Positions 1 through 61,570 of a DNA stretch of 61,570 nucleotides are shown here, piece by piece. The translations under genes and the position numbers were made by a program. This stretch comes from a virus (taxonomy: Duplodnaviria; Heunggongvirae; Uroviricota; Caudoviricetes), in the IMG/VR virus record IMGVR_UViG_3300022561_000002; one strand, 5' to 3'. How positions within the stretch are numbered: position 1 is the first letter of the stretch; each line of letters starts with the position of its first letter. The notes below the pieces were generated by a model that saw nothing but the letters and a program-made list of their open reading frames with translations, was not told where the DNA came from and did no database searches.

Positions 1-920
1 TTGTGTATAATAAAATTTTCTTTTATAGGGAAAAATATAAAAATTCTATTATATAAATCTTGGTTCATTAATATATAATCAGGCTTGAGGCCTTCCCGCA
101 GTTCGTACCAATCAATAGCAACTAGAATCTGCGCGTACTTGAATGAGTAATTTAACCCACCCTCTTCTTCCTTTGCGCGCTTCGTTAATTTATCGTAGTC
201 TTCTTTTAATTTCTGTTCTCTTTTTTTCTTTTGTTTTTGTATTTGAAGTCTTTCATTTTTTAGTTTATCTTCTTCATTAGAAGAAAATTTATCAATAAAA
301 CGATCCCATAGAATTTCATTCATTGCGGCTAGGTCATCAATAGTACCAGTATCACGTCTTTTACCTCTTGCTGGCTCTTCTTCTATCGGCATTTCAATAC
401 CCATATGGTATACCTTTTCTTCATCATATACTACTTCTGCTTGTTGCTTTTTTAATTCTTCTTGGTCTTTTTCATGGATAAAGCGATAAAATTCTTCTAT
501 CTTTGCTTCAACTAATTCCATTTTCTCGATTAGCTCATCCCTTTTATCTGGTCCTTGAATTGATACTTCCTCAATATTCACAACATCATTAAGTTTTTCC
601 TTACCAAATGCTGATTCCAGCAGTACTGAAGATGATACAAAATATCTTCCACCTTTTTGATAATTTTCGCATTGTTCTTTAAAATAACAAGCCACACAAC
701 CGATTATCTTACAATCTATGTTAACTTCGCCTATAGTTCTTAAGTGATGCGGTTTTTCTAATTCATATTCTTGTTCTTTGAAAATGACTTTAAGTGCGGG
801 AACGGTTCTTGACTCTAGTGGTATATATTTTACCAAAGTAGAGGAGTATTTAATACACGAATCTTCATTCGCACATAAACTACATCCTGGGGTATTGCTA
901 TGCTTGCCAAAACAGTTCAT
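1..920 (-). CDS. Hypothetical protein, 3'-partial (runs off window), Cys-rich N-terminal motifs
   Basis: Not in the ORF track. GGAGG RBS then ATG at 920; open to base 1 (MNCFGKHSNTPGCSLCANEDSC...CKIIGCVACYFKEQC...). Confidence 0.8.
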   Translation of the reverse strand, partial: MNCFGKHSNTPGCSLCANEDSCIKYSSTLVKYIPLESRTVPALKVIFKEQEYELEKPHHLRTIGEVNIDCKIIGCVACYFKEQCENYQKGGRYFVSSSVLLESAFGKEKLNDVVNIEEVSIQGPDKRDELIEKMELVEAKIEEFYRFIHEKDQEELKKQQAEVVYDEEKVYHMGIEMPIEEEPARGKRRDTGTIDDLAAMNEILWDRFIDKFSSNEEDKLKNERLQIQKQKKKREQKLKEDYDKLTKRAKEEEGGLNYSFKYAQILVAIDWYELREGLKPDYILMNQDLYNRIFIFFPIKENFIIH

Positions 921-923
921 ATT

Positions 924-1070
924 TTATTCCTCCTTCTTTGTGGATACTGCTTCTACATGGAAAAAAAGTGCAAAAAACACAATCCACCAATGCTCGAAGA
1001 CGATTGCTAAGAGTGTGAAACAAATCATCGTTATTGCGTTTCGAATTAGGACTATTGTGTTTACTTGCAT
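924..1070 (-). CDS. Small membrane protein (48 aa)
   Basis: AAGGAG RBS before MQVNT (start moved from 1124); hydrophobic helices. Confidence 0.7.
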   Translation of the reverse strand: MQVNTIVLIRNAITMICFTLLAIVFEHWWIVFFALFFHVEAVSTKKEE

Positions 1071-1075
1071 TTTTA

Positions 1076-1279
1076 TTATCCTCTCCTTGATTCGAATCCC
1101 TCGTCCTTTATACATTGTGGACATGGGTATATTGCGGGATGGCGGTTTCGATGAAAAAGTTGAACTTTATATTTCTTACATCGATGGTCTATATGTCTGC
1201 GCTCTGCGGCGTATATATAATTTTGGTCTGCTTCGTTGTAATCTATTTGGTAACAGTAATTACAATTTCTTTTATCCAT
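1076..1279 (-). CDS. Small Cys-rich hypothetical protein
   Basis: AAGGAG RBS; CxxC...C...CxxC pattern. Confidence 0.7.
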   Translation of the reverse strand: MDKRNCNYCYQIDYNEADQNYIYAAERRHIDHRCKKYKVQLFHRNRHPAIYPCPQCIKDEGFESRRG

Positions 1280-1283
1280 GCGG

Positions 1284-1424
1284 CTACTCCTTGTTTCCGT
1301 CTATAAGTAATAATATTGATGCTATGTATATAAATCCAGTAAGGATTAATCCATTTGTGTTATCCATAAAAGTGTTATATCCCATTAGACCTAATAGAAT
1401 TATTGTTGGTATTACTTTTATCAT
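1284..1424 (-). CDS. Small membrane protein (46 aa)
   Basis: Below the track cut-off. AGGAGG RBS; MIKVIPTIILLGLMG...LLLIDGNKE, two hydrophobic segments. Confidence 0.65.
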   Translation of the reverse strand: MIKVIPTIILLGLMGYNTFMDNTNGLILTGFIYIASILLLIDGNKE

Positions 1425-1435
1425 GCGGAAACCTC

Positions 1436-1753
1436 CTATCTATTTAAATACGTTCCGTTGTATTTTTTAGTGTTATTATTAATATTCTTCCAGTCCAAAA
1501 TTCCACCACATTCATGACAGCATTTTTGATTTTTAACAGTAGTACCACAATTATAACAATAGTTTCGTTTGTGGTTCATTTCCCATAAATCATTTTCGCC
1601 TATTACTAAATAACCATCTTCATCGAGGTATGGTACAAAATCTGTTTTGATTGGTTGAAGAGGATGGAGTACCTTTACTACTTTTGTAATTGGTCTTTTT
1701 AATAAAATTTTTATTAGTGATTCTAGGTATAATATATATTGGCTATCTTCCAT
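1436..1753 (-). CDS. Zinc-ribbon hypothetical protein
   Basis: CYNCG...CCHECG; AGGAG RBS. Confidence 0.7.
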   Translation of the reverse strand: MEDSQYILYLESLIKILLKRPITKVVKVLHPLQPIKTDFVPYLDEDGYLVIGENDLWEMNHKRNYCYNCGTTVKNQKCCHECGGILDWKNINNNTKKYNGTYLNR

Positions 1754-1765
1754 TTTCTTCTCCTA

Positions 1766-1924
1766 TCATGGGCCGAAATAAAATTGATAAAATTCTTCGG
1801 TTTTAGGTTCTATAAATATTTTTATATCAACGTCATTGTAGTGTCCTTCTGCCGTTCTGAATATATCTATATCATCAGGCAGGCTTGTAATATATTCAAT
1901 TAAACTTTCTTTAGCTGTTTTCAT
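1766..1924 (-). CDS. Hypothetical protein (52 aa)
   Basis: GGGAG RBS before MKTAKES (start moved from 2032). Confidence 0.6.
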   Translation of the reverse strand: MKTAKESLIEYITSLPDDIDIFRTAEGHYNDVDIKIFIEPKTEEFYQFYFGP

Positions 1925-1925
1925 A

Positions 1926-2180
1926 TTATAACTCCCATTCATGCGCTGGATCTGGAACAAAAGTAACTGAAGTTCTCCAATCATATCCGCTACCAGTTTG
2001 ACCATAGTTTGGATCTCCAACATGGTATACATCTGAACAAGATTCTACCAACCAACCTCCGAAGATTTTTGTTCTTCTATATGTAGTTGCATAATGATAG
2101 TTAGGCATTTCTTCCCAAATCATATCTGCGGGAGGGGTCTTCTTATTAGGTGTTTTTATTGTTAAAGTGTCTGCTCTCAT
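1926..2180 (-). CDS. Hypothetical protein
   Basis: Start at MRADT overlapping the upstream stop; tight packing. Confidence 0.65.
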   Translation of the reverse strand: MRADTLTIKTPNKKTPPADMIWEEMPNYHYATTYRRTKIFGGWLVESCSDVYHVGDPNYGQTGSGYDWRTSVTFVPDPAHEWEL

Positions 2181-2608
2181 TTTTCTATATCCCACTTCCT
2201 ATCGATTTCATTCCAATAATCTTCATTCTCTTTCGCACATTTATTAACTGAATAACATTCCTGTTCACATTTTAAATATCTACTTGATGTATTACTATTA
2301 AAAGGACAACCTCTTTTTCTCCAGCAGGCTTGTTTTGTCCCTACTTTATTATCATTATCTTTTCTCATTAAATCAACCATCTCTTCTAAAACGCAAAGAG
2401 TCATTGTCCTTGATTGTATTAAATAACAAACACGAGCATTACCACTTATATTACAATTAGTGCAACCAAAATCTTTGGCAGACATTTTAATTTGGCATTT
2501 CATAAGTTTTTGTAAATGTTCTAACGTTGTAATCCCTAGTGTGCCGTTAGGCTCACCACTAGCCTCAGCTAGTTCTTCGTGGGTGAGGTTTAATATATCA
2601 TCAATCAT
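2177..2608 (-). CDS. Cys-rich hypothetical protein
   Basis: ORF track; coupled to the carbamoyltransferase stop; several Cys clusters. Confidence 0.7.
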   Translation of the reverse strand: MIDDILNLTHEELAEASGEPNGTLGITTLEHLQKLMKCQIKMSAKDFGCTNCNISGNARVCYLIQSRTMTLCVLEEMVDLMRKDNDNKVGTKQACWRKRGCPFNSNTSSRYLKCEQECYSVNKCAKENEDYWNEIDRKWDIEK

Positions 2609-4292
2609 TTATAATATCTCCTTTTATGTATTCATTATTTAATACAAGTTTATTTTCATCTACAAAATAAACTGCATCTAAACAACTTTTCTCTAAAACT
2701 AATAAAGCATCATCTTTAGTTTGAACTAATGGCTCGCCAGCTAAATTAAAACTTGTATTTAGTAAAATTGGACATCCAGTAAGGTCATAAAATCTATTTA
2801 ATAAATCAAATATAAATCCATCTGATACCGTTTGCATTCTAGAAGTATTGTCTATATGTACTATTCCTGGTACCAAATTTTTAGTATTCTCCTTACAATC
2901 AAAATTAATTGTCATATATTCAGACTTACTTAAACCCATAGTATCAAAGTAATTTTTAAATTCATTTTCTAGTATAACTCCAGCAAAGGGTCTATACCAT
3001 TCCCTATTTTTTACTTTATTTATTAAATCTTTACAATCTATATTTCTTGCATCAAATAATATAGATCTATGACCTAACGCTCTTGGACCAGCCTCTGGAT
3101 TCCCCTCAAATATTGCTATACTTTTTTTATTAATTAACATTTGACAAATTTCATCTATAGATGAGTCTATTCCAATATCAAGTTCTTCTTTATTATTAAA
3201 GTAGTGATAAAAATTATCGTTCATTGATTCAAATGTATTTTTAGTATCTAACTCTATATATTTCATAATAGTAGCACCTATTGATATACCAGAGTCATCT
3301 GCAACTGGCTCAAAATAAAAATTAATATCTGGAAGTGATTTTATATAGTATTGGTTTGCTACAACGTTCAATCCGTAACCACCAACTATACAAATATTTT
3401 TTATACCAGTTTTTTTAATCTGTTCTTTTATTAAACTTAGTACCTCATTCTGTGTTTCTGTTTGTACGTGCTTTGCTTTATTAGCATAATATTGATAATT
3501 TTCTTTAGTGACTTCATTAGTTATTTTATCTTCTTCTTCAAAAAAACAAGTTTCTCTATAAAATGGAATATTATTATTTATTACTGAAAAATATAAATCA
3601 TTTGGAATATGTGAAATAAATAATGGTTCATAGTATTTATTATCTCCATAAGATGATAATCCCATTGTTTTTCCATTTTCTAATACGCTTTGTCCAATCT
3701 GAACGGTAGCTGCTTCATAAACTTTAACTATCCCATTTATACTATTTGCGTTAATAATAATATCACTGCCATAATAATTTTCTATATATTTTTTTATACT
3801 ACTCTTATTTGATTCTTGTCCGCTTATAATCCAAAAGTTTTTTTGAATTGTTTTTGATATGCCTAACTTTGAAAATATATAAATACTCTCTGCCTCTCTT
3901 GCAGCGGGAACACCATTAACAAAAAACATAGAACCATTTCTATCAATAACAAATACCAAACTTTCTGTAAATCCACTATTATAAAATGCTAAATTTGCAT
4001 GTAAAATATGGTGTTGTAAAATAGAATAATTTTCCATTTCAACTCCAAATGTTTTTTTTGTATATTCTCCATATAAGTAAGCTGAAGCTTCATCTCCATT
4101 TGTTGGAGTGATATATAAAATATGGTCTATTTTACCAAAATTTAATGACTTATATAGATCTAATGATGCGAAAGGTGCTTTGTCTCTTTTAATGCGACTT
4201 AGCCTTTCTTCTTTACAATAAAATTCAATTATACCATCATTTAATGAACAAATTGAACTATCATGAGCTATTGATATTGCTAATATTCTCAT
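2601..4292 (-). CDS. O-carbamoyltransferase, NodU/CmcH family (563 aa)
   Basis: AGGAG RBS before MRILAIS. Motifs HDSS, EERLSRIK, HHILHA, GKTMGLSSYG, GGYGLNVVAN, DDSGISIGA, EAGPRALGHRSIL, KNREWYRPFA, HIDNTSRMQTV, LLNTSFNLAGEPLV. Confidence 0.93.
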   Translation of the reverse strand: MRILAISIAHDSSICSLNDGIIEFYCKEERLSRIKRDKAPFASLDLYKSLNFGKIDHILYITPTNGDEASAYLYGEYTKKTFGVEMENYSILQHHILHANLAFYNSGFTESLVFVIDRNGSMFFVNGVPAAREAESIYIFSKLGISKTIQKNFWIISGQESNKSSIKKYIENYYGSDIIINANSINGIVKVYEAATVQIGQSVLENGKTMGLSSYGDNKYYEPLFISHIPNDLYFSVINNNIPFYRETCFFEEEDKITNEVTKENYQYYANKAKHVQTETQNEVLSLIKEQIKKTGIKNICIVGGYGLNVVANQYYIKSLPDINFYFEPVADDSGISIGATIMKYIELDTKNTFESMNDNFYHYFNNKEELDIGIDSSIDEICQMLINKKSIAIFEGNPEAGPRALGHRSILFDARNIDCKDLINKVKNREWYRPFAGVILENEFKNYFDTMGLSKSEYMTINFDCKENTKNLVPGIVHIDNTSRMQTVSDGFIFDLLNRFYDLTGCPILLNTSFNLAGEPLVQTKDDALLVLEKSCLDAVYFVDENKLVLNNEYIKGDIIND

Positions 4293-4293
4293 T

Positions 4294-4581
4294 TTATAAT
4301 ATCTCCTTTTTTGTTTTATCTTGTTCTTTTCTATAAGCAATTCGTTCATTAATAACTTCTTCTGTATATATATACTCATTATCAAGAGACGATATACCTT
4401 CAATTGTCTTATGTCTTCTTATTTTATTATTTTTAGTTCTTATTCTTTCGTGTAAATAATAATCAAATGAATCTTGATATTTATAAAACATGCGGCCAGC
4501 CCTAAAACCACTTTCAGCTTCTACATAAAAGGTATCAGTACCGTATTCATATTCATATGTAATTATGTATATTTTCTTCAT
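4294..4581 (-). CDS. Hypothetical protein
   Basis: AAGGAG RBS; first gene of the leftward unit. Confidence 0.75.
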   Translation of the reverse strand: MKKIYIITYEYEYGTDTFYVEAESGFRAGRMFYKYQDSFDYYLHERIRTKNNKIRRHKTIEGISSLDNEYIYTEEVINERIAYRKEQDKTKKEIL

Positions 4582-4619
4582 TTTCTAATTCTCCTTTTTT
4601 CTTTTTTATCTTATAGTAT

Positions 4620-4648
4620 ATTATAACAATATTTTACGAAATTGTCCA
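4620..4648 (-). promoter_or_regulatory. SigmaA-type promoter, leftward
   Basis: TGGACA-17 nt-TATAAT with TG extended -10. Confidence 0.75.
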
Positions 4649-4704
4649 ATTAAAATTTTCCGCATTAACATACGAATTCTTTTTGGTATTTGTCCATATA
4701 AAAT

Positions 4705-4733
4705 TTGACTTTACCCGAAAAATATTTTATAAT
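4705..4733 (+). promoter_or_regulatory. SigmaA-type promoter, rightward
   Basis: TTGACT-17 nt-TATAAT ahead of the AAGGAG RBS of 4758. Confidence 0.85.
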
Positions 4734-4757
4734 ATAAGTATAAGGAGTGATAAATAA

Positions 4758-5759
4758 ATGAAAATAAAATTAGATTATAAAATCCTCGATCTCCTAGAGA
4801 GAAAAAAAGTCGTTGATGAAATTTGTCTAGAATGCAGTGAAGAACTCTCTCCTAGAAACCTGGAAACCTTATCAGATTATTTAATAAGTGCTATTGAAAA
4901 AAGTGAAAGAAAACAAAAGAAAATATTAACTCAAAATAGAATGGCTACAGTAACTAAAAGAGAAACTTCCTTTGAGGGACTTACCTCAAAATTCGAAAAT
5001 GGTGAAGATGGTGTTTATCAGTTAATGAGAAGTGATAAGAACATGATTCTAACCCCAGCAATAAGTATCACCAAGAAAGATTTAGAAGAACTTCCGTTTT
5101 TACACCAAATAAGAGAATGTATACAATGGTTAAGAGCTTTACCAAATAGAAACTATATTGCGCAAGCGGCTATAGTGGATTTGTCTCAACAACAGTATAT
5201 GGTTAAAAATGCGTATAGAAAACCTATACAATTTAACTCATTAATGCCATCACAGAGAACAGACATTGAGTGGTCTGAATATGTAGATTTTAAAAACTGG
5301 CATCATGTTGCGGCCTTGCTTAAAAATTACTCAAAATTGAAAACAAAAACATCTGACGAGATAAATAATGATATGTACTGGATGCTTATTGACCTCGAGA
5401 ACATTATCGAAAATGTTATGCCTAACGATTATCCAATGCTTTACGATATTTTAGTCGCTAAAGTAGAGGAAATGCAAAACTTAGACGTACAAAAGATGTT
5501 AGAACAGAAATACGGAAAGACATACAGCGTCGAATATATTAGCAGTTTGTTTAATAATAAAATTCCGAAATTAATCGCAGAAGAGGCAGAGAAGGAAGAA
5601 CTTATATGGCACAATACGTTTATCGAAAAAGGTGAATGGAAGAAGTGCAATAGGTGTGGGCAAATCAAGTTATTAAATTCGAGATTTTTTTCAAAGAATA
5701 GTAGTAGTAAAAACGGATTTTATAGTATCTGTAAATGCTGCAGAAACAAACCAAAATAA
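4758..5759 (+). CDS. Phage hypothetical protein with C-terminal zinc finger
   Basis: CNRCG...FFSKN...GFYSICKCC; possible nucleic-acid binder. Confidence 0.7.
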   Translation: MKIKLDYKILDLLERKKVVDEICLECSEELSPRNLETLSDYLISAIEKSERKQKKILTQNRMATVTKRETSFEGLTSKFENGEDGVYQLMRSDKNMILTPAISITKKDLEELPFLHQIRECIQWLRALPNRNYIAQAAIVDLSQQQYMVKNAYRKPIQFNSLMPSQRTDIEWSEYVDFKNWHHVAALLKNYSKLKTKTSDEINNDMYWMLIDLENIIENVMPNDYPMLYDILVAKVEEMQNLDVQKMLEQKYGKTYSVEYISSLFNNKIPKLIAEEAEKEELIWHNTFIEKGEWKKCNRCGQIKLLNSRFFSKNSSSKNGFYSICKCCRNKPK

Positions 5760-5775
5760 GAAAGGTGCTGAACAA

Positions 5776-6984
5776 ATGTATATAATCGATACTAATGTAT
5801 TAATGTCAGTTAGCAACTATGATTTCCTTAAAGGTAAATTTAAGGATATGAGAATTCCCGTGGAGGTACTTTATGAATTAGACAATTTAAAAACAGCTGT
5901 TGGAGATAGAGGGTTCAAAGCACGTCGAGCAATAAGAGGAATAGATAAGAATTTCGATTCTTTTAAATTCTTGCAAAACACAGGAGACGATCGTAGCTAC
6001 TATAGTGTAGCGATGATGCCAGTTGATGATATTATTATTGGTTACTGCCAACAAAATCCAAAAGCAACTTTACTTACTAATGATATTAGTATGAAAATAA
6101 AAGCTGCGGCGCTTGGCATAAAGACAGAAACATGCAAGGAACCTGATACAATGCCTGAATCTTTAGTAGAAATCGAAATGACTAAAGATGAAATGAATTG
6201 TTTTAATGAACGCAAAGAAAATGAATGGGATGTGCTACCTGGTCAATATTTATCAATAATTGATAGAGATACACAAGAGGTTTGTAAATTAAAAAAATAC
6301 TTAGGCGGAGAATTCTGGGAAGAAGTTAAGCAAGGCGCGCAAATTAAAAATTATTTATTTGATATCACCAGCAAAGATGTATATCAAGATTGCGCTATTG
6401 ACTCACTAATCGAAGATGAATTTACTGTTATTGTCGGACCAGCCGGAACTGGGAAAACGCTATTATCATTAGGATATTGCCTAAAAATGATTAAAGACAC
6501 TGGATGTAAAGTACATATATTTGTAAATCCAGTTAAAACAAAAGACAGTGAACAACTTGGGTTCTACCCAGGAAGTAGAGACGAGAAACTGCTTCAAAAC
6601 TTCATTGGAAGTATCTTAACTAATAAGATTGGTGACATGACAGAAGTACATACTTTAATGGGAAATGGTTTTATAAATATATATCCATTTTCTGATATTA
6701 GAGGAATTGAGATTGCTGAAGGCGATATATTATATATTACAGAAGGACAAAATCTTTCTGTGGATTTAATTAAATTAGCTATTCAAAGATGTGCGGAAGG
6801 TAGTAAAATCATTATTGAGGGAGACCCATTCACTCAAGTTGATAAAGAATCTTTCCAAGATATGGGAAATGGATTAAAAAGAGTTATTAAAGTCTTTACT
6901 GGTACAGATGCTATTGATTTTAGTTATATTAAATTATCTAAAATATATAGATCCAAGATGGCAGACAAGGCTGAAGAATTATAA
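5776..6984 (+). CDS. phoH: PIN-PhoH fusion (PhoH2/YlaK-like)
   Basis: PIN: IIDTNV, VLYELD, DDIII, LLTND. PhoH: GPAGTGKT, DIRG, EGQN, EGDPFTQVD, YRS. Confidence 0.9.
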   Translation: MYIIDTNVLMSVSNYDFLKGKFKDMRIPVEVLYELDNLKTAVGDRGFKARRAIRGIDKNFDSFKFLQNTGDDRSYYSVAMMPVDDIIIGYCQQNPKATLLTNDISMKIKAAALGIKTETCKEPDTMPESLVEIEMTKDEMNCFNERKENEWDVLPGQYLSIIDRDTQEVCKLKKYLGGEFWEEVKQGAQIKNYLFDITSKDVYQDCAIDSLIEDEFTVIVGPAGTGKTLLSLGYCLKMIKDTGCKVHIFVNPVKTKDSEQLGFYPGSRDEKLLQNFIGSILTNKIGDMTEVHTLMGNGFINIYPFSDIRGIEIAEGDILYITEGQNLSVDLIKLAIQRCAEGSKIIIEGDPFTQVDKESFQDMGNGLKRVIKVFTGTDAIDFSYIKLSKIYRSKMADKAEEL

Positions 6985-7007
6985 AATAAAAAAGAGGTGT
7001 TATTTAT

Positions 7008-8228
7008 ATGGCAGAGGTACGAGATTTAGTTTGTACAAAATGTCGCAAACCAATGCATTTAGAGCAAAACTTTTATACTACAAAAGACAAAGAAACATAT
7101 CCGAATGGATATGTTGATGAGTGTAAAAAATGTTTTACTATGCATATTAATATTCGAGAAGCCTCTAGTTTCTTACCTTTATTAGAAAAGCTAGATATCC
7201 CATTCATTGATTATGAGTGGGATAAGCTAGTTGAGAAATATGGAAATAATCCAAAAACAACTTCAACCGCAATCTTCGGTAGGTATGTTGCAAAAATGAA
7301 ATTGCAACAATTCAATAAATATAAATTTGAAGATACTAAAAAATTTATGGAAGAAAAAGCGATAAAAGAACTACATGAAAAATCCTCAAAGTTATCACAG
7401 ATTAATAAATATCGTGATGCTATTGCTAATGGCGATGTAGTCGATAATATTGAAGATTTGGGATTGGATTTAAGTCTTTTATCAGAGGCGGAGATTAGAG
7501 AGTTGTTTATGGATCCGAAGGATATGTTTCAAATTAGCGAAAGCGAACTTCATATGCCGGAAGATGATTTAACAAGTGAAGATAAACAGTATTTACTAAA
7601 CCGTTGGGGCAGGACTTATACCATACCTGAATGTGTGAAATTAGAGAAATTGTGCAACGAAATGATGGAAAGTTATGATATAAGAACTGCTTCACATATA
7701 GATTATCTTTTAAAGATATGCCGAGTGTCTTTAAAAATTGACCAAGCTTTAGAGTGTAATGACATTGACGGATTTCAAAAAATGACGAAAGTTTATGACC
7801 TTCTGATGAAATCTGCGAAATTCACTGCGGCTCAGAATAAAGAAGCTTCTAATGATTATACTGATAGTATTGGTATTGTTGTTGGATTATGTGAAGAGAA
7901 TGGTTTTGTTCCTAAATATCACAGTGAGAGACAAGATATTGTTGATATGACTCTTGCTGATATGAATAATTATACTAAAAATTTAATTATGACTGAAATG
8001 AATTTAGGGAACATGATTGAAATTTATTTGCAGAAAATGATACAAGAAGAAAGTAAAGAAGAAGGCGAAATAGAAGAACTCGATGATGATATTATAATTA
8101 TTAAAAAAGATGAGGAAGCTGATTTCTTTAGTGATGAAGATTATGAAGAACTAAATGATATGGTTGATGATGAAATTGAAATGGACGAAGAAATGTTAAG
8201 AAAAAGTGGTGACTACTATGGCGAATAA
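7008..8228 (+). CDS. Zinc-finger protein, candidate terminase small subunit
   Basis: CTKC/CKKC, acidic C-tail, overlaps the start of the large terminase; function inferred from position. Confidence 0.5.
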   Translation: MAEVRDLVCTKCRKPMHLEQNFYTTKDKETYPNGYVDECKKCFTMHINIREASSFLPLLEKLDIPFIDYEWDKLVEKYGNNPKTTSTAIFGRYVAKMKLQQFNKYKFEDTKKFMEEKAIKELHEKSSKLSQINKYRDAIANGDVVDNIEDLGLDLSLLSEAEIRELFMDPKDMFQISESELHMPEDDLTSEDKQYLLNRWGRTYTIPECVKLEKLCNEMMESYDIRTASHIDYLLKICRVSLKIDQALECNDIDGFQKMTKVYDLLMKSAKFTAAQNKEASNDYTDSIGIVVGLCEENGFVPKYHSERQDIVDMTLADMNNYTKNLIMTEMNLGNMIEIYLQKMIQEESKEEGEIEELDDDIIIIKKDEEADFFSDEDYEELNDMVDDEIEMDEEMLRKSGDYYGE

Positions 8229-8825
8229 ATACGAATATAGTCCAGCTTTATTAAAAGCATTAACTAATAAAGATTATGTAATGAGTCCAAAGCTGTTAAA
8301 GGCTTTGGATATTGAAAAAAGTACACAGAAGATTGGGATCTCAGAAGAGCGTATTAAGGAGATATTACCTATATTTATAGAGTATGCTTCTTTTTGGCGT
8401 GAGTATCCCGATTTGTTTATTGATATGATATTGCCGAAAGGTTCTACCTTTGGTCTTTTCTTTTATCAGAGATTGTTTTTGCGTGCGGCGATCCGTCATA
8501 AATATTGTTATGCAACATTCCCTCGTGCGTTCTCTAAATCATTTTTGGCAGTTTTAGTATTAGTAATTAGATGTATCCTATACCCTGGCGCGAAGTTGTT
8601 CATAGTATCTGGTACCAAAGAACAGGGCGCTAGTATCGCAAAAGAAAAAATGGAAGAGTTGATGGAATTAATTCCAGCTCTTAAAAATGAAATTAATCTT
8701 AAAAAATGTTTGTTTGGTAAGGATTATGTAAGGATTGAATTTAAAAATGGTTCAAGACTTGACGTGGTTGCTGCTAGAGAGTCTACTAGAGGTGGACGTA
8801 GACATGGTGGATTAATGGAAGAGGT
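8206..8825 (+). CDS. terL: Terminase large subunit, exon 1 (ATPase)
   Basis: FYQR, RAFSKSF (Walker A-like), RGGRRHGGLMEE (Walker B). Start may be the ATG at 8218. Confidence 0.88.
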
Positions 8826-9853
8826 AAATAAAATTGCCTTAACACACCTTTTCCCTTTACTAAGGGGGTTAGCGAAAGCTAGCTAACGGGGAAATCTTAT
8901 TAGGTAAAGCTAAAGACAATCCCGTGGGAAGATTTGGACAAATTCTATTTATGATATTTATACAATTTTGAATATTAAATGAAGGTTAAAGTAATATTCA
9001 AAGGAGGTTAAATAATATGATTGGAATATATTGTTTCACAAATAAAATTAATAATAAAAAATATATTGGACAATCAATTAATATTGAAAAAAGATTTTTA
9101 GAACATTTTAATAATTCAAAAAATCCAAATGCTCATGGATATGATTCAAAATTTTATAGAGCCCTTAGAAAATATGGTGTCGATAGTTTTGAATTTGATA
9201 TTCTTGAAGAAGTTTCATTAGATCAACTAAACGAAAAAGAAACTTTTTATATAGGATATTATAACAGTTATAAAAATGGCTACAATAGTACATCGGATGC
9301 AAATAATGTAACCCAAAATGGTGAAGATCACCCAATGGCAAAAATTAGTGCTAATGATCTTTTAGAAATTAAATTATTGTTAAAAAATACTAATAAACTA
9401 CAATCAGAAATAGCCTTAATGTTTAATATAACTCAAAGTGAAATTTCTAATATTAACACAGGAAAAAGATGGGCTAATATTGGAAGCTATAAATACCCTA
9501 TTAGAGCTAATATTAAAAGAATTGGCGAAAATAGCAATAGAGCTATAATGACTGATGATGAAGTTTTGGAAATACGTAAAAGATATGTAACAGAAATCGG
9601 TAAACAAATATATGAAGATTATAAAGATAAATGTTCATATACAACCTTTGAAAGAATTTTAAGAGGAGTTACTTATCAAAACGTACCAATATATTATAAA
9701 ATAAAGAAACAGTGGTCTGAATAACCTGTATCGACTATTCGCTTAATAGCGAAGTACAATTACTATTAGTACGTAGTTGGAAAAGGGTGTGCAAATAACA
9801 TTTGGTTATTTGTAAGAGATAGTCAGTACTAGTAGAAATACTAGATAGATATG
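8826..9853 (+). mobile_element. Group I intron (IA-like) in terL
   Basis: 5' exon ends in U pairing with GCCUU (P1, U-G); terminal G 9853; P10 UAAAAUU/AAUUUUA; P3 8844-8854/9779-9790; P7 GACTAT 9733/ATAGTC 9819; P9 GAAA tetraloop. Splicing restores MEEV-ILIDGQRLNEV in frame. Confidence 0.92.
9017..9724 (+). CDS. Intron-encoded GIY-YIG homing endonuclease
   Basis: GIYCFTNKINNKKYIGQS...R..EH; C-terminal HTH-like motifs; own AAGGAGG RBS. Confidence 0.92.
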   Translation: MIGIYCFTNKINNKKYIGQSINIEKRFLEHFNNSKNPNAHGYDSKFYRALRKYGVDSFEFDILEEVSLDQLNEKETFYIGYYNSYKNGYNSTSDANNVTQNGEDHPMAKISANDLLEIKLLLKNTNKLQSEIALMFNITQSEISNINTGKRWANIGSYKYPIRANIKRIGENSNRAIMTDDEVLEIRKRYVTEIGKQIYEDYKDKCSYTTFERILRGVTYQNVPIYYKIKKQWSE

Positions 9854-11045
9854 AATTTTAATTGATGGTCAAAGATTGAATGAAGTAATTCTACCTCTAA
9901 TGAACGTTTCAAGACGAACAAAAAGTGGGAGAGTAGACGATAAAGAAAGTTTAAATAAATCGCAGATTTATGTAACAACCGCAGGTTATAAAGGTAGTTT
10001 TGCTTATGATAAGTTACTACAATTACTTATATGGCAGATTGTTAAACCTCAAGATTCTTTTGTTTTCGGTGGAAGCTGGCGTATACCAGTTGCACATAAA
10101 TTACTTGATAGAACTTTCGTAAAAGACCTTAAGATGGATGGTACGTTCAATGAAAATTCATTTTCACGAGAGTACGAGTCTGAATGGTCTGGTAGTGTGG
10201 AAGACGCATTCTTTGCGCCAGAGTCGTTTGATAAACATCGTTTACTTAAACAGCCTGAATATGAATATAGTGGGAAAACAACTGCGAAAAGTTATTATAT
10301 ATTATCAGTAGACGTTGGCCGTATTGGTTGTCAATCGGTAGTAATGGTAATAAAGGTAGTTCCTCAAGTAAAAGGATTAGCATTTAAAAATCTTGTTAAT
10401 ATTTATACTTTTGATGAAGAACATTTTGGTGTTCAAGCTTTAAAAATCAAGAGATTATATTATAAATATAACCCAAGAGCAATAGTAATAGATGGTAATG
10501 GTCTAGGAATAGGCCTTATTGATTATATGGTAACACAATCTGTGGACGAAAGTACTAAAGAATCATATGTACCTTTTGGAATAATTAATGACACAGATAA
10601 TTTATATAAAAAATATATTACACCTGATACCGAGAAGGAAGTTATATACGTCGTCAAAGCAAACTCAGAGATTAATACTGAGGCGCATACGAATCTACTA
10701 AGTCAAATATCCTCCGGCAAGGTGAGGTTTTTAATCGATGAACGTGCAGCCAAGGCTAAGTTCCTAGCAACAAAAATAGGAATATCAGCTTCTGCAATTC
10801 AAAGAGCTAATTACTTAAAACCTTTTACTCTAACTTCGATTTTGAGAGAAGAAATGTTAAACCTTAAAGAACAACGTGAAGGCAAACATTTAATATTAGA
10901 ATCAGTTAATAGAAAGATTAAACGAGATAAATTCTCGGCTTTTGAGTATGGTTTATATTATATTAAAATATTAGAAGATAATAGTAATAAGAAAAAACGA
11001 GGAAATATTGGTGATTTTGTGTTCTACTCACCATCGAAAGGATAA
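9854..11045 (+). CDS. terL: Terminase large subunit, exon 2 (nuclease)
   Basis: YVTTAG, REYESEW, LSVDVGR, IVIDGNGLG, DKFSAFEYG. Confidence 0.88.
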
Positions 11046-11049
11046 TGAG

Positions 11050-11412
11050 ATGGCATCAAGAGGAGAATTAAAGATAGAAGATATTTTAAAAATGAACCAC
11101 ATAAAATTTGATAAAGAATATATATTTACAAAATTAATTAGTTCAAGTGGGAGACCTTTGCGGTTTGACTTTGTAATTTTTGATGATGATAATAATATTG
11201 ATTTTTTAATAGAGTATCAAGGAGAGCAGCACTATACTAGTGTGGCTCACTTTGGTGGTCCATCACATTTACAAAAACAAAAATTTAATGACAGTAAAAA
11301 ACAACAATTTTGTATGCAAAATAATTATCCGCTTGTCACAATCCCTTTTTGGGATTACGAAAAATTAGATTACGATTATATCTTTAATCGAGCCGATGAA
11401 TTAAGAATTTAA
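11050..11412 (+). CDS. Small PD-(D/E)XK/Vsr-like endonuclease
   Basis: LRFDFVI...IEYQGEQHY...NDSKK; start moved to MASRG. Confidence 0.75.
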   Translation: MASRGELKIEDILKMNHIKFDKEYIFTKLISSSGRPLRFDFVIFDDDNNIDFLIEYQGEQHYTSVAHFGGPSHLQKQKFNDSKKQQFCMQNNYPLVTIPFWDYEKLDYDYIFNRADELRI

Positions 11413-11420
11413 CCAAGGAG

Positions 11421-12917
11421 GTGATTCCCATAAGACAGCATGAAACAAATACAAAAACCGAAACAGTAAATTTTGCAAAAATGACCCGTGGCATGGATGT
11501 TATTGATGATGCCGTAATTGAGTTGGAAAAATTTAGAAAATCTAAATATAGAACTTCTTTTGCTGACAAGGATGCTATAATTAACGCTTTAGAAACCAAT
11601 AATACTAAATTTTTAAGAGAAATGTCAAACTATTATGTATCCATTAGTGGTATATATTCTAGATTTGTAAAATATTTAGCAGGAATCTTAACATATAGCT
11701 GGTATGCATATCCATATATGCCACAAGAAAATTACAACGAGAAAAAAGTTGAACGAGAGTTAAATGGTGTAATACAATATTTAGATAATCTTGGTATTCC
11801 AATTACTTTTTATGATATATCAACAAAGGTAATCATAGACGGTGCTTTTTATGGATATATGATTAACAACCCAAGCAAAACTCTAGGAACGATTTTAGAA
11901 TTGCCGGTTGATTATTGTAGATCTAGATATAAATATAATGGAATGGATGCGGTTGAGTTTAATGTAAAATATTTTACTGAACAAATTATCGATCCAGAGC
12001 AAAGAGCTATTGTATTAAAAAACTTTCCACCTGAATTTAATAAAAACTATCAAGCCTATAGAGCTGGTGTTTTAAAGGTTGATAAGATGGATGGTGGCGC
12101 ATGGTTCTTATGTGATTTAAATTTAGCAATGAAATTTAGTCTTTCGACCAATGATATACCAATCTTTTCTTCTGTCACGCCTACTTTAATTAACTTAGAT
12201 GAAGCAAAACAGTTAGATATGAAAAAGACAATGCAAGAATTGTTAAAAATTATTATTCAAAAAATGCCTCTTGATAAAAATAGTGAAATGGTATTCGATT
12301 TAGATGAAGCACAAGCAATGCATAACAACGCATGTCGTATGTTGAGTAATGCGGTTAACGTCGATGTCCTTACTACTTTTGCTGAAATTGATGTTGCGGA
12401 TTTAGATAATGCAAATGCTTCTTCTGTAAAAGACCCATTACAAAAAGTCGAAAGAGGAGTGTTTAATGAAGCTGGTATTAGTCAGATGCTATTTGCAACT
12501 GATGGTAATATTGCTTTAGAGAAATCTATTTTAAATGATGAAAGTTTAATGTTTTATTTGTTAGGGCAGTATCAAAACAAATTAAACTCAATTATAGAAT
12601 TTTTATTTAATAAGAAGAGTACATTTAAAATTAGTATGCCAAATCTTAGTATTTATAATTTAGATAGAAAAGAAAAAATGTTTAAAGAATTGGCAACAGC
12701 GGGTTATTCAAAATTATTACCTGCAATTACTAGTGGTATGTCACAAAGTGAATTTTTATCATTAAATGAATATGAAAATAAAATATTAAAACTTAATGAG
12801 AAAATGGTTCCATTATCAATTAGTTCTACTCAATCTGCGGGGACTGGTAAAGTAGGAGCGCCTACTAAAGACAATCCTAGTGAGAAGACAATTCAAAATA
12901 AAGAAAGTCAAAGTTAA
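11421..12917 (+). CDS. Portal protein
   Basis: About 500 aa, between terminase and protease; start codon uncertain. Confidence 0.75.
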   Translation: MIPIRQHETNTKTETVNFAKMTRGMDVIDDAVIELEKFRKSKYRTSFADKDAIINALETNNTKFLREMSNYYVSISGIYSRFVKYLAGILTYSWYAYPYMPQENYNEKKVERELNGVIQYLDNLGIPITFYDISTKVIIDGAFYGYMINNPSKTLGTILELPVDYCRSRYKYNGMDAVEFNVKYFTEQIIDPEQRAIVLKNFPPEFNKNYQAYRAGVLKVDKMDGGAWFLCDLNLAMKFSLSTNDIPIFSSVTPTLINLDEAKQLDMKKTMQELLKIIIQKMPLDKNSEMVFDLDEAQAMHNNACRMLSNAVNVDVLTTFAEIDVADLDNANASSVKDPLQKVERGVFNEAGISQMLFATDGNIALEKSILNDESLMFYLLGQYQNKLNSIIEFLFNKKSTFKISMPNLSIYNLDRKEKMFKELATAGYSKLLPAITSGMSQSEFLSLNEYENKILKLNEKMVPLSISSTQSAGTGKVGAPTKDNPSEKTIQNKESQS

Positions 12918-12931
12918 GGGGTGATGAAATA

Positions 12932-14245
12932 GTGAATAAAGAAAAACATGTAATAACGCAATTCGAATTTGAATTTATTAATATCGTACCAATAAATGAT
13001 TATATATCTAGTTGTGAAATTAAGGTATTATATCATGGTAAGAATCGTAATGGTAGTTTTATATCGAAGGCAGTTGGTAATGAAATTGCTAATTCTCTTC
13101 CTAGAACTCCTATTGTTGCGTTTTATAATGAAGAATTGGGAGATTATGAAGGTCATAAACAAGAGCTAGAAATTAAAGAAAATGAAATTAAATTCATAAG
13201 CAAAACAGTACCTTTTGGTGCGGTTTCAGAGTATGGTCCAATTGGTTGGAGAAAGTTTGAAGATAAAGATGGTATGGTTCGTGAGTATTTAGTTTGTCAA
13301 GGTTTTTTATGGACTGGTAGATACCCACATCTAAAAAATGTTATTAAAAACTCAAAATCACAATCTATGGAATTTTTTCCTGAAAGTATTGATGGTGCTT
13401 GGGCAAAATTTGAAAATGAAGATAGCGAATTTTTCATATTCAATGAAGCAAGTATTTCTGCTTTATGTATTTTAGGCGATGATATCGAGCCTTGCTTCGA
13501 AGGAGCTAACATAGGAACGCCTGATGTATTTTACTCGCTTGAAAAAGGAGAGTTTAAACAGGAATTTAATAACTTTATGTTAGAGCTTGATAAAGTTCTT
13601 AATAAGAATCTTGAAGAAGGAGGTACAATACATAACATGGATAAAGAAAAAGAAATCACAACTCAAGAAACAGAATTTGAGTTAGATAAAACAGAAGATG
13701 TTGTTGATACTGAAGTAACAGAAGAATTTACTGAAGAAGAAGTTGTAGAAACAGCAGAGGAATTCACTGAAGAAGAAGTAGTTGAAGATGCAGTAGAGGA
13801 ATCTACTGAAGAAGAAACTGCTGAAGTAACAGAAGAATTTACTGCCGAAGAAACAACTGAAGAAGTAGTAGAAGAGTCTGAAACAGATGCTCAATTTGAA
13901 ATTTTAAATAACAAATTTACAACTTTAGAAACTGAATATAACGAATTGAAAATTAAATATGAAATACTATTTAATGCTAAAATCGAACAAGATGTTCAGG
14001 TAAAGAATGCGCTTTGTGATAAGTTTGAAATTGTAGGAGAAGAAACTATATCTGGTATTAGAGCTAGTTTAGAAAATTATACTATCGAAGAACTTGAAGA
14101 TAAGCTTTCAGCTATAGCCTTCAAAAAAGGAATTAGTTTTGATTTAATAGGAAATCAAGATAGCATTATAACTCCAGTCGTAAAACAGAAATCTAACAAT
14201 GCACCAGCATGGTTACAAGCTGTTGAAGATAGGGTTAAAAAATAA
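12932..14245 (+). CDS. Prohead protease/scaffold fusion
   Basis: GKNRNGS, QSME, ALCILG, EPCFEGA N-terminal domain; acidic linker and coiled C-terminus. Confidence 0.75.
   Translation: MNKEKHVITQFEFEFINIVPINDYISSCEIKVLYHGKNRNGSFISKAVGNEIANSLPRTPIVAFYNEELGDYEGHKQELEIKENEIKFISKTVPFGAVSEYGPIGWRKFEDKDGMVREYLVCQGFLWTGRYPHLKNVIKNSKSQSMEFFPESIDGAWAKFENEDSEFFIFNEASISALCILGDDIEPCFEGANIGTPDVFYSLEKGEFKQEFNNFMLELDKVLNKNLEEGGTIHNMDKEKEITTQETEFELDKTEDVVDTEVTEEFTEEEVVETAEEFTEEEVVEDAVEESTEEETAEVTEEFTAEETTEEVVEESETDAQFEILNNKFTTLETEYNELKIKYEILFNAKIEQDVQVKNALCDKFEIVGEETISGIRASLENYTIEELEDKLSAIAFKKGISFDLIGNQDSIITPVVKQKSNNAPAWLQAVEDRVKK
13711..13875 (+). repeat. Degenerate coding repeat (EEFTEEEVVE-like) in scaffold
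   Basis: About 5 imperfect Glu-rich units. Confidence 0.7.
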
Positions 14246-14281
14246 ATAAGAATTTCAAAATATATTAAGGAGGAAAAATAT

Positions 14282-14806
14282 ATGGCACTTTTAACAAAAA
14301 CTGGATTTGGTCAGGTTGAACCTAATCACTTATCCGCACAAAGAACAGCTCAAATTCACGCTCAAAAAGTTTGGACTAAAGGCGATGATACAATATTACA
14401 AAACGGATCTTTTCTAAAATATGATGGAAACATAGCTGGAACTGGCGAATGGATGTTGGTTTACAACGAAATTAAATTATATGATTCTGCAAGACAGGGA
14501 TATAAAGATTTTGCTCTTAAAGTAGGGGAAGCAGTTAGTGATGAAATCGTTCCAAGACTTTTCAAAATCAATGAAAATGATATTTTCACTACAAATTTGA
14601 TTGATACTACTGCTGTTGATACTGCTGTAGTTGGAGCTAAGTTCGTACCTACACCTGGTGCAAACGGCAGTGGAATAGAAGCAGTTGCTGTTTTAACAGA
14701 AACCGCAGTTCCAGTCGCAGGAGATATGGTATTTGAATTAGTAAAAATGACAACAATGCCAGATGGTCAAGTTGCTGCAAAAGTAAGATTTGTAGGCACA
14801 TTATAA
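14282..14806 (+). CDS. Head decoration/minor capsid protein
   Basis: Position between scaffold and capsid; size. Confidence 0.55.
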   Translation: MALLTKTGFGQVEPNHLSAQRTAQIHAQKVWTKGDDTILQNGSFLKYDGNIAGTGEWMLVYNEIKLYDSARQGYKDFALKVGEAVSDEIVPRLFKINENDIFTTNLIDTTAVDTAVVGAKFVPTPGANGSGIEAVAVLTETAVPVAGDMVFELVKMTTMPDGQVAAKVRFVGTL

Positions 14807-14828
14807 TCTTTAGAAAGGAGATAACAAA

Positions 14829-15842
14829 ATGAAATTAGATAAAAATGAAATCGTTCTATTAGCTAAACAAGTAGCTAATGCAAATAAGAAAGCACCTGCT
14901 GCTTTTAGATTTGAAGATAAAGAATATAGTTTTGAAGCGTTGAATGACACTTTAAGAGAACAGTTCCAGGAACTTGCTGGTACTTATAATCTTTACAGAA
15001 AAAACAAAAATGAAATTTTTGAAATTATGCAAGAAGTAATTGATGAAGTTCTTCCAAAGAAAGTATTAGAAACTTATGGCATGTTTGCTGAAGTTAAACA
15101 ATATGGACAAGGAAATAAACCTCAATTTACTAAAAAGATGGGAAAACAAAGAGCTAAACAGTTTATTACTAAAGTCGGCTTAGCTGGTATTTATGAAGTA
15201 TTCAAATTAGACAAAGGATTCTATGAAATTGAAACAACTGCATTCGGTGGAGCTGCTCAAATTGGATTAGAAGAATTCCTAGATGGCATTGTAGATTTCT
15301 CAAGCTTAACAGATATTATCCTTATGGGATTAGATGACGCTGTATATACAGAAATTGCTAAAGCTCTTACAAGTGTGTACTCTCAGCTTCCAGGAGCTAA
15401 TACACATTCAGCCGCTAATTTTTCTGAAACTGAATTTGATAAACTTATAGCTATTGCTAGAGCTTATGGTACTCCAGTTATTTATACTAGTTTAGAATTT
15501 GCTACAACATTAGTCCCAGCTGCTGATTGGAGATCCAATGAGATCAAAAATGAAATGTATGACCAAGGTTATGTAGGTTCTCACAAAGGAACTAAAGTTA
15601 TTGTATTGCCTAACTCCTTTACTGATGAAACTAATGTTACTAAAGTATTGGATACAAGCTTTGCTTATATCATCCCAACTAGTGCAACTGATAAACCAGT
15701 TAAAATCGCTATGGAAGGCGAAACAATCATAGATGAATATGTTAACTATGATCGTTCTAGAGAAATCCAAGCTTACAAAAAGTTTGGTGTTGGTATCGTT
15801 GCTAATAACGATATATGTATTTACGAAAATACAGCTGTTTAA
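14829..15842 (+). CDS. Major capsid protein
   Basis: 337 aa, strong RBS, followed by a terminator, canonical position. Confidence 0.8.
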   Translation: MKLDKNEIVLLAKQVANANKKAPAAFRFEDKEYSFEALNDTLREQFQELAGTYNLYRKNKNEIFEIMQEVIDEVLPKKVLETYGMFAEVKQYGQGNKPQFTKKMGKQRAKQFITKVGLAGIYEVFKLDKGFYEIETTAFGGAAQIGLEEFLDGIVDFSSLTDIILMGLDDAVYTEIAKALTSVYSQLPGANTHSAANFSETEFDKLIAIARAYGTPVIYTSLEFATTLVPAADWRSNEIKNEMYDQGYVGSHKGTKVIVLPNSFTDETNVTKVLDTSFAYIIPTSATDKPVKIAMEGETIIDEYVNYDRSREIQAYKKFGVGIVANNDICIYENTAV

Positions 15843-15854
15843 TAAATAGAGAAG

Positions 15855-15891
15855 ATATGGGAGGGAGGTTCACCTCCTTCCCGATATTTTT
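15855..15891 (+). terminator. Intrinsic terminator
   Basis: GGGAGGGAGGT/ACCTCCTTCCC stem plus T-run. Confidence 0.8.
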
Positions 15892-15917
15892 GGTTTTAGG
15901 ATAAAAAGGAGAATAAA

Positions 15918-16487
15918 ATGGATTTAAATAAAAAAGTCTCTGTTAGAAATAGAGCAAAAGGTTCAATCAGTTATACAATTGATGCATTAAGAGTTACTAG
16001 ATCATGGGCAACTACAGGTGCGGTTATTAATATTCCTATTAATGAATTAATAGAATTAACTACAATACCAGGTGGTCAGAAATTATTAGATAAATATTTA
16101 GTAATTGAAGATAAAGAAGCCTTAAGCGCGGTTTATGATTATGAATTAGCTCCTGAATATAACTATGGGGAAACAGAAATTGATTATCTGCTACATAATG
16201 GGACTAACGAACAACTACTTGATGCTTTAGATTATGCTCCACAAGGAGTTTTAGATTTAATTCGTACTATGTCAATAAAAAAGATGCCTGACACTACTGT
16301 TAAAGTTAGTGCTATAAATAATAAATTTCAAATTAATTTATCAAATTTAGCGTTAAATGCAGCAGAAACAGAAGAAGATGATAAAGAAGAAGAAAATACT
16401 GCGGCTAGAAGATCTACTCCAGTAGAGTTAGAAAAACCAATTAAGCCTGCTGGTTCAAAATACAACGTTGTTAAAACAACAAAATAA
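15918..16487 (+). CDS. Virion morphogenesis hypothetical protein
   Basis: RBS; position after capsid. Confidence 0.6.
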   Translation: MDLNKKVSVRNRAKGSISYTIDALRVTRSWATTGAVINIPINELIELTTIPGGQKLLDKYLVIEDKEALSAVYDYELAPEYNYGETEIDYLLHNGTNEQLLDALDYAPQGVLDLIRTMSIKKMPDTTVKVSAINNKFQINLSNLALNAAETEEDDKEEENTAARRSTPVELEKPIKPAGSKYNVVKTTK

Positions 16488-16505
16488 TAGAAAGAAGGAG
16501 TAATC

Positions 16506-17024
16506 ATGACAGAAATCGAAAGATATGCGGGAACTACTCCATTTCAGATTATTTATGATGCTTTCTTTAATTTAGTTACCGATGATATGTATTTAGAGTG
16601 GGAAGAACAAGAAACAATCGCTGATATAAAAAATATATTTTTAGCATCGTTAACAAATTTTGAATTTCCTCGCTTTAAACTATATGGTTATTCTTTTGGT
16701 GATAGTCAAGCTATACCCGTTACTATTGATCAATATGATTGTATTTTAGATCAAGAAGAAATTAATATTTTTGCAAACTTGATGATTATTGAATGGACGG
16801 TTAGACAATTAGCAACAGTAGATGTAACTAGACAAAGATACAGTTCAAAAGACTTTGCGTTTACCTCACAAGCAAACCATTTAGCTAAATTAATAGACCT
16901 AAAACAAAATTTTATGAGTGACTCTAAAAGACTACAAAGACTATATAAAAGAAGACTTGTAAATGATTTAGGATATATGGAAGCTAACTATGCGGGACTT
17001 GGAGGAAAAGCGAATGCAAACTAA
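16506..17024 (+). CDS. Putative head-tail adaptor
   Basis: Position and size only. Confidence 0.45.
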   Translation: MTEIERYAGTTPFQIIYDAFFNLVTDDMYLEWEEQETIADIKNIFLASLTNFEFPRFKLYGYSFGDSQAIPVTIDQYDCILDQEEINIFANLMIIEWTVRQLATVDVTRQRYSSKDFAFTSQANHLAKLIDLKQNFMSDSKRLQRLYKRRLVNDLGYMEANYAGLGGKANAN

Positions 17025-17310
17025 GTATGGAATGGAATTTTCGGTAGAAGCCGAAAAAGACTATAAAAGATTTTTAATTAATATGATTTATAAAATGTTA
17101 CCTATTAGAGAAGAAGGAAAAGATTGGCAAAAATATTTAGACTCTTCTATTTTAGAGATACATGGTTTTTTGAATTTATTTGAACAAATTGATGAACTTT
17201 CTATTATTAGGATTTTATCAAAATTAGAAAGTCTAAAAACACTAGATCAAGAAGAAGATTTTTATAACTATCGAAAAATAGTACTTGAATGTACTAATTT
17301 GGTAAAATAG
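17014..17310 (+). CDS. Neck-region hypothetical protein
   Basis: GGAGG RBS before MQTKY. Confidence 0.6.
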   Translation: MQTKYGMEFSVEAEKDYKRFLINMIYKMLPIREEGKDWQKYLDSSILEIHGFLNLFEQIDELSIIRILSKLESLKTLDQEEDFYNYRKIVLECTNLVK

Positions 17311-17322
17311 AGGAGGGTTACT

Positions 17323-18519
17323 ATGGGAGAAAGCTATGATTTATTCAACCTAAGAATAACGTCCTCAATGTCGGTATCTCAAAGTAAAATGATTGCTGAT
17401 AAAATATCTTCATTTAAAAGAGCTTTAAGAAGTGGTTATAATGTAGAAACAGTATCGTTAGATAGTACAGAATTTTTAGCTTTAATATCTTCAACAAATG
17501 GAAACCCTGATGTTGAAAGAAAAAGTTTTTCTACTTTAGTAGATAATAGCTGTAAAATTGGCGATGATATATATTGGGAAGCTGATGGTTCACATTGGAT
17601 TATCACCGAACGATCTTCTACTGAAAAAGCTATTTTTCAAGGTTATATAGATAAGGCATTATATGAATTAGAATGGAAAGATTTAGAGACTGGCAAAGTA
17701 TATTCTCAATGGGCGTGCGTTGTAGGTCCAAAAGAAAAAAGCATTGCAGATGGAACAAAAAACTCTATCGTTTATGATATGTTTTCTGAATCCTTACATA
17801 TATTAATTCCAAAGTCTGCGGCAGGGGTCTCCCTTCTCAGCAGATATTTTGAAATAATGGTTAATAAAAGAAAATGGTTGATTGAGGTTATTGATGATGT
17901 AACTAACGCTGACTTAATTGGTTTACAGTTAATTGAGGTTGCAAAAGACAGAGAAATTGATAGTGAAACAATCGTAAACGGAAATTTACCAATAAACTTT
18001 TTAATTACTTCATCACTAGATAATATTACAGAGCTTGTGCTTGATAATAGTATTACACTAAATCCTGTTTTATATAAGAACGGTGTAGTGCAAGATTTAA
18101 ATGCTATTGTTTCTGTAGAAAACGGCACATATATTAACAATATCATAACTTTTGATATACTTGGCGTAGCAATCGTTGAAATAACTTATCCTAATATAGA
18201 TGTATCAACTACTTATACAATTAATATAGTTGAAAGTAGTATTGCAGAAATACCATTAACTCAAATAATAGGAGATTCAACATTAAAGACATTAAATTCT
18301 ACAACATATACATTAATTAATCTTTTAAATGGAGTTAATGTTCCATTAGATGGTTCTTGGGTTGTAAATAGTCAATATATGACTATCGTTAATCAAACAA
18401 GTAGTGTATTAATAATTAAAGCAACAACTCGTACAGGTATCACAGTTATTAAATATATACATGGTATTGATGAATATGAAAAAGAAATAAAAATTATCCC
18501 AATGTTTGGAGGGAATTAA
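17323..18519 (+). CDS. Putative head closure/neck protein with beta-rich (Ig-like) C-terminus
   Basis: Position; beta-strand-rich C-terminal half. Confidence 0.45.
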   Translation: MGESYDLFNLRITSSMSVSQSKMIADKISSFKRALRSGYNVETVSLDSTEFLALISSTNGNPDVERKSFSTLVDNSCKIGDDIYWEADGSHWIITERSSTEKAIFQGYIDKALYELEWKDLETGKVYSQWACVVGPKEKSIADGTKNSIVYDMFSESLHILIPKSAAGVSLLSRYFEIMVNKRKWLIEVIDDVTNADLIGLQLIEVAKDREIDSETIVNGNLPINFLITSSLDNITELVLDNSITLNPVLYKNGVVQDLNAIVSVENGTYINNIITFDILGVAIVEITYPNIDVSTTYTINIVESSIAEIPLTQIIGDSTLKTLNSTTYTLINLLNGVNVPLDGSWVVNSQYMTIVNQTSSVLIIKATTRTGITVIKYIHGIDEYEKEIKIIPMFGGN

Positions 18520-18522
18520 AGG

Positions 18523-19038
18523 ATGGCAAGTATAAGAGATATGATGGGGTTAAATCAGGCTAACTTCTCAACTGTAGAAAAAGATTTTTCTGTTTTAATA
18601 GGAAAGATTTTTGAAAATCAAAATTTATTAAAATTACTTTATTATAATGATGCAGATTGTTTAAGTAAACCTGATATTACCGACAACAATATATTAAACG
18701 AAATATCACAAGAGAACGTTAGAATCGTTCCAAATTTAAAAGTTCCAAAGAATGAGGGTTCTTATTTAATTATTACATTTGATCAATTCTCGCCTAATTT
18801 AAATAACCCCGAGTTTTTAGATAATTCAATATTAATCGATGTCCTATGTCCTGTTGATTTGTGGGTTATGGATAGCTATATGTTGAGACCGTTTAAAATT
18901 ATGCACGAAATAAATTCTTTTATAGATAAAAGAAAATTTAATGGAATTGGAAAAGTTAATTTCTTAGGTTCTGCTTTATTAAATTTAGAGGATTATGTCG
19001 GATATCAACTTATATATTCGGTAATCAATGATGTATAA
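18523..19038 (+). CDS. Putative tail completion protein
   Basis: Position two genes upstream of the tail tube. Confidence 0.45.
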   Translation: MASIRDMMGLNQANFSTVEKDFSVLIGKIFENQNLLKLLYYNDADCLSKPDITDNNILNEISQENVRIVPNLKVPKNEGSYLIITFDQFSPNLNNPEFLDNSILIDVLCPVDLWVMDSYMLRPFKIMHEINSFIDKRKFNGIGKVNFLGSALLNLEDYVGYQLIYSVINDV

Positions 19039-19801
19039 AGTTAATTCATTAAATTTAATGACGGGCACTGACATTTTGATAGATAATTATTCGGTCAAAA
19101 TCCATCAACCTAGTATGAAAGAAATTTCAATAATAGGTGAAGAAAGGTTTTTTAAAAGTTTAAATCTTTTTATTGTGGAATATGATGATTTGAAGCAAAA
19201 TTTAATTGATGACCTTGTTACTAATAATGGTGATATTGGTGAAGAGGACTTAGATACAATTAAAAACTTTAATGACTTAGATATCTTGTTGCTATTATGT
19301 AGATCCGATGAAGAGACTACTAGAATTTTAAGTGATATGTTTAATTTAATTTTCAAAGACTATAAGTTTGAATTTTTAAAAACTGAACTTACAATGACTA
19401 TAACTGATACAGAGGGTGCTATTGTAACGATGGATATTGATTTATTTAATAATATTAAAAATATTATTAGTCAAATATTTATTTTTAATAAATTATTTGA
19501 TAAAGATAAATACAATCCCGCAAATGATAGAGCAAAAGAGATTATTAAAAAACTTGAAAAGAGCAAGAAGAAAATTGAAGCACAAAACGATTCACCAAAT
19601 AAAGCAGATAGTTTCTTTGCAAATTTAATTTCAATTTTAGGAGTTACTGGACAAAACGTTAATGAAATAAGTAATTTAACAATTTATCAACTATATAATC
19701 AGTTTGAGCGGTATAACTTGTATATGCAATATAATCAAAGTTTACAAGCCGCAATAGCTGGAGCTAAAGTTGAAATTATAGATTGGTTTACACAAATATA
19801 A
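19028..19801 (+). CDS. Tail-region hypothetical protein
   Basis: ORF track; coupled start. Confidence 0.55.
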   Translation: MMYKVNSLNLMTGTDILIDNYSVKIHQPSMKEISIIGEERFFKSLNLFIVEYDDLKQNLIDDLVTNNGDIGEEDLDTIKNFNDLDILLLLCRSDEETTRILSDMFNLIFKDYKFEFLKTELTMTITDTEGAIVTMDIDLFNNIKNIISQIFIFNKLFDKDKYNPANDRAKEIIKKLEKSKKKIEAQNDSPNKADSFFANLISILGVTGQNVNEISNLTIYQLYNQFERYNLYMQYNQSLQAAIAGAKVEIIDWFTQI

Positions 19802-19821
19802 TATTATAGGAGGTATAATAC

Positions 19822-20682
19822 ATGAAATTTGGTATAAGAGAAGCGGTTGAAGTAGTTTTCAAAACTACAAGAGCATATTCTGGTGAAGCTAATGATTATC
19901 TTTTAAGTGAAGGATATGCATGGAAAAAAGGCGAACCAGTTATGTATTTCGATACATTAAAAACATCCACTACTGAAGGTACAGCAACAACTGTATATGC
20001 AATGGGCGGAAAAGGAAATCCTAGACTTATCGCTTGGGAAGGCGAAAAAGTTATCACATTCACATTTGAAGATGCATTAATTTCATCTGAAGGAATGGCA
20101 ATTTTAACAGGAGCTGGATTGGTTGATGCTGCAGTAGATACCCCAATTCAAGTACATAGAAAAGCCGTTGTTGAAGGAACTGTTGTAGCAAATGTTATAA
20201 CTGTAGATCTTACTGCTGAAATGGGAGCTAACGATACTTTACTTGAAACTGACATATTTGGATTTGTCCTAGATGCAGATGGAGAAATTATCGCTAAATT
20301 AGGAGCTTCTACTACTGCTGCGGATACAACTGATGTAGTTACTTTCGCTTACACAACAGCATTGACAGATTTAACTGTTCTAGTAGATTACTATGTAATT
20401 ACTACTTCAGGAGTAAAAGAGATTACAATTGAACCTGATAAGTTCGCTGGATACTTCTATATAGAAGGCGAAACATTATTCAGAAGACAAGTAGATGGAC
20501 AAGACCTACCAGCAATGATAGTAATTCCAAATGCGAAGATTCAAACTGCATTTACTTTTGCAATGTCACCAAGTGGAGATCCATCAACATTCACTTTCAC
20601 AGCTGACGCATTCCCTGGTGTTATTAAGGGCGATACAACAGCTAAAAAGGTTCTTTATGGCATCCAGTTGTTTGAAGCTTAA
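19822..20682 (+). CDS. Major tail tube protein
   Basis: Thr/Ala/Val-rich; AMGGKGNPRLIAW, GDPSTFTF; terminator downstream. Confidence 0.75.
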   Translation: MKFGIREAVEVVFKTTRAYSGEANDYLLSEGYAWKKGEPVMYFDTLKTSTTEGTATTVYAMGGKGNPRLIAWEGEKVITFTFEDALISSEGMAILTGAGLVDAAVDTPIQVHRKAVVEGTVVANVITVDLTAEMGANDTLLETDIFGFVLDADGEIIAKLGASTTAADTTDVVTFAYTTALTDLTVLVDYYVITTSGVKEITIEPDKFAGYFYIEGETLFRRQVDGQDLPAMIVIPNAKIQTAFTFAMSPSGDPSTFTFTADAFPGVIKGDTTAKKVLYGIQLFEA

Positions 20683-20698
20683 AAATTAGTTAAATAAT

Positions 20699-20735
20699 GG
20701 TAGTGCAAATTAATTTTTGCACTACCGTATTTTTA
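20699..20735 (+). terminator. Intrinsic terminator
   Basis: GGTAGTGCAAA/TTTGCACTACC stem plus T-rich tail. Confidence 0.75.
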
Positions 20736-20752
20736 AAAAAGGAGATATAAGG

Positions 20753-21256
20753 ATGAAATTAGATACATTAGATTTTACAATTCCAACTACAGTTATCAAA
20801 TTGGGTAACGAACAAGTAAGTGTTAGATCCTATCTAACTACAAAAGAGAAAATCGAATTAATTGAAGCAATAAAAATGGAATGTTTTAATACTGACATGA
20901 TAGACCAAGTTAAAATAGATAGTTTATTTAATGCTTTTATTATTTTAAATTACATAGATATAGAATTTGAAGATAGAGACTTAGATAGTTTAATAAAATT
21001 ATATGACTATTTTGAAGTAAAAGGTTATATGACTCTTATTATTAATGCTATCCCTAAGGTTGAATACAATGCATTAAACGGTTATCTACAAGAAACCATT
21101 AATGATTTTAATAAATATAAAGTTTCACTATTAGGAACGATAGAAAGTATTATGGCAATTGCGCCTGCGTTAATGGAGAGAGTTAGTGAGATTTCTAAGG
21201 ATATTAATATTGATGATTTGAAAACCATTGGTAAAATATACTCTGAATTCAAATAA
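20753..21256 (+). CDS. Putative tail assembly chaperone
   Basis: AAGGAG RBS before MKLD; lies between tube and tape measure. Confidence 0.55.
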   Translation: MKLDTLDFTIPTTVIKLGNEQVSVRSYLTTKEKIELIEAIKMECFNTDMIDQVKIDSLFNAFIILNYIDIEFEDRDLDSLIKLYDYFEVKGYMTLIINAIPKVEYNALNGYLQETINDFNKYKVSLLGTIESIMAIAPALMERVSEISKDINIDDLKTIGKIYSEFK

Positions 21257-21263
21257 AAACTAT

Positions 21264-21296
21264 AAGCCTACCATTAATTTGGTAGGCTTTTTTTTT
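21264..21296 (+). terminator. Intrinsic terminator
   Basis: AAGCCTACCA-TTAATT-TGGTAGGCTT plus T-run. Confidence 0.9.
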
Positions 21297-21316
21297 ATGG
21301 GTAAGGAGGAGAGAGT

Positions 21317-21979
21317 ATGGCAGGAAGTGGACTACCATTTGGCCCAAGTAAGTATGATCGTAAAACAGCAAGGGCTTTACTAGGGAAGATACAAAAATAT
21401 AAAATAGGAAATACAGATAGCTTCGGTGATTTAAATGTCCAACAACAAAAAAGCTTATTTATGGAATTAATTAAAGCCTATGAATTTTTATCTGCTGATG
21501 TTAAATATATAATGAGTTTTGCTTATAATAAACCACCTATGACGATATATAAAGTTACTTTAGATAGAAGTAATGTTACAAAATTTATGAAATTAAGTGC
21601 GGTATCCTCAAAAAGAGGTGGAGGATATTCTTTAAGATTTAATCCGCTTACAGAAGAGAAACAAAAGTTAATTGATGATTTTGGAGCTCAGCCTTTTATA
21701 AAAGATGGAATAGAATTAACTAAATCAAAATTTGAACAAATGGTAAAAGATAATAAAGTTAATAAATTTAATAGAGGGGATATAATGGAGAAACTAATTT
21801 GGGAATCTGTTAAAACAGAACCCTGGGTTAAAGATGCAAGTCCTTTCTATGAAAAGGGCGATATTAATATTGACGGAATTGAACATCAGATAAAATATCA
21901 ACGAGCGACTTTTGTAAGTTCTAAAACAATAGACTATAATTTACAGAGAGCCTTTGCTACTAACAAATTTTATAAATAA
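21317..21979 (+). CDS. Hypothetical protein with PD-(D/E)XK-like motif
   Basis: E...GDINIDGIEHQIK. Confidence 0.55.
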   Translation: MAGSGLPFGPSKYDRKTARALLGKIQKYKIGNTDSFGDLNVQQQKSLFMELIKAYEFLSADVKYIMSFAYNKPPMTIYKVTLDRSNVTKFMKLSAVSSKRGGGYSLRFNPLTEEKQKLIDDFGAQPFIKDGIELTKSKFEQMVKDNKVNKFNRGDIMEKLIWESVKTEPWVKDASPFYEKGDINIDGIEHQIKYQRATFVSSKTIDYNLQRAFATNKFYK

Positions 21980-21994
21980 AGGAGGATTTATTTA

Positions 21995-24900
21995 ATGGCA
22001 ACAACAAAATATTTAATAGAGTTAGATTTTCAAGCTAAAAATTTAACTGAAATAACACAACAACTATCTAAAGCTATGGACTTAATAAGCAAAAATGGTC
22101 TTAAACTAGGTTTAGATGAAGCTAGTACCGCTAAATTAAAAGGTGATGTCCAAGCACTTTCCAATTCTATTATGCAAAGTTTTAATAAAAATAATAGTAA
22201 AATAAACTGGAAAGATGTAAACGCTCAATTATATAAATCTGGTGTAAATGCAAAAGCTTTAGAAAATAGTTTAAATAAATTTGGAATAAAGGGACAAGAA
22301 GCTTTTCATAAAATTAGAACATCTGGTTTGAGTTTTGACACTCAAATGAAAGATACAACTAGCCTTTTAAGTAAAATGAGTTTTACTTTAACTAACACTT
22401 TAAGATGGAGAGTATCTAATGCGGCCTTGAATTCATTTGCAGGACAAATACAAAAAGCATATGGGTTTGCAAAACAATTAGACCGTTCATTAACTGATAT
22501 TAGGATTGTTTCTGACTTAACTAATAATCAAGCATTAGACTTTGCTAAAAAGGCAACAGCAGCTTCCAAAGAATTAAGAACTGGAACTATTGACTATACT
22601 AACGCTGCTTTAATATACTTCCAACAAGGTATGGCACAAGTTGACGTAGAAAAAATGACTAAAGCTACAATTATTGGTTCTAATATTACTGGTGAATCTA
22701 GTGAGCAAATGTCTGAACTATTAACTGCAACTATGAACGGATATAGACTATCTGCCGATCAGGCTATGACTGTTACAGATAAGCTGGCCGCAGTTGGTGC
22801 AGCTACTGCCGCAGACTTCTATGAACTAGCGACTGCTATGTCAAAAGTATCATCTATTGCTAGCACTGCAGGTGTAACACTAGATCAATTAAATGGTCAA
22901 ATCGCTACTATTGTTTCAGTAACAAAAGAAGCACCAGAAGCCGTTGGTACATCATTAAAAACTATTTACAGTAGAATGCTTGCTTTCAGAAATGAAAGTA
23001 AAGGCGAAATGATGGAAGACGAAGATGGAGAAATGTTCGGGATCCCTTCTGTTGAAGCCGCTTTAGAAAAATATAATAGAGCAAGTGGGGCAATGATTTC
23101 TTTATTTACTGTTGCTAAAGATGGAACTAAAACATTAAGAAATATGGGAGACGTTGTAGAGGAAATTGGAGATTCATGGGATAATACAACGGATAAAGCC
23201 GCTAAATTTGGTCTAACTACCTCTCTTGCTGGTACTAGACAACAAAATAGATTGATTGCGTTATTTGATTCTTGGGAAATGTATGGAAAAGCAGTTGCTA
23301 CATCGTTAGGAGCTGAAGGAACTTCATTAGAACAAAATGAAATTTATTTACAATCATATGCTGGTACTTTAAAGAAACTACAAGTTACTGCCGAAGAATT
23401 ATTTATGACATTATTAAAGTCTGATGATATGAAAGCTGTAGTTGGAGTTTTAACAAACTTTTTAGAAATTGTTAATAAAATTATTACCTCTTTTGGGGGT
23501 CTACCTACTATATTAGCTGTGGTTGCAGGAATATTAGGTAAAACAATTTTCCAAAAGCCATTATTAGGAATGGCAATGCAAGGGAAAAAATTCCAATATC
23601 CTGAAGGTATGGAAAGTTCTATGGGTAATGACCAAAGAGTTAAAGCCCTTAAAACAACGTTACCTGAACAAGAGTTTGAAAAATTAAAAAAATACTCTAC
23701 AACATTAGATGAAATTCATATTAAATTAAAACAACAAGCAGTAGATATGGAAGCTATAACTTTATTAGAATCTGAAATTGAATCACATATAACTTTAATA
23801 GATGAAAAATTAGAAGGAACCAATCCAAAAAATCTTAAAAAAGGATTACAAGAAACAATTGTAGCCGTCCAAGAGCTAAAAGCTTCACTTGGTTTAAATA
23901 TGACAGCAGCAAATAAGGCAGATATAGAAAAATTTGAAGCTAGTATTAAAAAAATGGTTACAAGCGGGAAATTAGATTTAGAACAATTACAAGAAGAAGC
24001 TCAAAAAGTATTTAAAATATCTAGAAGTGCTATGTTAAAAGGAGCAAAACAAGCAATTCCAGGAGTCCAAGGCAATAACATTGGACAAATGAATATGAAT
24101 ATTAATAGACAAGCTGCTGAGACTGCAGAAGCTAGAGCTAGTATTACAAAATATGGAGAAGAAGCCGATAAGGCTATGCAATCAACCGCAAAATTACAAA
24201 ATACAATAATGAATTCTATGGTGGTGTTTGGCTCTTTGTCAGGGATTGTTTTTGATGAAGGTGTAAAACCCGTAGAAAAATTTAAACAAGCGATTTCTGC
24301 TCTTGGTATGGTATTTATGATGAATACAGACAAAATTGGAAAAGGAATGCAAACAGCGTTTGCAGGTAATAATTCAATGGGATCTATATTGGGGAGACTA
24401 GATAAAGACTTAACCAAAATCAGTGTTAAAAGCGATCTTTTCAATCATAATTTACAAACCACAAATAAACTAGCTAAAGGAACTATGATGAGTTTCAATG
24501 GGTTAGGAACAGGACTTAAGTCTTTAGGATCTGTTGGTGGCACGGCACTTACAATTCTTTCAACTGGAGTTAAGGGTTTAGCAGCTAGTTTAATACCTTT
24601 ATTACTTGAGTTAGCGCCAATTATAATTGCCTTTGCGGCGATCGCTGGGGTTATGAAGCTTATTGATGTAATGGTTGTTACAAATAAGGAATTAGCTGAA
24701 AGCTTTACTGCGGCCAAGAGTGCGGCTGCTGAAGCGCAAGGTTTATATGATTCTATTGATAGCGAGTTACTTTCTATAACAGATAGAGTTAAAGAACTAA
24801 ATGGAATTTCTAATAGGACGGATGATCAAGAGGATGAATTAGCACTTCTTAAAGAAAAGACGGCAGAACTAGAAGCTCAATTAAGAACTGAAAAATTAAT

Positions 24901-27583
24901 TACCGATGAAAAGAATAAAGCCCTATCTGAAGCTGCGGCTAATAAAGCAACAGACACTACAATTGCATCTAAATATAAAACTACTGGAGTAAGTGGAACT
25001 GGCGGAACTGGAATGGCTGTTACGGCATCTCAAGTTACCGAACAAGATGAATTAAAATTAGCAATAAAAAAATGGAAAGAATTTTCAAAAGCGAAAAAAG
25101 AAGCAATTGAAGATGGAGCAAAAGCTAGAATTGATGGTGATAAAGGCGCTGCGGCAGAAAGTGATGCTCTTGTTCTAAAATTAACTAAAGATATGTCTGA
25201 AGTACAGGGATATGCGGCAACCCTAAGTAAGTCTGTTAGGGATAACGCTGCTGCTATTGACGATAGTGATCTTGCTTATGCAGATTTAGATAATGATTTA
25301 GAAAGTACCATTAAACTATATGATGAAATGACGGCAAGTGTTTTAGGTATAACATTAAATACAGCTGATAGTTCCGAAGTTATAGATTTAATAACTGTAA
25401 AATATAATAATTTAAGTGATGCTTATAAAAATGGAATAATTAGTTTATCAGAATATTCTGCAGGAGTAGCAGATTTAGATGAAATGTATAAATCATATAG
25501 TTCTACTATTGATGATTTAGCCAAAGTTTCAGAGTATTTAGTGACAATACAGGATAAAGTAGCTAAAAAAGAAGCTTTAACCAAAGAAGAAATGCAATCA
25601 TTAATTGCTGTATATCCTGAACTAACTAGTGCGATAATAGCGAATGGGGATGGCTATAACGTCGAATCAAGCGCTTTAGACTTAGTTATGGAAAGTGTAA
25701 ATAATTTAAGAGATGCGACTATAGCAGCTGAAAATGCTAAAAATGTAATAATCTCTCAAGGGGTTGATACGAGAATCGGTTTTGCAATATCTGAACTAGA
25801 AATGGTTAATACTTTAAATGAAGCGTATAGTATATTAACTGGTAAAGGTATTAAAGAAGTCCAAATCGGAAACGTTAGACAAAAAATGGCTGCTGGCTGG
25901 AAAATGAATGAAGATCCTTTGGGTAATGCCGCTTATAGCGAAGCAGATATAGCTAAAGCCTTAAAAGGCGCTGACACGATGGTTCGATTAAATAAATTAA
26001 GAGAACAAATTAAAGTAGACGCGAGCAAAATTCCAAATCCTTCAGCGAAAAAAGAGAAAAAAGAAGAAGATGCATGGCTAGAGGCTTTTAATCTTCAATA
26101 TGCAACTCTTCAACATAATCTTGCAATGGGTTTAATTGACGAAGAGCAATATTATAAAGCATTAGAAATACTACACGCTAAATATTTTAAAGGTAAAGCT
26201 AAATATTTAGAAGAAGATAGACAATATCAAGAAGAAGTATTTTTAGGGCTTTTAGCATTCTATGAAGATCAATATGCAAAAAGATTAGAGTTATCAAAAG
26301 CATGGATAGATAAAAAGAAATTTTATAATAATTTAAGTGATGAAGAAGAGATTGCCGCTTATAAGAGAATACAAACTTATACAGAAGATTATTATAAACA
26401 AGGGAAAATAAGTTATGAAACTTATGCGGCTTCAATAGAAGAAATTAGCCAAACTTTATATACGAAACAAAAAGATTTTGCTAAAAAGCTATTAGAAGAA
26501 CAAGCTAAATTATATGAAACACAAAAAGATGATTTAGAGACTCTTGTTGGAGCAGTTGAATCTTTTGCTGATAAAAAAATTAAAGCATTAGAAGAAGAAA
26601 AACAATTACTTGAGGATGGTAATAAAGCAATAGAAGAAAAAATTGCGTTAGAACAACTTCAAGAGAATTTAACTAATGCTCGTCTTCAAAGAACTAAACG
26701 AGTTTATCATGCAGACCAAGGTTGGGTTTGGGAAGCCGATCAAGAGGCAATTACTACAGCTCAAAAAGCTCTTGACGAATTTAACTTCAATGCACAGTTA
26801 GACTTAATTGATGCACAAATTAATAAATGGGAAGATTATAAAACTCAATGGGGAACTGTTGTAGATAGCTATCAAGAAAAGCAAAATGAGTTAATGTTAG
26901 CTCAGCAACTTGGCGCAGATTGGGAAAGTCAGTTATTAGCACAAAGAACTGAAAAGATAGTTTCTTTTAGAGATATGTATATCAAGGCTATAGAAGACAT
27001 CGCCGCAGTTGAACTAGAAATTGATAGTTTTGAAGAAAATTACAAACAAGCGACCAAGGCTAGTTCTACTTCTGCTAAATCTACTAAAACAGTTAGTTAT
27101 GGTGGAGCAACTGCATCTATTGATATGGATTTTAAAGCAGAGATGAATGCGGCCGTTAAAAACGGAGATAAAAATGCGGCAGCCACTAATGAAGGTTTAA
27201 GAAATGCTAAACTAGACCAGCTTGGTAGAAGCTCTGAAAAGACTTATGATTTTATTGAGAAGTATTCTACTGGAGGAGTAAATAAGACTACTGGTCTTGC
27301 AGAACTTCATGGAGTATCAAGTTCAGTTGAAACAATCTTTAATGCTACTGATGGTAAAAAGTTATTTGACTTTGTAAATAAGATACCTAATATATCTTCT
27401 TATGTAGCTGATCAAATCAGTAAGTCGTTCCAATCAAATTACTTTAATCAGATAACTCCAAATGACACTAATAATAGAGAATCAACTTTGAGGATTGATA
27501 GTATGAACGTTTATACTACTGATGCAAAAGATTTTATGAAACAAATGAAGAACTTAGTAGCCATTACGGGAAATAATGGCTAA
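21995..27583 (+). CDS. Tape measure protein
   Basis: 1862 aa, helical, TP901-like core (DKLAAVGAATAAD, EAVGTSLKTI). Confidence 0.92.
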   Translation: MATTKYLIELDFQAKNLTEITQQLSKAMDLISKNGLKLGLDEASTAKLKGDVQALSNSIMQSFNKNNSKINWKDVNAQLYKSGVNAKALENSLNKFGIKGQEAFHKIRTSGLSFDTQMKDTTSLLSKMSFTLTNTLRWRVSNAALNSFAGQIQKAYGFAKQLDRSLTDIRIVSDLTNNQALDFAKKATAASKELRTGTIDYTNAALIYFQQGMAQVDVEKMTKATIIGSNITGESSEQMSELLTATMNGYRLSADQAMTVTDKLAAVGAATAADFYELATAMSKVSSIASTAGVTLDQLNGQIATIVSVTKEAPEAVGTSLKTIYSRMLAFRNESKGEMMEDEDGEMFGIPSVEAALEKYNRASGAMISLFTVAKDGTKTLRNMGDVVEEIGDSWDNTTDKAAKFGLTTSLAGTRQQNRLIALFDSWEMYGKAVATSLGAEGTSLEQNEIYLQSYAGTLKKLQVTAEELFMTLLKSDDMKAVVGVLTNFLEIVNKIITSFGGLPTILAVVAGILGKTIFQKPLLGMAMQGKKFQYPEGMESSMGNDQRVKALKTTLPEQEFEKLKKYSTTLDEIHIKLKQQAVDMEAITLLESEIESHITLIDEKLEGTNPKNLKKGLQETIVAVQELKASLGLNMTAANKADIEKFEASIKKMVTSGKLDLEQLQEEAQKVFKISRSAMLKGAKQAIPGVQGNNIGQMNMNINRQAAETAEARASITKYGEEADKAMQSTAKLQNTIMNSMVVFGSLSGIVFDEGVKPVEKFKQAISALGMVFMMNTDKIGKGMQTAFAGNNSMGSILGRLDKDLTKISVKSDLFNHNLQTTNKLAKGTMMSFNGLGTGLKSLGSVGGTALTILSTGVKGLAASLIPLLLELAPIIIAFAAIAGVMKLIDVMVVTNKELAESFTAAKSAAAEAQGLYDSIDSELLSITDRVKELNGISNRTDDQEDELALLKEKTAELEAQLRTEKLITDEKNKALSEAAANKATDTTIASKYKTTGVSGTGGTGMAVTASQVTEQDELKLAIKKWKEFSKAKKEAIEDGAKARIDGDKGAAAESDALVLKLTKDMSEVQGYAATLSKSVRDNAAAIDDSDLAYADLDNDLESTIKLYDEMTASVLGITLNTADSSEVIDLITVKYNNLSDAYKNGIISLSEYSAGVADLDEMYKSYSSTIDDLAKVSEYLVTIQDKVAKKEALTKEEMQSLIAVYPELTSAIIANGDGYNVESSALDLVMESVNNLRDATIAAENAKNVIISQGVDTRIGFAISELEMVNTLNEAYSILTGKGIKEVQIGNVRQKMAAGWKMNEDPLGNAAYSEADIAKALKGADTMVRLNKLREQIKVDASKIPNPSAKKEKKEEDAWLEAFNLQYATLQHNLAMGLIDEEQYYKALEILHAKYFKGKAKYLEEDRQYQEEVFLGLLAFYEDQYAKRLELSKAWIDKKKFYNNLSDEEEIAAYKRIQTYTEDYYKQGKISYETYAASIEEISQTLYTKQKDFAKKLLEEQAKLYETQKDDLETLVGAVESFADKKIKALEEEKQLLEDGNKAIEEKIALEQLQENLTNARLQRTKRVYHADQGWVWEADQEAITTAQKALDEFNFNAQLDLIDAQINKWEDYKTQWGTVVDSYQEKQNELMLAQQLGADWESQLLAQRTEKIVSFRDMYIKAIEDIAAVELEIDSFEENYKQATKASSTSAKSTKTVSYGGATASIDMDFKAEMNAAVKNGDKNAAATNEGLRNAKLDQLGRSSEKTYDFIEKYSTGGVNKTTGLAELHGVSSSVETIFNATDGKKLFDFVNKIPNISSYVADQISKSFQSNYFNQITPNDTNNRESTLRIDSMNVYTTDAKDFMKQMKNLVAITGNNG

Positions 27584-27618
27584 TTTATTATATTATGAAT
27601 TAAGAGGAGGTGAAGCTT

Positions 27619-29130
27619 ATGATATTTAAGCCAAGTTATACAGTTCCATATTTAACTTCTATTGATAGTACTTTAGAAAATATTTTTTCTTGTCATATTA
27701 ATTCAGAAGGTGGAACGACAGTAGATAAATATAGTTTTTATATAAAAGATTTAAATGGGGACAATATTTATTCAGTAGAAGATCAAACTTTATCTCCTGT
27801 TAAATATAATAGTGACATATTAGAAATTACGGTACCTAATAGTACTGCTATGATAAACGGTACTGATTATATATGGAGTGTAAGATTATATGAGTCTTCA
27901 AGTTCCATGTGGGTAACATATGGAGTAACACAGACTGGAAGTACAAGTAGTTCTATTAAAATACGAAATCATTACAATGTTGAATCTGATATGTATATTA
28001 AAATTGGTAATGAAACTAGGAAAATATCAACTTACGTTCAAGCTACAGGGGTTGCTACTTTAGTAACTCCTTTTTCAATAGCTCCTATTGCGGGAGTTGA
28101 TTATACTATATATTCAGACTTTATTGATAGTGAAGAAGTATATTTCAAAGCTAGGACAACTCCAGTTATAGCTATTACTAATTATATTGATACGATAATA
28201 AGTAAACAATATAATTTTCTTGGTAGTTATACACAAAGCGAAGGAGTTGGTTGGAAATATTATAAATGGAATTTATATAACTCCAGTGATGTTTTAGTGG
28301 CGACTAGTGGAACTGAAAGTTCGGGAGAAATTAATTTTAATTTTGACGGACTTTTAAAAGATACAAACTATAAAATAGAGTTAATTATAGAAAACCAAGA
28401 AGGAATTATTATTTCTAGCGGTAAACAATCTTTTGATGTAGTTTACGCAGAAACTAAATTATTAACAAAACCTGGTTTAGAATTATTAACAGATAAAAAT
28501 GCTATAAAGGTATATTGGGAACAGCCATTTGTAAACTTAAATGAAGTAACTGGTGTTGATTTACCTTATTATGATTATTTAGATAATGAACCTTTTATCG
28601 GGACTCAATCTATAAATATGCATATTGGAAGTGAGTTGGTGTATAATATTTCAACTCCTGAAGGAATTGAATTAATTCCATACCAATCTACGACATTTTT
28701 ACATGTTAAATTTCCAGTTGGGTTTGAAGGAGATATAATTAGGTTAGAAAATACTGATGATGGTAGTTATTATTCTTTAAGATATATAGATGGAAGTTTT
28801 CTATTTGATATTAATGGAAGATATGTTGGTTATATTGAAGTACAACCTCCGTCTGGAACTTGGTTATTAACTAATAATTATAACGCAGGCATTAGATATA
28901 TATGGGATGATAATGCGGTATGGGAAGGAAGCTATGTTTGGGGAGAACAAACTGAAGATATCCTTTCAGACAATTGGTGGAAGTTTACTTTATTACCAAC
29001 TAATTTATTATTAACAATAGTTCCGATATATCATGAAAATGCTTTTAATCCAATTGGGTTTGAGTCACCATATAGTACTAGACTGTATGCAGATTATAAG
29101 TTAATTAATACAGATGTATTATATAATTAA
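27619..29130 (+). CDS. Baseplate/distal tail protein
   Basis: Beta-rich, FN3-like segments, follows tape measure; ATG after GGAGG. Confidence 0.55.
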   Translation: MIFKPSYTVPYLTSIDSTLENIFSCHINSEGGTTVDKYSFYIKDLNGDNIYSVEDQTLSPVKYNSDILEITVPNSTAMINGTDYIWSVRLYESSSSMWVTYGVTQTGSTSSSIKIRNHYNVESDMYIKIGNETRKISTYVQATGVATLVTPFSIAPIAGVDYTIYSDFIDSEEVYFKARTTPVIAITNYIDTIISKQYNFLGSYTQSEGVGWKYYKWNLYNSSDVLVATSGTESSGEINFNFDGLLKDTNYKIELIIENQEGIIISSGKQSFDVVYAETKLLTKPGLELLTDKNAIKVYWEQPFVNLNEVTGVDLPYYDYLDNEPFIGTQSINMHIGSELVYNISTPEGIELIPYQSTTFLHVKFPVGFEGDIIRLENTDDGSYYSLRYIDGSFLFDINGRYVGYIEVQPPSGTWLLTNNYNAGIRYIWDDNAVWEGSYVWGEQTEDILSDNWWKFTLLPTNLLLTIVPIYHENAFNPIGFESPYSTRLYADYKLINTDVLYN

Positions 29131-29145
29131 AAGGAGGAAATATAA

Positions 29146-30630
29146 ATGGCAATAATTTTTGACCAAATAATAGCAGGAGATCCACCTACTGGTGGAGATA
29201 GTGGAGCAGAATTTGCTCTTAAAATAAACGATAATTTTGATAAAGTGAATGGTGGACTTGATACAATTCCAACAGATTCTACTCAAATTCTATTATCAAA
29301 TACAACACAAGATTTATATGGTTTTGACAACGTTGATGAAGCTCTATATTCAAATATTCCATTATCTTCATATATGAATTTTGCAGGAAATGTCAATATC
29401 AATTCAAATTATTCTGCTTTTATTCCATGTAAATCGGATACATATGACTCTAAAAGATTATTTTTAGGCTATCAAATTGCAAAATATTTAAGGGATTTCA
29501 TAACGGATATAACGCTTACAGATAATGAATTTAATTTATTATCTACTAAAAATACATGGTGGGATATATGTTCAGATTTATCTACAAGAAATATACTTAG
29601 TAGAAGTACTTCATTTGTTTCTAAAATAAATAGTGTACCATTTGCAAAGTTTGTATATGAAACCGGAATAAATACTTTATCTGAATTTGTAGATCTTGTA
29701 AATTATAAATTTACTAAAAGCTTTACAACTATTGGACAGATACAAAGTGATGCTACAACAATGACTTTAATATTAAATGACTCTGAAACATCCGCCTACA
29801 TAAGTTGGAATCCAATTATTGCGGAATCCTTTTTCGGGGCTAGTGGTGAAAAAGTTGGTATATATAGAGGATCTGGTTCCATTTCTACAACTGGAAAATC
29901 AGTTATTAATGCTATACTTATTTCTAATGGTGGAGCGAGTATTGGTAATATAAAGTGCGAATCTTTTGTTGGAAATATAGGAAATGTATCATATTCCACA
30001 GGTGCACCTACAACTTTTGGTGCATTATCAACTGCTATAGGGGCAGCCATAAGCAATTCAAATTGTTCTGTATTAGGCAGAGCTAATAATGGTGCGGCTG
30101 GAGGCGCTGTTGGAGGTACCTACAAAGGCGGTGGAGGCGGTGGTGGTGGCGGTGGCTACGGTGCTGCTAATGGTTCTAATGGTGGATACACTACTGGAGG
30201 AGCTGGAGGAGCTGGAGGAGCTGGATATGGAGCTGGCGCTGGTGGAGGCTCAGGCGGAGGAGATAATTATGCGGGCGCTTCTGGTGGAGGTGGAGCAGGA
30301 GGTAACGGCTCTATGTTTATTGGCGTCTCTGGAGTTGGCGGTGCAGGAGCCGGTGGAGTAGCTGGTTCTGGTAATGGAGCTGTTGCATCAAATATATCAA
30401 CAAATGGCTCTATTGTAAATTATTCAGATGCATATATAAATCAATTATTATATAGAAATGCCGCTAATAATCTTGATAATATTCTATATGTTAAAATATT
30501 AGCATCTGGTATATTAGGTGGCGCAAACGGTGGTACTGGAGGTAATGGAGACAAAGGAACCACTACATATGGTGCTGCTGGCGGGATTGGCGCTGCAGCT
30601 GGAACTAATGGAGTATTGATAGTATTTTAA
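29146..30630 (+). CDS. Glycine-rich tail-associated protein (paralogue of 50424-51620)
   Basis: GGxGG-rich C-terminus; SYMNFAGNVNIN motif. Confidence 0.65.
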   Translation: MAIIFDQIIAGDPPTGGDSGAEFALKINDNFDKVNGGLDTIPTDSTQILLSNTTQDLYGFDNVDEALYSNIPLSSYMNFAGNVNINSNYSAFIPCKSDTYDSKRLFLGYQIAKYLRDFITDITLTDNEFNLLSTKNTWWDICSDLSTRNILSRSTSFVSKINSVPFAKFVYETGINTLSEFVDLVNYKFTKSFTTIGQIQSDATTMTLILNDSETSAYISWNPIIAESFFGASGEKVGIYRGSGSISTTGKSVINAILISNGGASIGNIKCESFVGNIGNVSYSTGAPTTFGALSTAIGAAISNSNCSVLGRANNGAAGGAVGGTYKGGGGGGGGGGYGAANGSNGGYTTGGAGGAGGAGYGAGAGGGSGGGDNYAGASGGGGAGGNGSMFIGVSGVGGAGAGGVAGSGNGAVASNISTNGSIVNYSDAYINQLLYRNAANNLDNILYVKILASGILGGANGGTGGNGDKGTTTYGAAGGIGAAAGTNGVLIVF

Positions 30631-30659
30631 AATTTTTTTTATAGGAAGGAGGTGGATTT

Positions 30660-30986
30660 TTGATAAGGTTAGAATCAACAGAGATAGAAACTATCTATCT
30701 ACAAGAAGACCCTATTATAAAAGTTTTTTTAGGAGAAATTTTAATTAAAGACTTTTCAGAGTTAATAGAAAAATGGCTTTTGACAAACGAAAATCCATCT
30801 CCATATATTACTTATGTTTGGGAAGATGATAAATCTTGGGATGATACTAAGTTTTGGACTCAAGGAAACCCAATTATTTATAGTATGTTTAAGAACGATC
30901 CAACTGAACACTATAGAGATGGATATGACAATACTGCTTTATTTAATGATTATAAATTATTAAATACAGATAAGTTATTTAAATAA
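30660..30986 (+). CDS. Small tail protein echoing the C-terminus of 27619-29130
   Basis: WLLTN..YVWED..W..W and DYKLLNTD motifs. Confidence 0.55.
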   Translation: MIRLESTEIETIYLQEDPIIKVFLGEILIKDFSELIEKWLLTNENPSPYITYVWEDDKSWDDTKFWTQGNPIIYSMFKNDPTEHYRDGYDNTALFNDYKLLNTDKLFK

Positions 30987-31005
30987 TAGAAAGGAGGGCT
31001 AACTA

Positions 31006-31905
31006 TTGTCTAATGATTACATGGGAATAGTAACAACAAATCTATCATCTCCAGTGCCAACTGGTTATGATAAAGTGACTTTATTTGAAAATCAATATAT
31101 TGATTATCTTTGGACTATTAATAAAGTCGCTAATAATACAATGATTCAGAATGTACGATTATACAACTATAAACCAGTTTGGTCAAGTGATACAGTTTTA
31201 TTGGCCAATTTTGATGGCGATTTAGGAGCGGGTAGCGTTCAAACTTTAAACGATAGTATCATCTTATGGAGTATATATAGGAAAAAAACAAATGAAACAA
31301 TATTAAACTTTGTGGCAAAAATTGATAGTATAAATAATTTTATTATTGACTATAATGTTTCTAATCAAACAGAGTATGAGTATTATGTTTTTCCGGAAAC
31401 TGCGACTACTGTTGGAGAAGCTATGATATCAGATGTGCTAACTACTAATTGGTGGAGTTGGTCTCTAACTGGTATTTACGAGTCTGATATAAATAATTTA
31501 TATTATGTAGATATAAATAATATATGGATTTTTGATATGAATATTAATTCAGGTTCTATGACACAAAATATAAACAAACAATCTTATCAAGGGTTTAGTA
31601 AATTTCCTAAAATAAGCTCTGGCGAAAAAAATTATCTATCAGGTCAATTGAATTGCCTAATAGGTAAAATAGAAAATGATCTTTATATCGACACCATAGA
31701 AATGCAAAAATCTTTTATTGACTTTGTACAAAGTGGAAGTCAAAAAATATTAAAAGATAGAAAAGGAAATATCTTTATAGTAGATACAACAGAAAATACT
31801 TTAGAGGTGATGGATAATATAAAAGAACAAGTGGTATCAGTAACATTTAATTGGACACAGATAGGTAGCACAGAAGAGATTTCTATAATAGAGGAAATTG
31901 TATAA
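31006..31905 (+). CDS. Baseplate/tail protein
   Basis: Position; DYNV...EYEYYV FN3-like motif; LKDRKGNI. Confidence 0.55.
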   Translation: MSNDYMGIVTTNLSSPVPTGYDKVTLFENQYIDYLWTINKVANNTMIQNVRLYNYKPVWSSDTVLLANFDGDLGAGSVQTLNDSIILWSIYRKKTNETILNFVAKIDSINNFIIDYNVSNQTEYEYYVFPETATTVGEAMISDVLTTNWWSWSLTGIYESDINNLYYVDINNIWIFDMNINSGSMTQNINKQSYQGFSKFPKISSGEKNYLSGQLNCLIGKIENDLYIDTIEMQKSFIDFVQSGSQKILKDRKGNIFIVDTTENTLEVMDNIKEQVVSVTFNWTQIGSTEEISIIEEIV

Positions 31906-31939
31906 TTATAGATAGAATAAGAGAAAGGAGGTATATTTT

Positions 31940-33127
31940 ATGGACAACATTATTACAACAGCTCTATATATAGATGCCGTAAAAGATAAGATTATTAAAC
32001 CTAGATTTAAGATATCTTTATTAAGACAAAATGAATCAGTTCAAGAAGAAATTATAGAAGATATAATAGAAGATAGCGGCGCTTTATCCATAAATTATCA
32101 ACAAGGTCAAAGAAGAAGCTTAAATTTTGCTTTAAACAATATAAATGGAAAATGGAATCCTGATCCAAATAATAATTATCTTTGGATTGGCTCTAAATTT
32201 AAATTAGAATTAGGTATGGAAATTAATAATGAATTTTATTGGTGGAAAAATGGAGTATTTGTAATTGCGGATCCAGTTGTTGTAAGAACTGGCGCAGATA
32301 AACAAACTACTTTACAATGCTATGATAAATTTGCTTTATTAGATGGTACTCTTGGTGGTAATATAGATGGAACTTATGTTATTGAAGTGGGAACTAATAT
32401 CAAACAAGCAATAAAAGATATTTTAATGTTAGATAATGGGAATGGATATCCAATTGATATTATGCCTGTTTTATTTGATAGTAGATATAAAGATGAAGTT
32501 ACTGCTTATACGATTACTAAAAGTCCTAATAGTACATTGGGAGAAATGATTATTGAATTAGCAAATATGATTGCTTGCGATGTTTATTATAATGAGAATG
32601 GAAATTTAGTTTTTCAGTCGGGTATTACTGATATATCGAGTATTAATAAACCTAATTTATGGAGTTTTAATCAAAATGAATTAGAATATTTAAATAGTAA
32701 TTTAACTTATAATTTTGCTAAAGTAAAAAATAGAGTTATAGTAGTTGGTGGTAATGTTAATTCTACTGAAATATTCTCCGCAATCTCGGAAAATAAAAAC
32801 GCAAAATCTCCAACAAAAATTCAAAAAGTTGGTATAAAAAATTTATATATAGAAGATAGTAATATATATAGTAATGAGCTCGCGCAAGATAGAGCTGATT
32901 ATGAATTAAATAAAATATCTATTATGCAACTCACCAATGCAGTACAATCAACATATATGATACATTTAGATGTTAATAATTGTATTGAAATAAGCGATAG
33001 CTTTTTAAATTTTAAAAATACAAAATTTATTATTCAATCATTAAATATACCTATTTCAAATAATAGTGTCATTGGTATACAATGTTCAAATATAACGGAG
33101 TTACCGTTTTATCCTAGTAGTTCATAG
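31940..33127 (+). CDS. Baseplate hub protein
   Basis: QRRSLNF, CYDKFALLDG, YYNENGNL; upstream of the OB-fold spike. Confidence 0.6.
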   Translation: MDNIITTALYIDAVKDKIIKPRFKISLLRQNESVQEEIIEDIIEDSGALSINYQQGQRRSLNFALNNINGKWNPDPNNNYLWIGSKFKLELGMEINNEFYWWKNGVFVIADPVVVRTGADKQTTLQCYDKFALLDGTLGGNIDGTYVIEVGTNIKQAIKDILMLDNGNGYPIDIMPVLFDSRYKDEVTAYTITKSPNSTLGEMIIELANMIACDVYYNENGNLVFQSGITDISSINKPNLWSFNQNELEYLNSNLTYNFAKVKNRVIVVGGNVNSTEIFSAISENKNAKSPTKIQKVGIKNLYIEDSNIYSNELAQDRADYELNKISIMQLTNAVQSTYMIHLDVNNCIEISDSFLNFKNTKFIIQSLNIPISNNSVIGIQCSNITELPFYPSSS

Positions 33128-33144
33128 AAAGGAGTAATTTAGAT

Positions 33145-36036
33145 ATGGGTTTAGAAACTAAAGACGCAAAAGTTTTAATTGATGTCATCAAAGACATTAT
33201 TAAACAAGAAAAGAAAAACGATTCAAAGAATTTAGAATATTCATATTTTGGAATTATTGAATCTATGAACCCAGATGGGACTTTTAATGTTAAAATACCT
33301 ACGGATGATAGTATTTATCCAAATTTATTAAACCAGACAGGTACTGCATTATTAATTGGTGATAGTGTAATCGTACAAGCAAGAAATAATAATATGGGTA
33401 ATGCATATATTTCGTCTAAAAGTGGGGCAACTATAGATGGAGTTGATTCATCGGGATATACAGGTTCTCAAGGTACAATTGGTTATACAGGTTCTATAGG
33501 TTATACAGGTTCTGTTGGTTATGTAGGCTCAAGAGGTTATACCGGTAGCCAAGGAGTTGGATATACAGGTTCAGCTTCTACTGTTATTGGATTTACGGGT
33601 TCGGTTGGATATGTTGGTTCTAGAGGCTACGATGGTAGTCAGGGATATACAGGTTCCGTTGGATATGTGGGTTCTGCATCGACTGTCGTTGGATATACAG
33701 GATCTAAAGGTGACATTGGTTATGTAGGTTCAGCAAGTACGATTATAGGATACACTGGAAGTCAAGGTGGACAAGGAAATATAGGCTATAGTGGTTCTAA
33801 GGGAGATATAGGTTATAGTGGCTCTCAAGGAATAATAGGCTTTACGGGATCTCAAGGGATTATAGGACTTACGGGATCTCAAGGAATTATAGGACTTACG
33901 GGTTTTACGGGTTCAAGAGGATATAGTGGTTCTGTAGGTTTTACGGGCTCTTTTGGTTTTACAGGTTCTATTGGCTACGTTGGTAGTCAAGGAATTATAG
34001 GATATACAGGTAGCCAGGGCATTATAGGTTATACAGGTTCTTTTGGGTACACAGGTTCTTTCGGATATACAGGCTCATTTGGTTTTACGGGATCTTTCGG
34101 TCTAACTGGTTCAAGAGGATACACTGGTTCATTCGGGTTTACAGGTTCTGTTGGATTTGTTGGCTCTCAAGGTATAATTGGTTTAACAGGCTCTCAGGGC
34201 GGACAAGGAATAATTGGTTTTACGGGCTCTAAAGGAGATATAGGTTATGTAGGAAGTGCTTCTACAATAATTGGCTTTACGGGTTCTCAAGGAATCATAG
34301 GATTAACTGGAAGTAGGGGTTACACTGGCTCTTTTGGTTACACTGGCTCTAAAGGGGATATAGGATACGTTGGATCTGCAAGTACAATAATTGGATATAC
34401 AGGTTCTTTTGGATATACAGGTTCTTTTGGATATACAGGTTCTTTTGGATATACAGGTAGTGCCTCAACAATAATTGGATATACTGGTTCAAAAGGTGAC
34501 ATAGGATTTACAGGTTCTAAAGGCGATATCGGACTTACAGGTAGTCAAGGCTATACAGGAAGTACTGGACCAATCGGATACGTAGGCTCAGCTTCAACCG
34601 TTATAGGTTATAGCGGTTCCAAAGGAGATATAGGTTTCACAGGTTCAGCATCAACTATTGTCGGTTATACGGGTTCAGTAGGATTTATAGGCTCAAGAGG
34701 GTATACGGGTTCTGCAAGTACTGTTGTTGGATATACAGGAAGTCAAGGTGTTGGTTACACAGGTTCCGCTTCAACTATAATCGGGTATACTGGTAGCAAA
34801 GGAACTGATGGAGTTATTGGTTACAATGGAAGTGTCGGTTATACGGGTTCTGCTTCAATTGTAATTGGCTACACAGGTAGTCAAGGCATTCAAGGCGTTG
34901 GATATACTGGAAGTGCCTCTACAGTGATAGGATATACAGGCTCTAGAGGAGCGACTGGCTATACTGGCTCTGCTTCAACTGTTATAGGATATACTGGAAG
35001 TCAAGGGGTCGGGTATACAGGAAGTGCATCTACAATCATTGGATATACAGGATCAAGAGGATACAATGGATCTATGGGATACAATGGATCCAATGGTTAT
35101 ACAGGTTCAGCATCTACAATTCCAGGTTTTACAGGTTCACGAGGTATAATAGGATACACAGGGTCTTCCGCAGGTGGAGATTTTACTGATGTTGCATTCC
35201 TACAAAGAACAAATACTGAGATAGTCGCCGCACTGCCAAATATTGATGCGGACTTATTTTTAGGTCATGGATTAGATTACTTTGGAACGGCGCAGAATAT
35301 AATAGACATTAATGCTAAATTTGTTATTAATGATTTTACTTTTGCTGACTTTAAAGACTTTTCAATACCAGCAGGTGAATATACTGTAAACTCTAGTACA
35401 AAATTAAATCCTCCATATGCGGGAGTGGTGACTGGTAGGATTTCGGTTAAGAGATACGCTGATTTAATGTGGTTAGAATTAAGACCAAAAGATAGTACAT
35501 ATTCATATTCATTAAGTTATTCTACTGCAACGGGTTGGATTGGATGGTTTAATTCAAGTCATTCTTTAACTTCTAATAACGCTGATTTAATTGATAATAT
35601 CGACTCTGCTAGACTTGTTTATGGGACAAATGGAACTGGTAGCAACACAATGTCAGTTATTCAAAATGTTTATGAAGAGCCACAACGTAAGTCTGGTTTT
35701 TGGGAGTGTACTGGAGCTTCGTGGACACCAGATACAGGATGGTGGTGGGGCATAACAATAGCACATACCAGTAACTCATCTATTTATAATTACTCAGGAC
35801 AATTTGCTTTTAAAAATGGTGGTGGAGGAACAGAAGTTTATGCAAGAACAATAGGGGGAGGTACTCCGACTGAGTGGTCGAAATTATTAACTACTTCTGG
35901 TGGTACTATGACGGGTATTTTAACCGCACAAAATAATACTTCATATACAACAAAACAAGTTAGAAATATAATTATTTCAACAACAGATGCGGTACTCGCT
36001 AGTATGGCTAATGGAGATATTTGGATAAAAGTTTAA
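33145..36036 (+). CDS. Tail spike/fibre: OB-fold-like N-terminus, GYTGS collagen-like repeats, C-terminal fibre domain
   Basis: GIIESMNPDGTFNV...GDSVIV; Gly-X-Y run aa 104-674; NADLID, GGTMTG, GDIWIKV. Confidence 0.8.
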   Translation: MGLETKDAKVLIDVIKDIIKQEKKNDSKNLEYSYFGIIESMNPDGTFNVKIPTDDSIYPNLLNQTGTALLIGDSVIVQARNNNMGNAYISSKSGATIDGVDSSGYTGSQGTIGYTGSIGYTGSVGYVGSRGYTGSQGVGYTGSASTVIGFTGSVGYVGSRGYDGSQGYTGSVGYVGSASTVVGYTGSKGDIGYVGSASTIIGYTGSQGGQGNIGYSGSKGDIGYSGSQGIIGFTGSQGIIGLTGSQGIIGLTGFTGSRGYSGSVGFTGSFGFTGSIGYVGSQGIIGYTGSQGIIGYTGSFGYTGSFGYTGSFGFTGSFGLTGSRGYTGSFGFTGSVGFVGSQGIIGLTGSQGGQGIIGFTGSKGDIGYVGSASTIIGFTGSQGIIGLTGSRGYTGSFGYTGSKGDIGYVGSASTIIGYTGSFGYTGSFGYTGSFGYTGSASTIIGYTGSKGDIGFTGSKGDIGLTGSQGYTGSTGPIGYVGSASTVIGYSGSKGDIGFTGSASTIVGYTGSVGFIGSRGYTGSASTVVGYTGSQGVGYTGSASTIIGYTGSKGTDGVIGYNGSVGYTGSASIVIGYTGSQGIQGVGYTGSASTVIGYTGSRGATGYTGSASTVIGYTGSQGVGYTGSASTIIGYTGSRGYNGSMGYNGSNGYTGSASTIPGFTGSRGIIGYTGSSAGGDFTDVAFLQRTNTEIVAALPNIDADLFLGHGLDYFGTAQNIIDINAKFVINDFTFADFKDFSIPAGEYTVNSSTKLNPPYAGVVTGRISVKRYADLMWLELRPKDSTYSYSLSYSTATGWIGWFNSSHSLTSNNADLIDNIDSARLVYGTNGTGSNTMSVIQNVYEEPQRKSGFWECTGASWTPDTGWWWGITIAHTSNSSIYNYSGQFAFKNGGGGTEVYARTIGGGTPTEWSKLLTTSGGTMTGILTAQNNTSYTTKQVRNIIISTTDAVLASMANGDIWIKV
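33454..35166 (+). repeat. Collagen-like G-(Y/F)-T-G-S repeat array (about 570 aa)
   Basis: Gly every third residue with GSASTxxG interruptions. Confidence 0.9.
34393..34458 (+). repeat. Perfect 18-nt tandem repeat
   Basis: GGATATACAGGTTCTTTT x3 plus a 12-nt partial copy. Confidence 0.9.
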
Positions 36037-36040
36037 AATT

Positions 36041-36074
36041 TAAAAGGCATAATATGAAAATATTATGCCTTTTA
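36041..36074 (+). terminator. Terminator-like hairpin after the fibre gene
   Basis: TAAAAGGCATAATA-TGAAAA-TATTATGCCTTTTA, 14-bp perfect stem. Confidence 0.8.
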
Positions 36075-36077
36075 TTA

Positions 36078-36106
36078 TTGACAAATCATTTTTTATATGA
36101 TATAAT
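36078..36106 (+). promoter_or_regulatory. Consensus sigmaA promoter of the enzyme cassette
   Basis: TTGACA-17 nt-TATAAT with TG extension. Confidence 0.9.
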
Positions 36107-36154
36107 ATTAAAAGATAGAGAACAAACAAATTGCACAGATTAAAAGGAGGTTTT

Positions 36155-38830
36155 ATGAAAAAGATAAAAATAGCTTTTCTTGATATTGTTGGTTTAAGAT
36201 ACAATGGGCACACCCTTAATAAAAGAGGATTAGGTGGCTCTGAATCTTCAACTATATATATGGCAAAAGAATTAAATGACTTAGGTTTTGATGTTACTGT
36301 TTTTTGCAAAATAGAAGGAGATGAACAAAGTTATGATGGTGTAAATTATATTTCAAATGAAAAGTGTAAAGATAATACTGAAAAATTTGATATATTAGTT
36401 ACATTGCGTTCTTGCGTTCCGTATATACCAATACAATATAGAGAAGATGTATATAGAGAAACTGGATATGATATTGAAAATACTATTGGATTAGTTAAAA
36501 ATAGTGGCTATAAAGTTTTATGGTTACATGATACATTTTGCTCAGGAGATAATTGGCTTGAGCACATATGCATAGACGGATATTTTGATGAAATCTTTAC
36601 ATTATCAGATTGGCACAGTAATTATATTATGAATGGTCATACTTGGAGAGGTAGAATCTTCGAAGTATTAAAAAATAAAATTTGGCAAACAAGAGATGGA
36701 ATAAGAAGCTACATAGATGAAGTTGATATATCTAAAAAAGACAAAGATTTATTTGTATACAATGCGTCAGTATCAAAAGGCATGACACCACTATTAGAGC
36801 AGTGTTGGGGTAAAATAAGAGAACAAATACCAACAGCAAAATTAATGGTTATAGGTGGTTATTATAGAGGTGCAAATCATGATAATCCTGATGAACAAGA
36901 GTTACAGTGGATGAAATTAAAAGAAAATTATGATGGAAAAGATGGAGTTCATTTTACAGGTATAATTTCACAAAGAGAGATTGCTGAAATATTAAGTAAG
37001 GCTTCATTAATGGTTTATCCAGCTTTATTTCCCGAAACATTTGGGATTTCTACATTAGAGTCTTTAAATTATAATACACCATTGGTGACGTGTCGCTTTG
37101 GCGCATTGGAAGAAACAGCAATTGAAAAAGCTTGTTATTTAATTAATTATGATATTAACTATAATGAACAACAAATTGATAGATTTGTAGAAATGGTTTT
37201 AAAAGCATATAATGATGATTATTTAAGAAAGCAAAAAATGTATGCATGTAATGAAACAAAAGAAATAAATACATGGGATACGATTGCTTTACAGTGGAAG
37301 CAGCATTTTTATAATAAATTAGACTTATATATGCCATTTAATGAATTAACAAAAGTAAGAAGGGTTAATTCAGAAGCTCAAAGAATATTTAAAAGAAGAT
37401 TTTTAAACAAAGAGGATATAATTGAAAGTAGTACTGTAAACAATAAATTCATTATAATAACACCTGTATATAATGCAGAAAATTATATAAAAAAATGTAT
37501 TGACAGTGTGGCAAATCAGGTATATAATAAATATAAGATGATTATTATAGACGATATGTCTACTGATAATACAGTTAATATAATAAAAGAAACCATAGAA
37601 AATTATCCACCAAATATTAAAAATAAATTTCAGTTAGTAATTAATACTGAGAAAAAATATGCAGTTAGTAATCAAGTTGATGCAATTAACTTATATGAAA
37701 ATGATTCTAGTATTATAGTTCTATTAGATGGAGATGATTGGTTAGTAAATGATAATGGAGTATTTAATTACTTAGATAATCTTTATATTGATGGATGCGA
37801 TATGTCTTACGGTAGTTGTCATTCTTTAGTTGATAACATAGATTTAATATCAGAACCTTATCCTAAGAATGTAATTGAAGAAAAATCTTTTAGAACACAT
37901 TTATTTACTTGGGGTATGCCTTATACACATTTAAGAACTTTTAAAAAAGAATTATTTAATAAAATAGATAAGTCTTTATTTAGAGATGAAAATGGAGAGC
38001 ATTGGAAAGCTGGTGGAGATAATGCTTTATTTTATCCACTGTTAGAAAATGCAAACAATATAAAATGCATTCAAAGAGTTTTAATGATTTATAATGATAT
38101 TAATCCACTAAATGACTATAAAATTAATGGGGAAGAACAAACTAAAACTGCAAATAAAATAAGAGATAAAAAATATGATATTACAGATATGAATGAGTTA
38201 AAAGATATTTATAATGAAGTTTTAGATAGAAATGATAATGCTATAAAATTATTGAAAGATACTCTTGTTAATAGAAAAGATACTTGGATTGATAATACAG
38301 ATGCACCTAATATAATAGATAGAAAAAATTGGCTTAAAGATAAATTTGAGGAATTAAATATATCTAAAGAAAGTGTTATATTAGATATAGGTTCTTGGAC
38401 TGGTGGGTTTATTAATGAATTTTATAAAATGGGATATAAGGATATATCCTGTGTCGAAATTAGTAAAGAAGCATATAAATTAGGAAGTCAAACATATCCA
38501 AGTTGGCACTGGATGAACGGAGATATAGAAGATTTTGTTTTACCACCTATTAAATATGATGTAGTGGTAATGTTTGAAGTCATAGAACATTTAGTAAATC
38601 CAATAGAAGCTATAAATAAAATAAAATTATCTTTAAGTGATAATGGTAAAATATTTTTTAGTATTCCAAAAGAAGATTCTATGAACGCTGATGGTATGGC
38701 TTATGAACATATATCGTATATAACCAAAAAACAACTTGATGAATTAGATGCTAAGGTTGAAGATTTATCATCTAAAGCAACACATTTTAATTGGTATATG
38801 GGATATATAGAAAATAAAAAAAAAGGATAG
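36155..38830 (+). CDS. GT4 + GT2 glycosyltransferase + SAM methyltransferase fusion
   Basis: GLGGSE and PETFGISTLE (GT-B); ITPVYN...IIDDMSTD...DGDD (GT-A); ILDIGSWTG...FEVIEH (class I MTase). AAGGAGG before MKKIK. Confidence 0.9.
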   Translation: MKKIKIAFLDIVGLRYNGHTLNKRGLGGSESSTIYMAKELNDLGFDVTVFCKIEGDEQSYDGVNYISNEKCKDNTEKFDILVTLRSCVPYIPIQYREDVYRETGYDIENTIGLVKNSGYKVLWLHDTFCSGDNWLEHICIDGYFDEIFTLSDWHSNYIMNGHTWRGRIFEVLKNKIWQTRDGIRSYIDEVDISKKDKDLFVYNASVSKGMTPLLEQCWGKIREQIPTAKLMVIGGYYRGANHDNPDEQELQWMKLKENYDGKDGVHFTGIISQREIAEILSKASLMVYPALFPETFGISTLESLNYNTPLVTCRFGALEETAIEKACYLINYDINYNEQQIDRFVEMVLKAYNDDYLRKQKMYACNETKEINTWDTIALQWKQHFYNKLDLYMPFNELTKVRRVNSEAQRIFKRRFLNKEDIIESSTVNNKFIIITPVYNAENYIKKCIDSVANQVYNKYKMIIIDDMSTDNTVNIIKETIENYPPNIKNKFQLVINTEKKYAVSNQVDAINLYENDSSIIVLLDGDDWLVNDNGVFNYLDNLYIDGCDMSYGSCHSLVDNIDLISEPYPKNVIEEKSFRTHLFTWGMPYTHLRTFKKELFNKIDKSLFRDENGEHWKAGGDNALFYPLLENANNIKCIQRVLMIYNDINPLNDYKINGEEQTKTANKIRDKKYDITDMNELKDIYNEVLDRNDNAIKLLKDTLVNRKDTWIDNTDAPNIIDRKNWLKDKFEELNISKESVILDIGSWTGGFINEFYKMGYKDISCVEISKEAYKLGSQTYPSWHWMNGDIEDFVLPPIKYDVVVMFEVIEHLVNPIEAINKIKLSLSDNGKIFFSIPKEDSMNADGMAYEHISYITKKQLDELDAKVEDLSSKATHFNWYMGYIENKKKG

Positions 38831-38831
38831 T

Positions 38832-39446
38832 GTGGAAATGATGAATGATATAAAGAAGAAAATTTTAATTGCAATACCTACTGCTAAAAATATCGAAACG
38901 GATACCTTCAAATCAATTTATAATTTATATAAGCCTGAAAATACTGAATTGCATTTTGAATGTTTTTATGGTTATAATATAGATCAAGTAAGAAATTTAA
39001 TGGCAAGTTATACCATTAATAATAATTTTGATTACATTTTCTGTGTAGATTCGGATATAGTTTTACCTAAAGATTCTTTGATAAAATTATTATCACACAA
39101 TAAAGATATTATAAGTGGTGTATATAGACAAAGATTTTTAGAGGAAAATATGCCAGAGTTGTACTTAAATGAAAATGGTAGAATTTTTAGAGCTACAATT
39201 GAAGACATTAAAGAAGATAAAATCATGGAAGTGAGTAGTTGCGGCTTTGGATGTACATTAATATCTAAAAGTTTATTATATAGAATAGGATATCCACAAT
39301 TTGAATATCATTCTTCTATTGATTTTAATAAAACAATTTCAGAAGATACAGATTTCTGTATCAAAGCAAATAAATGTGGAACTAAAGTATATGTTGACAC
39401 AAGTATTAAATGTGGACATATAGGAAGTTTTGAATTAAAAATTTAA
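38832..39446 (+). CDS. GT-A (GT2-like) glycosyltransferase
   Basis: IAIPT, RN, VDSD, GFGCTLI, SEDTDFC, CGHIG. Confidence 0.85.
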   Translation: MEMMNDIKKKILIAIPTAKNIETDTFKSIYNLYKPENTELHFECFYGYNIDQVRNLMASYTINNNFDYIFCVDSDIVLPKDSLIKLLSHNKDIISGVYRQRFLEENMPELYLNENGRIFRATIEDIKEDKIMEVSSCGFGCTLISKSLLYRIGYPQFEYHSSIDFNKTISEDTDFCIKANKCGTKVYVDTSIKCGHIGSFELKI

Positions 39447-39463
39447 GAAAGGAGTTGAATTAA

Positions 39464-40090
39464 TTGGCTATAACACTTCCTTACTCGACGGCAAATGTGC
39501 AATTTGGTACTGACACATATGTTTATGGTTGGTCAACTTCTGTTGGTTCATATTCTAACTCAAGTGTTATGACATCTAGTGGATATACTCGTATAAATTC
39601 TATAACAAGAAATCCGGATGGCACAAGAACTGTTAATGTAACTGTTTATTATTTAATGGCGATATCAAGAAGTGGATCCGATTCTGGAGTTTATACTTTC
39701 CAATCAACTCCAAATGTAAGATTTTATAATTCTGTATTGGCATCGTATATAACTATATATAACGCGGCTTTAACAACTACATGTGCAACTGGTGCATCGG
39801 CAAGTATAACACATTCATCAACAGTGAATATTTCAGTTCCTGCAACATGGTTCGCAACATCAACAGCAACCTGGAATTTTAGTACCACGCAAGAATGTAA
39901 AGTTGTAACAAGCGGAGCAGTATATACTCATACCAAAATAGATGCGGCGTTTATTATTGAAACTTTAAGAAGTATAGTTGTTAATGTAGATGGCGTATTA
40001 AAAACTGCATCAGCAGTATGGGCTAGAACAAATGATACGTTAAATCCACTCATAGATATGAAGATAGATGTTGATGGGGTATTGAAATGA
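39464..40090 (+). CDS. Ser/Thr-rich virion-like protein
   Basis: TTG after AAGGAG; beta-rich; C-terminal VNVDGVLK...VW motif reminiscent of fibre tips. Confidence 0.55.
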   Translation: MAITLPYSTANVQFGTDTYVYGWSTSVGSYSNSSVMTSSGYTRINSITRNPDGTRTVNVTVYYLMAISRSGSDSGVYTFQSTPNVRFYNSVLASYITIYNAALTTTCATGASASITHSSTVNISVPATWFATSTATWNFSTTQECKVVTSGAVYTHTKIDAAFIIETLRSIVVNVDGVLKTASAVWARTNDTLNPLIDMKIDVDGVLK

Positions 40091-41124
40091 GTATGATATA
40101 TGTATTTTATAACAAATATACTTTGGAAATTCTTACGGTATTAAGACCATTTATAAATAATATTGACATAAATGAATTTATTGAAAGTAGACTTATATAT
40201 GATGATAAATTTAAAAATTTAACATATAGTGATATAGATTATATAATAGAGGATACAGAAGAGTATGATTTTTTTAATGATAATCCATCTATATATAAGT
40301 GTATGTATATTGATAATAAAAAACGCAAATTAAAATTTAAATTAACAAAAAATGAAAATGTATTTATTAATACAACATATAATATACAAAAATATAAAAG
40401 AGATTATACAAATGTAGAAATTAATGAAATGTATGAAGAAGATTATATAAATTTTAATCTTAAAAACATTATGATATCAGATAATGATATTGAATTTTCT
40501 TTTGAGTATTTAAAAGATTTAAATATTAGGACTAAGATGGTTAATAAAAGATGGAAAAGTTTTCATAATGATCCATATTTAACTGAATCTTCTCAAGATA
40601 AAACCATGCTAGGAAAATCTATAGCAAAAATAGGAACATATTATCCTATATTAGTTGAACCCCAAAAGTCTGAAAATGGATTATATGCTTTAGAGGGCTC
40701 TCATAGAATAACCTCTTTAAAGCTTCTTCAAATGGAAGGTGGCATTCCAGAAGATTTTAAAATATTTTGTATTCATATGCCATATTCTTATCAAGATATA
40801 GAAACACCGAAAATGTTTACTGTATTAAAAAATCCAATATTAATCAGAAGAATAATCGAAGTTTATTACGGATCTGAAATACTAAATGATTCTATTTTAT
40901 ATGAAAAGGCATTATCTTCAATCAAAGAAGACGGAGATAAAATCATTAATAAATATACTTATGAAACATACATATATACGTTAGAAGAGCTATTGTCTGC
41001 TGTTGACTCATATCCACATTGGTTGAGAGATTTAATCCATATAGATGGTAGTATATTTCCTAGTGAAATAATTAATAAAGAATTAAAATTTAAGGAGTGG
41101 GTAAACGAATGTTATCACATATAA
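40087..41124 (+). CDS. ParB/Srx-fold protein, paralogue 1
   Basis: SIAKIGTYYPILV...LEGSHRITSL. Confidence 0.7.
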   Translation: MSMIYVFYNKYTLEILTVLRPFINNIDINEFIESRLIYDDKFKNLTYSDIDYIIEDTEEYDFFNDNPSIYKCMYIDNKKRKLKFKLTKNENVFINTTYNIQKYKRDYTNVEINEMYEEDYINFNLKNIMISDNDIEFSFEYLKDLNIRTKMVNKRWKSFHNDPYLTESSQDKTMLGKSIAKIGTYYPILVEPQKSENGLYALEGSHRITSLKLLQMEGGIPEDFKIFCIHMPYSYQDIETPKMFTVLKNPILIRRIIEVYYGSEILNDSILYEKALSSIKEDGDKIINKYTYETYIYTLEELLSAVDSYPHWLRDLIHIDGSIFPSEIINKELKFKEWVNECYHI

Positions 41125-42029
41125 GAAGAGTAGACATAGAGTTTCATTCATTTTGTAATAGAAGATGTATATGGTGTCCTAATACAGACTTTATAAGAGA
41201 TGATGAAGATATTGAAATGAGTGATGAACTTTATTCAAAAATCATAAATGAATTAAAAGATAATAATTTTGGAAAGTATCCTAGATTTCCTTTATCAGAA
41301 AATCGATCTCCAAAAGATAGTCCTAATTATTCAAAATTTATTATCAATCAGCCAGTTTTATCCTTTCTTGGTTATCAAGAACCATTATCAAATATACCAT
41401 TATTAAAGAAAAGAGTGCAAGAGGCTTGGGAAAAATTACCGCCTCATATAGAACTTGTTTCTAATACAAATGGAGATTATCTTACAGAAAAATCATTAGA
41501 CGGTTTGTTACTTACTACTTTAAATATTAAAGATTACGATTCTAAAGGTATGGAGTATTGGAAAGAAAGATTAAAAAAACTTGGCGTATTAATAATAGAT
41601 ATAGATGAAAATATAGAGCAAATTATAGGTGTCCATAAAAATGTAGGAAATGTAACTTGTTATTGTAATTGGCCTAAGCATATTGACCTAGAAGATAGAG
41701 GTGGATTTTTGAAAAAAGAAGATATCCCTGATATAAAATGGCGAAATAATGCGAAAGAACGAACTGAAATTTGTTTAGAACCAAGCTATTATATCAACAT
41801 TCATTACAATGGAGATATTATGCCGTGTTGTCATTTAAGAATGGATAATCCTATGCATAAAGAATTCATTCTAGGTAATGTAAATAATAATACTTTAGTA
41901 GAAATACATAATAATGAAAAAGCTAATAATTTGAAAGAAATACTTTCGATAGAAGATGGTAATTTCCCTTCAACTTGTTTAAATTGTCAAAAAATTAGGC
42001 AAGAGGGGTTAAACAGGTTTCCCTCATGA
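41109..42029 (+). CDS. Radical SAM/SPASM(twitch) protein 1
   Basis: CNRRCIWC; NTNG; CLEP...GDIMPCC...GN...CLNC. Confidence 0.9.
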   Translation: MLSHIRRVDIEFHSFCNRRCIWCPNTDFIRDDEDIEMSDELYSKIINELKDNNFGKYPRFPLSENRSPKDSPNYSKFIINQPVLSFLGYQEPLSNIPLLKKRVQEAWEKLPPHIELVSNTNGDYLTEKSLDGLLLTTLNIKDYDSKGMEYWKERLKKLGVLIIDIDENIEQIIGVHKNVGNVTCYCNWPKHIDLEDRGGFLKKEDIPDIKWRNNAKERTEICLEPSYYINIHYNGDIMPCCHLRMDNPMHKEFILGNVNNNTLVEIHNNEKANNLKEILSIEDGNFPSTCLNCQKIRQEGLNRFPS

Positions 42030-43030
42030 TATATGGAATAATTTTTTATGATAGCATAGATGGAGAAATGCTTTATAATACTAGTTGTATAGATTATAAT
42101 AATATAGAAAAAATTATAGATAATTGTTATGAATATCTAAATATAGAATATAAAAGCATTAAAAATATTTTATATAAATTATATGATTATAATTTATACA
42201 AAGACAATTTTGAAAAACATCAAAGTGTTAGAGTTACATCAGATGGAGAAATATTTTTTTCAGATAAAGAAATAAAATATAGAATTGGTCTTAAACATAG
42301 CATGACAGATAGATGGTATCCACTATTCGAAGAAATGTCAGGCATTTATAATAAAGAAAATCAAGTTATAAGTCTTGAAATATTAACATATTACTACAAT
42401 GATTTTATTAATTATAATCTTAAAAATATTTGTAAAATAGTGCCGTTTCATTTTTTACACCCTAATGAAATGTTTAGATCTAATGAAAATAATGAGAAAG
42501 CGTTAGTAAGATGGGGCGAAGACTTAATACCAACGTTAGTTGAAATGTGTGAAGAGCTTAATATAAATAACTGTATATTTCCATTTCAGGTTAGAAAAAA
42601 GAATGATAGCTTTTTGATATTAGATGGTTCTCATAAATTAATAGCAATGAAGGAATTAATTAAAAACGATTCTTTTAAAATAGATAGAAAGATTCTTTCA
42701 ATTGAATTTAATAGTGTTAATCCTACTTCTATTGATAATAACACTATTAATTGTAAATTAGATAACCCAATTACTATGCATATACCTAAATTATTATTAA
42801 ATAAATATCATTTTATAAACTATCTAACTATGCAAGATTTTGATGATAATATTATGGAAGTTACTGTAGATAGATATATTGAAATGGTTACTTTATTTAG
42901 AGTTTATATATTAGAATTAACTATTCCTATAAGAAGATATAAAATAATAACAGGAAAGACATTAAGTCCGTTTGATTTTATAGAGGATGAATACAAATTT
43001 AAGATATGGATGGAAGACGATAATGAATAA
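42026..43030 (+). CDS. ParB/Srx-fold protein, paralogue 2
   Basis: CIFPFQV...LDGSHKLIAM. Confidence 0.65.
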   Translation: MIYGIIFYDSIDGEMLYNTSCIDYNNIEKIIDNCYEYLNIEYKSIKNILYKLYDYNLYKDNFEKHQSVRVTSDGEIFFSDKEIKYRIGLKHSMTDRWYPLFEEMSGIYNKENQVISLEILTYYYNDFINYNLKNICKIVPFHFLHPNEMFRSNENNEKALVRWGEDLIPTLVEMCEELNINNCIFPFQVRKKNDSFLILDGSHKLIAMKELIKNDSFKIDRKILSIEFNSVNPTSIDNNTINCKLDNPITMHIPKLLLNKYHFINYLTMQDFDDNIMEVTVDRYIEMVTLFRVYILELTIPIRRYKIITGKTLSPFDFIEDEYKFKIWMEDDNE

Positions 43031-43766
43031 AATTCAAAAAAGACTAATAGAAAACTGGTCTGACCTTCAACTTAATATATGGCAAAACATACAAAATGAT
43101 TATACTAGAAAAATAATTGTAGATAAAACATATATTATTACTAATCTTTATAAAGAACAAAAGATTATTTTAGATAATTATATTGATTATAAATTTATTA
43201 AAGAATTTTATAATTATTTCATAGATAATATTAAAATAATAATGGGAAATTATTTATATGAATATATATACCCACAAGATACTAGGATCATAGATGTAAA
43301 AGGCGGCATATCTTTTAATGGATTTTCATTTTCTTTATCCTCAATGTGTGAAAGTATTTTAAAAAATGGATTATATATACCTTTAATATGCGATAGACAA
43401 AGCAATGACACACTAGCTATTGTTGGAGGAAGACATAGAATAATTGCTCTAAAAGAAATATATAATAAAAGAAAATTTTTATGTCTTATGTTTAATGAAA
43501 GACAATCTGATATAAAATGTGAGTTCACGTTACCAACTATATTATTAGAAAAATATTTTAATAATTATGATATTATATATTGTAAAATAGATAAATATTT
43601 TTCTATAGTATATATTGATAATCCAGTGGATTTATGGATTTTATTTAAATTACAAGAAAAGGAACTTGATTTAATATTTGAAATGTATTCAGAGCAATTA
43701 TATGAAAACAATATATTTGGTTCTGAATTACTTTTTAAAAAAGGAGAAGAGGTATGTTATGAATGA
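43023..43766 (+). CDS. ParB/Srx-fold protein, paralogue 3
   Basis: SILKNGLYIPLIC...VGGRHRIIAL. Confidence 0.72.
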   Translation: MNKIQKRLIENWSDLQLNIWQNIQNDYTRKIIVDKTYIITNLYKEQKIILDNYIDYKFIKEFYNYFIDNIKIIMGNYLYEYIYPQDTRIIDVKGGISFNGFSFSLSSMCESILKNGLYIPLICDRQSNDTLAIVGGRHRIIALKEIYNKRKFLCLMFNERQSDIKCEFTLPTILLEKYFNNYDIIYCKIDKYFSIVYIDNPVDLWILFKLQEKELDLIFEMYSEQLYENNIFGSELLFKKGEEVCYE

Positions 43767-45030
43767 ACTAAAGCCATTAGGAAAATTTAATTATGCAAAA
43801 ATGAACGGGAGTATGCCTTTAAGAGAAAAGGTTATTTATTTAGAATCGTATTTATCATCAAGAAAAATATTCTCTAAATATTACCTAGATGAATATAGTT
43901 TAGAGAAAAGAAATAAAAAACATGATTGGATTGAAAAATATTTTAGTAAAGTAATATCTTTAGAAGGAATTAATATGGTAGAGTCTACCACAAACGAAAT
44001 AAAAGGAGATATTGTAGATTTAAGTAATATTAAAAAAGGTGTACTATCGGAGATAATGTATATTGGAGATAAATTGAGGTGTAAATTTTTATATCTTGAA
44101 AATGATGGTTCTATTGAAATGATGACATTATTTTTAACAGAAGAAGAATGTGATGAAATGAGAATATTAAGTGAAGATTTAGACTATTTATTTTATGAAG
44201 AAAGTTTATCTCTTGGGGATGACGTTATTAGCAATCCAAATATTATAGTTGAAAAAATAAGAAATAAAAAAGATAGAAATTATGTTACTACAAAATTTGA
44301 AGGCGATTGGACAGAAGAACAAAAAGATACTTGGGAAATAATAAAGCAAATTAGTCCCAGAGTCCGCATTGATGGAAAAGTTCATATTAATGCAGTTTTA
44401 TATTCTACCGGATATTTATTTCATAATGATAAAAGTTTGAGAATGGACTTTATTAATGAATTTGTTAATGCTTTTTATTCTAATGTAAAAAATATGACAA
44501 AGGCTTTTGATTATGATTATTTGCAATTTTCAGAAATTCAGGATAAACTTCAGGATTTAAGGAACGGCGCAGGCTTTGATGGATTTTCTTTTACTTTAGA
44601 TTCATTAAAAAACGATATATATACAAATGGTTTATTTTTCCCAATGTATGCCTATATAAATAAAGAGCCTGGTAAGTATGTTATCTGCGGCGGCAGGCAT
44701 CGACTTATCGCTATTAATCAATTAGTAGAAGAAGGACTATGGAAAGATAGAAAAATCCTATGTATGTTTTGGGATTCTCGTAAACAATTTGATAGTATAG
44801 ATTTAATTATTCCAAATATAATTATAGAAAAAATGTTATATAAATTAAATATTGATATAAAACCATATTCAAGTGGATTTTCAACTGTAGGAGTTAAAAA
44901 CATTATTGACTTTTGGATTGTTATGCGTGTATTTGAAAAAGAAATGGACTTTTTAATAGAAAAATATGAAGATGAATTACTTAGTTATGGTATAAAGGCA
45001 TCTAAATTTATTAACCCTTGGATGGTGTAG
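43759..45030 (+). CDS. ParB/Srx-fold protein, paralogue 4 (extra N-terminal domain)
   Basis: DIYTNGLFFPMYA...CGGRHRLIAI. Confidence 0.72.
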   Translation: MNELKPLGKFNYAKMNGSMPLREKVIYLESYLSSRKIFSKYYLDEYSLEKRNKKHDWIEKYFSKVISLEGINMVESTTNEIKGDIVDLSNIKKGVLSEIMYIGDKLRCKFLYLENDGSIEMMTLFLTEEECDEMRILSEDLDYLFYEESLSLGDDVISNPNIIVEKIRNKKDRNYVTTKFEGDWTEEQKDTWEIIKQISPRVRIDGKVHINAVLYSTGYLFHNDKSLRMDFINEFVNAFYSNVKNMTKAFDYDYLQFSEIQDKLQDLRNGAGFDGFSFTLDSLKNDIYTNGLFFPMYAYINKEPGKYVICGGRHRLIAINQLVEEGLWKDRKILCMFWDSRKQFDSIDLIIPNIIIEKMLYKLNIDIKPYSSGFSTVGVKNIIDFWIVMRVFEKEMDFLIEKYEDELLSYGIKASKFINPWMV

Positions 45031-45031
45031 T

Positions 45032-45754
45032 ATGGATGATATAGCTTTCTCAGAGATACAAAAAAAATATTTAAAAATTAAGAAATCAAAATACCATGAA
45101 ACAAATGGTAAGCAAAATAATAATAGTATTTTAAATTATAATCCACAAAAAAACTTTAATGAAATTATACTTTTATATAATATCTTTATTGATAATTTAA
45201 AATCAATGATAGATAGTAAATCTTTTGATGGTGGATACTGCGGAAAAGAGTTTTTAAAAAAACAAATTAGAGATTCAAAAGAAGAAATTGATTTTAATAA
45301 ATTCTTTATTCCATATGCGGAATTAGAGTATATTGTATATAATACTGGATGCTATCTACCAATGGTAGTATTTAAAACAGAAGAAAAATATAATATAATG
45401 GAATGTTTACATAGCAGGTATCCATCTACTATGTTGCAAATATTATTTTCAGAAAATAAAATAGATAATAGAAGTATATTTTATATAGAGAAAAGTTTTA
45501 TTAAAAAAAATAGTGAATGTAATTTGAAAATTCCAAAACAACTTTATGATGAGGTTATTATTAATTTAGAATTAGAAGTAATAGAAACACAATCAAATTT
45601 TTTAACAATAAAAACAAAAGATAATATGGACGCATGGTTAATATTTAAATTAATTCACAAAGAAGTAAGTTGGGTAACAGGCAAATATGGGTTTGAGTTA
45701 TACAATATGGGAATGAAGCCATCTAATTTTATAAATATAGAGGAGAATAATTAA
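45032..45754 (+). CDS. ParB/Srx-fold protein, paralogue 5 (degenerate motif)
   Basis: NTGCYLPMVV...ECLHSRY; shares C-terminal motifs with paralogues 3 and 4. Confidence 0.55.
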   Translation: MDDIAFSEIQKKYLKIKKSKYHETNGKQNNNSILNYNPQKNFNEIILLYNIFIDNLKSMIDSKSFDGGYCGKEFLKKQIRDSKEEIDFNKFFIPYAELEYIVYNTGCYLPMVVFKTEEKYNIMECLHSRYPSTMLQILFSENKIDNRSIFYIEKSFIKKNSECNLKIPKQLYDEVIINLELEVIETQSNFLTIKTKDNMDAWLIFKLIHKEVSWVTGKYGFELYNMGMKPSNFINIEENN

Positions 45755-45755
45755 A

Positions 45756-46457
45756 ATGATATATAATAAAAATACTGTTATTGCCGAGTTAGCTGGTAAA
45801 GATAGTATAGTAGCTATAATAAAATACGCAAAGGAAAATAAAGATAGTTATATTCTTCCTACAATTATTAAAGTTCCTTCTGAGGAAAGTAGACACCAAG
45901 AGCTTTTTTCATTTTATGAACAATTACAAAATTATATTACAACTCTTGGGTCACATATGTATACACCTTTATTTTTAGATGAATCTACTTATTGGTGGAG
46001 TCTTAATCAACCAATCGCAAGTATGATAAAAGAATATAATTTCTATAGTCCATGTATTGCGTGTCATGGATTATTACACTCTATAAGGATTCCTTTGGCT
46101 CAGGTCTATAGTGGTAAAATACTAACTGGAGAAAAGCTTTTACATAATGGGAAAATAAAAATAAACCAAAATAGCATAGTTCTTGATATTTTTGATGATT
46201 TATTTAAGAAATATAATATTGAAGTTATTAGGCCGATAGATGATGATGCGAATGAAATTATAGATGAATTTTATAATCAATATAATATAGAGGAAGTAAA
46301 ATATATAAAATGTTATATGAGTGGAAATTCAAACGTTAATCACATAAATGATTTAAAAGAATATAATATAAATAAATATTGTTATGAATACCTTATACCT
46401 AAACTAGATAATATTATTAAAGAGATAAAAGAGGAGGGTAATATATATGACAAGTGA
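45756..46457 (+). CDS. PP-loop (adenine nucleotide alpha hydrolase-like) protein
   Basis: VIAELAGKDS (SGGxDS-like), PCIACH, ILTGE, KINQ, CYMSGN. Confidence 0.6.
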   Translation: MIYNKNTVIAELAGKDSIVAIIKYAKENKDSYILPTIIKVPSEESRHQELFSFYEQLQNYITTLGSHMYTPLFLDESTYWWSLNQPIASMIKEYNFYSPCIACHGLLHSIRIPLAQVYSGKILTGEKLLHNGKIKINQNSIVLDIFDDLFKKYNIEVIRPIDDDANEIIDEFYNQYNIEEVKYIKCYMSGNSNVNHINDLKEYNINKYCYEYLIPKLDNIIKEIKEEGNIYDK

Positions 46458-47310
46458 AAATTGCGATTATATAGAAAGACAAAAAGACTTAAATAAAAAT
46501 GGGAAAAGATTATATGGTAAAAAAATGTTACAAAGCCATGTTCCATATAATATTTGGAACGAGGAAACAGATACTTTTGATTTAGATAAAATACTTAAAA
46601 TATATGAATGCTTTAAGTATAATATGATTTTACTATCTGAAGATTTTATACCACACTGGATTGAACCAGAAGGGTTATTATATACAACAAAATCTTTGAT
46701 TTGGGATTGGACTGATGAAAGTGAGTTAAATAAAACTGCTGATAGTATAGAAAAATATGGACTTTACTTTCCAATATTTGTCTTACCTAAAGGTATGTTA
46801 CATAATCAGATATGCGATTTAGAAGAAGAAGCTAGATTAAAAAATTTGAATATATATAATTCATATAATGGAAATCATAGGATAGATGCAATACAGTTTT
46901 TAAAAGAAAACAATAGATTCAATAAAAAAATACTTGTTTATGAGATTCCTCCATATTGTCAAAAATCATGTACTGGATTTAAATATACATTTATAGATCA
47001 TAATGAACCAAATGAATTGACCGACTATAAACTTAAAACAGGAGTTAGACTATACCATCTATCTTATTTAGAAGATGAAATGAAAATGTCTAATTTAGAG
47101 TTTTGTAAAAATATAGAAGATGGAATAGTCCAAGTTCGTGTTGATAATTACAATACTGCATTTAGGATATTAACAGAAATGCAGAATGCGCTAGAGGCAC
47201 CATTAACTAGATATTTTGAATTGTATAATAAATTACCAGACGGCTTAGATAATTCTTTTTTTAATAACTATGAGATATGGAAAAAGGAAGTGGTTAAATA
47301 TGACTGGTGA
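46447..47310 (+). CDS. ParB/Srx-fold protein, paralogue 6
   Basis: SIEKYGLYFPIFV...NGNHRIDAI. Confidence 0.72.
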   Translation: MTSENCDYIERQKDLNKNGKRLYGKKMLQSHVPYNIWNEETDTFDLDKILKIYECFKYNMILLSEDFIPHWIEPEGLLYTTKSLIWDWTDESELNKTADSIEKYGLYFPIFVLPKGMLHNQICDLEEEARLKNLNIYNSYNGNHRIDAIQFLKENNRFNKKILVYEIPPYCQKSCTGFKYTFIDHNEPNELTDYKLKTGVRLYHLSYLEDEMKMSNLEFCKNIEDGIVQVRVDNYNTAFRILTEMQNALEAPLTRYFELYNKLPDGLDNSFFNNYEIWKKEVVKYDW

Positions 47311-47485
47311 GGAAATTATTCAGTTGGGTAAAGCTTGTAAATCAATACATTTTGAAATACCTTTATGCGTTGACTGGGAAACCCGAAAATACTGTGATAG
47401 AAAATTATGTTGTACGGTGTGTCCTCAACTATATGGATGCGATATTGTTTGTGATGAATTGGCAAAAATTTTATATAAAATATAA
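47300..47485 (+). CDS. Cys-rich peptide (61 aa, 8 Cys)
   Basis: Start overlaps the upstream gene end; MTGEEII...YCDRKLCCTVCPQLYGCDIVC. Confidence 0.7.
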   Translation: MTGEEIIQLGKACKSIHFEIPLCVDWETRKYCDRKLCCTVCPQLYGCDIVCDELAKILYKI

Positions 47486-47486
47486 T

Positions 47487-47515
47487 TTGACTAATACTTA
47501 AATATATGATATAAT
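47487..47515 (+). promoter_or_regulatory. Internal sigmaA promoter
   Basis: TTGACT-17 nt-TATAAT with TG extension. Confidence 0.85.
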
Positions 47516-47553
47516 AAAAATATGATATCACAAGTATAGATAAAAGGAGAAAC

Positions 47554-48369
47554 ATGATAAACAATTTAAGATTAGTTGAAATAGAGCTTTTTTCATATTG
47601 CAATAGACAATGCGGATGGTGCCCTAATAATACCATAGATAGACTTTCGTTTAATAAGTTTATTGATACAAAAGTTTTATTACATCTTTTAAAAGAATTA
47701 AAAGAAAATAATTATGATGGAGCAATAACCTTTTCTAGATATAATGAACCTATGTCGCACATAAAACAATTTAAAGATTTTTTATATGAAATAAAAAATG
47801 AACTTCCTAATAATAAACTAATAACAAATACAAACGGGGATTTTATTTCTAAAGAAAATTTAATGGGCTTAATGTTAGATGAATTAACCATAATGGACTA
47901 TGATGGATTAGGAATAGATGGTTGTATAGAGGTATTAAATAAAGCAAATGTAATTATTGATGATGTGAAATATCCTTATATATATGGACATTTTGACTCT
48001 ATAGAAATATTATATTTTGTTGATTGGCAAAAAAATAGAAAGATTACTGATAGAGGTGGTTTTCTAAAAAGCTATTCGCAAATATTACGAGATAAGCCGT
48101 GTTTTGAACCAAATTATTTTGTAGGTATTAATTACGATGGAACTGTATCTCCTTGTTGTAATATAAGAAATGATATAGAACAACATAAACCATATATAAT
48201 TGGAGACCTAAATAATAACTCTTTCTCAGAAGTATTATCAAGTTATAAATCTAATTTAATAAAAAAAATATGTAATAACGGGAGTTTTATAAAAGATTCC
48301 CCATGTTATATGTGTGAAAATAGTGGCGGAAGATATACAAGAGGGAATGGGGGCATATCATATGAATAA
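47554..48369 (+). CDS. Radical SAM/SPASM(twitch) protein 2
   Basis: CNRQCGWC; NTNG; CFEP...GTVSPCC...GD...CYMC. Confidence 0.9.
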   Translation: MINNLRLVEIELFSYCNRQCGWCPNNTIDRLSFNKFIDTKVLLHLLKELKENNYDGAITFSRYNEPMSHIKQFKDFLYEIKNELPNNKLITNTNGDFISKENLMGLMLDELTIMDYDGLGIDGCIEVLNKANVIIDDVKYPYIYGHFDSIEILYFVDWQKNRKITDRGGFLKSYSQILRDKPCFEPNYFVGINYDGTVSPCCNIRNDIEQHKPYIIGDLNNNSFSEVLSSYKSNLIKKICNNGSFIKDSPCYMCENSGGRYTRGNGGISYE

Positions 48370-49015
48370 AAAAGTAGGGATATACATTCCCGCAAGGTTA
48401 AACAGTGAAAGACTTCCAAATAAACAAATACTACCAATAGGAGATACTTGTTTATTTGATATTGCATGTAAGAAATTGAACGAACTGCCAACGTATATTA
48501 ATAAGTATGCTTTAATTTATGAAAAAGAATTAATAGATATAGCAAGTAAGTATCCTAATATAAATATAATTCAAAGAAGCGAAGAGACCGCGAAAGCAGA
48601 AACTCCTCTTAATTATATTTTTCAAGATATGAAATACGTAGAGGATACTCATTTAATGTTCTTGAACCCTTGTCTTTTGTTTTTAACGAAAGAAACTATA
48701 TTAAAAGCATTAGATGAATTTATAAATTCTGATAACGATTATGCTACAAGTGTAAAACCATTTCATAATTGGATTTTAGATGAAAGAGGATTATGTCTGA
48801 ATGATATTAATTATAAAGAGTTAACAACTAAAAAAATCGAAGGATTATATCAATTTGCTCATTGTTTCCATATCTTTAATAAAGAAAACTTTTTTAAAGA
48901 CGGATATATGTTAAAATCAATGTTTTTGCCATTAGTTATTGCGGATGAAGAGACTATTGATGTTGATACTTTAGAAGAGTATAAATATGCGAGGTGGAAA
49001 TATGAAAATATATGA
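48362..49015 (+). CDS. neuA: CMP-nonulosonate synthetase-like cytidylyltransferase
   Basis: IPARLNSERLPNK; DVDTLEEY. Confidence 0.82.
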   Translation: MNKKVGIYIPARLNSERLPNKQILPIGDTCLFDIACKKLNELPTYINKYALIYEKELIDIASKYPNINIIQRSEETAKAETPLNYIFQDMKYVEDTHLMFLNPCLLFLTKETILKALDEFINSDNDYATSVKPFHNWILDERGLCLNDINYKELTTKKIEGLYQFAHCFHIFNKENFFKDGYMLKSMFLPLVIADEETIDVDTLEEYKYARWKYENI

Positions 49016-49310
49016 GGTTGATTTAGATGGAACTCTATGTACAAATACGTATGGAAATTATGAGAATGCTCAACCCATCCTCGAGAACATCGAAAAAATT
49101 AATAACCTGTATAGAAATGGTAACATTATTAATATTAATACTGGTCGTGGTAGCACCACTAGTATTGATTGGTATAATTTAACAGAGAAACAATTAAAAT
49201 TATGGGAAATAAAATACCACACTTTAACAGTTGGTAAAAAACCCTATTATGATTATATTATAGATGATAAAGCAATAAATGAGTGCGAGGAGGATTGGGA
49301 ATGTTTATAG
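49002..49310 (+). CDS. Minimal HAD phosphatase (EcbF/BcbF-like)
   Basis: DLDGTLC, TGR, KP, IIDDKA. Confidence 0.82.
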   Translation: MKIYEVDLDGTLCTNTYGNYENAQPILENIEKINNLYRNGNIININTGRGSTTSIDWYNLTEKQLKLWEIKYHTLTVGKKPYYDYIIDDKAINECEEDWECL

Positions 49311-50119
49311 CAGAAATTGGAATAAACCATGGCGGAGATATAAATATAGCTAAAGAATTAATTCTTATGGCTAAGAGGTCTGGCGCAAATGTAGTTAAAT
49401 TTCAGAAACGAAATGTAGAAGAAAATATATTACCACAAGACTTAAATACAACAAGAGAAACCTTAAAGGGAACTCGATCTTATTTAGATTATAAAACAGA
49501 TTTAGAATTTGAAATCTATGCTTATAGAGAGATAGATAAATTCTGTAAGTCTATTAATATGCCATGGACTGTTAGTGTTTGGGATATTACAAGTGTAGAG
49601 TTTATTTCACAATTTGATATCCCTTTTATTAAAGTTCCAAGTGCAAGAATTAATGAATTAGATTTATTAGAAGCTATTAACTCTACTGGTATTCCTGTGG
49701 TATTAAGTACTGGAATGAGTTCAAAAGAAGAAGTCGATAGTGCTATAAATGCTCTTGATAATCTTTCTTGTATAATGCACTGTGAAAGTATATACCCTCC
49801 AAAAGATAATGAATTAAATTTGAATATAATATCTTATTTAAAGGATTGTTATCCCAATATTAAAATTGGATATAGTAGTCATGATACATCAATTTATCCT
49901 ATGTTATGCGCGAGTACTCTAGGGGCAGAAATATTTGAAGCACATATAACATTAAATAAAAATATGATTGGTTCAGATCAAAAATGTAGCTTTGAAGAGA
50001 AGGAGTTAACCGAAATGATTTCTTTAATCAATAAAAGCAAACTATGGTTGGGGAATAAAGAAATTACTTGTTTAGAATCAGAAGAGCCTGCCAAGAAGAA
50101 ACTAAGACGAAAGTCTTAA
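49301..50119 (+). CDS. neuB: N-acetylneuraminate synthase family, lacking the C-terminal SAF domain
   Basis: IAEIGINHGG, VKFQKR, LSTGM, HCESIYP, GYSSHD, EAHITL, GSDQ. Confidence 0.9.
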   Translation: MFIAEIGINHGGDINIAKELILMAKRSGANVVKFQKRNVEENILPQDLNTTRETLKGTRSYLDYKTDLEFEIYAYREIDKFCKSINMPWTVSVWDITSVEFISQFDIPFIKVPSARINELDLLEAINSTGIPVVLSTGMSSKEEVDSAINALDNLSCIMHCESIYPPKDNELNLNIISYLKDCYPNIKIGYSSHDTSIYPMLCASTLGAEIFEAHITLNKNMIGSDQKCSFEEKELTEMISLINKSKLWLGNKEITCLESEEPAKKKLRRKS

Positions 50120-50165
50120 TTCTTCTTTAAAGAATTTTCATTTTCTTATAAAGGAGGTAAATATA

Positions 50166-50411
50166 ATGGCAGTAATAGATACGTTAATAGATGGCAATGA
50201 TGTTGAGCAATATCCGAAAACAGTTACCGCTGCTATTTACGACAAGGACACAAATGAACGATTAGATAATAAATTGGCTAAAACTGTAGAGAATACTATA
50301 GTAGGTCAGAATTTAAAAGTATGGTATGGCACTAGAGTAGAGTATAATGCGATTATAACAAAAGATGTTAGTACGTTATATTTTATTAAAGATGTTATAG
50401 ATCCATTATAA
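50166..50411 (+). CDS. Small tail-fibre-associated protein
   Basis: YPKT and WYGTRVEYNAIITKDVSTLYFI motifs common in fibre proteins. Confidence 0.6.
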   Translation: MAVIDTLIDGNDVEQYPKTVTAAIYDKDTNERLDNKLAKTVENTIVGQNLKVWYGTRVEYNAIITKDVSTLYFIKDVIDPL

Positions 50412-50423
50412 AGGAGGAGTAAT

Positions 50424-51620
50424 ATGGCAGATTTAATTGCTAATGGAGAGGTTGCGAGTTCCATTAGAGCAAAAATAAACGCAATGAAAGTACAAGTTGA
50501 TGGAAAGGCAGATTTATCAAACGGAATAGTCCCTGCACATCAATTACCATCAGATACAAGAACTGATTCATATTTAACTTTTTGTGGAAATGCTAATGTA
50601 AATATGCTAGATGCAGCTTTTGGTAAAAATAATGAAGATAGGATAACGGGGATAGGTAGACAATTAGCGATGTATGCTTGGTTTAAAGGTTCAAACAAAC
50701 AATTTCATACACTTACTGAGCTTATACAATGTAATACTTTTGCTGAAATATTATCAAATAACGCTCCTTTATACGAAGCTTTTGGTAATCCCTATATTTA
50801 TGATCTTATTCAAGTTTCGCCTTATGCAAGTGCTTTATTTCCATTATATACGGCTTTAATTACATCTGGTACTTTGGCAACATTAAAACAAAGTACCGCT
50901 ATGGATACTATAACAACACATACAGTAATGGTGGATTATATAAGAAATAATCTCACATTGAGAGGTATATTAGCAACAAATTTAGGTTCAATTGTTAATG
51001 GAGGCGATACAACTTATACAGTTCCAGCTGGTGTAAATTATCTTACATTAGAAGCTGTTGGAACTGGTTCTAGTAATGCTGGCAAGCATATGTTTAAAGT
51101 TATTAAAGTAACTCCAGGAGAACAAATTATTGCACACACTGGCAGACAGGATGATCCTATTCCCGCTACAAAATTTGGAAGTTATTTAGAGATAACTGAA
51201 GTAGGAGGTTATGCTTCAACACAAACAGGTTCTTTCTTAGCACTTGCTGGCAATGGAGCGGGTGGAAACTCTGGTGTTGGTACCGCATATGGTGGTTATG
51301 GTGGAGGTGCTGGAGGAGTAGCTAATGGTAATGCCACTGGTTCGATCGCTGGTGGTATAGCAGCTTCAGCAACCAATGGAATAATTCTACCTGTTGGTAC
51401 AAATTCTGGAGGTAGAGGAAGACCAGGAGAATGGGCTGGAACTACCATTTACGGAGGAAATGCTCCAAATGGTGGTGGCGGTGCAGGAAATGGTTGCGGA
51501 TATGGTGGTAGAGTTGGTAATGGTGGTGGTGGCGGCTATGGTGGAGCTGGAGGAAGCGCCAATACATCTGGATCTGCAACTGGAGAAGGTGGAGCTGGAT
51601 GTATCGCTATTTATAGTTAA
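50424..51620 (+). CDS. Glycine-rich tail-associated protein (paralogue of 29146-30630)
   Basis: SYLTFCGNANVN; GGxGG-rich C-terminus ending GCIAIYS. Confidence 0.65.
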   Translation: MADLIANGEVASSIRAKINAMKVQVDGKADLSNGIVPAHQLPSDTRTDSYLTFCGNANVNMLDAAFGKNNEDRITGIGRQLAMYAWFKGSNKQFHTLTELIQCNTFAEILSNNAPLYEAFGNPYIYDLIQVSPYASALFPLYTALITSGTLATLKQSTAMDTITTHTVMVDYIRNNLTLRGILATNLGSIVNGGDTTYTVPAGVNYLTLEAVGTGSSNAGKHMFKVIKVTPGEQIIAHTGRQDDPIPATKFGSYLEITEVGGYASTQTGSFLALAGNGAGGNSGVGTAYGGYGGGAGGVANGNATGSIAGGIAASATNGIILPVGTNSGGRGRPGEWAGTTIYGGNAPNGGGGAGNGCGYGGRVGNGGGGGYGGAGGSANTSGSATGEGGAGCIAIYS

Positions 51621-51639
51621 AATATAGGAAGGTGTATTT

Positions 51640-51777
51640 ATGAATAAGACAATGGAAGAAGAATTGCTAGAAAAAATAGCGATCACAGAAGAAGAAAATG
51701 CAAAATTAAAATTAGCATCTGAAAAAACTAATGCAGATGTAGATTATGTTGCAATAATGACTGGAGTTGATTTATAA
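51640..51777 (+). CDS. Small coiled-coil protein (45 aa) preceding XkdX
   Basis: Below the track cut-off; MNKTMEEELL...DVDYVAIMTGVDL. Confidence 0.7.
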   Translation: MNKTMEEELLEKIAITEEENAKLKLASEKTNADVDYVAIMTGVDL

Positions 51778-51914
51778 TGTTTGATAAAATAAAAGATTAT
51801 TATGATAATGGACTATGGTCGATAGATAGAGTATGGAATGTAGTTGGAAAAGCAATTACAGAAGAGGAATATTTCGAAATCACTGGTTTTGAATATCCTA
51901 ATAAAACGACTTAA
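51777..51914 (+). CDS. xkdX: XkdX family protein (45 aa)
   Basis: Below the track cut-off; KIKDYYDNGLWS...V...ITEEEYFEITG. Confidence 0.85.
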   Translation: MFDKIKDYYDNGLWSIDRVWNVVGKAITEEEYFEITGFEYPNKTT

Positions 51915-51947
51915 ATATTAATAGAGTAATTTCTACTCTATTAATAT
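51915..51947. terminator. Perfect 14-bp AT-rich hairpin
   Basis: ATATTAATAGAGTA-ATTTC-TACTCTATTAATAT. Confidence 0.6.
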
Positions 51948-51976
51948 AAAGACCTATTAAAGAAAGGGGTATTTTT

Positions 51977-52213
51977 ATGAACGCTAACACAGAAAACAGA
52001 GTAGCATTTGAGAAGAAGTATCATGATACAATTGTATCAATGTTTACAGCGAGTGGGGATGACACTGGGGTATGTATAGATAAATTAGTCTATATGACCG
52101 AACATCGTAATGATGCAAATGCAGATTTTTACGAAGGCATTCCAGCAGATTTCGACTATGATCAATGTCAAATTGATATTAACGAAATTCTAAGAAAAGA
52201 TTCTAGAGTTTAA
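51977..52213 (+). CDS. Hypothetical protein
   Basis: AAAGGGG RBS; ORF track. Confidence 0.65.
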   Translation: MNANTENRVAFEKKYHDTIVSMFTASGDDTGVCIDKLVYMTEHRNDANADFYEGIPADFDYDQCQIDINEILRKDSRV

Positions 52214-52227
52214 TTAAGAGGTAAGAT

Positions 52228-52259
52228 TAAAGTGCATTTTTATAAATGCACTTTTTTAA
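52228..52259 (+). terminator. Terminator-like hairpin
   Basis: AAAGTGCATTT/AAATGCACTTT plus T-run. Confidence 0.6.
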
Positions 52260-52280
52260 TATCTAAGAAGGAGGAAAAAA

Positions 52281-53795
52281 ATGAGCGTAATAACAAGAAA
52301 AATAGATAATAACCCATCTATTGTAGCAGATGATATTTTATTATTTGATGCAAACGCAGGGGTTGGTTCATATGCAAATACATTAAGTGGAAGTTTTACT
52401 TACCCAAGTGGTGATAAGCCTTGTTCTATTATGATTAATAAAGGAAAAGATATATTCTCTTCTGCATGTCATTCTTGGTTGGGTTTCCCAGAGTCAGTAA
52501 TCTATAGATACAAAGATGGAACATTTGGAATTGGTAAATTCAAATCGACTTCTGAAATTCCAAATAGAGCAAATGTTCTTTGGGCGATTGGTGGTTTAGG
52601 TTTATTAGATAAATATAATCCAGCAGAAGAAGGTTTTTCAAAAGGGGTTAAACCTAATGGTACTACATTTGATTACACAGATGTATTAAGATATACTAAT
52701 CATACAATATTAGGTATAAAAAATAATCAATGTTATTTAATATATGTAAAATTAAAAACTGGCGCGCAAGTAAATGCTTTTGCTAGATGGTGTGATTTTG
52801 AATATGCCATTATGTTAGATGGAGGTCATATCGCGGCTATTAATGGTAGTGAGAGTTATGCAAAAATTAATCTATCTACAAAACAAGGATATACTATACA
52901 AGGTATTAATGGGAATTTCGCCACAGGAACCCCACCAGTAGTTACACCAACTACGCCACCTACAAATAGTAGCAAAAAAAAAATAGCAATTGACTCAGGG
53001 CATAGCAAAGTAACTTATGGTAAACGCTCTTTTGATGGAACTTTACTTGAATATGAATTCAACTTTGATGTATCTACAAGACTTAAAAGACATTTAGATA
53101 GACATAATACAGAGTCTAAAATCTTTCAAGTAGAAAATACTAATGTTAGTACAGAAATTACAGAAAGATGTAAGCAAATTAATGCTTATGAACCTGATAT
53201 TTGTATAAGTATTCATGCCAATGCATTTTCTACTTCGTGGAATACTGTTGGTGGTTGGGAAATATTTGATTATAAATTAAGTGGCGAAAGTCATAAATTA
53301 GCTGAAGCAATTTATAGTACAAGTATTCCGTTCTTAAAATTAGCTGATAGAGGAATTAAAGATGGCTCTCATTTAGGAATGATTGCTTCAACAACTATGC
53401 CTGCTGTTTTAGTAGAACATGGTTTTTATACAAATAAAGAAGAATGTGCTAGATTAAAGACGGCCGCATTTAGAGAAGACTGTGCTATTGCAGACGCAAA
53501 AGGTATTTTAAAATACTTTGGAATTGCGTGGATAGAAGAAAAGATTGAAATACCAACATCAACACCTACTCCAAGCGACTCCCTTTATAGAATTCAAGTA
53601 GGCGTTTTTTCAACACAAGATAGAGCAAGTAAATTAAGAACAGAGTTGAGAGTTTTAGGATATCCTTCTCTTCTTACAATAGTAGACAATCTTTTTAAAG
53701 TACAAGTAGGTGCTTTCCATAGTATTGAAAATGCCAAAGGATTACAAGCAGAGTTGTTAGCAAAAGGATATAATACTATTATTCAGAAAGACTAA
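52281..53795 (+). CDS. Endolysin: phosphodiester-glycosidase-like domain + Amidase_3 + 2 SPOR
   Basis: WAIGG, AIMLDGGH (NAGPA-like); IDSGH, EYEFN, SIHAN, AVLVEHGF; YRIQVGVF and FKVQVGAF. Confidence 0.85.
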   Translation: MSVITRKIDNNPSIVADDILLFDANAGVGSYANTLSGSFTYPSGDKPCSIMINKGKDIFSSACHSWLGFPESVIYRYKDGTFGIGKFKSTSEIPNRANVLWAIGGLGLLDKYNPAEEGFSKGVKPNGTTFDYTDVLRYTNHTILGIKNNQCYLIYVKLKTGAQVNAFARWCDFEYAIMLDGGHIAAINGSESYAKINLSTKQGYTIQGINGNFATGTPPVVTPTTPPTNSSKKKIAIDSGHSKVTYGKRSFDGTLLEYEFNFDVSTRLKRHLDRHNTESKIFQVENTNVSTEITERCKQINAYEPDICISIHANAFSTSWNTVGGWEIFDYKLSGESHKLAEAIYSTSIPFLKLADRGIKDGSHLGMIASTTMPAVLVEHGFYTNKEECARLKTAAFREDCAIADAKGILKYFGIAWIEEKIEIPTSTPTPSDSLYRIQVGVFSTQDRASKLRTELRVLGYPSLLTIVDNLFKVQVGAFHSIENAKGLQAELLAKGYNTIIQKD

Positions 53796-53807
53796 GAGGT
53801 AGTTATA

Positions 53808-54083
53808 TTGAAGAAGATGTTTCAATTTTCTAATCTTATTGTAACTTTAGTAATTTTTATGAATCTATGGTTTACCACAAGATGCTTAGATGCTTTTGTT
53901 TTAACAGGAAACGAACCAATAGTTTTGATTGGAGCATTTTTTGCTTTTACAACTGGTGAGCTTTGGATGTTGTCTTCAATCACAAAGAAAAAATTATTGA
54001 GAGATATTACAATTAGAAAATTAAATAGAGTAGTACGAATAAATAAAGACGTTATATTAAAGTGTAAAAAAGGAGAATCATAA
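53808..54083 (+). CDS. Membrane protein, holin-associated
   Basis: Two hydrophobic segments and a basic tail, next to the endolysin. Confidence 0.6.
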   Translation: MKKMFQFSNLIVTLVIFMNLWFTTRCLDAFVLTGNEPIVLIGAFFAFTTGELWMLSSITKKKLLRDITIRKLNRVVRINKDVILKCKKGES

Positions 54084-54424
54084 TGGATATGGATTTAGTT
54101 TTAAAAATAATGTTGGCTCTTGTAACACTTATGGGAGCTATATTGACGGGATTAGTTATCCCTTATATCAGGACTAAAACAACTTTGGCTGAAAGAGAAA
54201 CCGCTCTTGCTAAAACAAATGAAGCTCTTCGTTGGATTAGATTTGCGATGTTGGCTGCAGAAGAAATATTTAAGTTGCCTAAATCAGGAGCAGAGAAAAA
54301 AGCTTATGTTATAGAATTCTTAAAAGGCAAAGGTATTGAATTGACGACTGAAGAGTTAAATGTATTAATAGAAAGTCTAGTTATGGAAATTAATAATGTA
54401 ACAGAAGAATTAATAGAAGAATAG
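54083..54424 (+). CDS. Holin, LL-H-like
   Basis: N-terminal TM; AAEE...GAEKKAYV...IESLV. Confidence 0.75.
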   Translation: MDMDLVLKIMLALVTLMGAILTGLVIPYIRTKTTLAERETALAKTNEALRWIRFAMLAAEEIFKLPKSGAEKKAYVIEFLKGKGIELTTEELNVLIESLVMEINNVTEELIEE

Positions 54425-54501
54425 GAAGAGCAAAAGTGTTCAAACTATTAAATACAATCTCTATTAATTAGTGAGAATTGTATTTAAGAGGAGGTAAGAC
54501 A

Positions 54502-54810
54502 TTGATAGAAATTGCAGAAGGACTTATCTCGGCTTTCGCTACTCCAATTATTTTAACTATTATCGGTATTTATATTAAACGAAGTTTTGATAAGATGGAA
54601 AAAAGAGGGAACGCTAGAGTGCACGAAAATGTAGTGCTTATGAGGTATTTACAATCCCTTGGTACATTAACATATACAACGGGAAAAGCCGTACGAGATG
54701 GAAAAACCAATGGAGAAATGTCCAGTGCTTTGGATAACTTCGAAAACAGGCGTAGTGAATTAGAAGACTATCTTGTCGAATCAAATGCAGAGCATCAATT
54801 AAAAAGATAA
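54502..54810 (+). CDS. Lysis-module membrane protein
   Basis: TTG after GGAGG; N-terminal TM. Confidence 0.55.
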   Translation: MIEIAEGLISAFATPIILTIIGIYIKRSFDKMEKRGNARVHENVVLMRYLQSLGTLTYTTGKAVRDGKTNGEMSSALDNFENRRSELEDYLVESNAEHQLKR

Positions 54811-54849
54811 AAAAAATGGAATACTTTAATTAGTATTCCATTTTTTTTT
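54808..54849. terminator. Bidirectional terminator between convergent units
   Basis: A-run-TGGAATACT-TTAATT-AGTATTCCA-T-run. Confidence 0.9.
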
Positions 54850-55402
54850 ATTCAAAATTAATAACACTCTCTTCTGATTGAATATCATGAACTCCTAGAC
54901 ATATCGCATCACAAGTATCTTGATTAGCTTTAATTTTAAAAGTATCAAAGATAAATTTTTGTGCGTTATTTTTTTGTGCCGTTCTATCTTTTCCTTTAAT
55001 ACCACAACTTGACTTCCATTCAGAAGAATAGTATATACTCATTCCAGAGTTAATCTTTTCTTTATTTCTATAGAAAGTATTTATTAGTACACCTTGTAAA
55101 TGCGCGAGTACCTTAAATGTCTTTACGTCATTTCTTTGCATTTGTATATCTTCTAAAACTAATTTCAAATCTATACTCTCATCTAATACAATTTCATTAA
55201 TCTTTTTATCAAGCCATTTCCGCATATCCTCAACTTTAGAATCTTCATATCCTTCTGTTTTAAATACTCCCCAATCTATTAAGACTTTATTTTTAAATAA
55301 AGCCCAGCCCGTAGCAGAGGTCGACTGATCTAGAGAAAGAATGTATTTATTTTGTGGTACTACCTTGTCCTCCAACGCGCTCGCCTCCTGCCATATCATC
55401 AT
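54848..55402 (-). CDS. ruvC: RuvC-like Holliday junction resolvase
   Basis: LSLDQSTSATGW, LVLED, SEWKS, DTCDAICLG. Confidence 0.85.
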   Translation of the reverse strand: MMIWQEASALEDKVVPQNKYILSLDQSTSATGWALFKNKVLIDWGVFKTEGYEDSKVEDMRKWLDKKINEIVLDESIDLKLVLEDIQMQRNDVKTFKVLAHLQGVLINTFYRNKEKINSGMSIYYSSEWKSSCGIKGKDRTAQKNNAQKFIFDTFKIKANQDTCDAICLGVHDIQSEESVINFE

Positions 55403-56015
55403 CAGTGATAGAATAATTTATGAACATACCTTGTCCTATTATATCACCTTTTTTAATCTCGATAGAAAATGGAGAAAAGTTAATTACTTGGAAAAATATA
55501 TGCCCTTCATTGGAAATATTATCTACATAATCTGCGTCTATAATTCCAACTCCATTAGCTAATGTAATATAGTTGTTCATTGGAATTGAAGACCTAATTG
55601 CTAACTGTAAGAATTGATTATCTTCCATATATGCTTTAACTCCTGTTGGGATTAAAGTTAATACAGCTTCTGCTTTTTTAATAGCTTCTTTTACTTCTTG
55701 TAAGCTCATTGAAAACTCTTTTGAAAAAATTTCAATAACCTCAGGAAGATGTTTTGATGATAGCTCAGATAGCTGGTCCATATCATATTCAGATAAATTT
55801 TTAGCGATTATACCATATTGAGTATTTTCCAAAATTTTCATTAGATCTTTATTAGTAATTTTATCAATAAATATTTTACCTAAATTTAATATATAACTTG
55901 GTATCGTAATATCCTTTACTGCTACAAAATCATACCCAGCAGAGTATTTAGTTTTTCTTTGCGGCATTTCAAAATCTACATCTTTATATTTCTCTATTTT
56001 TTCAAATCTAACCAT
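55347..56015 (-). CDS. dut: Trimeric dUTPase with internal insertion
   Basis: SAGYDF, IPTG, IRSS, GIIDADY, IGQG, RVGGQGST. Confidence 0.9.
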   Translation of the reverse strand: MVRFEKIEKYKDVDFEMPQRKTKYSAGYDFVAVKDITIPSYILNLGKIFIDKITNKDLMKILENTQYGIIAKNLSEYDMDQLSELSSKHLPEVIEIFSKEFSMSLQEVKEAIKKAEAVLTLIPTGVKAYMEDNQFLQLAIRSSIPMNNYITLANGVGIIDADYVDNISNEGHIFFQVINFSPFSIEIKKGDIIGQGMFINYSITDDDMAGGERVGGQGSTTK

Positions 56016-56018
56016 ATC

Positions 56019-56219
56019 TTATTCTCCAAATTCTTCTACTACAAAACTCTTTCTTACTGTTACAATATAAAATTCTCTTTGTTCACTTTTCTTAAACTTA
56101 TAAGTAACAGAAGACTTAGTTACATTAAATTCTTTTTTCTCTCTTGCAATTAAAGTTTCTGCCTCTTCTTCTGTGTCTACTTCATAAATTTCATCTGTTT
56201 GTTTTAATGCTATTGCCAT
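56019..56219 (-). CDS. Hypothetical protein
   Basis: AAGGAG RBS. Confidence 0.7.
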   Translation of the reverse strand: MAIALKQTDEIYEVDTEEEAETLIAREKKEFNVTKSSVTYKFKKSEQREFYIVTVRKSFVVEEFGE

Positions 56220-56467
56220 GATATTTTAATCTCCTTATCTGTTCCTTTGTAATAACTTTCTAACTGTTTAAAAAGCTTGTGTTTGCCAACAAAAACTACA
56301 TCTGTGATGTCTGATTCATCAATTAATGAAATGGCATCTTCTAAAGTAATTTTTCTTGATAGTGTTAACTCAGGTTTGTATTTTATATTTTCGCTTCTTG
56401 CTAAACCTTTTATTTTATAGACCGTTATTTGTCTAGTAAAATCTGTTGAAAAAATTATTGTATTCAT
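56210..56467 (-). CDS. Hypothetical protein
   Basis: GAGG RBS. Confidence 0.65.
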   Translation of the reverse strand: MNTIIFSTDFTRQITVYKIKGLARSENIKYKPELTLSRKITLEDAISLIDESDITDVVFVGKHKLFKQLESYYKGTDKEIKISWQ

Positions 56468-56481
56468 TATTCTGTTCCTCT

Positions 56482-56847
56482 CTAAAGATTAACTATAAAT
56501 GAGTCACATATAAATAAAGAAAAATATGTTTCACCAATCCAAATTTCTATATGTTCATTTTCTAAATTATCTTCGATTAATTTTACTTCTCCACGAGTTT
56601 TAAGAAAACTATCGCTAATTAAAAATTGAACGATATTATCAGCAACTCCAGATGGGGTTTTTAATGGGGACGCAATATTAAATATTGTATAATAATTAAT
56701 TTCATTACTCAACAACATTAAATATTTTACACTTGGTTGTGACCTTATCATTGTCGCAACAAGACTGGCTGCCGTTTCTAATTCTTCAGAAACTAATGGT
56801 TCTAATGCTCTTGCAATGTTCTTTTCATATTCATTTTTTGTAATCAT
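56482..56847 (-). CDS. Hypothetical protein
   Basis: AAGGAG RBS and upstream promoter. Confidence 0.7.
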   Translation of the reverse strand: MITKNEYEKNIARALEPLVSEELETAASLVATMIRSQPSVKYLMLLSNEINYYTIFNIASPLKTPSGVADNIVQFLISDSFLKTRGEVKLIEDNLENEHIEIWIGETYFSLFICDSFIVNL

Positions 56848-56866
56848 TTTATCACTCCTTTTATAT

Positions 56867-56895
56867 ATTATATTATATTTTCAAAAAAATGTCAA
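56867..56895 (-). promoter_or_regulatory. Consensus sigmaA promoter
   Basis: TTGACA-17 nt-TATAAT. Confidence 0.85.
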
Positions 56896-57464
56896 ATTTT
56901 TCTAAAATAATTTTTTGCAGTTGTTATAATGTGTTCTATATTTTTTTCATAATCTTCTATAATCTCATTTCGTAAAGACCATAGAGAAATGTCAGAGCTA
57001 AGTAAATCATTAAAATCTTTATCATCTGTACCATACCTCCTAATCATTTCGCTAATATTAGGGTTTTCCTCTCGATTTAAATATCTTAATATTCTAATCT
57101 TATCAGAAACATCAATATAAAATATTAAAGGATTTATTTGTGAATTCATTAATAAAGCTTCAACCCCTTCAGGATTATATATACTTATATTAACTTTATC
57201 TTTAGACAAACTTTCTAAAGATGTTCCATAAAACCAATTATTAAAATTTGCCACCTCTAGCATTTGATTGTTTAATAAGAGTTCCATCATTTTTTCTTCG
57301 CTAATAAAATCATAATCCACACCAGGTATCTCACCCTGTCTTTGTGGTCTAGTAGTTAATGAGATGTTTCTATGAAAAAACTCACTCTCTCTTATCATAA
57401 TGTCTTTTAAAATACTATCTTTCCCAGACGCAGCCTTGCCGCACAATACAACCATATCTATCAT
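56892..57464 (-). CDS. gmk: Guanylate kinase-like protein
   Basis: GKAASGKD, TTRPQRQGEIPGVDYDF, FYGT. Confidence 0.9.
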   Translation of the reverse strand: MIDMVVLCGKAASGKDSILKDIMIRESEFFHRNISLTTRPQRQGEIPGVDYDFISEEKMMELLLNNQMLEVANFNNWFYGTSLESLSKDKVNISIYNPEGVEALLMNSQINPLIFYIDVSDKIRILRYLNREENPNISEMIRRYGTDDKDFNDLLSSDISLWSLRNEIIEDYEKNIEHIITTAKNYFRKI

Positions 57465-57467
57465 ATA

Positions 57468-60400
57468 TTATCTTTCACTCCTAACATCTATCTCGCCATT
57501 ATCTTTAACTTCTTCAATCCTATATATTGTATGTCCAGGCGTTCGGGCATATTTTTTAGGAACAAATTGATCGTCTCTTCTATATCCAGTGATCATTAGC
57601 TTATTACCTTTATTAAACCAAGAACGTTCCATAATTTTTTTAGTACCATCATCTTGAGCTTCTGATAATTGTTTATCATATAAAGCAAACATTTCTTTTC
57701 TAAATCTAACTGTAACAACGCCATTTGTAGTTAACAAACTAATACTTCCATTAGTTTTATTTTTACCAATTACCGTTCCAATAATTCTAGTTAATTTATA
57801 TATAGGAATTTGTTTACCACTCTTCTCGAAGAAATAATCTACTTCTGCTGACTCCGGCAAATTCTCAAAATTACTAATACCATATTTAAAAGTATCAACG
57901 TTAATTAATTCATGCTCATGATAATAGAATGAAAGAGCTTCCATTTCCCAAGTACTAATATTACCATAACAATATTTATCCCATTCTGCTTGGAATAATA
58001 TATCATTATATTGTTTTAATACTGCATCATGATTTTTCTTTAGCCAAACTCTAGCTACATCCATTTGCTTTTGATAAATTTGTTTATCAAAAACCTTTTG
58101 GCTTATTACATATCCCTCAGCCCTTGTGTCTAATAAAAATGTATTAAAATGTTCTGTATAAAAATTTAAAACATCTTCGTTGTATAAAGTAAAATCATCG
58201 CCATCTTTAAAATATTTTTTTAGAACTTTATTAAATTCATAAACTCGCACAACAAAAGATAACTCTTCAGGTATTAAGCCTGCCTCAATTAGTCCATTAA
58301 AATTTTGTAAGTTTAACTTTTTCTTTTCATCGCTTATCATATGAATAAACAATTCTAAAATAGCCTCTCTTGGCAGTCCTTTATACAACTTATCGAAAGC
58401 TCCACCCTTAACTAAATTCAACATTGCTCTCTTGTTAATTTTCACTTTATTTAGAAAATCTTCCATATCTTCATATGGTCTATTCTTGATAATCTCAAGA
58501 ACTAAATCATCACCAACATTAGTAATTCCCTTTAAACCAAATAATATTGTATCATTTTCTATGTCAGGTTTAAAACTAAATACAGATTTATTAATATCAG
58601 CAAGAGAAACTTTAACTCCTCTATTTTGGATATCTCCAATGGCTATTGCCATCTTCGCATAGTCAGTTGATTTCTGAGCATCTTCTTCATCTGTTTCCAT
58701 TGAACCTGAGTTTACTGTTAAGCAAGCAGTGTTCCAATATATTGATGGATAGTTATAATATAAATTCAATTCTTGCAAAGCAATGCAGGTATAAGGAGTA
58801 GTGTGATTTCGGGAGAATGAATATCCAAGCTGAGGTTTTATAGAAGTATTCCATACATAATCAAGAAACTGATTTCTTGAACCTGCGGCTAGACCTTTAT
58901 TAATATACTCTTCGTGGAAACCAGCCACATCATCCATCTTCTTTTTTGCAACAATCTTCCTTGCTTTATTGGCGTAAATCAAATCGAAATCAGCAACATT
59001 AGGATTCATTAAAACTTCCATCATATCTTCTTGTGTATTTGGAGTACCAAAAACTGGTAAGTAATGTGGTTCTAATGTTTTTACTTCTTGTTCGGTTAAT
59101 CCATTTTGTTTCATTTCATGATACCATAGTGCCATATTATCTTTCATTCTAACATATCTATCCATTGGCTGCTCTGCGCCTTGCTCTGCCATAAGTCTCA
59201 TAAGAGAGTTAGCGGACGCCGCATCAGGCAACGATTGTGGTTTTAATTTTTTCGCACATTGTGAACCAACAGGAGTATCAAATTGGAATAAGTTAATAAC
59301 TTCTCCATTACCCATTAAATTCCAAATTTCTTTATTATCATAATCCAAGATGTCAGGGTGTATATATCTATCATAGGTTTGTTTCAAAGAATTTCTATAT
59401 TCTATCTCTCCATCATCTGATAGTAAATCTATACAAGCCCTAATTTTATCTAAAGATTCTATTGTTAAAAAGTCATATTTTAAAGAACCCATGTAGTCAG
59501 AGTCATTCATATTAAATTGAGTAATCTCTTGTCCACTTGGCGCCTTCATCATAGCGTTGTACTTTAAAAATCCATCATTATAGATATACATACCAGACGC
59601 ATGTATAGAACGCTTATTAACCATACCTTCGATAGAAAGCATGATGTTTAATAAATCATCGTACTTCTCTACTTCTCTAACAAAAGGATAAATTATTTTT
59701 CTATCTTTTTCTTCGTTCCCATAAACGCAATCATGTAGAGACCATGTGAAACCTCTTTCAGAAGGAATCATACCAGTTAGATATTGCGCGATGTCGCTAT
59801 CAATTCCATTTGGAAATTCTTCACTTCTATAGCCTCTACATGCAGTGATGCACGCAGATTTTGGCCCCTCTGTTCCAAAGGTTGCGATATTTAAAACATT
59901 ATAACAATTTTGGAATCTACTATATATAGATGGTATATCTTTATTAAAGAAATCCCTCATTGCACTTAATATTCTTTTTCTTCTTCCAGCTTGTGTATCG
60001 AAATCTATATCTGGAAGCTCAGGTCTTGTAGATGTTAAATGTCTCCAATATGGTAGGTTCCATATAATAGGATCCATTTGTGTTATACCTAAAAGATAGC
60101 AGGATAAAAATCCAGTCGCACTACCTCGCGCAGGTCCAACTAAACTATCCCCTTCATTCCAAACTAATTCAATAATTTTTTTCATTGTGTTATAATACAT
60201 AGTCATAGTTATATTAAGCTTTTCAGATATTAACCATATTTCTTTTGCTTCATCATCTAATCTTTGCAAGTATATATCATTAACTAAATGTTTTTTATGT
60301 AAAGCATTTAAACATTCATTAACCCAGTATCTATTTTGTAAATCTTGTGAAGATAACATTTTAGTTATATATACATATTTTCCTTTATACTCTGTAATAA

Positions 60401-61386
60401 TAATATTTGGATAATCTTCTACTTCTAGAGTTGGAATAAATTGAGGTTTATATAAATCATAAGTTTCGCACATATCCATTAGATAAATACTGTTTTGTGT
60501 TAATTGATCAAAAACATTTCTTGGTATATATTCCATAAAACTATACACTTCTTCGGCACCCATCATATACGCATAAGAATAGAAATCATCAACTTCACGT
60601 TCTCCATCCATCGCATTCAAATAAGATTTATGAATTAATTGTTTTTCTTTTGATTCGTAATGACTATCAGTAGAGTAAATTGCTTTAATTCCATAAGCAG
60701 TAGATAATATTAATAACATAGTATTTACTTCTATTTGGTCTTTATTTGTACTTGGTTGTAGCTCTAAAAAGAAATTTTCTATACCAAAAGTATCAATGCA
60801 AAAATTTAAGAAATTATCTATATCTATTTTCGCATTGTGGATTTCACTAGGGTCTTCTGTCTTTATTGCTTTTTGTAATTTCAGAATCGCTCTAGGAAGT
60901 TCTCCACCAAGACATGCGGTAGAGGCTATAATATTCCCTTTGTATCTAGACATTATTTCTGCTATTTGTTTTTTGGAAATTGGTGTTCTATACATACCAC
61001 GTTGCATATATGAATTATTCCATGCGGTAGATGATATTTCTTTTAACGCTTCATATCCAACTGCGTTTTTAGCCGCAAGAATGAAGTGATAATATTGATG
61101 GGTTGCCGCAGTATAATTCTCTTGATGTTCTGCAATATCATCAATCATATATATCTCATCGCCTAATACTATCTTAAAATCTTCTGTTATTTTACCTTGT
61201 TCTAAATACTTTTTATAAGTCTGTATCATTTGCACATGACCCGATAATACTTCGTGGTCTGTTAATGCAAAACCTTTTAAGCCTATTTCGATTGCCCTAT
61301 CAAACAATGAAGGAACTTTATTAATCGAGTCAAAGTAAGCGGATATTGCTAAACTCTGAGTGATTGTGTAAACTAAAATATGACAT
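57468..61386 (-). CDS. dnaE: DNA polymerase III alpha subunit, +1 frame break at 61335-61329
   Basis: LTDH, GDEIY, STDSHY, GPARGSA, PDIDFD, KYDFL, FSRNH. The first PHP motif (HNHSEFS) lies in a different frame starting at ATG 61386 with a GGAGG RBS. Confidence 0.93.
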
Positions 61387-61435
61387 AACTAATCCATCCC
61401 TCCTTTTCTTATGTTGTTATTTAATCTTATAATAT

Positions 61436-61464
61436 ATTATATCATTTTTTTGTGAAAATTTCAA
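61436..61464 (-). promoter_or_regulatory. SigmaA promoter of dnaE
   Basis: TTGAAA-17 nt-TATAAT with TG extension. Confidence 0.75.
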
Positions 61465-61570
61465 ATTCCACTTTCTCTAATGAAAATTCTAGATGGCCTT
61501 TTTTGATTCGACCGCCTCTGGTGGAGTCAATATTTCTTTGGAAAAGTCAAGCTACTCTGCTTTTAATATA

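Follow-up and report, generated by a model that had tools for sequence, protein, structure and literature searches.

The window analysed here, a 61,570-nt stretch of DNA from a tailed phage (Caudoviricetes; IMG/VR record IMGVR_UViG_3300022561_000002), raises the question of why a tail-fibre gene with an almost proline-free collagen stalk lies beside a set of glycosyltransferase genes (Table 1). The first-pass annotation had regarded the fibre as the acceptor of the whole cassette. According to our analysis, it is rather likely that the fibre is trimeric and collagen-stalked, and that the adjoining GT4-GT2-methyltransferase and GT-A proteins are a dedicated partner enzyme that glycosylates the stalk.

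Table 1. Features of the fibre locus and the downstream cassette (window coordinates)
Feature	Coordinates	Strand	Remarks
Tail-fibre gene P0001, 963 aa	33145..36036	+	AGGAG-type ribosome-binding site 5' of the ATG
N-terminal domain, aa 1-103; helix and OB-fold barrel, resembles the gpV-type central spike N-terminal domain	33145..33453	+	
Collagen-like stalk, aa 104-675; G-[Y/F]-T-G-S-x hexads	33454..35169	+	
C-terminal mosaic region, aa 676-963, presumed receptor-binding	35170..36033	+	
Hairpin and T-run (36046-36076), TTGACA (36078-36083), 17-nt spacer, TGaTATAAT (36098-36106)	36046..36106	+	read from sequence
GT4-GT2-SAM-methyltransferase fusion, 891 aa, proposed fibre glycosyltransferase	36155..38830	+	EX7E; DDxSTD, DGDD
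Small GT-A-like protein, VDSD motif	38838..39446	+	separate ORF here, after an A-run
Ser/Thr-rich 208-aa protein inside the cassette	39464-40090		
Lineage-specific sugar-tailoring genes: two radical SAM/SPASM, unassigned proteins, CMP-sugar synthase, HAD phosphatase, NeuB	39464..50119	+	

The fibre gene comes after the tape-measure and tail genes and encodes three parts: an N-terminal helix with an OB-fold, a 572-aa collagen and a mosaic C-terminal tip. This anatomy is observed directly. The repeat region annotated earlier (33454-35166) is residues 104-674 of the single ORF 33145-36036 on the plus strand, and residues 1-103, at the N-terminus, are the OB-fold-like spike domain said to be fused to it. 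In its AlphaFold model (pLDDT 80.8), this domain has one helix and a five-stranded barrel, and its best structural match is the R2 pyocin spike 4s37 (wider aligner; Z 9.1, rmsd 2.6, 68 residues aligned). Spikes of Mu, P2 (gpV), phi92 and VgrG also match, as do the generic OB folds IF1 and PAN, and generic OB folds score like the spikes. Foldseek against the PDB gave no match at E <= 0.001 and returned OB folds only (1e-3 to 5e-2); PHROGs and NCBIfam profile searches with the domain gave no match. The same domain is found as stand-alone proteins of ~95 aa and N-terminal to many other fibres. Like the gpV-type central spikes (P2 gpV 3qr8, R2 pyocin 4s37, Mu gp45 9ki1_V; Z 7.3-9.1, a range possibly reflecting the common OB fold alone), the fibre has an OB-fold N-terminal domain of similar size and then a trimeric extension, which in the fibre is predicted. 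Those spikes continue into a β-helix and a metal-binding tip, whereas the fibre has a collagen stalk and a presumed receptor-binding end. The gpV/gp5-type triple β-helix needle with a metal-binding apex is absent from the protein, in which collagen begins after residue 103 and a fibre-tip motif lies at the C-terminal end. A trimer prediction with three copies of the domain scored 0.16 (mark 0.42), which counts neither for nor against trimerization. The helix and OB-fold most likely would dock the fibre to the tail tip in the fashion of a central spike.

At the other end, the C-terminal region contains one domain common only to P0001 and P0002 and a KSGFWE/WWWG module also present in other long phage fibres, and a conserved tail-tip end of ~50 aa terminates the protein. 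Searches with the C-terminal domain gave no match in NCBIfam and weak tail-protein matches only in PHROGs, and the model of residues 676-963 (8-row alignment) reached pLDDT 44 and is unusable. This mosaic part would bind the host.

Between the two ends, the stalk matches the Pfam Collagen family (PF01391) at E = 2.1e-50, with 168.8 bits against a cut-off of 27.2. Its 164 Gly-X-Y triplets form 16 runs without interruption, of up to 57 triplets each, and 158 triplets fall in runs of at least four, compared with at most 37 across 2000 shuffles of the same composition. Two other Gly-rich proteins of the window (29146-30630 and 50424-51620) were considered as extra collagens and rejected, being of GGxGG type rather than Gly-X-Y. 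The first-pass annotation had described about 570 aa of G-Y/F-T-G-S-x repeats with almost no proline and recurrent GSASTxxG register breaks, and each of these features is borne out. In 44 cases a G-S-x triplet comes next after a G-aromatic-T triplet, and therefore the hexad is real. The stalk is 30.4% Gly, 15.9% Ser, 12.6% Thr, 9.3% Ile, 9.1% Tyr, 4.2% Phe and 0.3% Pro (two residues), and it is interrupted by 15 GSAS[T/I]xxG and four GVGYTG breaks. The underlying DNA carries 18-bp and 27-bp tandem arrays. Typical bacterial and phage collagens have about 19-31% Pro at the X position and Thr at Y (PMC8968730). In the stalk, Thr is indeed the commonest Y residue (52 of 164, then Ile with 23 and Gln with 19), but the Pro-rich X position is not found: X is mainly Ser (67), Tyr (48) and Phe (14), with Pro in one of the 164 triplets. 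Phe often replaces Tyr in the hexads, and Val sometimes replaces Thr; therefore the acceptor is not the same in every hexad.

This composition recurs well beyond the window. About 1000 metagenomic proteins match at E <= 1e-20. In 78 IMG/VR loci found with fibre peptides, the collagen ORFs have 0-3% Pro (a few, 7-16%), Tyr plus Phe at 13-23% in nearly all and Ser plus Thr mostly at 30-48%. The best-matching collagens of GenBank phages, on the other hand, have 10-29% Pro and 0-4% aromatics and are without G-[Y/F]-T-G-S hexads, and a DNA search with 24 kb against GenBank phages gave no match. Judged by composition and matches, the proline-free aromatic collagen is a real and distinct class that is common in uncultured phages.

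The enzyme genes had been placed directly downstream of the fibre, and so they are. The fibre stop codon occupies 36034-36036 and the ATG of the GT4-GT2-methyltransferase is at 36155, 118 bp downstream, with a terminator-like hairpin and a promoter in between. By its motifs, this predicted promoter is a strong one (TTGACA-17-TGnTATAAT) belonging to the enzyme genes and located behind the hairpin. Host-acting morons typically show this arrangement, in which a gene is driven by a promoter of its own placed after a terminator. Pfam recognizes GT1, GT2 and methyltransferase domains in the enzyme, with no TPR and no recognisable substrate-binding module. The GT4 part (Glycos_transf_1, E = 6.7e-15) has an EX7E motif in which all 21 sequences share E302 and E310, and in the GT2 part (Glycos_transf_2, E = 1.8e-17) D475/S477/D479 and D533/D535/D536 are invariant. 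The invariance of these catalytic motifs speaks for the proposed role of the enzyme. The best PDB sequence match of the GT2 part is 5hea, GalT1 of Streptococcus parasanguinis serine-rich-repeat adhesin glycosylation (E = 6.2e-10), with chondroitin synthase and TagF nearly equal. NCBIfam returned superfamily matches only, far below cut-off, and what weak resemblance there is in NCBIfam and the PDB points to polysaccharide enzymes such as TuaG, EpsE and TagF. The small GT-A-like protein encoded next is part of the enzyme itself, as a fourth domain, in L001, the closest relative, and in most others.

These similarities and the separate promoter also fit a reading in which the glycosyltransferases alter a polymer of the host surface (teichoic acid, capsule or lipopolysaccharide) in the course of infection or lysogeny, blocking superinfection or aiding release, and lie beside the fibre only via a shared host-recognition hot spot. 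Glycosyltransferases of phage tail-fibre regions are usually interpreted in this way (PMC7029224, PMC10202952), and gene adjacency in such a hypervariable region could also stem from hitch-hiking. An enzyme for host polymers would be expected to differ from host to host. The enzyme, however, is 41-52% identical to that of the window in 19 aligned loci (80% in L001), and the loci fetched span 31-56% GC and two unrelated backbones; by this measure it does not track the host. Together with the small GT-A protein, it also belongs to a family that is almost virus-only, with at least 591 viral relatives of the enzyme. Among 185,579 species genomes the enzyme is almost absent; the three close matches (two with the whole gene) are MAG contigs, and such collagens are also present on two of these. 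The family was not found in 50,697 GenBank phage records. In addition, the cassette encodes no flippase, polymerase or membrane protein: none of its 15 proteins has a membrane segment, and the holin-like genes downstream do have them. A giant-virus origin of the large related contigs was considered and rejected, as T4 Gp23 is present and no NCLDV capsid match was obtained in a search run without a positive control.

The position of the enzyme relative to one collagen class also weighs against host-polymer modification, which we regard as unlikely. Among non-redundant loci chosen by the enzyme with at least 2 kb of 5' flank, a collagen ORF lies within 1 kb of the enzyme 5' end in 28 of 37, whereas on the 3' side, taken as a control, a collagen lies within 1 kb in 1 of 34. 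The G[YF][TSV]GS type accounts for 26 of those 28 collagens, divergent transcription is likewise seen for 26, and all 15 loci with at least 5 kb on both sides have a collagen ORF. The remaining quarter or so (9 of 37) lack a collagen gene this close to the 5' end, and the few loci from a single-protein scan mostly have no collagen in the fetched flank. Starting from the collagen instead, 48 of 79 loci contain the enzyme (E about 1e-200), and 29 of 56 non-redundant loci have it within 10 kb. Ten loci appeared to be exceptions; eight carry the enzyme elsewhere on the contig and two are fragments, estimated to be 15-31% complete. The coupling of the two genes is thus an observation, and the first-pass annotation's question of whether GYTGS fibres commonly lack nearby glycosyltransferases is answered in favour of its idea for the first two cassette genes.

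The pair is present in T4-like phages carrying the Gp23 capsid gene, and also in this low-GC phage and its relatives L001 and L094, which are unrelated to the T4-like phages and have the enzyme downstream on the same strand; its orientation thus differs between the two groups. Judging from this distribution, collagen and enzyme move as a unit, and the enzyme travels with this collagen type in hundreds of otherwise unrelated phages. Therefore the fibre probably bears a coat of sugar. For the other 11 kb of the cassette (radical SAM, ParB-like, CMP-sugar synthase, HAD and NeuB genes), homologues occur only in L001, with none in ~130 other loci. Therefore the proposal that the fibre is the cassette's acceptor holds, at most, for the GT4-GT2(-methyltransferase) and GT-A pair, for which the co-occurrence is tight and specific across unrelated phages, and it does not extend to the rest.

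The target of the enzyme might instead be another virion protein (capsid, tail tube, other fibres or the 208-aa protein) or only the non-collagen ends of the fibre, leaving the stalk bare. Mycobacteriophage virions are reportedly glycosylated, going by the title of Freeman et al. 2023, and would be a precedent; the Ser/Thr-rich 208-aa protein is even encoded within the cassette. Yet the collagen repeat is the only feature common to the enzyme's neighbours across loci, and no such conservation with the enzyme is seen for the N- and C-terminal fibre domains, the baseplate genes or the 208-aa protein, which makes this alternative improbable. We also give little credence to an unglycosylated stalk, held together by flanking trimerization domains and aromatic or β-branched side chains and linked to a mobile two-gene cassette by recombination rather than function, because, although many bacterial collagens fold unmodified (PMC8968730) and fibre genes are highly mosaic, hitch-hiking does not explain a linkage that survives changes of orientation and backbone and persists at contig level with the genes more than 10 kb apart.

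We therefore prefer glycosylation of the stalk by the adjoining enzyme, and we infer that the coupling is of an enzyme–substrate nature. The promoter behind a terminator, the lack of a substrate-binding module, the uneven acceptor residues of the hexads, the chance of hitch-hiking and the loci without a neighbouring collagen count against a dedicated partner. In the proposed mechanism, the soluble GT4-GT2-methyltransferase and GT-A proteins would act in the cytoplasm before assembly. One of the enzyme's domains would initiate a short O-linked glycan at the recurring Thr of the Y position or Ser of the X position, and the others would lengthen it, with a methyl cap in this lineage. The trimeric fibre would then have a stalk predicted to be a proline-free collagen-type triple helix of ~160 nm (at 0.286 nm per residue), to which the sugars would supply hydration, stiffness and protease or antibody shielding, as proline and hydroxyproline do in ordinary collagens. 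The role in folding or shielding is proposed by analogy with Riftia collagen and BclA/BclA3. The downstream sialic-acid-like sugar genes lie outside the conserved collagen-enzyme pair and may be a lineage-specific donor-sugar supply, adding an extra sugar. More tentatively, and with somewhat more doubt than belief, we consider a widespread phage "glyco-collagen", which becomes a stable fibre only once its own virus-specific three-glycosyltransferase enzyme has decorated it, with sugars replacing proline and hydroxyproline, the glycan here capped with a remodelled sialic-acid-like sugar, and the pair spread between unrelated lineages.

If the fibre does carry sugars, then hundreds of uncultured phages, among them large T4-like ones and this low-GC phage, possess a system dedicated to coating their host-recognition organ with sugar. 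This would affect fibre stability, resistance to proteases and antibodies, and perhaps receptor choice, and many "auxiliary" glycosyltransferases read as host-surface modifiers would need reassignment. It would also offer a natural test of O-glycans standing in for proline in a triple helix, and a compact enzyme–substrate pair for glycosylated recombinant collagens. We found no published description of this pairing in phages in the literature searched; should the glyco-collagen reading be true, phages would have their first described system of tail-fibre glycosylation.

Parts of this arrangement are familiar from other systems. Ordinary phage collagen fibres, such as those of Synechococcus phage S-CAM7, Roseobacter phage CRP-114 and Bacillus phage vB_BpsS-36, likewise use collagen repeats as a tail-fibre spacer, but they are proline-rich and poor in aromatics, as noted for their class above, and have no homologue of the enzyme. 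In S-CAM7, glycosyltransferase genes lie just upstream of the fibre, but they are unrelated. In chlorovirus PBCV-1, A064R (GT-GT-methyltransferase) and A111/114R (three GT domains) build the glycan on the capsid protein Vp54 (PMC9614988). Like the enzyme here, A064R is virus-encoded, soluble and multi-domain with a methyltransferase, and it builds and methyl-caps the glycan of its own virus's structural protein in the cytoplasm. It belongs, however, to a eukaryotic virus, and its glycan is N-linked and on a capsid protein instead of a collagen; no A064R entry is among the enzyme's PDB sequence matches at E <= 0.01, and the likeness is one of architecture only. Mimivirus/Marseillevirus L230 is a collagen lysyl hydroxylase-glucosyltransferase with which the virus sugars its own collagen-like protein (PMC9614988). 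Its chemistry yields hydroxylysine-linked glucose and needs a 2OG oxygenase domain, whereas the stalk here is almost without Lys (1.4%). Riftia collagen carries galactosyl-threonine, which is linked to thermal stability (PMC10141479).

In Bacillus BclA, the O-glycosylated collagen stalk is thought to aid hydration and stability (PMC8968730). BclA resembles the fibre in joining a collagen stalk to an N-terminal anchoring domain, with a globular trimer at its C-terminus, and differs in composition, enzymes and setting, its glycan coming from host operons rather than from one fused enzyme. In the exosporium of Clostridioides difficile, sgtA lies immediately upstream of bclA3, and SgtA adds O-GlcNAc to Thr in the collagen repeats of BclA3, a glycan that is then extended and capped (PMC7157674). 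SgtA is a single GT-A domain with TPR, unlike the GT4-GT2-methyltransferase and GT-A protein here, and no homology between the two is shown beyond the GT2 superfamily. BclA-type repeats are Pro-rich (GPT), whereas X in the stalk is Tyr, Phe or Ser, and BclA3 is a protein of the spore surface rather than a phage tail fibre. In both cases a collagen-like protein with Thr at the Y position adjoins a glycosyltransferase gene, and here the two are linked across genomes.

The gene content of the window is that of a phage, with portal, virion structural and tail proteins, and a 1862-aa ORF of tape-measure size; small membrane proteins are encoded directly after an amidase endolysin. Its GC content is ~30%, and a search of 50,697 GenBank phage records returned no DNA match. 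A single ORF in three parts contains the whole fibre region marked by the first-pass annotation. The block of fibre plus cassette (the sugar genes 3' of the fibre) is flanked by two tail-module proteins, which were rejected as Gly-X-Y collagens, their long glycine-rich C-terminal regions being of the GGxGG type. Near the left end lie a PhoH-like protein and a Nol-like carbamoyltransferase, which could be another sugar-decorating enzyme.

Coordinates of features in the window and, where named, in other loci
Position	Strand	Feature
2601-4403	-	Nol-like carbamoyltransferase (PHROG E = 6e-117)
5776-6984	+	PhoH-like protein
29146-30630		GGxGG-type tail-module protein, 494 aa
33145-36036	+	Fibre, 963 aa: residues 1-103, 104-675 (stalk), 676-963
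34391-34458		Perfect tandem repeat, 3.8 copies of 18 bp, coding for GYTGSF hexads
		Hairpin with T-run, starting ten bases past fibre stop (read from sequence)
		Promoter TTGACA-17-TGaTATAAT, next after hairpin, before enzyme ATG at 36155
36155-38830		Enzyme, 891 aa: GT4, GT2, SAM-methyltransferase, in order
38811-38840		A-run aaaataaaaaaaaaagg
38838-39446		Small GT-A-like protein, VDSD motif
42001-48000		Cassette middle, GC 23-26%
50166-50411		81-aa protein with Pfam 'phage tail tip' motif, preceding the next
50424-51620		GGxGG-type tail-module protein, 398 aa
L001:10001-14068		P0002, fibre homologue, 1355 aa
L188:22467-23798; L197:3620-5941; L199:18368-20761		Ser/Thr-rich (about 50%) collagen-like ORFs
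L203, KU686213.1 166958-180358		S-CAM7 fibre locus

The stalk proved to be the proline-poor, aromatic, Ser/Thr-rich collagen with register breaks that had been described. Of its 164 Gly-X-Y triplets (Pfam E = 2.1e-50), 158 fall in runs, against at most 37 in shuffles; proline occurs only twice, Tyr+Phe make up 13% and Ser+Thr 28%. The X position is Ser, Tyr or Phe and the Y position mostly Thr; G-Ser-x directly follows a G-aromatic-Thr triplet 44 times, and the interruptions are 15 GSAS[T/I]xxG and 4 GVGYTG. The underlying DNA contains tandem arrays of 18-bp and 27-bp units, one of them perfect, and the stalk therefore grows by repeat expansion; the perfect array indicates that expansion has been recent.

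The N-terminal part belongs to a family with 158 cluster representatives, whose members are stand-alone proteins of ~95 aa or the N-termini of fibres of varied length, some of which end in the Pfam 'phage tail tip' motif. Its model (34 sequences, pLDDT 80.8) is a five-stranded barrel with one long helix. The best structural matches include the R2 pyocin spike (68 residues aligned at rmsd 2.6, Z 9.1) along with Mu gp45, P2 gpV, phi92, VgrG and the PVC/AFP spikes. Generic OB folds match too, such as IF1 and the coiled-coil-plus-OB N-domain of PAN. The OB-fold-like spike domain noted earlier thus stands as a statement of fold, but its kinship with spikes is only suggestive because Z scores of 7-9 are common among OB folds. 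The C-terminal region is a mosaic. One domain is common only to P0002, the single close homologue, found in the window's closest relative, L001; a KSGFWE/WWWG module, for which P0002 has a different one, occurs also in long fibres with terminal endosialidase-chaperone domains; and the final ~50 residues are a widespread tail-tip end. In P0002 a ~770-aa non-collagen insert divides the stalk. The two proteins show module swapping within one fibre lineage.

Six short fibre peptides retrieved 212 relatives from IMG/VR, and the stalk also has matches at E <= 1e-20 to about 1000 unnamed proteins from metagenomes. In the main collagen ORFs of 78 kept loci, Pro is 0-3% (a few reach 7-16%), Tyr+Phe 13-23% in nearly all, Ser+Thr mostly 30-48%, and G[YF][TSV]GS hexads number tens to hundreds. 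The best GenBank phage matches, from Synechococcus S-CAM7, Roseobacter CRP-114 and Bacillus vB_BpsS-36, are instead ordinary collagens that lack such hexads and in which Pro makes up 10-29% and aromatics 0-4%. The Pro-free, aromatic Ser/Thr collagens thus form a distinct and abundant class extending beyond the window's gene, confined in these searches to uncultured phages and a small number of MAG contigs. The tail fibre of the cultured cyanophage S-CAM7, of the ordinary Pro-containing kind, is directly preceded by genes for an unrelated glycosyltransferase, a GT11, an adenylylsulfate kinase and a deoxysugar dehydrase; sugar genes adjoining fibres may be a wider theme.

The enzyme carries EX7E in its GT4 domain and DDxSTD and DGDD in its GT2 domain, whose best solved relative is GalT1 of the Fap1 adhesin glycosylation pathway, by a slight margin over polysaccharide enzymes. 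Its methyltransferase domain is restricted to the window's lineage and a few others. The small GT-A is fused to the enzyme in L001 and most other relatives, whereas in the window it is a separate ORF with its own ribosome-binding site after an A-run. This run lies just before the fusion's stop, the GT-A ORF continuing in another frame; the split could be natural, slippage or a homopolymer assembly error. No curated NCBIfam or PHROG family names either protein. The cassette middle is lower in GC than the rest of the window (~30%), which fits with the sugar-tailoring genes having been acquired separately.

When all ORFs of the fibre-selected loci were searched with each cassette protein, the GT fusion was present in 48 of 79 (E about 1e-200) and the small GT-A in 40. 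The radical SAM, unassigned proteins, CMP-sugar synthase, HAD and NeuB were matched only in L001, and the same holds for the N- and C-domains of the fibre itself and for the baseplate neighbour. Among non-redundant collagen loci, the enzyme lies within 10 kb in 29 of 56. Ten longer contigs seemed to be exceptions; eight carry the enzyme elsewhere (E <= 1e-177) and two are fragments of 15-31% estimated completeness. This was the co-occurrence test called for by the first-pass annotation, and for the first two cassette genes the idea survives it.

The reverse search used an alignment of 21 enzymes, 19 of them 41-52% identical to the window's and that of L001 80%; GC in the fetched loci runs from 31 to 56%. 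IMG/VR contains at least 591 relatives. No homologue was found in GenBank phages, and 185,579 species genomes gave only three close matches, all MAG contigs; such collagens are also present on the two whose length allows a judgement. The other species-genome matches are distant GT2-domain relatives in Chlamydiae and Dependentiae; these and other MAG contigs (L177-L202) hold them as tandem paralogue arrays in intracellular bacteria, and in three loci they lie close to Ser/Thr-rich collagen-like ORFs of a different type.

The enzyme-selected set comprised 55 non-redundant loci, 37 with at least 2 kb of 5' flank. A collagen ORF lies within 1 kb of the enzyme's 5' end in 28 of 37 and of its 3' end in 1 of 34; 26 of the 28 are of G[YF][TSV]GS type and 26 are divergently transcribed. 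All 15 loci with at least 5 kb on both sides contain a collagen ORF. An adjacent one is absent from a quarter of the enzyme-selected loci and from several loci of a narrower scan. The surrounding genes are T4-type tail-fibre genes, and a complete 202-kb genome and a 327-kb contig with the pair have T4 Gp23 capsid genes, a search for NCLDV capsids finding nothing in either. CheckV completeness of only 5-36% for four contigs of 45-327 kb (L013, L074, L007 and L009) points to very large genomes for several phages with the pair. In the window, L001 and L094, the enzyme is downstream of the collagen on the same strand, in a phage backbone unrelated to the T4 type.

The conserved unit is the Pro-free aromatic collagen with the GT4-GT2-GT-A enzyme; the sialic-acid-like sugar genes are outside it. 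Five observations argue for an enzyme-substrate pair. The linkage holds even where backbone, orientation or distance differ; the enzyme is conserved among phages whose base composition varies widely; it is essentially confined to viruses; the collagen repeat is the sole feature common to its neighbours; and all 15 cassette proteins lack membrane segments, so that a flippase or polymerase with which to make a surface polymer is missing. In addition, a triple helix with aromatic X residues and no imino acids is intrinsically weak, which makes a stabilising modification attractive. These observations, with known systems of the same logic, suggest that the enzyme probably O-glycosylates the collagen stalk directly. 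The earlier proposal that the fibre is the cassette's acceptor is accordingly supported in part, strongly at the genomic level for the glycosyltransferase pair but not for the whole cassette, and it is doubtful that the product of the sialic-acid-like sugar genes ends up on the fibre. Modification of the host surface by the glycosyltransferases is improbable. The enzyme's separate promoter looks moron-like and counts as a weak point of the glycosylation reading. We give little weight to a bare helix linked to the enzyme by functionless hitch-hiking, and equally little to another virion acceptor.

We found no paper describing a collagen-glycosyltransferase pairing for phages, but its logic has precedents. 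In C. difficile, sgtA is the gene directly upstream of bclA3 and attaches O-GlcNAc to Thr within the collagen repeats (PMC7157674); glycosylation is known for Bacillus BclA too (PMC8968730). In chloroviruses the GT-GT-methyltransferase A064R assembles the capsid glycan and adds its methyl cap (PMC9614988), and galactosyl-threonine is linked to thermal stability in Riftia collagen (PMC10141479). Collagen-like surface proteins that are O-glycosylated and have a transferase encoded beside them are thus already known, as is the glycosylation of virions by virus-encoded enzymes, and the present system would be a variant of these.

Follow-up and report, generated by a model that had tools for sequence, protein, structure and literature searches.

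Between the tail-fibre and lysis genes of an uncultured large gut phage lies a 14-kb run of genes in which sugar-acid synthesis genes stand beside genes for radical enzymes and ParB-shaped proteins. What does this cassette make, and to what is the product attached? We tentatively suggest, with slightly less than even confidence, that it encodes a cytoplasmic pathway that would make, activate and extensively remodel a nine-carbon 2-keto-3-deoxy acid sugar, with fibre proteins as the preferred acceptor. The window referred to below is the whole 61,570-nt stretch of DNA that was analysed (Table 1).

An earlier note, based on the sequence alone, described a self-contained run of 14 tightly coupled genes opened by a terminator and a perfect promoter. 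Both signals are present and the coupling is tight, but the count is 16 (to which the note's own list also sums): between 36155 and 50119 there are 16 ORFs, all on the plus strand, that overlap or lie less than 20 nt apart, with the sole exception of a 68-nt gap (47486-47553) containing a second near-consensus promoter, P2. The opening hairpin was missed by the terminator scan, its stem being followed by just 4 T. P1 and P2 have ATATGATATAAT in common and belong to a total of 142 promoter-like sites, against 138 in shuffles, i.e. without overall enrichment. The ATG of g01 is preceded by AAAGGAGG. "Self-contained" is only half right: the run is led by its own promoter, but the scan found no terminator after NeuB before 52229, and the fibre-like genes g17 and g18 are therefore probably on the same transcript. 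These two are not cassette enzymes; homologues of both adjoin the cassette in one relative (L014). The cassette is AT-richer than its flanks (22.6-28.4% GC versus 31-40%). The family calls of the note were all verified, with the GT-A assignment weak and one ParB-fold paralogue degenerate in its motif, and none of the 16 products contains a hydrophobic or membrane segment, in line with the reported lack of transmembrane genes.

Table 1. Features of the cassette and its flanks in the window. L numbers denote loci of relatives; rSAM, radical SAM.
Feature	Coordinates	Strand	Assignment	Evidence and remarks
GYTGS fibre	33145..36036	+	Collagen-like tail fibre (context)	Directly upstream; PHROG tail-fibre families 2.5e-69; 25% Ser+Thr, 1.3% Pro
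Hairpin	36042..36073	+	Closes tail-fibre transcript	14-bp stem, GAAA loop; read directly in sequence
P1	36078..36106	+	Promoter	TTGACA-17-TATAAT, TG extended -10; 12/12 sigma-70 match; intergenic
g01	36155..38830	+	GT4-GT2-SAM methyltransferase fusion, 891 aa	Pfam Glycos_transf_1 6.7e-15, Glycos_transf_2 1.8e-17, Methyltransf_23 7.2e-14
g02	38838..39446	+	Small GT-A-like protein, about 202 aa (weak call)	phrog_1574 4.8e-25; PHROG glycosyltransferase families 4.6e-8 and 9.7e-7; Pfam Anp1, Glyco_trans_2_3 below cut-off
g03	39464..40090	+	Ser/Thr-rich soluble protein, family not assigned	29% Ser+Thr; no match in Pfam or PHROG; homologues adjoin cassette in L014, L020, L028-L031, L093
g04	40087..41124	+	ParB/Srx-like, "core" type, 345 aa	EGSHR; E-G-x-H-R invariant among orthologues (about 343 aa), which lie directly upstream of rSAM gene in L014, L020, L021, L027, L029, L092, L093
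g05	41109..42029	+	Predicted BtrN-type rSAM dehydrogenase 1	CX3CX2C plus SPASM/twitch; Pfam SPASM 2.7e-12; start refined
g06	42026..43030	+	ParB/Srx-like, 334 aa	DGSHK; BLASTP links to g07, g08, g04; 45% identical to L001:6382-7383
g07	43023..43766	+	ParB/Srx-like, 247 aa	GGRHR; member chosen for modelling
g08	43759..45030	+	ParB/Srx-like with N-terminal extension, 405-423 aa (candidate starts)	GGRHR; 29% identical to g07, E 1.6e-26
g09	45032..45754	+	ParB/Srx-like	Degenerate nucleotide motif LHSRY; to g08 E 2.5e-15
g10	45756..46457	+	PP-loop (adenine-nucleotide alpha-hydrolase), YcfA-like (model)	ELAGKDS
g11	46447..47310	+	ParB/Srx-like, 287 aa	NGNHR; always paired with Cys-rich gene; orthologues about 49% identical in L001 and L003
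g12	47300..47485	+	Conserved 8-Cys small protein, 61 aa	Same length (61 aa) predicted on an independent contig
P2	47487..47515	+	Promoter	TTGACT-17-TATAAT with TG; 11/12 match; only real intergenic gap
g13	47554..48369	+	Predicted BtrN-type rSAM dehydrogenase 2	Pfam SPASM 2.8e-9, Fer4_12, Radical_SAM; 32% identical to g05; relatives in 79 IMG/VR loci
g14	48362..49015	+	NeuA-type CMP-sugar cytidylyltransferase	Pfam CTP_transf_3 8.8e-9, above cut-off; PseF and KdsB models below cut-off
g15	49002..49310	+	Small HAD phosphatase	DLDGT; own RBS and start; TIGR01689 (capsule-biosynthesis phosphatase) 9e-6, below cut-off
g16	49301..50119	+	NeuB-family PEP-condensing synthase without SAF/AFP domain	Pfam NeuB 1.3e-59; below NeuB and PseI equivalog cut-offs; best PDB match 6ncs (short 290-aa NeuB) 1.3e-30
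g17, g18	50166..51620	+	Fibre-like, 81 and 398 aa	Downstream; g17 matches C-termini of tail proteins

The proposal that a cytoplasmic sugar pathway is built around a NeuB/HAD/NeuA route is supported by g14-g16. The phosphatase, a separate gene here, is fused to NeuA in relatives; g14 shares about 60% identity with the N-terminal part of these NeuA::HAD proteins, whose HAD portion matches PDB 1xpj and 9iqw. A PMI-type cupin (3.8e-12) adjoins NeuB in relatives, and none is present in the window. Because NeuB, NeuA and HAD all fall below equivalog cut-offs, they do not fix the identity of the sugar, which is probably a nonulosonate of the KDN type.

Comparison with relatives indicates how much of the remaining cassette belongs to this route. 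A core of ParB-like gene, one or two rSAM genes, NeuA, HAD, often the PMI-like cupin, and NeuB recurs beside fibre genes in more than 25 uncultured phage loci, including those of T4-like myoviruses, the fibre-adjacent position being kept from siphoviruses to the latter. In at least 20 loci the ParB-like gene lies directly upstream of the rSAM gene, and single-chain rSAM::ParB-like proteins occur in L104 and, twice, in L105; these natural fusions tie the two families together. All contexts of the ParB-like family that were examined contain rSAM and NeuA, and all contain NeuB except the truncated contig L012. The number of ParB-like copies per cassette varies (six here, nine in L105). Since the ParB-fold array, the rSAM genes and the PP-loop gene are syntenic with NeuA and NeuB in every relative examined, gene order argues, in agreement with the earlier note, that they belong to the Neu pathway and are not chance neighbours. 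Synteny is thus kept, and the locus does not correspond to a known capsule or LOS island. Searches of the literature and of deposited phage genomes found no description of such a system, which agrees with the note; a combination of radical enzymes and ParB-shaped proteins appears not to have been described, and the cassette appears to be an elaborate version of the module.

The family profile of the two rSAM enzymes matches BtrN (4m7s) over its full length with an E-value of 5.4e-31, compared to 6.5e-4 for YydG, the best peptide maturase. On these values g05 and g13 are classed as BtrN-type sugar dehydrogenases and were rejected as peptide maturases. Their cellular relatives are found in polysaccharide loci (ManC-GMD-rSAM-MTase and GT4-rSAM-flippase). 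A very improbable explanation is that the cassette is of the RiPP type, with rSAM-SPASM enzymes cross-linking the Cys-rich peptide or a fibre protein and the sugar genes decorating the product. The SPASM domains and a short ORF with 8 Cys next to an rSAM gene do resemble SCIFF or ranthipeptide loci, and there are weak NCBIfam matches to peptide maturases, but the BtrN match is far stronger, the cassette has no protease, exporter or RRE domain, and the 8-Cys protein is missing from most loci with rSAM genes and, where present, is conserved along its whole length (the Cys pattern is kept in L001, L003 and L104). The "Cys peptide" of the earlier note is therefore reinterpreted as a conserved small protein; it was rejected as a RiPP precursor because the rSAM enzymes are of the BtrN sugar type, and it may be a metal or Fe-S protein that serves these enzymes.

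The six ParB/Srx-fold paralogues (g04, g06, g07, g08, g09, g11) are joined by a BLASTP chain, and the x-G-x-H-R motif is near-invariant across the family. None matches a Pfam model, ParBc included. The fold is assigned from an AF2 model of g07 (pLDDT 88.7), which matches only Noc, ParB, Srx, SbnI, SerK and KorB (Z 9.3-5.1; next 3.4); g07 has only 22 relatives in 1.84 billion representatives. In g09 the nucleotide motif is gone in the paralogue alignment, and this copy is probably non-catalytic. L104 has a 287-aa ParB-like gene at the g11 position, and the g11 counterparts in L001, L003 and L104 are each followed by a Cys-rich ORF of 60-72 aa. As to what these proteins do, kinase, activator or transferase are guesses.

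g10 gave no match to Pfam, NCBIfam or PHROG. Its AF2 model (pLDDT 87.6) predicts a PP-loop fold closest to YcfA (Foldseek E 3.8e-6, TM 0.75-0.81), followed by QueC, NcsA, TtuA and ThiI; the Atlas gave TM 0.8 to ThiI/QueC clusters. C100, C103, H104 and C186 are conserved in the family alignment.

Such proteins might also suggest hypermodification of DNA or the nucleotide pool, whereby the ParB-like proteins would guide enzymes to DNA or activate them there, the PP-loop enzyme would alter a base carbonyl, and the sugar would be placed on the modified base against restriction. Established phage hypermodification neighbourhoods have ParB-like activators and glycosyltransferases, the closest structural relative of g10 thioamidates GTP, and all cassette proteins are cytoplasmic. 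However, all lineages have the cassette within the fibre module instead of among the replication genes, and its core is inseparable from NeuA and NeuB. The ParB-like proteins have no HTH or other DNA-binding domain, the rSAM enzymes have their cellular relatives in polysaccharide loci, and searches of two complete related genomes found no Tet/JBP or ThyA-type hydroxymethylase (for Tet_JBP, without a positive control). We know of no nonulosonate-DNA adduct, and consider this explanation unlikely.

The glycosyltransferases bear on the question of the acceptor. They are found in this window only and not in relatives carrying Neu genes, among which no homologue of g01 was found, and two complete (100%) related genomes contain no GT2, GT4 or Maf genes. 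By this comparison the glycosyltransferases and the methyltransferase, which the earlier note had included in the system, lie outside its conserved part. The core module thus needs no phage transferases, which weakens the virion-acceptor step. Virion fibre and host surface glycan are both candidate acceptors, and the glycan on virion proteins proposed in the note becomes one of two comparably likely fates. Candidates on the virion side are the GYTGS fibre as acceptor and g03 as acceptor or fibre accessory.

On the host side, the same sugar pathway would supply a surface glycan (capsule, S-layer, flagellin or wall polymer), in this phage with extra GT steps, and change the phage receptor. Infected cells and debris would then stop adsorbing phage, or a lysogen would be seroconverted. 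Most relatives, including the two complete genomes, lack GT2, GT4 and Maf, so that use of the sugar would fall to a host transferase, and cassette-adjacent fibres in relatives show Laminin_G_3 and faint sialidase-lectin and BNR signals that hint at acidic-sugar receptors. Phages classically carry cargo genes at the fibre-lysis junction, the host-type promoters P1 and P2 would permit expression from the start of infection, and lipid-linked intermediates are common substrates of soluble GT4 and GT2 enzymes. We nevertheless hold this fate to be somewhat doubtful, as the cassette has no flippase, polymerase, ligase or membrane protein, T4-like phages, which are presumably virulent, carry the module as well, and linkage to fibre genes and the presence of Ser/Thr-rich neighbours are just as compatible with an acceptor on the virion.

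For the preferred reading, modification of fibre proteins, we infer the chemistry from the folds, families, synteny and gene fusions described above. NeuB would condense PEP with a sugar phosphate, the mannose-6-P coming from the PMI-like cupin in relatives and from the host in this phage; the small HAD would remove the phosphate and NeuA would make the CMP-sugar. The two BtrN-type enzymes would oxidise the sugar at secondary hydroxyls, using neither NAD nor oxygen, possibly with electrons supplied by the 8-Cys protein. The ParB/Srx-fold partners of each rSAM enzyme would bind nucleotide (NTP or the CMP handle) and might activate the enzyme, present its substrate or phosphorylate the sugar, and the YcfA-like enzyme would adenylate a carbonyl or carboxyl group to allow substitution by N or S. 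In this phage only, the GT4-GT2-methyltransferase and GT-A proteins would build and cap the glycan; the acceptor that we favour is the Ser/Thr-rich fibre proteins encoded on both sides of the cassette.

Several known systems resemble parts of this scheme. Virus-encoded virion glycosylation occurs on mycobacteriophage capsids and tails, and the chlorovirus PBCV-1 protein A064R is a GT-GT-methyltransferase; here too, a soluble multi-domain GT-GT-MTase adjoins structural genes without export machinery. Those systems draw on host nucleotide sugars, unlike the cassette, whose acceptor is moreover putative and whose GT genes do not accompany the module in relatives. The KDN (deaminated sialic acid) 9-phosphate route of Bacteroides thetaiotaomicron consists of KDN-9-P synthase, KDN-9-P phosphatase and CMP-KDN synthetase. 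Similarly, the cassette has a NeuB-family synthase, a HAD phosphatase and a CTP_transf_3 enzyme and lacks precursor genes of the NeuC, Pse or Leg kind, and the cupin of relatives would make mannose-6-P. It differs in that its HAD is of the small TIGR01689 type (as PDB 1xpj, 9iqw) and not KdsC-like C0 type, and is fused to NeuA in relatives, its NeuB lacks the SAF domain, and rSAM, ParB-like and PP-loop genes are added.

For g05 and g13 the closest known system is BtrN, the radical SAM 2-deoxy-scyllo-inosamine dehydrogenase of butirosin biosynthesis (PDB 4m7s, 4m7t), which is likewise compact (about 270-310 aa) with CX3CX2C and a C-terminal auxiliary-cluster domain. The phage enzymes differ in being phage-borne, duplicated, set in a nonulosonate rather than an aminocyclitol context, followed by no aminotransferase, and paired with or sometimes fused to a ParB/Srx-fold domain. 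The best structural match over the whole of g10 is YcfA, a PP-loop enzyme of 6-thioguanine biosynthesis (PDB 9kq6, 9kq7) that adenylates a carbonyl and adds cysteine, and thioamidates GTP, not a sugar (PMC12494993). In contrast, g10 is only 13-14% identical, has a variant motif (ELAGKDS) and no YcfC-like PLP lyase nearby, and presumably acts on a sugar amide or carboxylate.

Phage thymine dioxygenases of 5mYOX clade C1 depend on a cognate ParB-fold protein, which lacks a DNA-binding domain and serves as obligate activator and dedicated partner of the modifying enzyme (PMC13229309). There the partner is an Fe/2OG DNA dioxygenase, whereas here it would be a radical SAM sugar enzyme, and the cassette paralogues have no Pfam ParBc match, are multi-copy and form covalent fusions. 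The g07 model has the same core fold as sulfiredoxin and the ParB/Srx-fold serine kinases SerK and SbnI (Z 6.0-8.6), and the phosphate-binding-type G-x-H-R motif resembles the GCHR of sulfiredoxin; the paralogues differ in flanking domains and have no sequence-level relationship to these proteins, and a kinase role is putative. Finally, prophage-encoded EpaA/EpaB convert pseudaminic to 8-epipseudaminic acid in Acinetobacter baumannii, where no phage transferase is involved and the host installs the product (PMC12053666). This is likewise phage-borne nonulosonate tailoring with a CTP_transf_3 enzyme and oxidoreductases, but EpaAB apply aldo-keto reductase and SDR chemistry to a host-made sugar, whereas the cassette has its own synthase together with predicted radical SAM dehydrogenases, ParB-like proteins and a PP-loop enzyme.

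The window is part of the genome of a large, low-GC, uncultured phage; contigs on which its proteins are also found reach 126,789 bp, and samples containing the phage include ERZ27245488 and SRR5215118. Its genes include those for a portal, a tape-measure protein, a tail protein (PHROG tail family) and a collagen-like GYTGS fibre of 963 aa, with an endolysin further downstream. The cassette (genes g01 to g16) is located between the fibre gene and the lysis genes, and has a GC content of 22.6-28.4%, compared to 31-40% in the flanks. It is preceded by a hairpin and a promoter, P1, and its single real gap contains a second, near-consensus promoter, P2 (11/12); ATATGATATAAT is common to P1 and P2. 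Because the second promoter sits in the only real gap, there are probably two transcription units, one running from P1 through g01-g12 and the other from P2 through the second radical SAM gene (g13), NeuA (g14), a small HAD protein (g15) and NeuB (g16). No terminator was found directly 3' of NeuB, and the two downstream fibre-like genes, g17 and g18, are likely to be co-transcribed with the cassette. Hydrophobic segments were found in none of the cassette products.

Positions of features in the window and in related loci (L numbers; IMG/VR records and metagenome contigs)
Sequence	Feature	Position	Strand
Window	Carbamoyltransferase gene, NodU/CmcH type, 600 aa	2601-4403	-
Window	PIN-PhoH fusion	5776-6984	
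Window	Hairpin, 14-bp stem	36042-36073	
Window	Promoter P1, perfect TTGACA-17-TATAAT, extended -10, just after the hairpin	36078-36106	
Window	16 ORFs (g01 to g16), nearly all overlapping or a few bases apart	36155-50119	+
Window	Perfect 12/12 sigma-70 match inside g01	37500-37528	+
Window	Gap containing promoter P2	47486-47553	
Window	NeuA and HAD, two overlapping genes	48362-49310	
Window	Next terminator after NeuB	52229	
Window	dUTPase-like protein	55347-56015	
Window	Guanylate kinase	56892-57464	
Window	Pol III alpha-type polymerase	57468-61307	
L001	Radical SAM gene call	10848-11549	
L012	Radical SAM gene call	10863-11567	
L001	Fused NeuA::HAD	11561-12490	
L003	Fused NeuA::HAD	11516-12469	
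L012	Fused NeuA::HAD	11800-12732	
L092	Fused NeuA::HAD	10825-11760	
L001	LAGLIDADG-like ORF	16595-17467	
L009	Cellular PP-loop homologue	10001-10807	
L010	Cellular PP-loop homologue	1893-2726	
L034, L040, L044, L051	Runs of coupled genes with distant radical SAM relatives (IMG/VR)	about 5000-16000	
L105 (logan SRR10769902_106093)	Largest version of the cassette seen	5653-20602	
L106	HAD and NeuB of the L105 contig (overlapping locus)	14378-15546	

The perfect sigma-70 match inside g01 may be due to chance in AT-rich DNA, or may be an internal promoter for the GT2-methyltransferase part of that gene and the genes downstream. The structural block is flanked by the PIN-PhoH fusion and the dUTPase-like protein, and also by the guanylate kinase and the polymerase. 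Either a sugar or a nucleoside could be the substrate of the carbamoyltransferase of the early/replication region (Carbam_trans_C 1.7e-49, Carbam_trans_N 4.8e-17).

The cassette very probably encodes a pathway for a tailored, CMP-activated sugar resembling a nonulosonate (NulO). The product of g16 contains the NeuB TIM-barrel (PF03102, 1.3e-59, 202 bits against a cut-off of 22.1), and its PDB matches are NeuB and PseI (1e-30 to 1e-19); its scores are below the equivalog cut-offs of TIGR03569 (208 bits, cut-off 399.65) and TIGR03586 (150.7, cut-off 340.25). The NeuB proteins are 272-278 aa in length and lack a SAF domain, like the short NeuB 6ncs. The product of g14 matches CTP_transf_3 (PF02348, 35.9 bits against a cut-off of 22.6) and does not reach the PseF and KdsB equivalog cut-offs. 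Between the two lies g15, which has the DLDGT motif of HAD proteins, with family-model scores below cut-off, and a dedicated sugar-phosphate phosphatase is in this way linked to a synthase and a cytidylyltransferase. In L001, L003, L012 and L092 the HAD protein is fused to NeuA.

The NeuA/HAD gene has been repeatedly split or fused. The fused proteins are 309-317 aa in length, and two overlapping genes with separate ribosome-binding sites (RBS) are present in the window, L014, L016, L021, L022 and L104. A frameshift artefact was considered and rejected, because the HAD gene has its own RBS and ATG. In many relatives NeuB is adjoined by a PMI-type cupin, which is absent from the window and gives an indirect hint that the substrate may be mannose-6-phosphate. 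A synthase, a phosphatase and a cytidylyltransferase, joined in relatives by this PMI-like isomerase and not accompanied by NeuC, Pse or Leg genes, follow the logic of the 9-phosphate route known for KDN.

Related loci were tagged with HMMs built from the cassette families. Phage contigs L001, L003 and L012 were reached by a search with the PP-loop protein (g10), and 79 IMG/VR loci and MAG contigs from Clostridia and Peptococcaceae by a search with the radical SAM alignment. Single-protein scans of IMG/VR with g10, g13 and g11 gave no match, the radical SAM alignment alone finding loci there. Around 25 loci have a common core order, comprising a fibre gene, sometimes a g03-like gene, a ParB-like gene (g04 type, about 343 aa), one or two radical SAM genes, NeuA with HAD fused or following, often a PMI-type cupin, and NeuB. 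Its carriers span a range that has siphovirus-like phages encoding amidase and holin (L003) at one end and T4-like myoviruses with genes for neck and gp15 (L029) at the other. The PP-loop gene, the pair of g11 and the Cys protein (g12), and the extra ParB-like paralogues are found only in the window, L001, L003, L012, L092, L104 and L105. The last of these has nine ParB-like domains (two of them fused to radical SAM), three radical SAM domains, a PP-loop protein and NeuA in about 15 kb. In L001 the cassette is closely followed by fibre genes that have a LAGLIDADG-like ORF in their midst.

The first three genes of the window cassette are a GT4-GT2-methyltransferase fusion (g01), a weakly GT-A-like gene (g02), and a gene of no known family whose product is 29% Ser+Thr (g03). 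No counterpart of g01 or g02 was found in any Neu-bearing relative examined, and no GT2, GT4 or Maf-type transferase in two relatives (129 kb and 140 kb) rated 100% complete by CheckV. The phage transferases are dispensable for the core module, which is first shown in this analysis.

Both radical SAM (rSAM) proteins, g05 and g13, have a CX3CX2C motif and a SPASM domain (Pfam SPASM, 2.7e-12 and 2.8e-9, respectively). All aligned family members of full length contain the sequence C-N-R-x-C-x-W-C; two gene calls in the family alignment A5 are without the N-terminus. The C-terminal auxiliary-cluster (twitch/SPASM) domain has four invariant Cys. The family profile matches BtrN, the radical SAM dehydrogenase of the butirosin pathway, over its full length (hmmsearch E 5.4e-31, profile 5-270 against BtrN 5-241), and the best peptide maturase only at 6.5e-4. 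Distant cellular relatives are found in polysaccharide loci, in the arrangements ManC-GMD-rSAM-methyltransferase and GT4-rSAM-flippase. Based on the BtrN match and on this polysaccharide context, we infer that g05 and g13 are sugar dehydrogenases that would oxidise a secondary alcohol of a sugar or cyclitol.

The combination of rSAM enzymes with an eight-Cys protein could also suggest maturation of a RiPP of the SCIFF/ranthipeptide type. This is very improbable given the BtrN match; in addition, most loci lack the Cys protein and there is no protease or transporter.

The rSAM gene calls of L001 and L012 begin after the CX3CX2C motif, with about 145 bp of uncalled DNA upstream, and may be truncated or frameshifted copies or have miscalled starts. 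L034, L040, L044 and L051 contain more distant rSAM relatives (30-35% identity) in runs of at least 10 coupled genes, each encoding about 300 aa; some runs include a g01-like glycosyltransferase or a cupin match, but NeuA/NeuB are absent. These look like other phage glycan operons using the same radical enzyme.

Six paralogues (g04, g06, g07, g08, g09 and g11) are joined by a chain of BLASTP matches. None of them has a Pfam match to ParBc (PF02195), even at E up to 10, so that their membership of the ParB family had to be judged by comparison of folds; a profile matched Spo0J, Noc and ParB in the PDB at no better than E 0.4-2.4. An AlphaFold (AF2) model of g07, based on 18 homologues (pLDDT 88.7), has the alpha/beta core of the ParB/Srx fold, with VIA Z-scores of 9.3-5.1 for 32 entries, all of which are ParB, Noc, Srx, SerK, SbnI, KorB or PadC, and 3.4 for the next best. 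Foldseek against PDB and AFDB is in agreement. The phosphate-binding motif at a helix N-terminus (G-x-x-R / G-C-H-R type) is present in five paralogues (EGSHR, DGSHK, GGRHR, GGRHR and NGNHR) and degenerate in g09 (LHSRY); conservation of its G, H and R is 90% or higher in family alignment A2, and E-G-x-H-R is invariant in A6. No HTH is present, the core of the g07 model being followed by beta strands and one long helix. These are not canonical chromosomal or plasmid ParB proteins, which are defined by a ParBc match, an HTH and a C-terminal dimerisation domain.

An exhaustive search with g07 gave 22 relatives among 1.84 billion representatives, and all three whose context was examined lie in such cassettes. 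L104 (1266-2981, 571 aa) and L105 (572 and 618 aa) encode single chains in which a BtrN-like rSAM at the N-terminus is joined to a ParB-like domain at the C-terminus. Based on the tight adjacency and repeated fusion of the two families, a partnership between them is about an even prospect. A predicted complex of g05 and g07 scored 0.00, which carries no weight for or against pairing. A recent paper (PMC13229309) shows that a phage dioxygenase strictly requires, as its activator, a ParB-fold protein that has no domain for DNA binding, and a role as partner or activator is therefore plausible. Alternatively, the ParB-like proteins could be kinases, as in SerK/SbnI, or could bind a CMP-sugar.

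More speculatively, and rather doubtful as a whole, the paralogues might be a new class of dedicated partners, sometimes fused, for BtrN-type rSAM enzymes. They might act as readers of a nucleotide handle that present the CMP-sugar, as rSAM switches, or as the missing CMP-sugar transferases. How heavily a viral NulO is remodelled might then depend on how many ParB/rSAM units the phage has (1 to 9), and the product might be an unseen, multiply modified acidic sugar carried on phage fibres or masking the receptor.

The PP-loop enzyme g10 has no Pfam, NCBIfam or PHROG match, and the curated QueC, ThiI and Asn_synthase models do not match it. Its profile found nothing relevant among PDB sequences, and PP-loop membership therefore had to be assessed from the fold. 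The g10 model (pLDDT 87.6) has a Rossmann-like AANH fold (TM 0.8 for the Atlas model), and Foldseek matches it to YcfA (E 3.8e-6, TM 0.75-0.81), followed by QueC, NcsA, TtuA, ThiI, MnmA, TilS and ArgG. The motif (E)LAGKDS lies near the N-terminus, where a PP-loop would be expected, and its conservation in family alignment A4 is 90% or higher, its first two positions being unlike the SGGxDS consensus; three Cys and one His are also conserved. YcfA acts on GTP, adenylating its C6 carbonyl and adding cysteine (PMC12494993). By analogy, g10 would convert a carbonyl or carboxyl to an amidine, thio or amide group.

The trio of ParB-like, PP-loop and rSAM proteins raised a 7-deazaguanine pathway (QueC/QueE/DpdB-like), which was rejected on the grounds that SPASM domains and a BtrN match characterise the rSAMs, no QueC model matches and there is no TGT gene. 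Cellular homologues of g10 (L009 and L010; 28-30% identity, 268-277 aa, no Pfam) have as neighbours RNase III and fatty-acid synthesis genes in a bacterium and a ThiL-like AIRS protein in an archaeon, and look like an uncharacterised conserved family.

The acceptor of the sugar is the weak point of the best explanation, which as a whole, with the virion fibre as acceptor, is held at a little under even confidence and, for the window phage, slightly favoured over delivery of the product to a host surface glycan. The latter is a credible though less probable destination: phage transferases are absent from most relatives, neighbouring fibres give lectin- or sialidase-like signals, and the cassette has a cargo position and host-type promoters. 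There is also a precedent in EpaAB, a case in which phage-driven sugar changes complicate capsule typing (PMC12053666). The virion is favoured by the linkage to fibre genes, which is seen in every lineage, the presumably virulent T4-like myoviruses among them, by the solubility of all the enzymes, by Ser/Thr-rich neighbours on both sides of the glycosyltransferases, and by a GT-GT-methyltransferase architecture that recalls viral capsid-glycan enzymes. Modification of DNA, by glycosyl-hypermodification of the kind that uses 5mYOX or ThyS plus a glycosyltransferase, is unlikely. Neither a Tet/JBP nor a ThyA-like enzyme was found in two complete related genomes, the Tet_JBP search being one without a positive control.

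Both the adsorption of phages and recognition by the immune system are governed by the sialic-acid-like sugars of microbial surfaces. If the proposed sugar pathway is real, an oxygen-independent route to custom sugars of this type, placed directly beside host-recognition genes, would be carried by many uncultured phages, ranging from siphoviruses of the gut to T4-like myoviruses of aquatic habitats. The enzymes could serve in the production of unusual NulOs.

Among 50,697 deposited GenBank phage genomes there was no megablast match to the 14 kb and no tblastn match to g13 or g04. No PHROG family corresponds to the ParB-like, PP-loop, rSAM or Cys proteins, and the literature searched contains no description of the cassette system. 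Viral NulO biosynthesis and tailoring is a kind of system that is already known, with one genuinely new component here. The window copy is an elaborate one, with six ParB-like paralogues, a YcfA-like PP-loop enzyme, the 8-Cys protein and its own GT-GT-methyltransferase and GT-A proteins, and is exceeded by L105 in the number of ParB-like domains. The rSAM::ParB-like fusions are new from this analysis and make the partner role directly testable. If that role is real, partnership with an rSAM sugar enzyme would be a third role for the ParB/Srx fold, after DNA partitioning and the activation of a DNA dioxygenase.

Follow-up and report, generated by a model that had tools for sequence, protein, structure and literature searches.

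Why would a phage carry six ParB-like genes among genes for the synthesis of a sugar? The window analysed here is a 61,570-nucleotide stretch of DNA from a virus of the Caudoviricetes (IMG/VR record IMGVR_UViG_3300022561_000002), and an earlier note on it had proposed that positions 40087-47310 encode six full-length paralogues of the ParB/sulfiredoxin (Srx) fold without DNA-binding domains, forming an expanded and possibly heteromeric enzyme family. All six open reading frames were found on the plus strand and fill the proposed span: p1 (40087..41124), p2 (42026..43030), p3 (43023..43766, with a start at 42987 or 43023), p4 (43759..45030, with a long N-terminal extension and an uncertain start at 43678, 43759 or 43813), p5 (45032..45754) and p6 (46447..47310). 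Two non-paralogous genes lie within the same span, one for a radical SAM enzyme (41097-42029) and one for a PP-loop enzyme (45756-46457). The motifs quoted for p1 to p6 (EGSHR, DGSHK, GGRHR, GGRHR, ECLHSR and NGNHR, respectively) were all seen in the sequences, and in each of the six a G-x-Y/F-x-P element precedes the GxHR-like motif.

BLASTP among the window copies joined p2 to p5 (p3-p4 5e-25, p4-p5 5e-15, p3-p5 5e-7, p2-p3 2e-5), and the pairwise similarity of p1 and p6 to the other copies was marginal. Profile-profile comparison of separately aligned subfamilies by hhalign brought in p1 and p6 (E 4e-14 to 4e-30): p1 matched the p3/4/5 subfamilies at E 4e-14, p6 matched them at E 3.7e-14, p1 matched p6 at E 5e-21, and p2 matched p1 over full length (308 columns) at E 3.7e-30, the two sharing an N-terminal domain. 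Judged from sequence comparison, the homology of the six proteins is far beyond chance, and the expanded paralogue family of the earlier note is borne out.

AlphaFold models of p1 (pLDDT 90.1; residues 133-243 form the ParB core) and of the p4 core (pLDDT 80.7) matched only structures of the ParB/Srx superfamily in Foldseek and VIA searches, namely Srx, SerK, SbnI, ParB, Noc, KorB and PadC. A ParB_N/sulfiredoxin alpha/beta core was found, followed in both models by a mixed beta/alpha domain, and the matches to ParB, Noc and KorB end with the N-domain. The helix that follows the second core strand opens with the phosphate-binding G-x-(R/H)-R motif in all but the p5 subfamily, and HMMER placed the GxHR of the family against the GERR box that Noc and Spo0J carry. 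N(LKN), GxYxP and GxHR reach a conservation of at least 80% among about 180 family sequences, and in the p1 subfamily G183, T184, E203, G204, H206 and R207 are invariant. Because none of the six proteins matched Pfam ParB_N (PF02195) at E<=1, the resemblance to ParB is at the level of fold and motif only; the best PDB profile match to a characterised ParB/Srx member was marginal (E 0.04), and matches of p1, p3 and p4 to the PHROG 'ParB-like partition protein' were weak (E 0.004-0.05). Pfam found no HTH_ParB, ParB_C or KorB domain in p1 to p6, in agreement with the claim that they have no recognisable DNA-binding domain. In the ~30 columns after the GxHR helix, where a Box III of the ENxxR type, the CTP-hydrolysis motif of ParB clamps, was sought, no residue apart from k.lc was at least 50% conserved, and roughly 45 window ORFs scanned gave no ParA-like match.

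The suggestion that p2 and p5 are degenerate members held for one of the two. The p5 subfamily has no GxHR in any of nine sequences (HSKYP, HTKYT, CSEYA and similar), whereas most of the p2 subfamily retains DGxHR, in which the p2 of the window carries a conservative R-to-K change. Beyond the window, the six proteins belong to a phage family without annotation that comprises 244 representative clusters at E<=1e-3. The p1 type makes up 74 of 148 family representatives and is the one type present in every minimal cassette, in which it is the single copy; the window has six copies and another locus at least 11. In other phages, every one of the window paralogues is matched by orthologues of its own at 34-66% identity (58-66% for p6 in loci L014 and L013), compared with at most 30% between window copies, and L013 holds p1, p3, p4, p5, the PP-loop gene, p6, a Cys-rich protein and the second radical SAM enzyme in the order of the window. 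The best explanation is that the copies are ancient, functionally differentiated paralogues of one phage protein family.

The neighbouring genes, all on the plus strand, point to glycan synthesis near tail fibres. Upstream are a tail fibre with collagen repeats that may serve as glycan acceptor (33145..36036; Pfam Collagen E 2e-50) and shares 73% identity over its C-terminal 56 aa with a fibre gene upstream of the L005 cassette; a GT1/GT4-GT2-methyltransferase fusion (36131..38830; Pfam Glycos_transf_1, Glycos_transf_2 and Methyltransf_23); and a small glycosyltransferase-like protein (38832..39446) with matches to PHROG 1574 and glycosyltransferase PHROGs and weak GT2-type matches in Pfam. 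A Ser/Thr-rich fibre-like protein (39464..40090) follows, its stop codon overlapping the start of p1, and its orthologues likewise lie directly 5' of p1-type genes (45% identity in L005, 36% in L008 and 26% in L006, L007 and L009). Within the array, rSAM1 (41097..42029; Pfam SPASM and Radical_SAM) is a BtrN-like radical SAM/twitch enzyme, the profile of its orthologues matching BtrN (PDB 4M7S) at E 1.8e-24, and the PP-loop ATPase-like enzyme (45756..46457) resembles ThiI, QueC and DUF7411 (ESM Atlas features 0.96-0.97, structure TM 0.8) and has orthologues in L013, L014, L005 and L017. After p6 come a small 8-Cys protein (47270..47485) and rSAM2 (47554..48369; Pfam SPASM, Fer4_12 and Radical_SAM), a second BtrN-like radical SAM/twitch enzyme (E 5.3e-14 to 4M7S). 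In L013 the 8-Cys protein is conserved, and in L014 it is fused N-terminally to the rSAM2 orthologue; it probably serves rSAM2 as an accessory metal/Fe-S domain. Because both radical SAM enzymes match BtrN over full length, they are predicted to be sugar-type enzymes. The cassette ends with a CMP-ulosonic/nonulosonic acid cytidylyltransferase (48314..49015; Pfam CTP_transf_3, weak NCBIfam PseF and KdsB), a small HAD phosphatase (48987..49310; NCBIfam capsule biosynthesis phosphatase 9e-6, Pfam Hydrolase_3) and a NeuB-family synthase without a SAF domain (49283..50119; Pfam NeuB 1.3e-59, and NCBIfam NeuB_NnaB 1.5e-61, which is under the equivalog cut-off).

The same association recurs in other phages. 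A ParB-like gene abuts a BtrN-like radical SAM gene in 12 of 13 related loci, within tail-fibre modules; the HAD phosphatase, the CMP-transferase and NeuB are the usual companions of the pair, and the latter two are present in 10 of the 13, the remaining three being short contigs. Six of 148 representatives (P0012, P0021, P0024, P0026, P0030 and P0061) are fusions in which a p3/p4-type domain sits C-terminal to an rSAM1-type enzyme, and L005 has an additional rSAM::ParB-like protein of 687 aa. P0123 is a ParB-like::PP-loop fusion, and in L017 a tandem ParB-like gene is paired with a PP-loop gene and no radical SAM gene. Four representatives are tandem ParB-like::ParB-like proteins, and since such fusions exist elsewhere, the earlier idea of heteromers is plausible. 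We found no paper in the literature that describes this module.

Thus, the linkage and the fusions to BtrN-type radical SAM and PP-loop enzymes in a sugar cassette suggest that the ParB-like proteins are partners of enzymes and not DNA-partition proteins. We tentatively favour, at somewhat less than even confidence, the reading that they are nucleotide-binding partner subunits, adaptors or activators, of sugar-tailoring enzymes, a role for which the gene context speaks no less than it does for an enzyme acting on its own. The operon would make a CMP-activated sialic-acid-like (Kdn/NulO-type) sugar via NeuB, the HAD phosphatase and the cytidylyltransferase, which the two BtrN-type radical SAM dehydrogenases would then tailor, with the PP-loop ATPase added in expanded operons. 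Each paralogue would consist of a ParB/sulfiredoxin-fold nucleotide-binding core and a family-specific alpha/beta C-terminal domain; its retained GxHR may bind a nucleotide, which could be an NTP or else the cytidine-phosphate end of the activated sugar, so that the subunit, physically paired with its cognate catalytic partner in the window phage, would hold or present the substrate to it. p5, as a member that does not bind, would have a structural role, possibly in heteromers, and the glycan may be destined for the Ser/Thr-rich or collagen-like fibre proteins. A simple one-to-one pairing fails because the six ParB-like genes outnumber the three candidate partner enzymes, and some loci have at least 11; to our knowledge, BtrN itself, in the butirosin pathway, needs no partner protein.

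The main alternative, in line with the kinase or NTPase family suggested in the earlier note, is one that we consider unlikely on balance: the paralogues would be kinases or phosphotransferases that act on small molecules autonomously, as members of the SerK/SbnI/Srx type, and each would phosphorylate a hydroxyl or acid group of its own in the sugar or in a precursor. One of them might supply the sugar-phosphate for a NeuB-plus-HAD '9-phosphate' route or make a leaving group beside the ketone from the BtrN-like enzymes. Both models have SerK, SbnI and Srx among their best structural matches, and all characterised non-DNA-binding ParB/Srx enzymes that we know of (these same three) transfer phosphate from ATP or ADP. 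GxHR is kept in five of the six copies and across the family, a conservation that fits a catalytic phosphotransferase as well as a binder, and the cassette has a HAD phosphatase yet no recognisable kinase. However, no counterpart of the catalytic base of SerK and SbnI could be assigned; an acidic residue that precedes GxYxP (D162 of p1) is conserved in the p1 subfamily only; the catalytic Cys of Srx is absent; and Foldseek alignments to SerK and SbnI that extend beyond the core (~200-270 columns) have an rmsd of 10-17 Å. Recurrent fusion to radical SAM enzymes, to the PP-loop enzyme and to themselves is what one would sooner expect of subunits than of kinases working independently in a pathway, and the p5 subfamily is conserved despite its missing motif.

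The other alternatives place the ParB-like proteins on the acceptor, on a peptide or on DNA. A CTP-binding ParB fold might bind the CMP-ulosonic acid and glycosylate Ser/Thr-rich or collagen-like fibres; multiple paralogues would then serve multiple acceptor sites, comparable in function to Maf paralogues. Such an unconventional CMP-sugar transferase would suit the translational coupling of p1 to the conserved Ser/Thr-rich protein, and no sialyltransferase-like gene was recognised among the window ORFs scanned, nor a canonical glycosyltransferase among the inspected ORFs around the minimal cassettes of L006, L010, L011 and L012. Nevertheless, this is improbable: glycosyl transfer by a ParB/Srx fold is without precedent, glycosyltransferase genes lie close by in the window and in L008, the absence elsewhere covers only part of the flanking ORFs, and the radical SAM and PP-loop fusions are left unexplained. 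We hold it to be just as improbable that the SPASM/twitch enzymes cross-link or oxidise Ser/Thr-rich or Cys-rich proteins in a RiPP-like modification of fibres, with the ParB-like domains recognising the substrate. In its favour are the SPASM domains, the Ser/Thr-rich protein before p1 in several phages, and two genes located upstream of the L005 array, which encode a Cys-rich repeat protein of 228 aa and an anSME-like rSAM::ParB-like fusion, but no peptide maturase scores comparably to the sugar/cyclitol dehydrogenase BtrN for either window enzyme, the link to NeuB and the CMP-transferase is constant, and the 8-Cys protein is a domain of rSAM2 in L014 rather than a free precursor. Pairs of ParB-like and PP-loop proteins are known from the Dnd and IbrAB systems, and together with the weak PHROG partition matches they might suggest a DNA-directed role in partition, as a nuclease or as a DndB/IbrB-like accessory of DNA modification with the PP-loop enzyme. 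This is highly improbable, since Pfam found no HTH, ParB_C or DndB match, no conserved Box III was seen, the partner radical SAM enzymes are BtrN-like, and the genes lie in a tail-fibre/lysis module beside sugar genes and not with replication or packaging genes.

A more specific form of the partner-subunit reading, which we regard as rather doubtful, is that the paralogues are a new class of specificity subunits that grip the CMP-ulosonic acid and steer the radical SAM and PP-loop enzymes to different sugar positions, diversifying the glycan. If so, the cytidine-nucleotide handle would be gripped while the radical SAM dehydrogenases and a PP-loop amidotransferase/thiolase are directed around the nine-carbon sugar, and gain or loss of paralogues, of which a phage has from 1 to at least 11, would diversify the tail-fibre glycan combinatorially. 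Phages would then possess a sugar-editing machine specific to them and independent of oxygen, without a described counterpart.

Among known systems, the CTPase clamps ParB, Noc and KorB of chromosomes and plasmids have the same N-domain fold, and their arginine-box position aligns with GxHR. Unlike them, the phage family has no HTH, ParB_C or conserved Box III that we could find and forms arrays of 1-11 copies beside metabolic enzymes. Sulfiredoxin (6KY4, 1XW3) has a catalytic Cys within F-G/S-G-C-H-R where the window copies have S, S, R, R or N, and GGCHR was seen in one distant family member only; the phage proteins have extra domains and 2-4 times its length, and their context is sugar tailoring, not peroxiredoxin repair. 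To the free serine kinases SerK (Thermococcus; 5X0B/5X0E) and SbnI (Staphylococcus; 5UJD/5UJE) the profile similarity is marginal (E 0.72 to SbnI). VIA aligned 81-92 residues with model ranges reaching into the C-domain, but the C-terminal domains do not appear to superpose on the phage models (rmsd >10 Å), and SerK and SbnI, unlike the phage paralogues, are single-copy and neither linked nor fused to radical SAM or PP-loop enzymes. DndB and IbrB are ParB-like proteins with a DGQHR motif that pair with the PP-loop/PAPS-reductase-like DndC and IbrA, and the window likewise combines D/E-G-x-H-R ParB-fold proteins with a PP-loop ATPase, encoded between p5 and p6. However, no phage paralogue matched DndB or IbrB in Pfam or NCBIfam, the window PP-loop enzyme is ThiI/QueC/DUF7411-like and not PAPS-reductase-like, and the locus is a sugar cassette, not one of DNA modification. 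Phage ParB homologues without a DNA-binding domain have been described as cognate-specific activators of an oxidising enzyme, a 5mYOX thymine dioxygenase, and they kept this role when residues of their NTP site were mutated (PMC13229309). The likeness, compared at the level of the shared fold, is a phage ParB nucleotide-binding domain without a DNA-binding domain; the 5mYOX partner is an Fe/2OG dioxygenase acting on DNA (PMC13229309), whereas the candidate window partners are BtrN-like radical SAM and PP-loop enzymes, and no dioxygenase was seen in the cassette. We regard these activators as an analogy, of mechanism only, for the partner role proposed here.

The window was found to cover a large uncultured phage's late region, and contigs carrying array genes reach about 127 kb in length. 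A tape-measure protein (21995-27583) is followed by baseplate genes, a collagen-repeat fibre (33145-36036), a GT1-GT2-methyltransferase fusion, a second glycosyltransferase-like gene, and a Ser/Thr-rich fibre-like protein (39464-40090) directly ahead of the array of six ParB/sulfiredoxin-fold paralogues (p1 to p6; 40087-47310, + strand). Downstream of the array lie genes for a cytidylyltransferase, a small HAD phosphatase and a NeuB-family synthase, in that order, then a tail-tip-domain protein, an endolysin with Amidase_3 and C-terminal SPOR repeats (52281-53795), and a Holin_LLH-type holin (54083-54424). Between 36.1 and 50.1 kb every gene is encoded on the + strand and stops overlap or abut the starts that follow, so that this region forms one operon-like unit. 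Elsewhere, the window encodes a 600-aa NodU/CmcH-type carbamoyltransferase (Carbam_trans_N and Carbam_trans_C; 2601-4403, left end, opposite strand), a PIN-PhoH fusion (5776-6984, + strand), and a 1279-aa DnaE-type DNA polymerase III alpha with PHP, finger and HHH domains (57468-61307, - strand).

The six open reading frames and the motifs quoted for them in the earlier note were recovered exactly as first described. Two genes within the array span are not paralogues: a radical-SAM/SPASM gene (rSAM1, 41097-42029) and a gene for a 233-aa protein (45756-46457). BLASTP among the window copies linked p3 with p4 (5e-25), p4 with p5 (5e-15), p3 with p5 (5e-7) and p2 with p3 (2e-5), and gave p1 and p6 marginal links only. 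When the subfamilies were aligned separately and compared pairwise by hhalign, p1 and p6 each matched p3/4/5 (E 4e-14 and 3.7e-14, respectively) and each other (5e-21), and p2 matched p1 across 308 columns (3.7e-30), p1 and p2 also having an N-terminal domain, about 100 aa long, in common. Therefore, BLASTP for p2 to p5 together with the subfamily profiles for p1 and p6 established that all six proteins are homologous, as the note had supposed.

When 1.84 billion representative proteins were searched with a profile built on the 200-aa core common to the paralogues, 244 clusters passed E<=1e-3, of which 84 passed E<=1e-10. Each window paralogue has its own orthologue group, with 74 representatives for the p1 type, 26 for p4, 18 for p3, 13 for p6, 11 for p2 and 6 for p5. 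Identity is at most 30% among the window copies and 34-66% to orthologues elsewhere. Since every copy resembles its orthologues in other phages more than it does the adjacent copies, a recent tandem duplication was ruled out, and the array is old and differentiated.

Pfam and NCBIfam scans matched no family in any of the six proteins, and PHROG gave weak ParB matches. In a profile of the six, G-x-Y-x-P and G-x-H-R aligned to the corresponding ParB box of Noc/Spo0J at marginal E values (0.04-0.5), a p1 profile against PDB sequences returned non-significant rows only, and ESM Atlas look-ups were in accord with the fold assignment. The expected lack of a DNA-binding domain held, in that Pfam detected no HTH or ParB C-domain. 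In an alignment of some 180 members of the family, conservation of N(LKN), GxYxP and GxHR reaches 80% or more, and no Box III-like motif is conserved. GxHR, a predicted phosphate-binding motif, is the sole strongly conserved functional motif of the ParB-fold domain. It is absent throughout the p5 subfamily; the p2 subfamily mostly has DGxHR, and p2 of the window has DGSHK.

In the butirosin pathway, the radical-SAM dehydrogenase BtrN acts on 2-deoxy-scyllo-inosamine, oxidising one of its secondary alcohols. A profile built from rSAM1 orthologues matched BtrN (PDB 4M7S) over its whole length with an E value of 1.8e-24, and the second radical-SAM enzyme of the window, rSAM2 (47554-48369), matched BtrN by itself, as a single sequence, at 5.3e-14. 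Since both matched BtrN and peptide maturases scored far lower, rSAM1 and rSAM2 are predicted to be sugar/cyclitol-type enzymes, not RiPP maturases. Between p6 and rSAM2 lies a small open reading frame with eight cysteines (47270-47485), which is conserved in a related locus, L013 (6446-6664). Because in another locus, L014 (10894-11130), it is fused as an N-terminal extension to the rSAM2 orthologue, the eight-cysteine protein is probably an accessory metal/Fe-S domain of rSAM2, and its candidacy as a RiPP precursor was rejected.

The 233-aa protein had no Pfam match, and its alignment against the PDB gave nothing significant. ESM Atlas identified it as a PP-loop ATPase (features 0.96-0.97; TM about 0.8 to ThiI/QueC/DUF7411-type clusters). 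The combination of NeuB, a HAD phosphatase and a cytidylyltransferase is that of the phosphate-dependent Kdn/sialic-acid route established for Bacteroides Kdn, and from their family matches we infer that the three window genes encode a route of this type.

To place the array, we compared 13 related loci, of which seven were on IMG/VR contigs and six on assembly contigs. A minimal cassette, present in L006-L012 and in every case within a tail or fibre module, has the order fibre-like protein, p1-type ParB-like gene, two BtrN-like radical-SAM genes, cytidylyltransferase, HAD and NeuB. L013 has an expanded cassette with the gene order of the window and with rSAM1 fused to a p3-type domain, and L014 carries no fewer than 11 ParB-like genes together with two fusions of this kind. 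L016 carries a p1-type gene, three BtrN-like genes, a tandem ParB-like gene and a fourth radical-SAM gene, along with CMP-transferase/HAD, NeuB and an endolysin. Overall, 12 of the 13 loci have a ParB-like gene adjoining a BtrN-like one, and CMP-transferase and NeuB were seen in ten loci, the other three being short contigs. In L011, an IMG/VR phage, two more radical-SAM genes, coding for 459 and 449 aa and without a SPASM match (17184-19884), lie about 3 kb downstream of the cassette.

The exception is L017, where a 461-aa tandem ParB-like protein directly precedes an orthologue of the 233-aa PP-loop protein (33% identity; 4261-6359). Because this pair stands on a 10-kb contig that lacks radical-SAM and NeuB genes, the ParB-like/PP-loop pair may act independently of the radical-SAM enzymes. 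The PP-loop gene also recurs in expanded cassettes. Among 148 family representatives, we found six rSAM::ParB-like fusions, four tandem ParB-like proteins, and two ParB-like::PP-loop fusions, one clear (P0123) and one weak (P0016). L005 encodes an additional rSAM::ParB-like protein of 687 aa (4402-6465), which is anSME-like and lies ahead of a p1/rSAM1/p2 array, two genes past a 228-aa protein with about 30 cysteines in CxxxC-type repeats (2789-3475). The 687-aa and 228-aa proteins may constitute a separate protein-modification module.

The ParB-fold domain thus repeatedly adjoins or is fused to a BtrN-like enzyme, a PP-loop enzyme or its own copies, a pattern typical of subunits in a multi-protein machine. 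A predicted complex of rSAM1 with p1 scored 0.66 against 0.59 for an unrelated-chain control, a margin that speaks neither for nor against their pairing. According to a 2026 study (PMC13229309), phage ParB homologues without a DNA-binding domain can activate an oxidising tailoring enzyme, each being specific for its cognate partner. Because of the fusion and adjacency pattern, the conserved GxHR and this precedent, we favour, at slightly less than an even chance, the reading that the ParB-fold proteins are nucleotide-binding partner or adaptor subunits for the tailoring enzymes of a CMP-ulosonic-acid pathway. On this reading p5 would be a structural, non-binding member.

The main rival, that they are autonomous phosphotransferases of the SerK/SbnI/Srx kind, would neatly provide the kinase absent from the cassette; set against the recurrent fusions to other enzymes, we regard it as possible though rather unlikely. 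That they are unconventional CMP-sugar transferases seems improbable to us, a role in protein modification is doubtful to the same degree, and a DNA-directed role, for a family in which HTH and ParB C-domains went undetected, is very improbable.

A word-based homologue search with p3 returned p3 itself only, and one with the p1 profile returned nothing but unnamed hypothetical proteins. Neither the array (blastn) nor p1 and rSAM1 (tblastn) had a match in 50,697 deposited phage genomes, and the numerous radical-SAM genes of the Campylobacter phages CP220 and CPt10 proved unrelated by tblastn. No published account of a phage module combining ParB-like, radical-SAM and nonulosonic-acid genes was found in the literature. 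In our view the finding adds to the ParB/Srx superfamily both a new family and a new partnership.

If the proposal is correct, it defines a widespread unannotated phage cassette, its ParB-like family alone having 244 representative clusters, that apparently gives tail fibres or the infected cell a modified sialic-acid-like sugar, with a bearing on host recognition and on the evasion of immunity or defence in anaerobic communities. A BtrN-type enzyme with a nonulosonic acid as substrate would represent radical-SAM chemistry of a new kind, and the natural fusions are constructs at hand for biochemistry and structure determination. The ParB/sulfiredoxin fold is known from CTP-gated DNA clamps, from the repair of sulfinic acids and from serine kinases; the proposal, if correct, would add a fourth role, that of a modular partner for radical-SAM and PP-loop enzymes that tailor carbohydrates.

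Follow-up and report, generated by a model that had tools for sequence, protein, structure and literature searches.

A putative phage-encoded pathway to a CMP-activated sialic-acid-like sugar via a phosphorylated intermediate

The human and mouse enzyme NANS uses a phosphorylated substrate. A phosphorylated pathway to Kdn is described for Bacteroides thetaiotaomicron (BT1713-BT1715) and for Prymnesium parvum (PMC6200933), and Streptomyces is a genus with a Kdn-based wall polymer (PMC11481543, PMC3479208). The SAF domain is missing from about 30% of known NulO synthases (PMC8208679). On the phage side, work cited in PMC12801897 describes mycobacteriophage virions as glycosylated by way of host nucleotide sugars, and the prophage enzymes EpaA and EpaB remodel pseudaminic acid made by the host (PMC12053666). 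In the limited literature that we searched for phages paired with a nonulosonic or sialic acid synthase, we find no paper on a cassette of the kind described here. To our knowledge, no SAF-less NeuB, no member of the small HAD family discussed below and no such phage gene set has been biochemically characterized.

The window analyzed here, a 61,570-nucleotide stretch of viral DNA, encodes a portal, a terminase-like ORF, XkdX, a holin, an endolysin and a collagen-like tail fibre, with structural proteins of the SPbeta Yon/Yom type, and as judged from these gene assignments is a large SPbeta-like phage. On its + strand, genes for a divergent NeuA-like CMP-ulosonic acid synthetase (48362..49015, 217 aa), a minimal HAD phosphatase (mini-HAD; 49002..49310, 102 aa) and a SAF-less NeuB-family PEP-condensing synthase (49301..50119, 272 aa) together span 48362-50119. 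All three are intact. They overlap, as the initial annotation had described in calling them one unit, and do so by 14 nt between NeuA and mini-HAD and by 10 nt between mini-HAD and NeuB; that annotation had also called the NeuB short and SAF-less, and indeed the protein stops at residue 272, with no Pfam match to SAF and no space for such a domain. What that description omitted is a coupled upstream gene for a 271-aa, BtrN-like radical SAM/SPASM-twitch protein (rSAM2; 47554..48369, + strand), which overlaps NeuA by 8 nt and so makes the unit one gene longer than the trio, i.e., four genes with rSAM2 as the first. Ahead of this unit lies a promoter-like site (47487..47515, + strand; TTGACT, a 17-nt spacer and TG-TATAAT) with 11/12 matches and an extended -10 TG; since promoter-like sites overall in this AT-rich region are no more numerous than in shuffled sequence, this site is only suggestive. 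A DNA-level search with 47.5-51.7 kb against deposited phages gives no match, and PHROGs holds no family covering the NeuA, NeuB or rSAM2 of the cassette.

Directly following on the + strand (50166..51620) are two tail proteins, one of 81 aa with a Phage_tail_C tip domain (PF24243, 34 bits) and one of 398 aa, which place the cassette within the fibre module; the order of these downstream genes is kept in loci L001 and L163-L165. Tail-fibre genes flank the cassette in the window, in L001 and L002 and in L014/L019/L021, and its gene order, which recurs in related phages and prophages, is not a product of chance. The same strand carries a collagen-repeat tail fibre that is a possible acceptor (33145..36036; PF01391, 169 bits, with matches to many tail-fibre PHROGs), followed by two candidate transferases recognized by Pfam and PHROG matches, a GT4-GT2-methyltransferase fusion (36131-38830) and a small GT-A protein (38832-39446), the counterparts of which form a single fused 1100-aa protein in L001. 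We found no recognizable sialyltransferase family, and hydrophobic or membrane segments are absent from all cassette proteins. Also on the + strand are a radical SAM/SPASM paralogue of 310 aa (rSAM1; 41097..42029), which is 32% identical to rSAM2, and its partner gene u345 (40087-41124); we find the u345-rSAM1 pair again in about 10 related loci.

The synthase is a member of the NeuB family (PF03102, residues 20-253, 202.1 bits against a cut-off of 22.1). Residues E5, K33, Q35, H194, E213 and H215 are invariant among 28 sequences, and the equivalents of N. meningitidis E25, K53, Q55, H215, E234 and H236 are all kept (register on 1xuu: query 2-265, chain 22-286); with its catalytic and metal residues thus retained, the phage NeuB looks active. 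Its predicted model (pLDDT 94.8) finds human and mouse NANS as the top Swiss-Prot fold match (TM 0.93, rmsd 1.8), with an identity of 35% that is just one percentage point above LegI (34%); bacterial NeuB (25%), PseI (24%) and KdsA (11-16%) follow. Scores fall below the cut-offs of the Neu5Ac synthase NeuB/NnaB equivalog TIGR03569 (208 versus 399.65 bits), which also calls for the SAF domain, and of the PseI model TIGR03586 (150.5 versus 340.25 bits). The NANS match and the phosphatase linked to this NeuB type in phages and bacteria point indirectly to a 9-phosphate-type sialate synthase that would take in a sugar 6-phosphate and release a 9-phosphorylated product. Short SAF-less NeuB proteins are not unusual, as a homologue search gave thousands of matches, and this type occurs in at least 584 IMG/VR contigs, versus only 3 of 50,697 deposited phage records.

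A survey of related loci reveals what accompanies this NeuB type. Among 82 viral loci, NeuA is present in 57-72 and mini-HAD adjoins NeuB in 46. The bacterial SAF-less NeuB is accompanied by a NeuA-HAD fusion in 50 of 80 loci, in 39 of them directly upstream; in the one fusion that was scanned (L087), the HAD domain passes the KdsC/YrbI cut-off (TIGR01670, 110 bits against 106.95) and matches the Kdn-9-P phosphatase model (NF058599, 93 bits). An SDR resembling gluconate-5-dehydrogenase/KduD lies upstream of NeuB on the same strand in 46 of the 80, and in 30 of those 46 at the distance of the gene just before NeuA-HAD. Streptomyces loci share the layout of SAF-less NeuB and NeuA-HAD. We attempted to group the phage NeuB by phylogeny with the bacterial NeuBs of either the Kdn type (NeuA gatekeeper Arg, see below) or the SDR type (Met/Leu), and abandoned this, as the viral clade lies outside both and the tree leaves the choice between them undecided.

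The mini-HAD carries HAD motifs I-IV (D7, D9 and T11 of DxDxT; T47; K80; D84/D89), 95-100% conserved among 43 viral homologues, and by these motifs looks active as a phosphatase. It scores 84 bits against phrog_1238. At the profile level it matches PDB 9iqw (E 5e-21), annotated "capsule biosynthesis protein" and with nothing relevant found in the literature, and 1xpj (E 4e-12). EcbF/BcbF (TIGR01689) is the nearest named group, at a score of 25.8 bits that is far below the cut-off of 162, and there is also a resemblance to the phosphatase domain of polynucleotide kinase (phrog_415). Against the KdsC/YrbI-type models (BT1713 Kdn-9-P phosphatase, TIGR01670, NF058599) we find nothing at E <= 0.01. 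Because the mini-HAD is unrelated at subfamily level to the known Kdn-9-P and Neu5Ac-9-P phosphatases, a substrate can be suggested for it from gene position only.

The NeuA-like protein matches PF02348 (36.2 bits, cut-off 22.6), with R12, S15, R17 and K21 and the Mg-binding D-x-D (D200, D202) invariant, the R/S/K and D-x-D motifs of CMP-sialic acid synthetases; having kept its CTP and Mg motifs, it too looks active. The top PDB matches of its profile are the CMP-Kdn and CMP-Neu5Ac synthetases 9t4z, 6ifd and 1qwj at 50-53 bits, compared with about 27 bits for KdsB chains, which favors a nine-carbon over an eight-carbon sugar; its best score against KdsB subfamily models is 26.3 bits, well short of the cut-off of 193, and its 44 bits against the PseF model likewise lie under the cut-off. 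In Kdn-specific synthetases, a gatekeeper Arg (PpNeuA Arg196) precedes the E/D-x-D motif by 17 residues, and Neu5Ac- and Pse-type enzymes place a hydrophobic residue there against the C5 N-acetyl group (PMC12934254). The phage enzyme is not of the PpNeuA type: this position is Met183, invariant in all 27 viral sequences, versus Arg in the Streptomyces control. The canonical Q-x-T-S-P sugar-binding motif is missing as well, with N102 and C104 in place of Q and T, such that the sugar is not readable from known rules. Glu or Gln occupies the Lys16 position; we dropped the rule that uses this Lys to separate Neu5Ac- from Kdn-specific CMAS, as the Streptomyces (Kdn) enzymes carry it in our alignment. 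Among the bacterial loci, the adjacent SDR occurs in 0 of 14 with a gatekeeper Arg and in 34 of 36 with Met or Leu, a link with few independent lineages behind it, as nearly all members of the Met/Leu group come from Chloroflexota.

The fourth protein, rSAM2, matches SPASM (37.6 bits), Fer4_12 and Radical_SAM in Pfam and carries the motif CNRQCGWC. Its sole significant PDB match, which spans the full length (E 5e-14, 55.6 bits, residues 6-257), is BtrN, the butirosin-pathway radical SAM enzyme 2-deoxy-scyllo-inosamine dehydrogenase (4m7s, 4m7t). The CX3CX2C core, the C-terminal auxiliary domain, the compact size and the BtrN similarity together identify rSAM2 as a putative BtrN-like radical SAM sugar dehydrogenase, and the coupling of its gene to NeuA suggests sugar modification. 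A peptide-modifying (RiPP) role ranks lower, given that no relative other than BtrN has been solved and that an N-terminal recognition domain is absent. In 21 related viral loci the gene is found upstream of NeuA, and it marks a NeuB subclade (support 97) in which 19 of 24 rows have it; radical SAM genes are missing from many marine viral loci that do have NeuB, HAD and NeuA.

Epimerase_2 (NeuC), DegT aminotransferase and Polysacc_synt_2 dehydratase are absent from Pfam and PHROG scans of 31.0-53.8 kb and from Pfam lists for ~1.4-22.9 kb and ~43.9-59.9 kb, with the tail genes at 22.9-31.0 kb scanned in part; within these bounds, the initial annotation was right that the window has no NeuC or Pse/Leg precursor genes. 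NeuC, aminotransferase and dehydratase genes are also not among the frequent neighbors in viral loci, and every related locus surveyed is free of NanE, NanK and GNE-like genes. Within the 24-member NeuB clade that includes the window, ten viral loci (L001 and L002 among them) do encode a cupin of ~105 aa, the best matches of which, at weak scores of 18-41 bits, are the phosphomannose isomerase (PMI) domain of GMP/PMI and the mannose-6-phosphate isomerase 7zvm. Relative to these sister phages, a deletion of exactly one gene has removed the cupin from the window, and tblastn for it across the window returns chance matches only. This clean loss is consistent with the use of a host sugar-phosphate, as the initial annotation had supposed.

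We propose that the trio and rSAM2 probably constitute a phage pathway to a CMP-activated nine-carbon 3-deoxy-2-ulosonic (sialic-acid-like) acid that proceeds via a phosphorylated intermediate. In this pathway, the NANS-like SAF-less NeuB would join PEP to a host hexose 6-phosphate, most likely mannose 6-phosphate, to which the PMI-like cupin of sister phages and the failure to find NeuC, aminotransferase or dehydratase genes point; the mini-HAD would remove the terminal phosphate; the divergent NeuA would link the free acid to CMP; and the BtrN-like radical SAM enzyme would probably oxidize or epimerize one sugar hydroxyl, giving a product that resembles Kdn but is probably not Kdn itself. 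The activated sugar would most likely be used in the cytoplasm by the glycosyltransferases of the cassette, with the phage tail fibre as the favored acceptor; the lack of membrane segments and the position between tail-fibre genes favor the virion as target, and the product could mask the virion or alter a receptor. The initial annotation had read synthase, HAD and CMP-transferase as the 9-phosphate route, and this is still the best reading, with NANS the top match of NeuB and mini-HAD its neighbor in 46 of 82 viral loci; the bacterial NeuA-KdsC fusions and the PMI-like cupin of sister phages back it further. Its analogy with Bacteroides KDN synthesis survives in part, i.e., for the phosphorylated route, and fails for a HAD that is outside the KdsC/BT1713 family and a NeuA with Met183 rather than Arg; this different HAD subfamily and the Met in place of the Kdn-specific Arg together suggest that the product may be a modified Kdn-like sugar. 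We tentatively extend this to a new nonulosonic acid, in which a Kdn-type backbone would be oxidized or epimerized by an oxygen-sensitive rSAM2 in the stead of the SDR, activated by the Met-gatekeeper NeuA and attached in the cytoplasm to the Ser/Thr-rich collagen-like tail fibre of the phage, as a self-encoded acidic glycan coat on the adhesin.

The strongest competitor is a plain CMP-Kdn pathway as in B. thetaiotaomicron and Prymnesium parvum (Man-6-P to Kdn-9-P, Kdn and CMP-Kdn), with rSAM2 acting elsewhere, e.g., on a glycan or protein, and we regard it as possible though not favored. The PMI-like cupin of sister phages, the failure to find amino-sugar genes, the marine viral loci that have NeuB, HAD and NeuA and no radical SAM gene, and the status of the Streptomyces relatives as Kdn producers (PMC11481543) are all consistent with it. 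The best PDB match of the NeuA profile is likewise the CMP-Kdn synthetase 9t4z, but its lead over Neu5Ac-type enzymes is just about 1-3 bits; moreover, the gatekeeper that is Arg196 in PpNeuA (PMC12934254) and Arg in Streptomyces is Met in 27/27 viral NeuA proteins, and rSAM2 is both translationally coupled to NeuA and conserved with it.

A somewhat doubtful alternative concerns the target rather than the sugar. In lysogenic conversion, the CMP-sugar would pass to host machinery and alter the wall or capsule, as a receptor change or superinfection exclusion, leaving the virion undecorated. SPbeta-like phages are temperate, the unit has a promoter-like site of its own, the polymers that bacterial relatives make with this NeuB type are those of wall and capsule, and there are known prophage enzymes that remodel the nonulosonate capsule of the host (PMC12053666). 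The cassette, however, lacks a flippase, a polymerase, a lipid-carrier transferase and any membrane segment, and tail-fibre genes enclose it in several tail types that are unrelated to one another.

An animal-type synthesis of Neu5Ac, starting from host ManNAc-6-P (made by the NanE of sialic acid catabolism) and passing through Neu5Ac-9-P, is improbable. In its favor, a PMI-like cupin is missing from the window, NeuB finds its best reviewed match in NANS, and Met183 is hydrophobic at the site where Neu5Ac- and Pse-type enzymes have a hydrophobic residue (PMC12934254); yet the sister cassettes encode a PMI-like rather than a ManNAc-related enzyme, NanE, NanK and GNE-like genes are missing from the related loci surveyed, and the NeuA has neither the canonical Q-x-T-S-P motif nor Lys at the Lys16 position. 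Least probable of all is a non-phosphorylated, bacterial-type route with a free sugar as NeuB substrate and the HAD used in nucleotide or sugar-1-phosphate metabolism: the HAD family is uncharacterized and also resembles polynucleotide kinase phosphatase, and LegI is almost as close to NeuB as NANS, but the HAD gene overlaps both neighbors, co-occurs with this NeuB type in viral loci and is fused to the cupin in phage locus L008, and bacteria with this NeuB type carry, next to it, a fusion of NeuA with a KdsC-type ulosonate-phosphate phosphatase.

If the proposed phosphorylated pathway is correct, a complete and self-sufficient route to an activated sialic-acid-like sugar would be common in tailed phages, and its location within the tail-fibre module would point to glycosylation of the adsorption apparatus, which could affect host range, stability and recognition. 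Two testable rules follow for this branch of nonulosonate synthesis, as yet uncharacterized: a SAF-less NeuB pairs with an ulosonate-phosphate phosphatase (a KdsC-type domain joined to NeuA in bacteria, a stand-alone mini-HAD in phages), and Arg versus Met/Leu at the NeuA gatekeeper tracks the absence versus presence of an adjacent oxidoreductase. The compact cassette enzymes could also serve in chemoenzymatic CMP-ulosonate synthesis.

Compared with the Kdn pathway of Bacteroides and Prymnesium, the phage cassette has the same elements, a NeuB-family synthase acting (in the phage, putatively) on a sugar 6-phosphate, a HAD phosphatase, a CMP-sialate synthetase and no NeuC, with a PMI-like enzyme in sister phages, and differs in that its HAD is a 102-aa EcbF/BcbF-like type rather than KdsC/YrbI, its NeuA lacks the gatekeeper Arg, a BtrN-like rSAM2 is in the unit and the genes are phage-borne in a tail-fibre module. 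The NeuB barrel is like that of NANS (Q9NR45, Q99J77; TM 0.93, 35% identity over 275 residues), which has a C-terminal antifreeze-like (SAF) domain that the phage protein does not. With the SAF-less NeuB operons of bacteria, namely the teichulosonic acid (Kdn) locus of Streptomyces (SCO4879-4881 type) and the SDR-NeuA·KdsC-NeuB operons of Chloroflexota, it shares the NeuB subtype (41-45% identity), the constant company of NeuA and an ulosonate-phosphate phosphatase and, in many, an oxidoreductase just upstream of NeuA; in bacteria, however, a KdsC-type phosphatase is fused to NeuA where the phage has a separate HAD of another subfamily, an NAD-dependent SDR stands where the phage has a radical SAM enzyme, and the viral NeuB clade is apart from both bacterial types on the tree. 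Like BtrN, rSAM2 is compact, with CX3CX2C, a C-terminal auxiliary-cluster domain and no peptide-recognition extension, but sequence similarity is low and the putative substrate is an ulosonic acid or sugar phosphate rather than an aminocyclitol. Finally, glycosylated mycobacteriophages and EpaA/EpaB are cases in which genes of phages serve to decorate virions with sugars or to change nonulosonic acids, whereas the present phage itself encodes the predicted synthesis and activation steps.

We find that NeuA, HAD and NeuB genes overlap one another, as the initial annotation had it, precisely at the coordinates given there and on the + strand, and that the synthase is indeed short and SAF-less. 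The NeuA-like cytidylyltransferase (48362-49015, 217 aa; PF02348, 36.2 bits against a cut-off of 22.6), which reaches 44 bits with the PseF model, well under that model's cut-off, overlaps by 14 nt the gene for a 102-aa mini-HAD protein (49002-49310; N-terminus MKIYEVDLDGT; phrog_1238, 84 bits; TIGR01689 (EcbF/BcbF), 25.8 bits). This in turn overlaps NeuB by 10 nt (49301-50119, 272 aa), where a domain search returns PF03102 (202 bits, residues 20-253) and no C-terminal antifreeze-like SAF domain. Because a 271-aa radical SAM/SPASM protein, rSAM2 (47554-48369, + strand; motif CNRQCGWC), overlaps NeuA by 8 nt and a promoter-like site lies at 47487-47515 on the same strand (11/12 matches plus an extended -10), the transcription and translation unit is predicted to hold four genes, rSAM2 included, not three. 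Across 28 relatives, NeuB residues E5, K33, Q35, H194, E213 and H215 do not vary, and in an alignment to 1xuu they fall on the N. meningitidis catalytic residues and metal ligands; D7, D9, T11, T47, K80 and D84/D89 of the mini-HAD are kept at 95-100% in 43 viral homologues, and R12, S15, R17, K21, D200 and D202 of NeuA are invariant.

Judged by its gene content, the element is a phage, with a portal, a terminase-like ORF, a tape-measure protein, the SPbeta-type families YonG, YonD, YonB, YomU, YomV and YomW, and a DnaE-type polymerase. The trio forms the end of a 14-kb cassette set between tail-fibre genes: a collagen-repeat tail fibre is encoded at 33145-36036 (+ strand), and further tail proteins at 50166-51620 (+ strand) are followed by XkdX, a holin and an Amidase_3-SPOR endolysin. 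Also in the cassette are a GT4-GT2-methyltransferase fusion, a small GT-A protein, a second radical SAM enzyme (rSAM1) and several unannotated proteins, and no cassette product has a hydrophobic segment (top 19-residue Kyte-Doolittle mean, 1.44). A 345-aa unannotated protein and rSAM1 (40087-42029) recur as a pair upstream of rSAM2-NeuA in about ten viral loci, including L001, L005, L008, L023, L026, L070 and L073; the window has six extra unannotated genes inserted between this pair and rSAM2. Some 45 kb from the cassette lies a NodU/CmcH-type carbamoyltransferase gene (2601-4403, - strand; phrog_1601, 393 bits; Pfam Carbam_trans_N and Carbam_trans_C), and a GIY-YIG endonuclease gene (9017-9724) closely precedes the terminase-like ORFs (9876-11412) and the portal gene. 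Contigs with an identical NeuB come from at least three metagenome sources and reach 126,789 bp in length.

SAF-less NeuB proteins of 270-290 aa are plentiful (7,888 matches in a database search), and SAF is absent from about 30% of known NulO synthases (PMC8208679). Relatives of the window NeuB are encoded on at least 584 IMG/VR contigs and in only 3 of 50,697 deposited phage records. In the NeuB tree, a single supported clade holds the viral sequences, and the window falls within a 24-row subclade of it (support 97) with a radical SAM gene in 19 rows. We counted neighbours in 82 loci, the 80 best viral loci plus L001 (a 142-kb phage-like contig; NeuB identity 72%) and L002 (within a 3.6-Mb genome; 54%), and find NeuA in 57-72, the mini-HAD in 46, a radical SAM homologue in 21-22 and a cupin of ~105 aa in 18; GT4 and GT2 transferases, a GDP-mannose dehydratase and an SDR are frequent neighbours, and NeuC, an aminotransferase and a Pse/Leg dehydratase are not among the frequent neighbours in these loci. 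The closest relatives share the order rSAM, NeuA, HAD, cupin, NeuB, inside tail-fibre/baseplate regions. At L002:1-20822 this module is flanked by two consecutive contractile-tail gene sets in a bacterial genome, preceded by baseplate J and Mu Gp48 and followed by sheath, tube and tape measure. Directly beside NeuB in marine viral loci are families of 259 aa (34 loci), 264 aa (17) and 225 aa (16) with no Pfam match (e.g., L048:10816-11595, L027:10834-11628 and L022:9278-9955), which are candidates for the missing transferase.

Because no export or lipid-carrier function is found in the window's cassette, and because the cassette lies between fibre genes in phages of differing tail types, we favour a cytoplasmic protein acceptor for the sugar, with the collagen-like fibre as one candidate; a role in lysogenic conversion, altering the host envelope, seems less likely.

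Several independent comparative lines support the 9-phosphate route originally proposed for these genes. The best reviewed match of the predicted NeuB structure (pLDDT 94.8) is the NANS-type Neu5Ac-9-phosphate synthase of human and mouse (TM 0.93, rmsd 1.8, 35% identity), followed by identity by LegI (34%), bacterial NeuB (25%), PseI (24%) and KdsA (11-16%). Gene overlap and co-occurrence link the phosphatase to the pathway, as does a fusion in the related locus L008, where a single 233-aa ORF (L008:9294-9995) joins the mini-HAD (residues 28-116) to a PMI-like cupin (residues 131-228). Cellular genomes, among them those of Chloroflexota, Streptomyces, Ignavibacteriota and CPR, encode the same NeuB type at 41-45% identity; there, just 1 of 80 loci (L083-L162) has a mini-HAD and 50 (e.g., L087:7754-10822 and L146:8293-10867) have a NeuA-HAD fusion accompanying the SAF-less NeuB, directly upstream in 39. 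In one scanned fusion, that of L087, the HAD domain scores above the KdsC/YrbI cut-off and reaches 93 bits with a Kdn-9-P phosphatase model. Since bacteria carry this KdsC-type fusion instead, the phage mini-HAD appears to fill the corresponding step of the pathway as a non-orthologous replacement. In Streptomyces the gene order is polysialyltransferase-like, DUF6716, NeuA-HAD, NeuB, in agreement with the SCO4879-4881 operon (PMC3479208), and the main Streptomyces wall polymer is a Kdn-based teichulosonic acid (PMC11481543). The Chloroflexota locus L087:3070-13437 encodes a PGI/PMI-type SIS isomerase, a fused ATP sulfurylase/APS kinase, an SDR, NeuA-KdsC, NeuB, a sulfotransferase and a KpsS/KpsC-like transferase, a set that suggests a sulfated ulosonate polymer.

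The PMI-like cupin of sister phages would complete a path from Fru-6-P through Man-6-P to the ulosonate. All four cupins tested have the PMI domain of GMP/PMI (TIGR01479, positions ~356-448) as best family match, and the L002 cupin, the one compared with the PDB, best matches 7zvm, a 113-aa mannose-6-phosphate isomerase (E 2e-9). A sequence search finds no such cupin anywhere in the window. Aligned as DNA, the window and L001 are near-identical through the HAD gene as far as GAGGAGGATTGGGAATG, past which L001 begins the cupin gene and the window begins NeuB, which now uses the cupin's ribosome-binding site and ATG; the absence (49290-49310 versus L001:9680-10005) is a clean, precise one-gene deletion. 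Because only part of the clade carries the cupin (L001, L002, L005, L008, L009-L011, L014, L019 and L021), the phages can do without it, which would fit a supply of Man-6-P by the host's own PMI.

Built from 27 viral NeuA sequences, a profile reaches 50-53 bits with the CMP-sialate synthetases 9t4z (P. parvum CMP-Kdn synthetase), 6ifd and 1qwj and 27 bits only with KdsB, scores that support a nine-carbon product and do not discriminate among nine-carbon sugars. Arg196 of PpNeuA is the Kdn gatekeeper, and Arg stands there in Kdn-only organisms, Streptomyces included (PMC12934254). Placed with the residue numbers of that study (chain offset 18, confirmed on R19, S22, V23, K28 and N29), the position lies 17 residues ahead of the E/D-x-D motif and aligns in the profile with an invariant Met183 of the viral family; Streptomyces NeuA, as a control, has Arg at the same offset, and a joint alignment agrees. 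Two further positions differ, N102 and C104 in the viral enzymes standing against Gln and Thr in canonical ones. Judged by the single rule published, the phage NeuA falls outside the Kdn-specific type. The initial likening to Bacteroides KDN synthesis is supported only in part: the three-step 9-phosphate logic is shared, NeuA has Met183 at the position of the gatekeeper Arg, and the mini-HAD is of another subfamily.

Among solved structures, rSAM2 has one relative, BtrN (E 5e-14, full length), a radical SAM dehydrogenase for a secondary alcohol of an aminocyclitol, and rSAM2 lacks an N-terminal extension like that of peptide-modifying enzymes. In bacteria, an SDR nearest gluconate-5-dehydrogenase and KduD lies upstream of NeuB on the same strand in 46 of 80 loci, and in 30 of the 46 it is 1.8-3.2 kb upstream, where a gene directly ahead of NeuA-HAD would be expected. 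Of the 50 loci with a fusion, the SDR is present in none of 14 with the Arg gatekeeper and in 34 of 36 with Met or Leu; since the latter group is almost all Chloroflexota, and so represents few independent events, we treat this association as a lead. On this lead, the phage rSAM-NeuA-HAD-NeuB order may mirror the SDR-NeuA·HAD-NeuB operon of bacteria, a radical enzyme sensitive to oxygen taking the place of the NAD-dependent SDR, and the phage sugar would then be an oxidised or epimerised Kdn-type acid.
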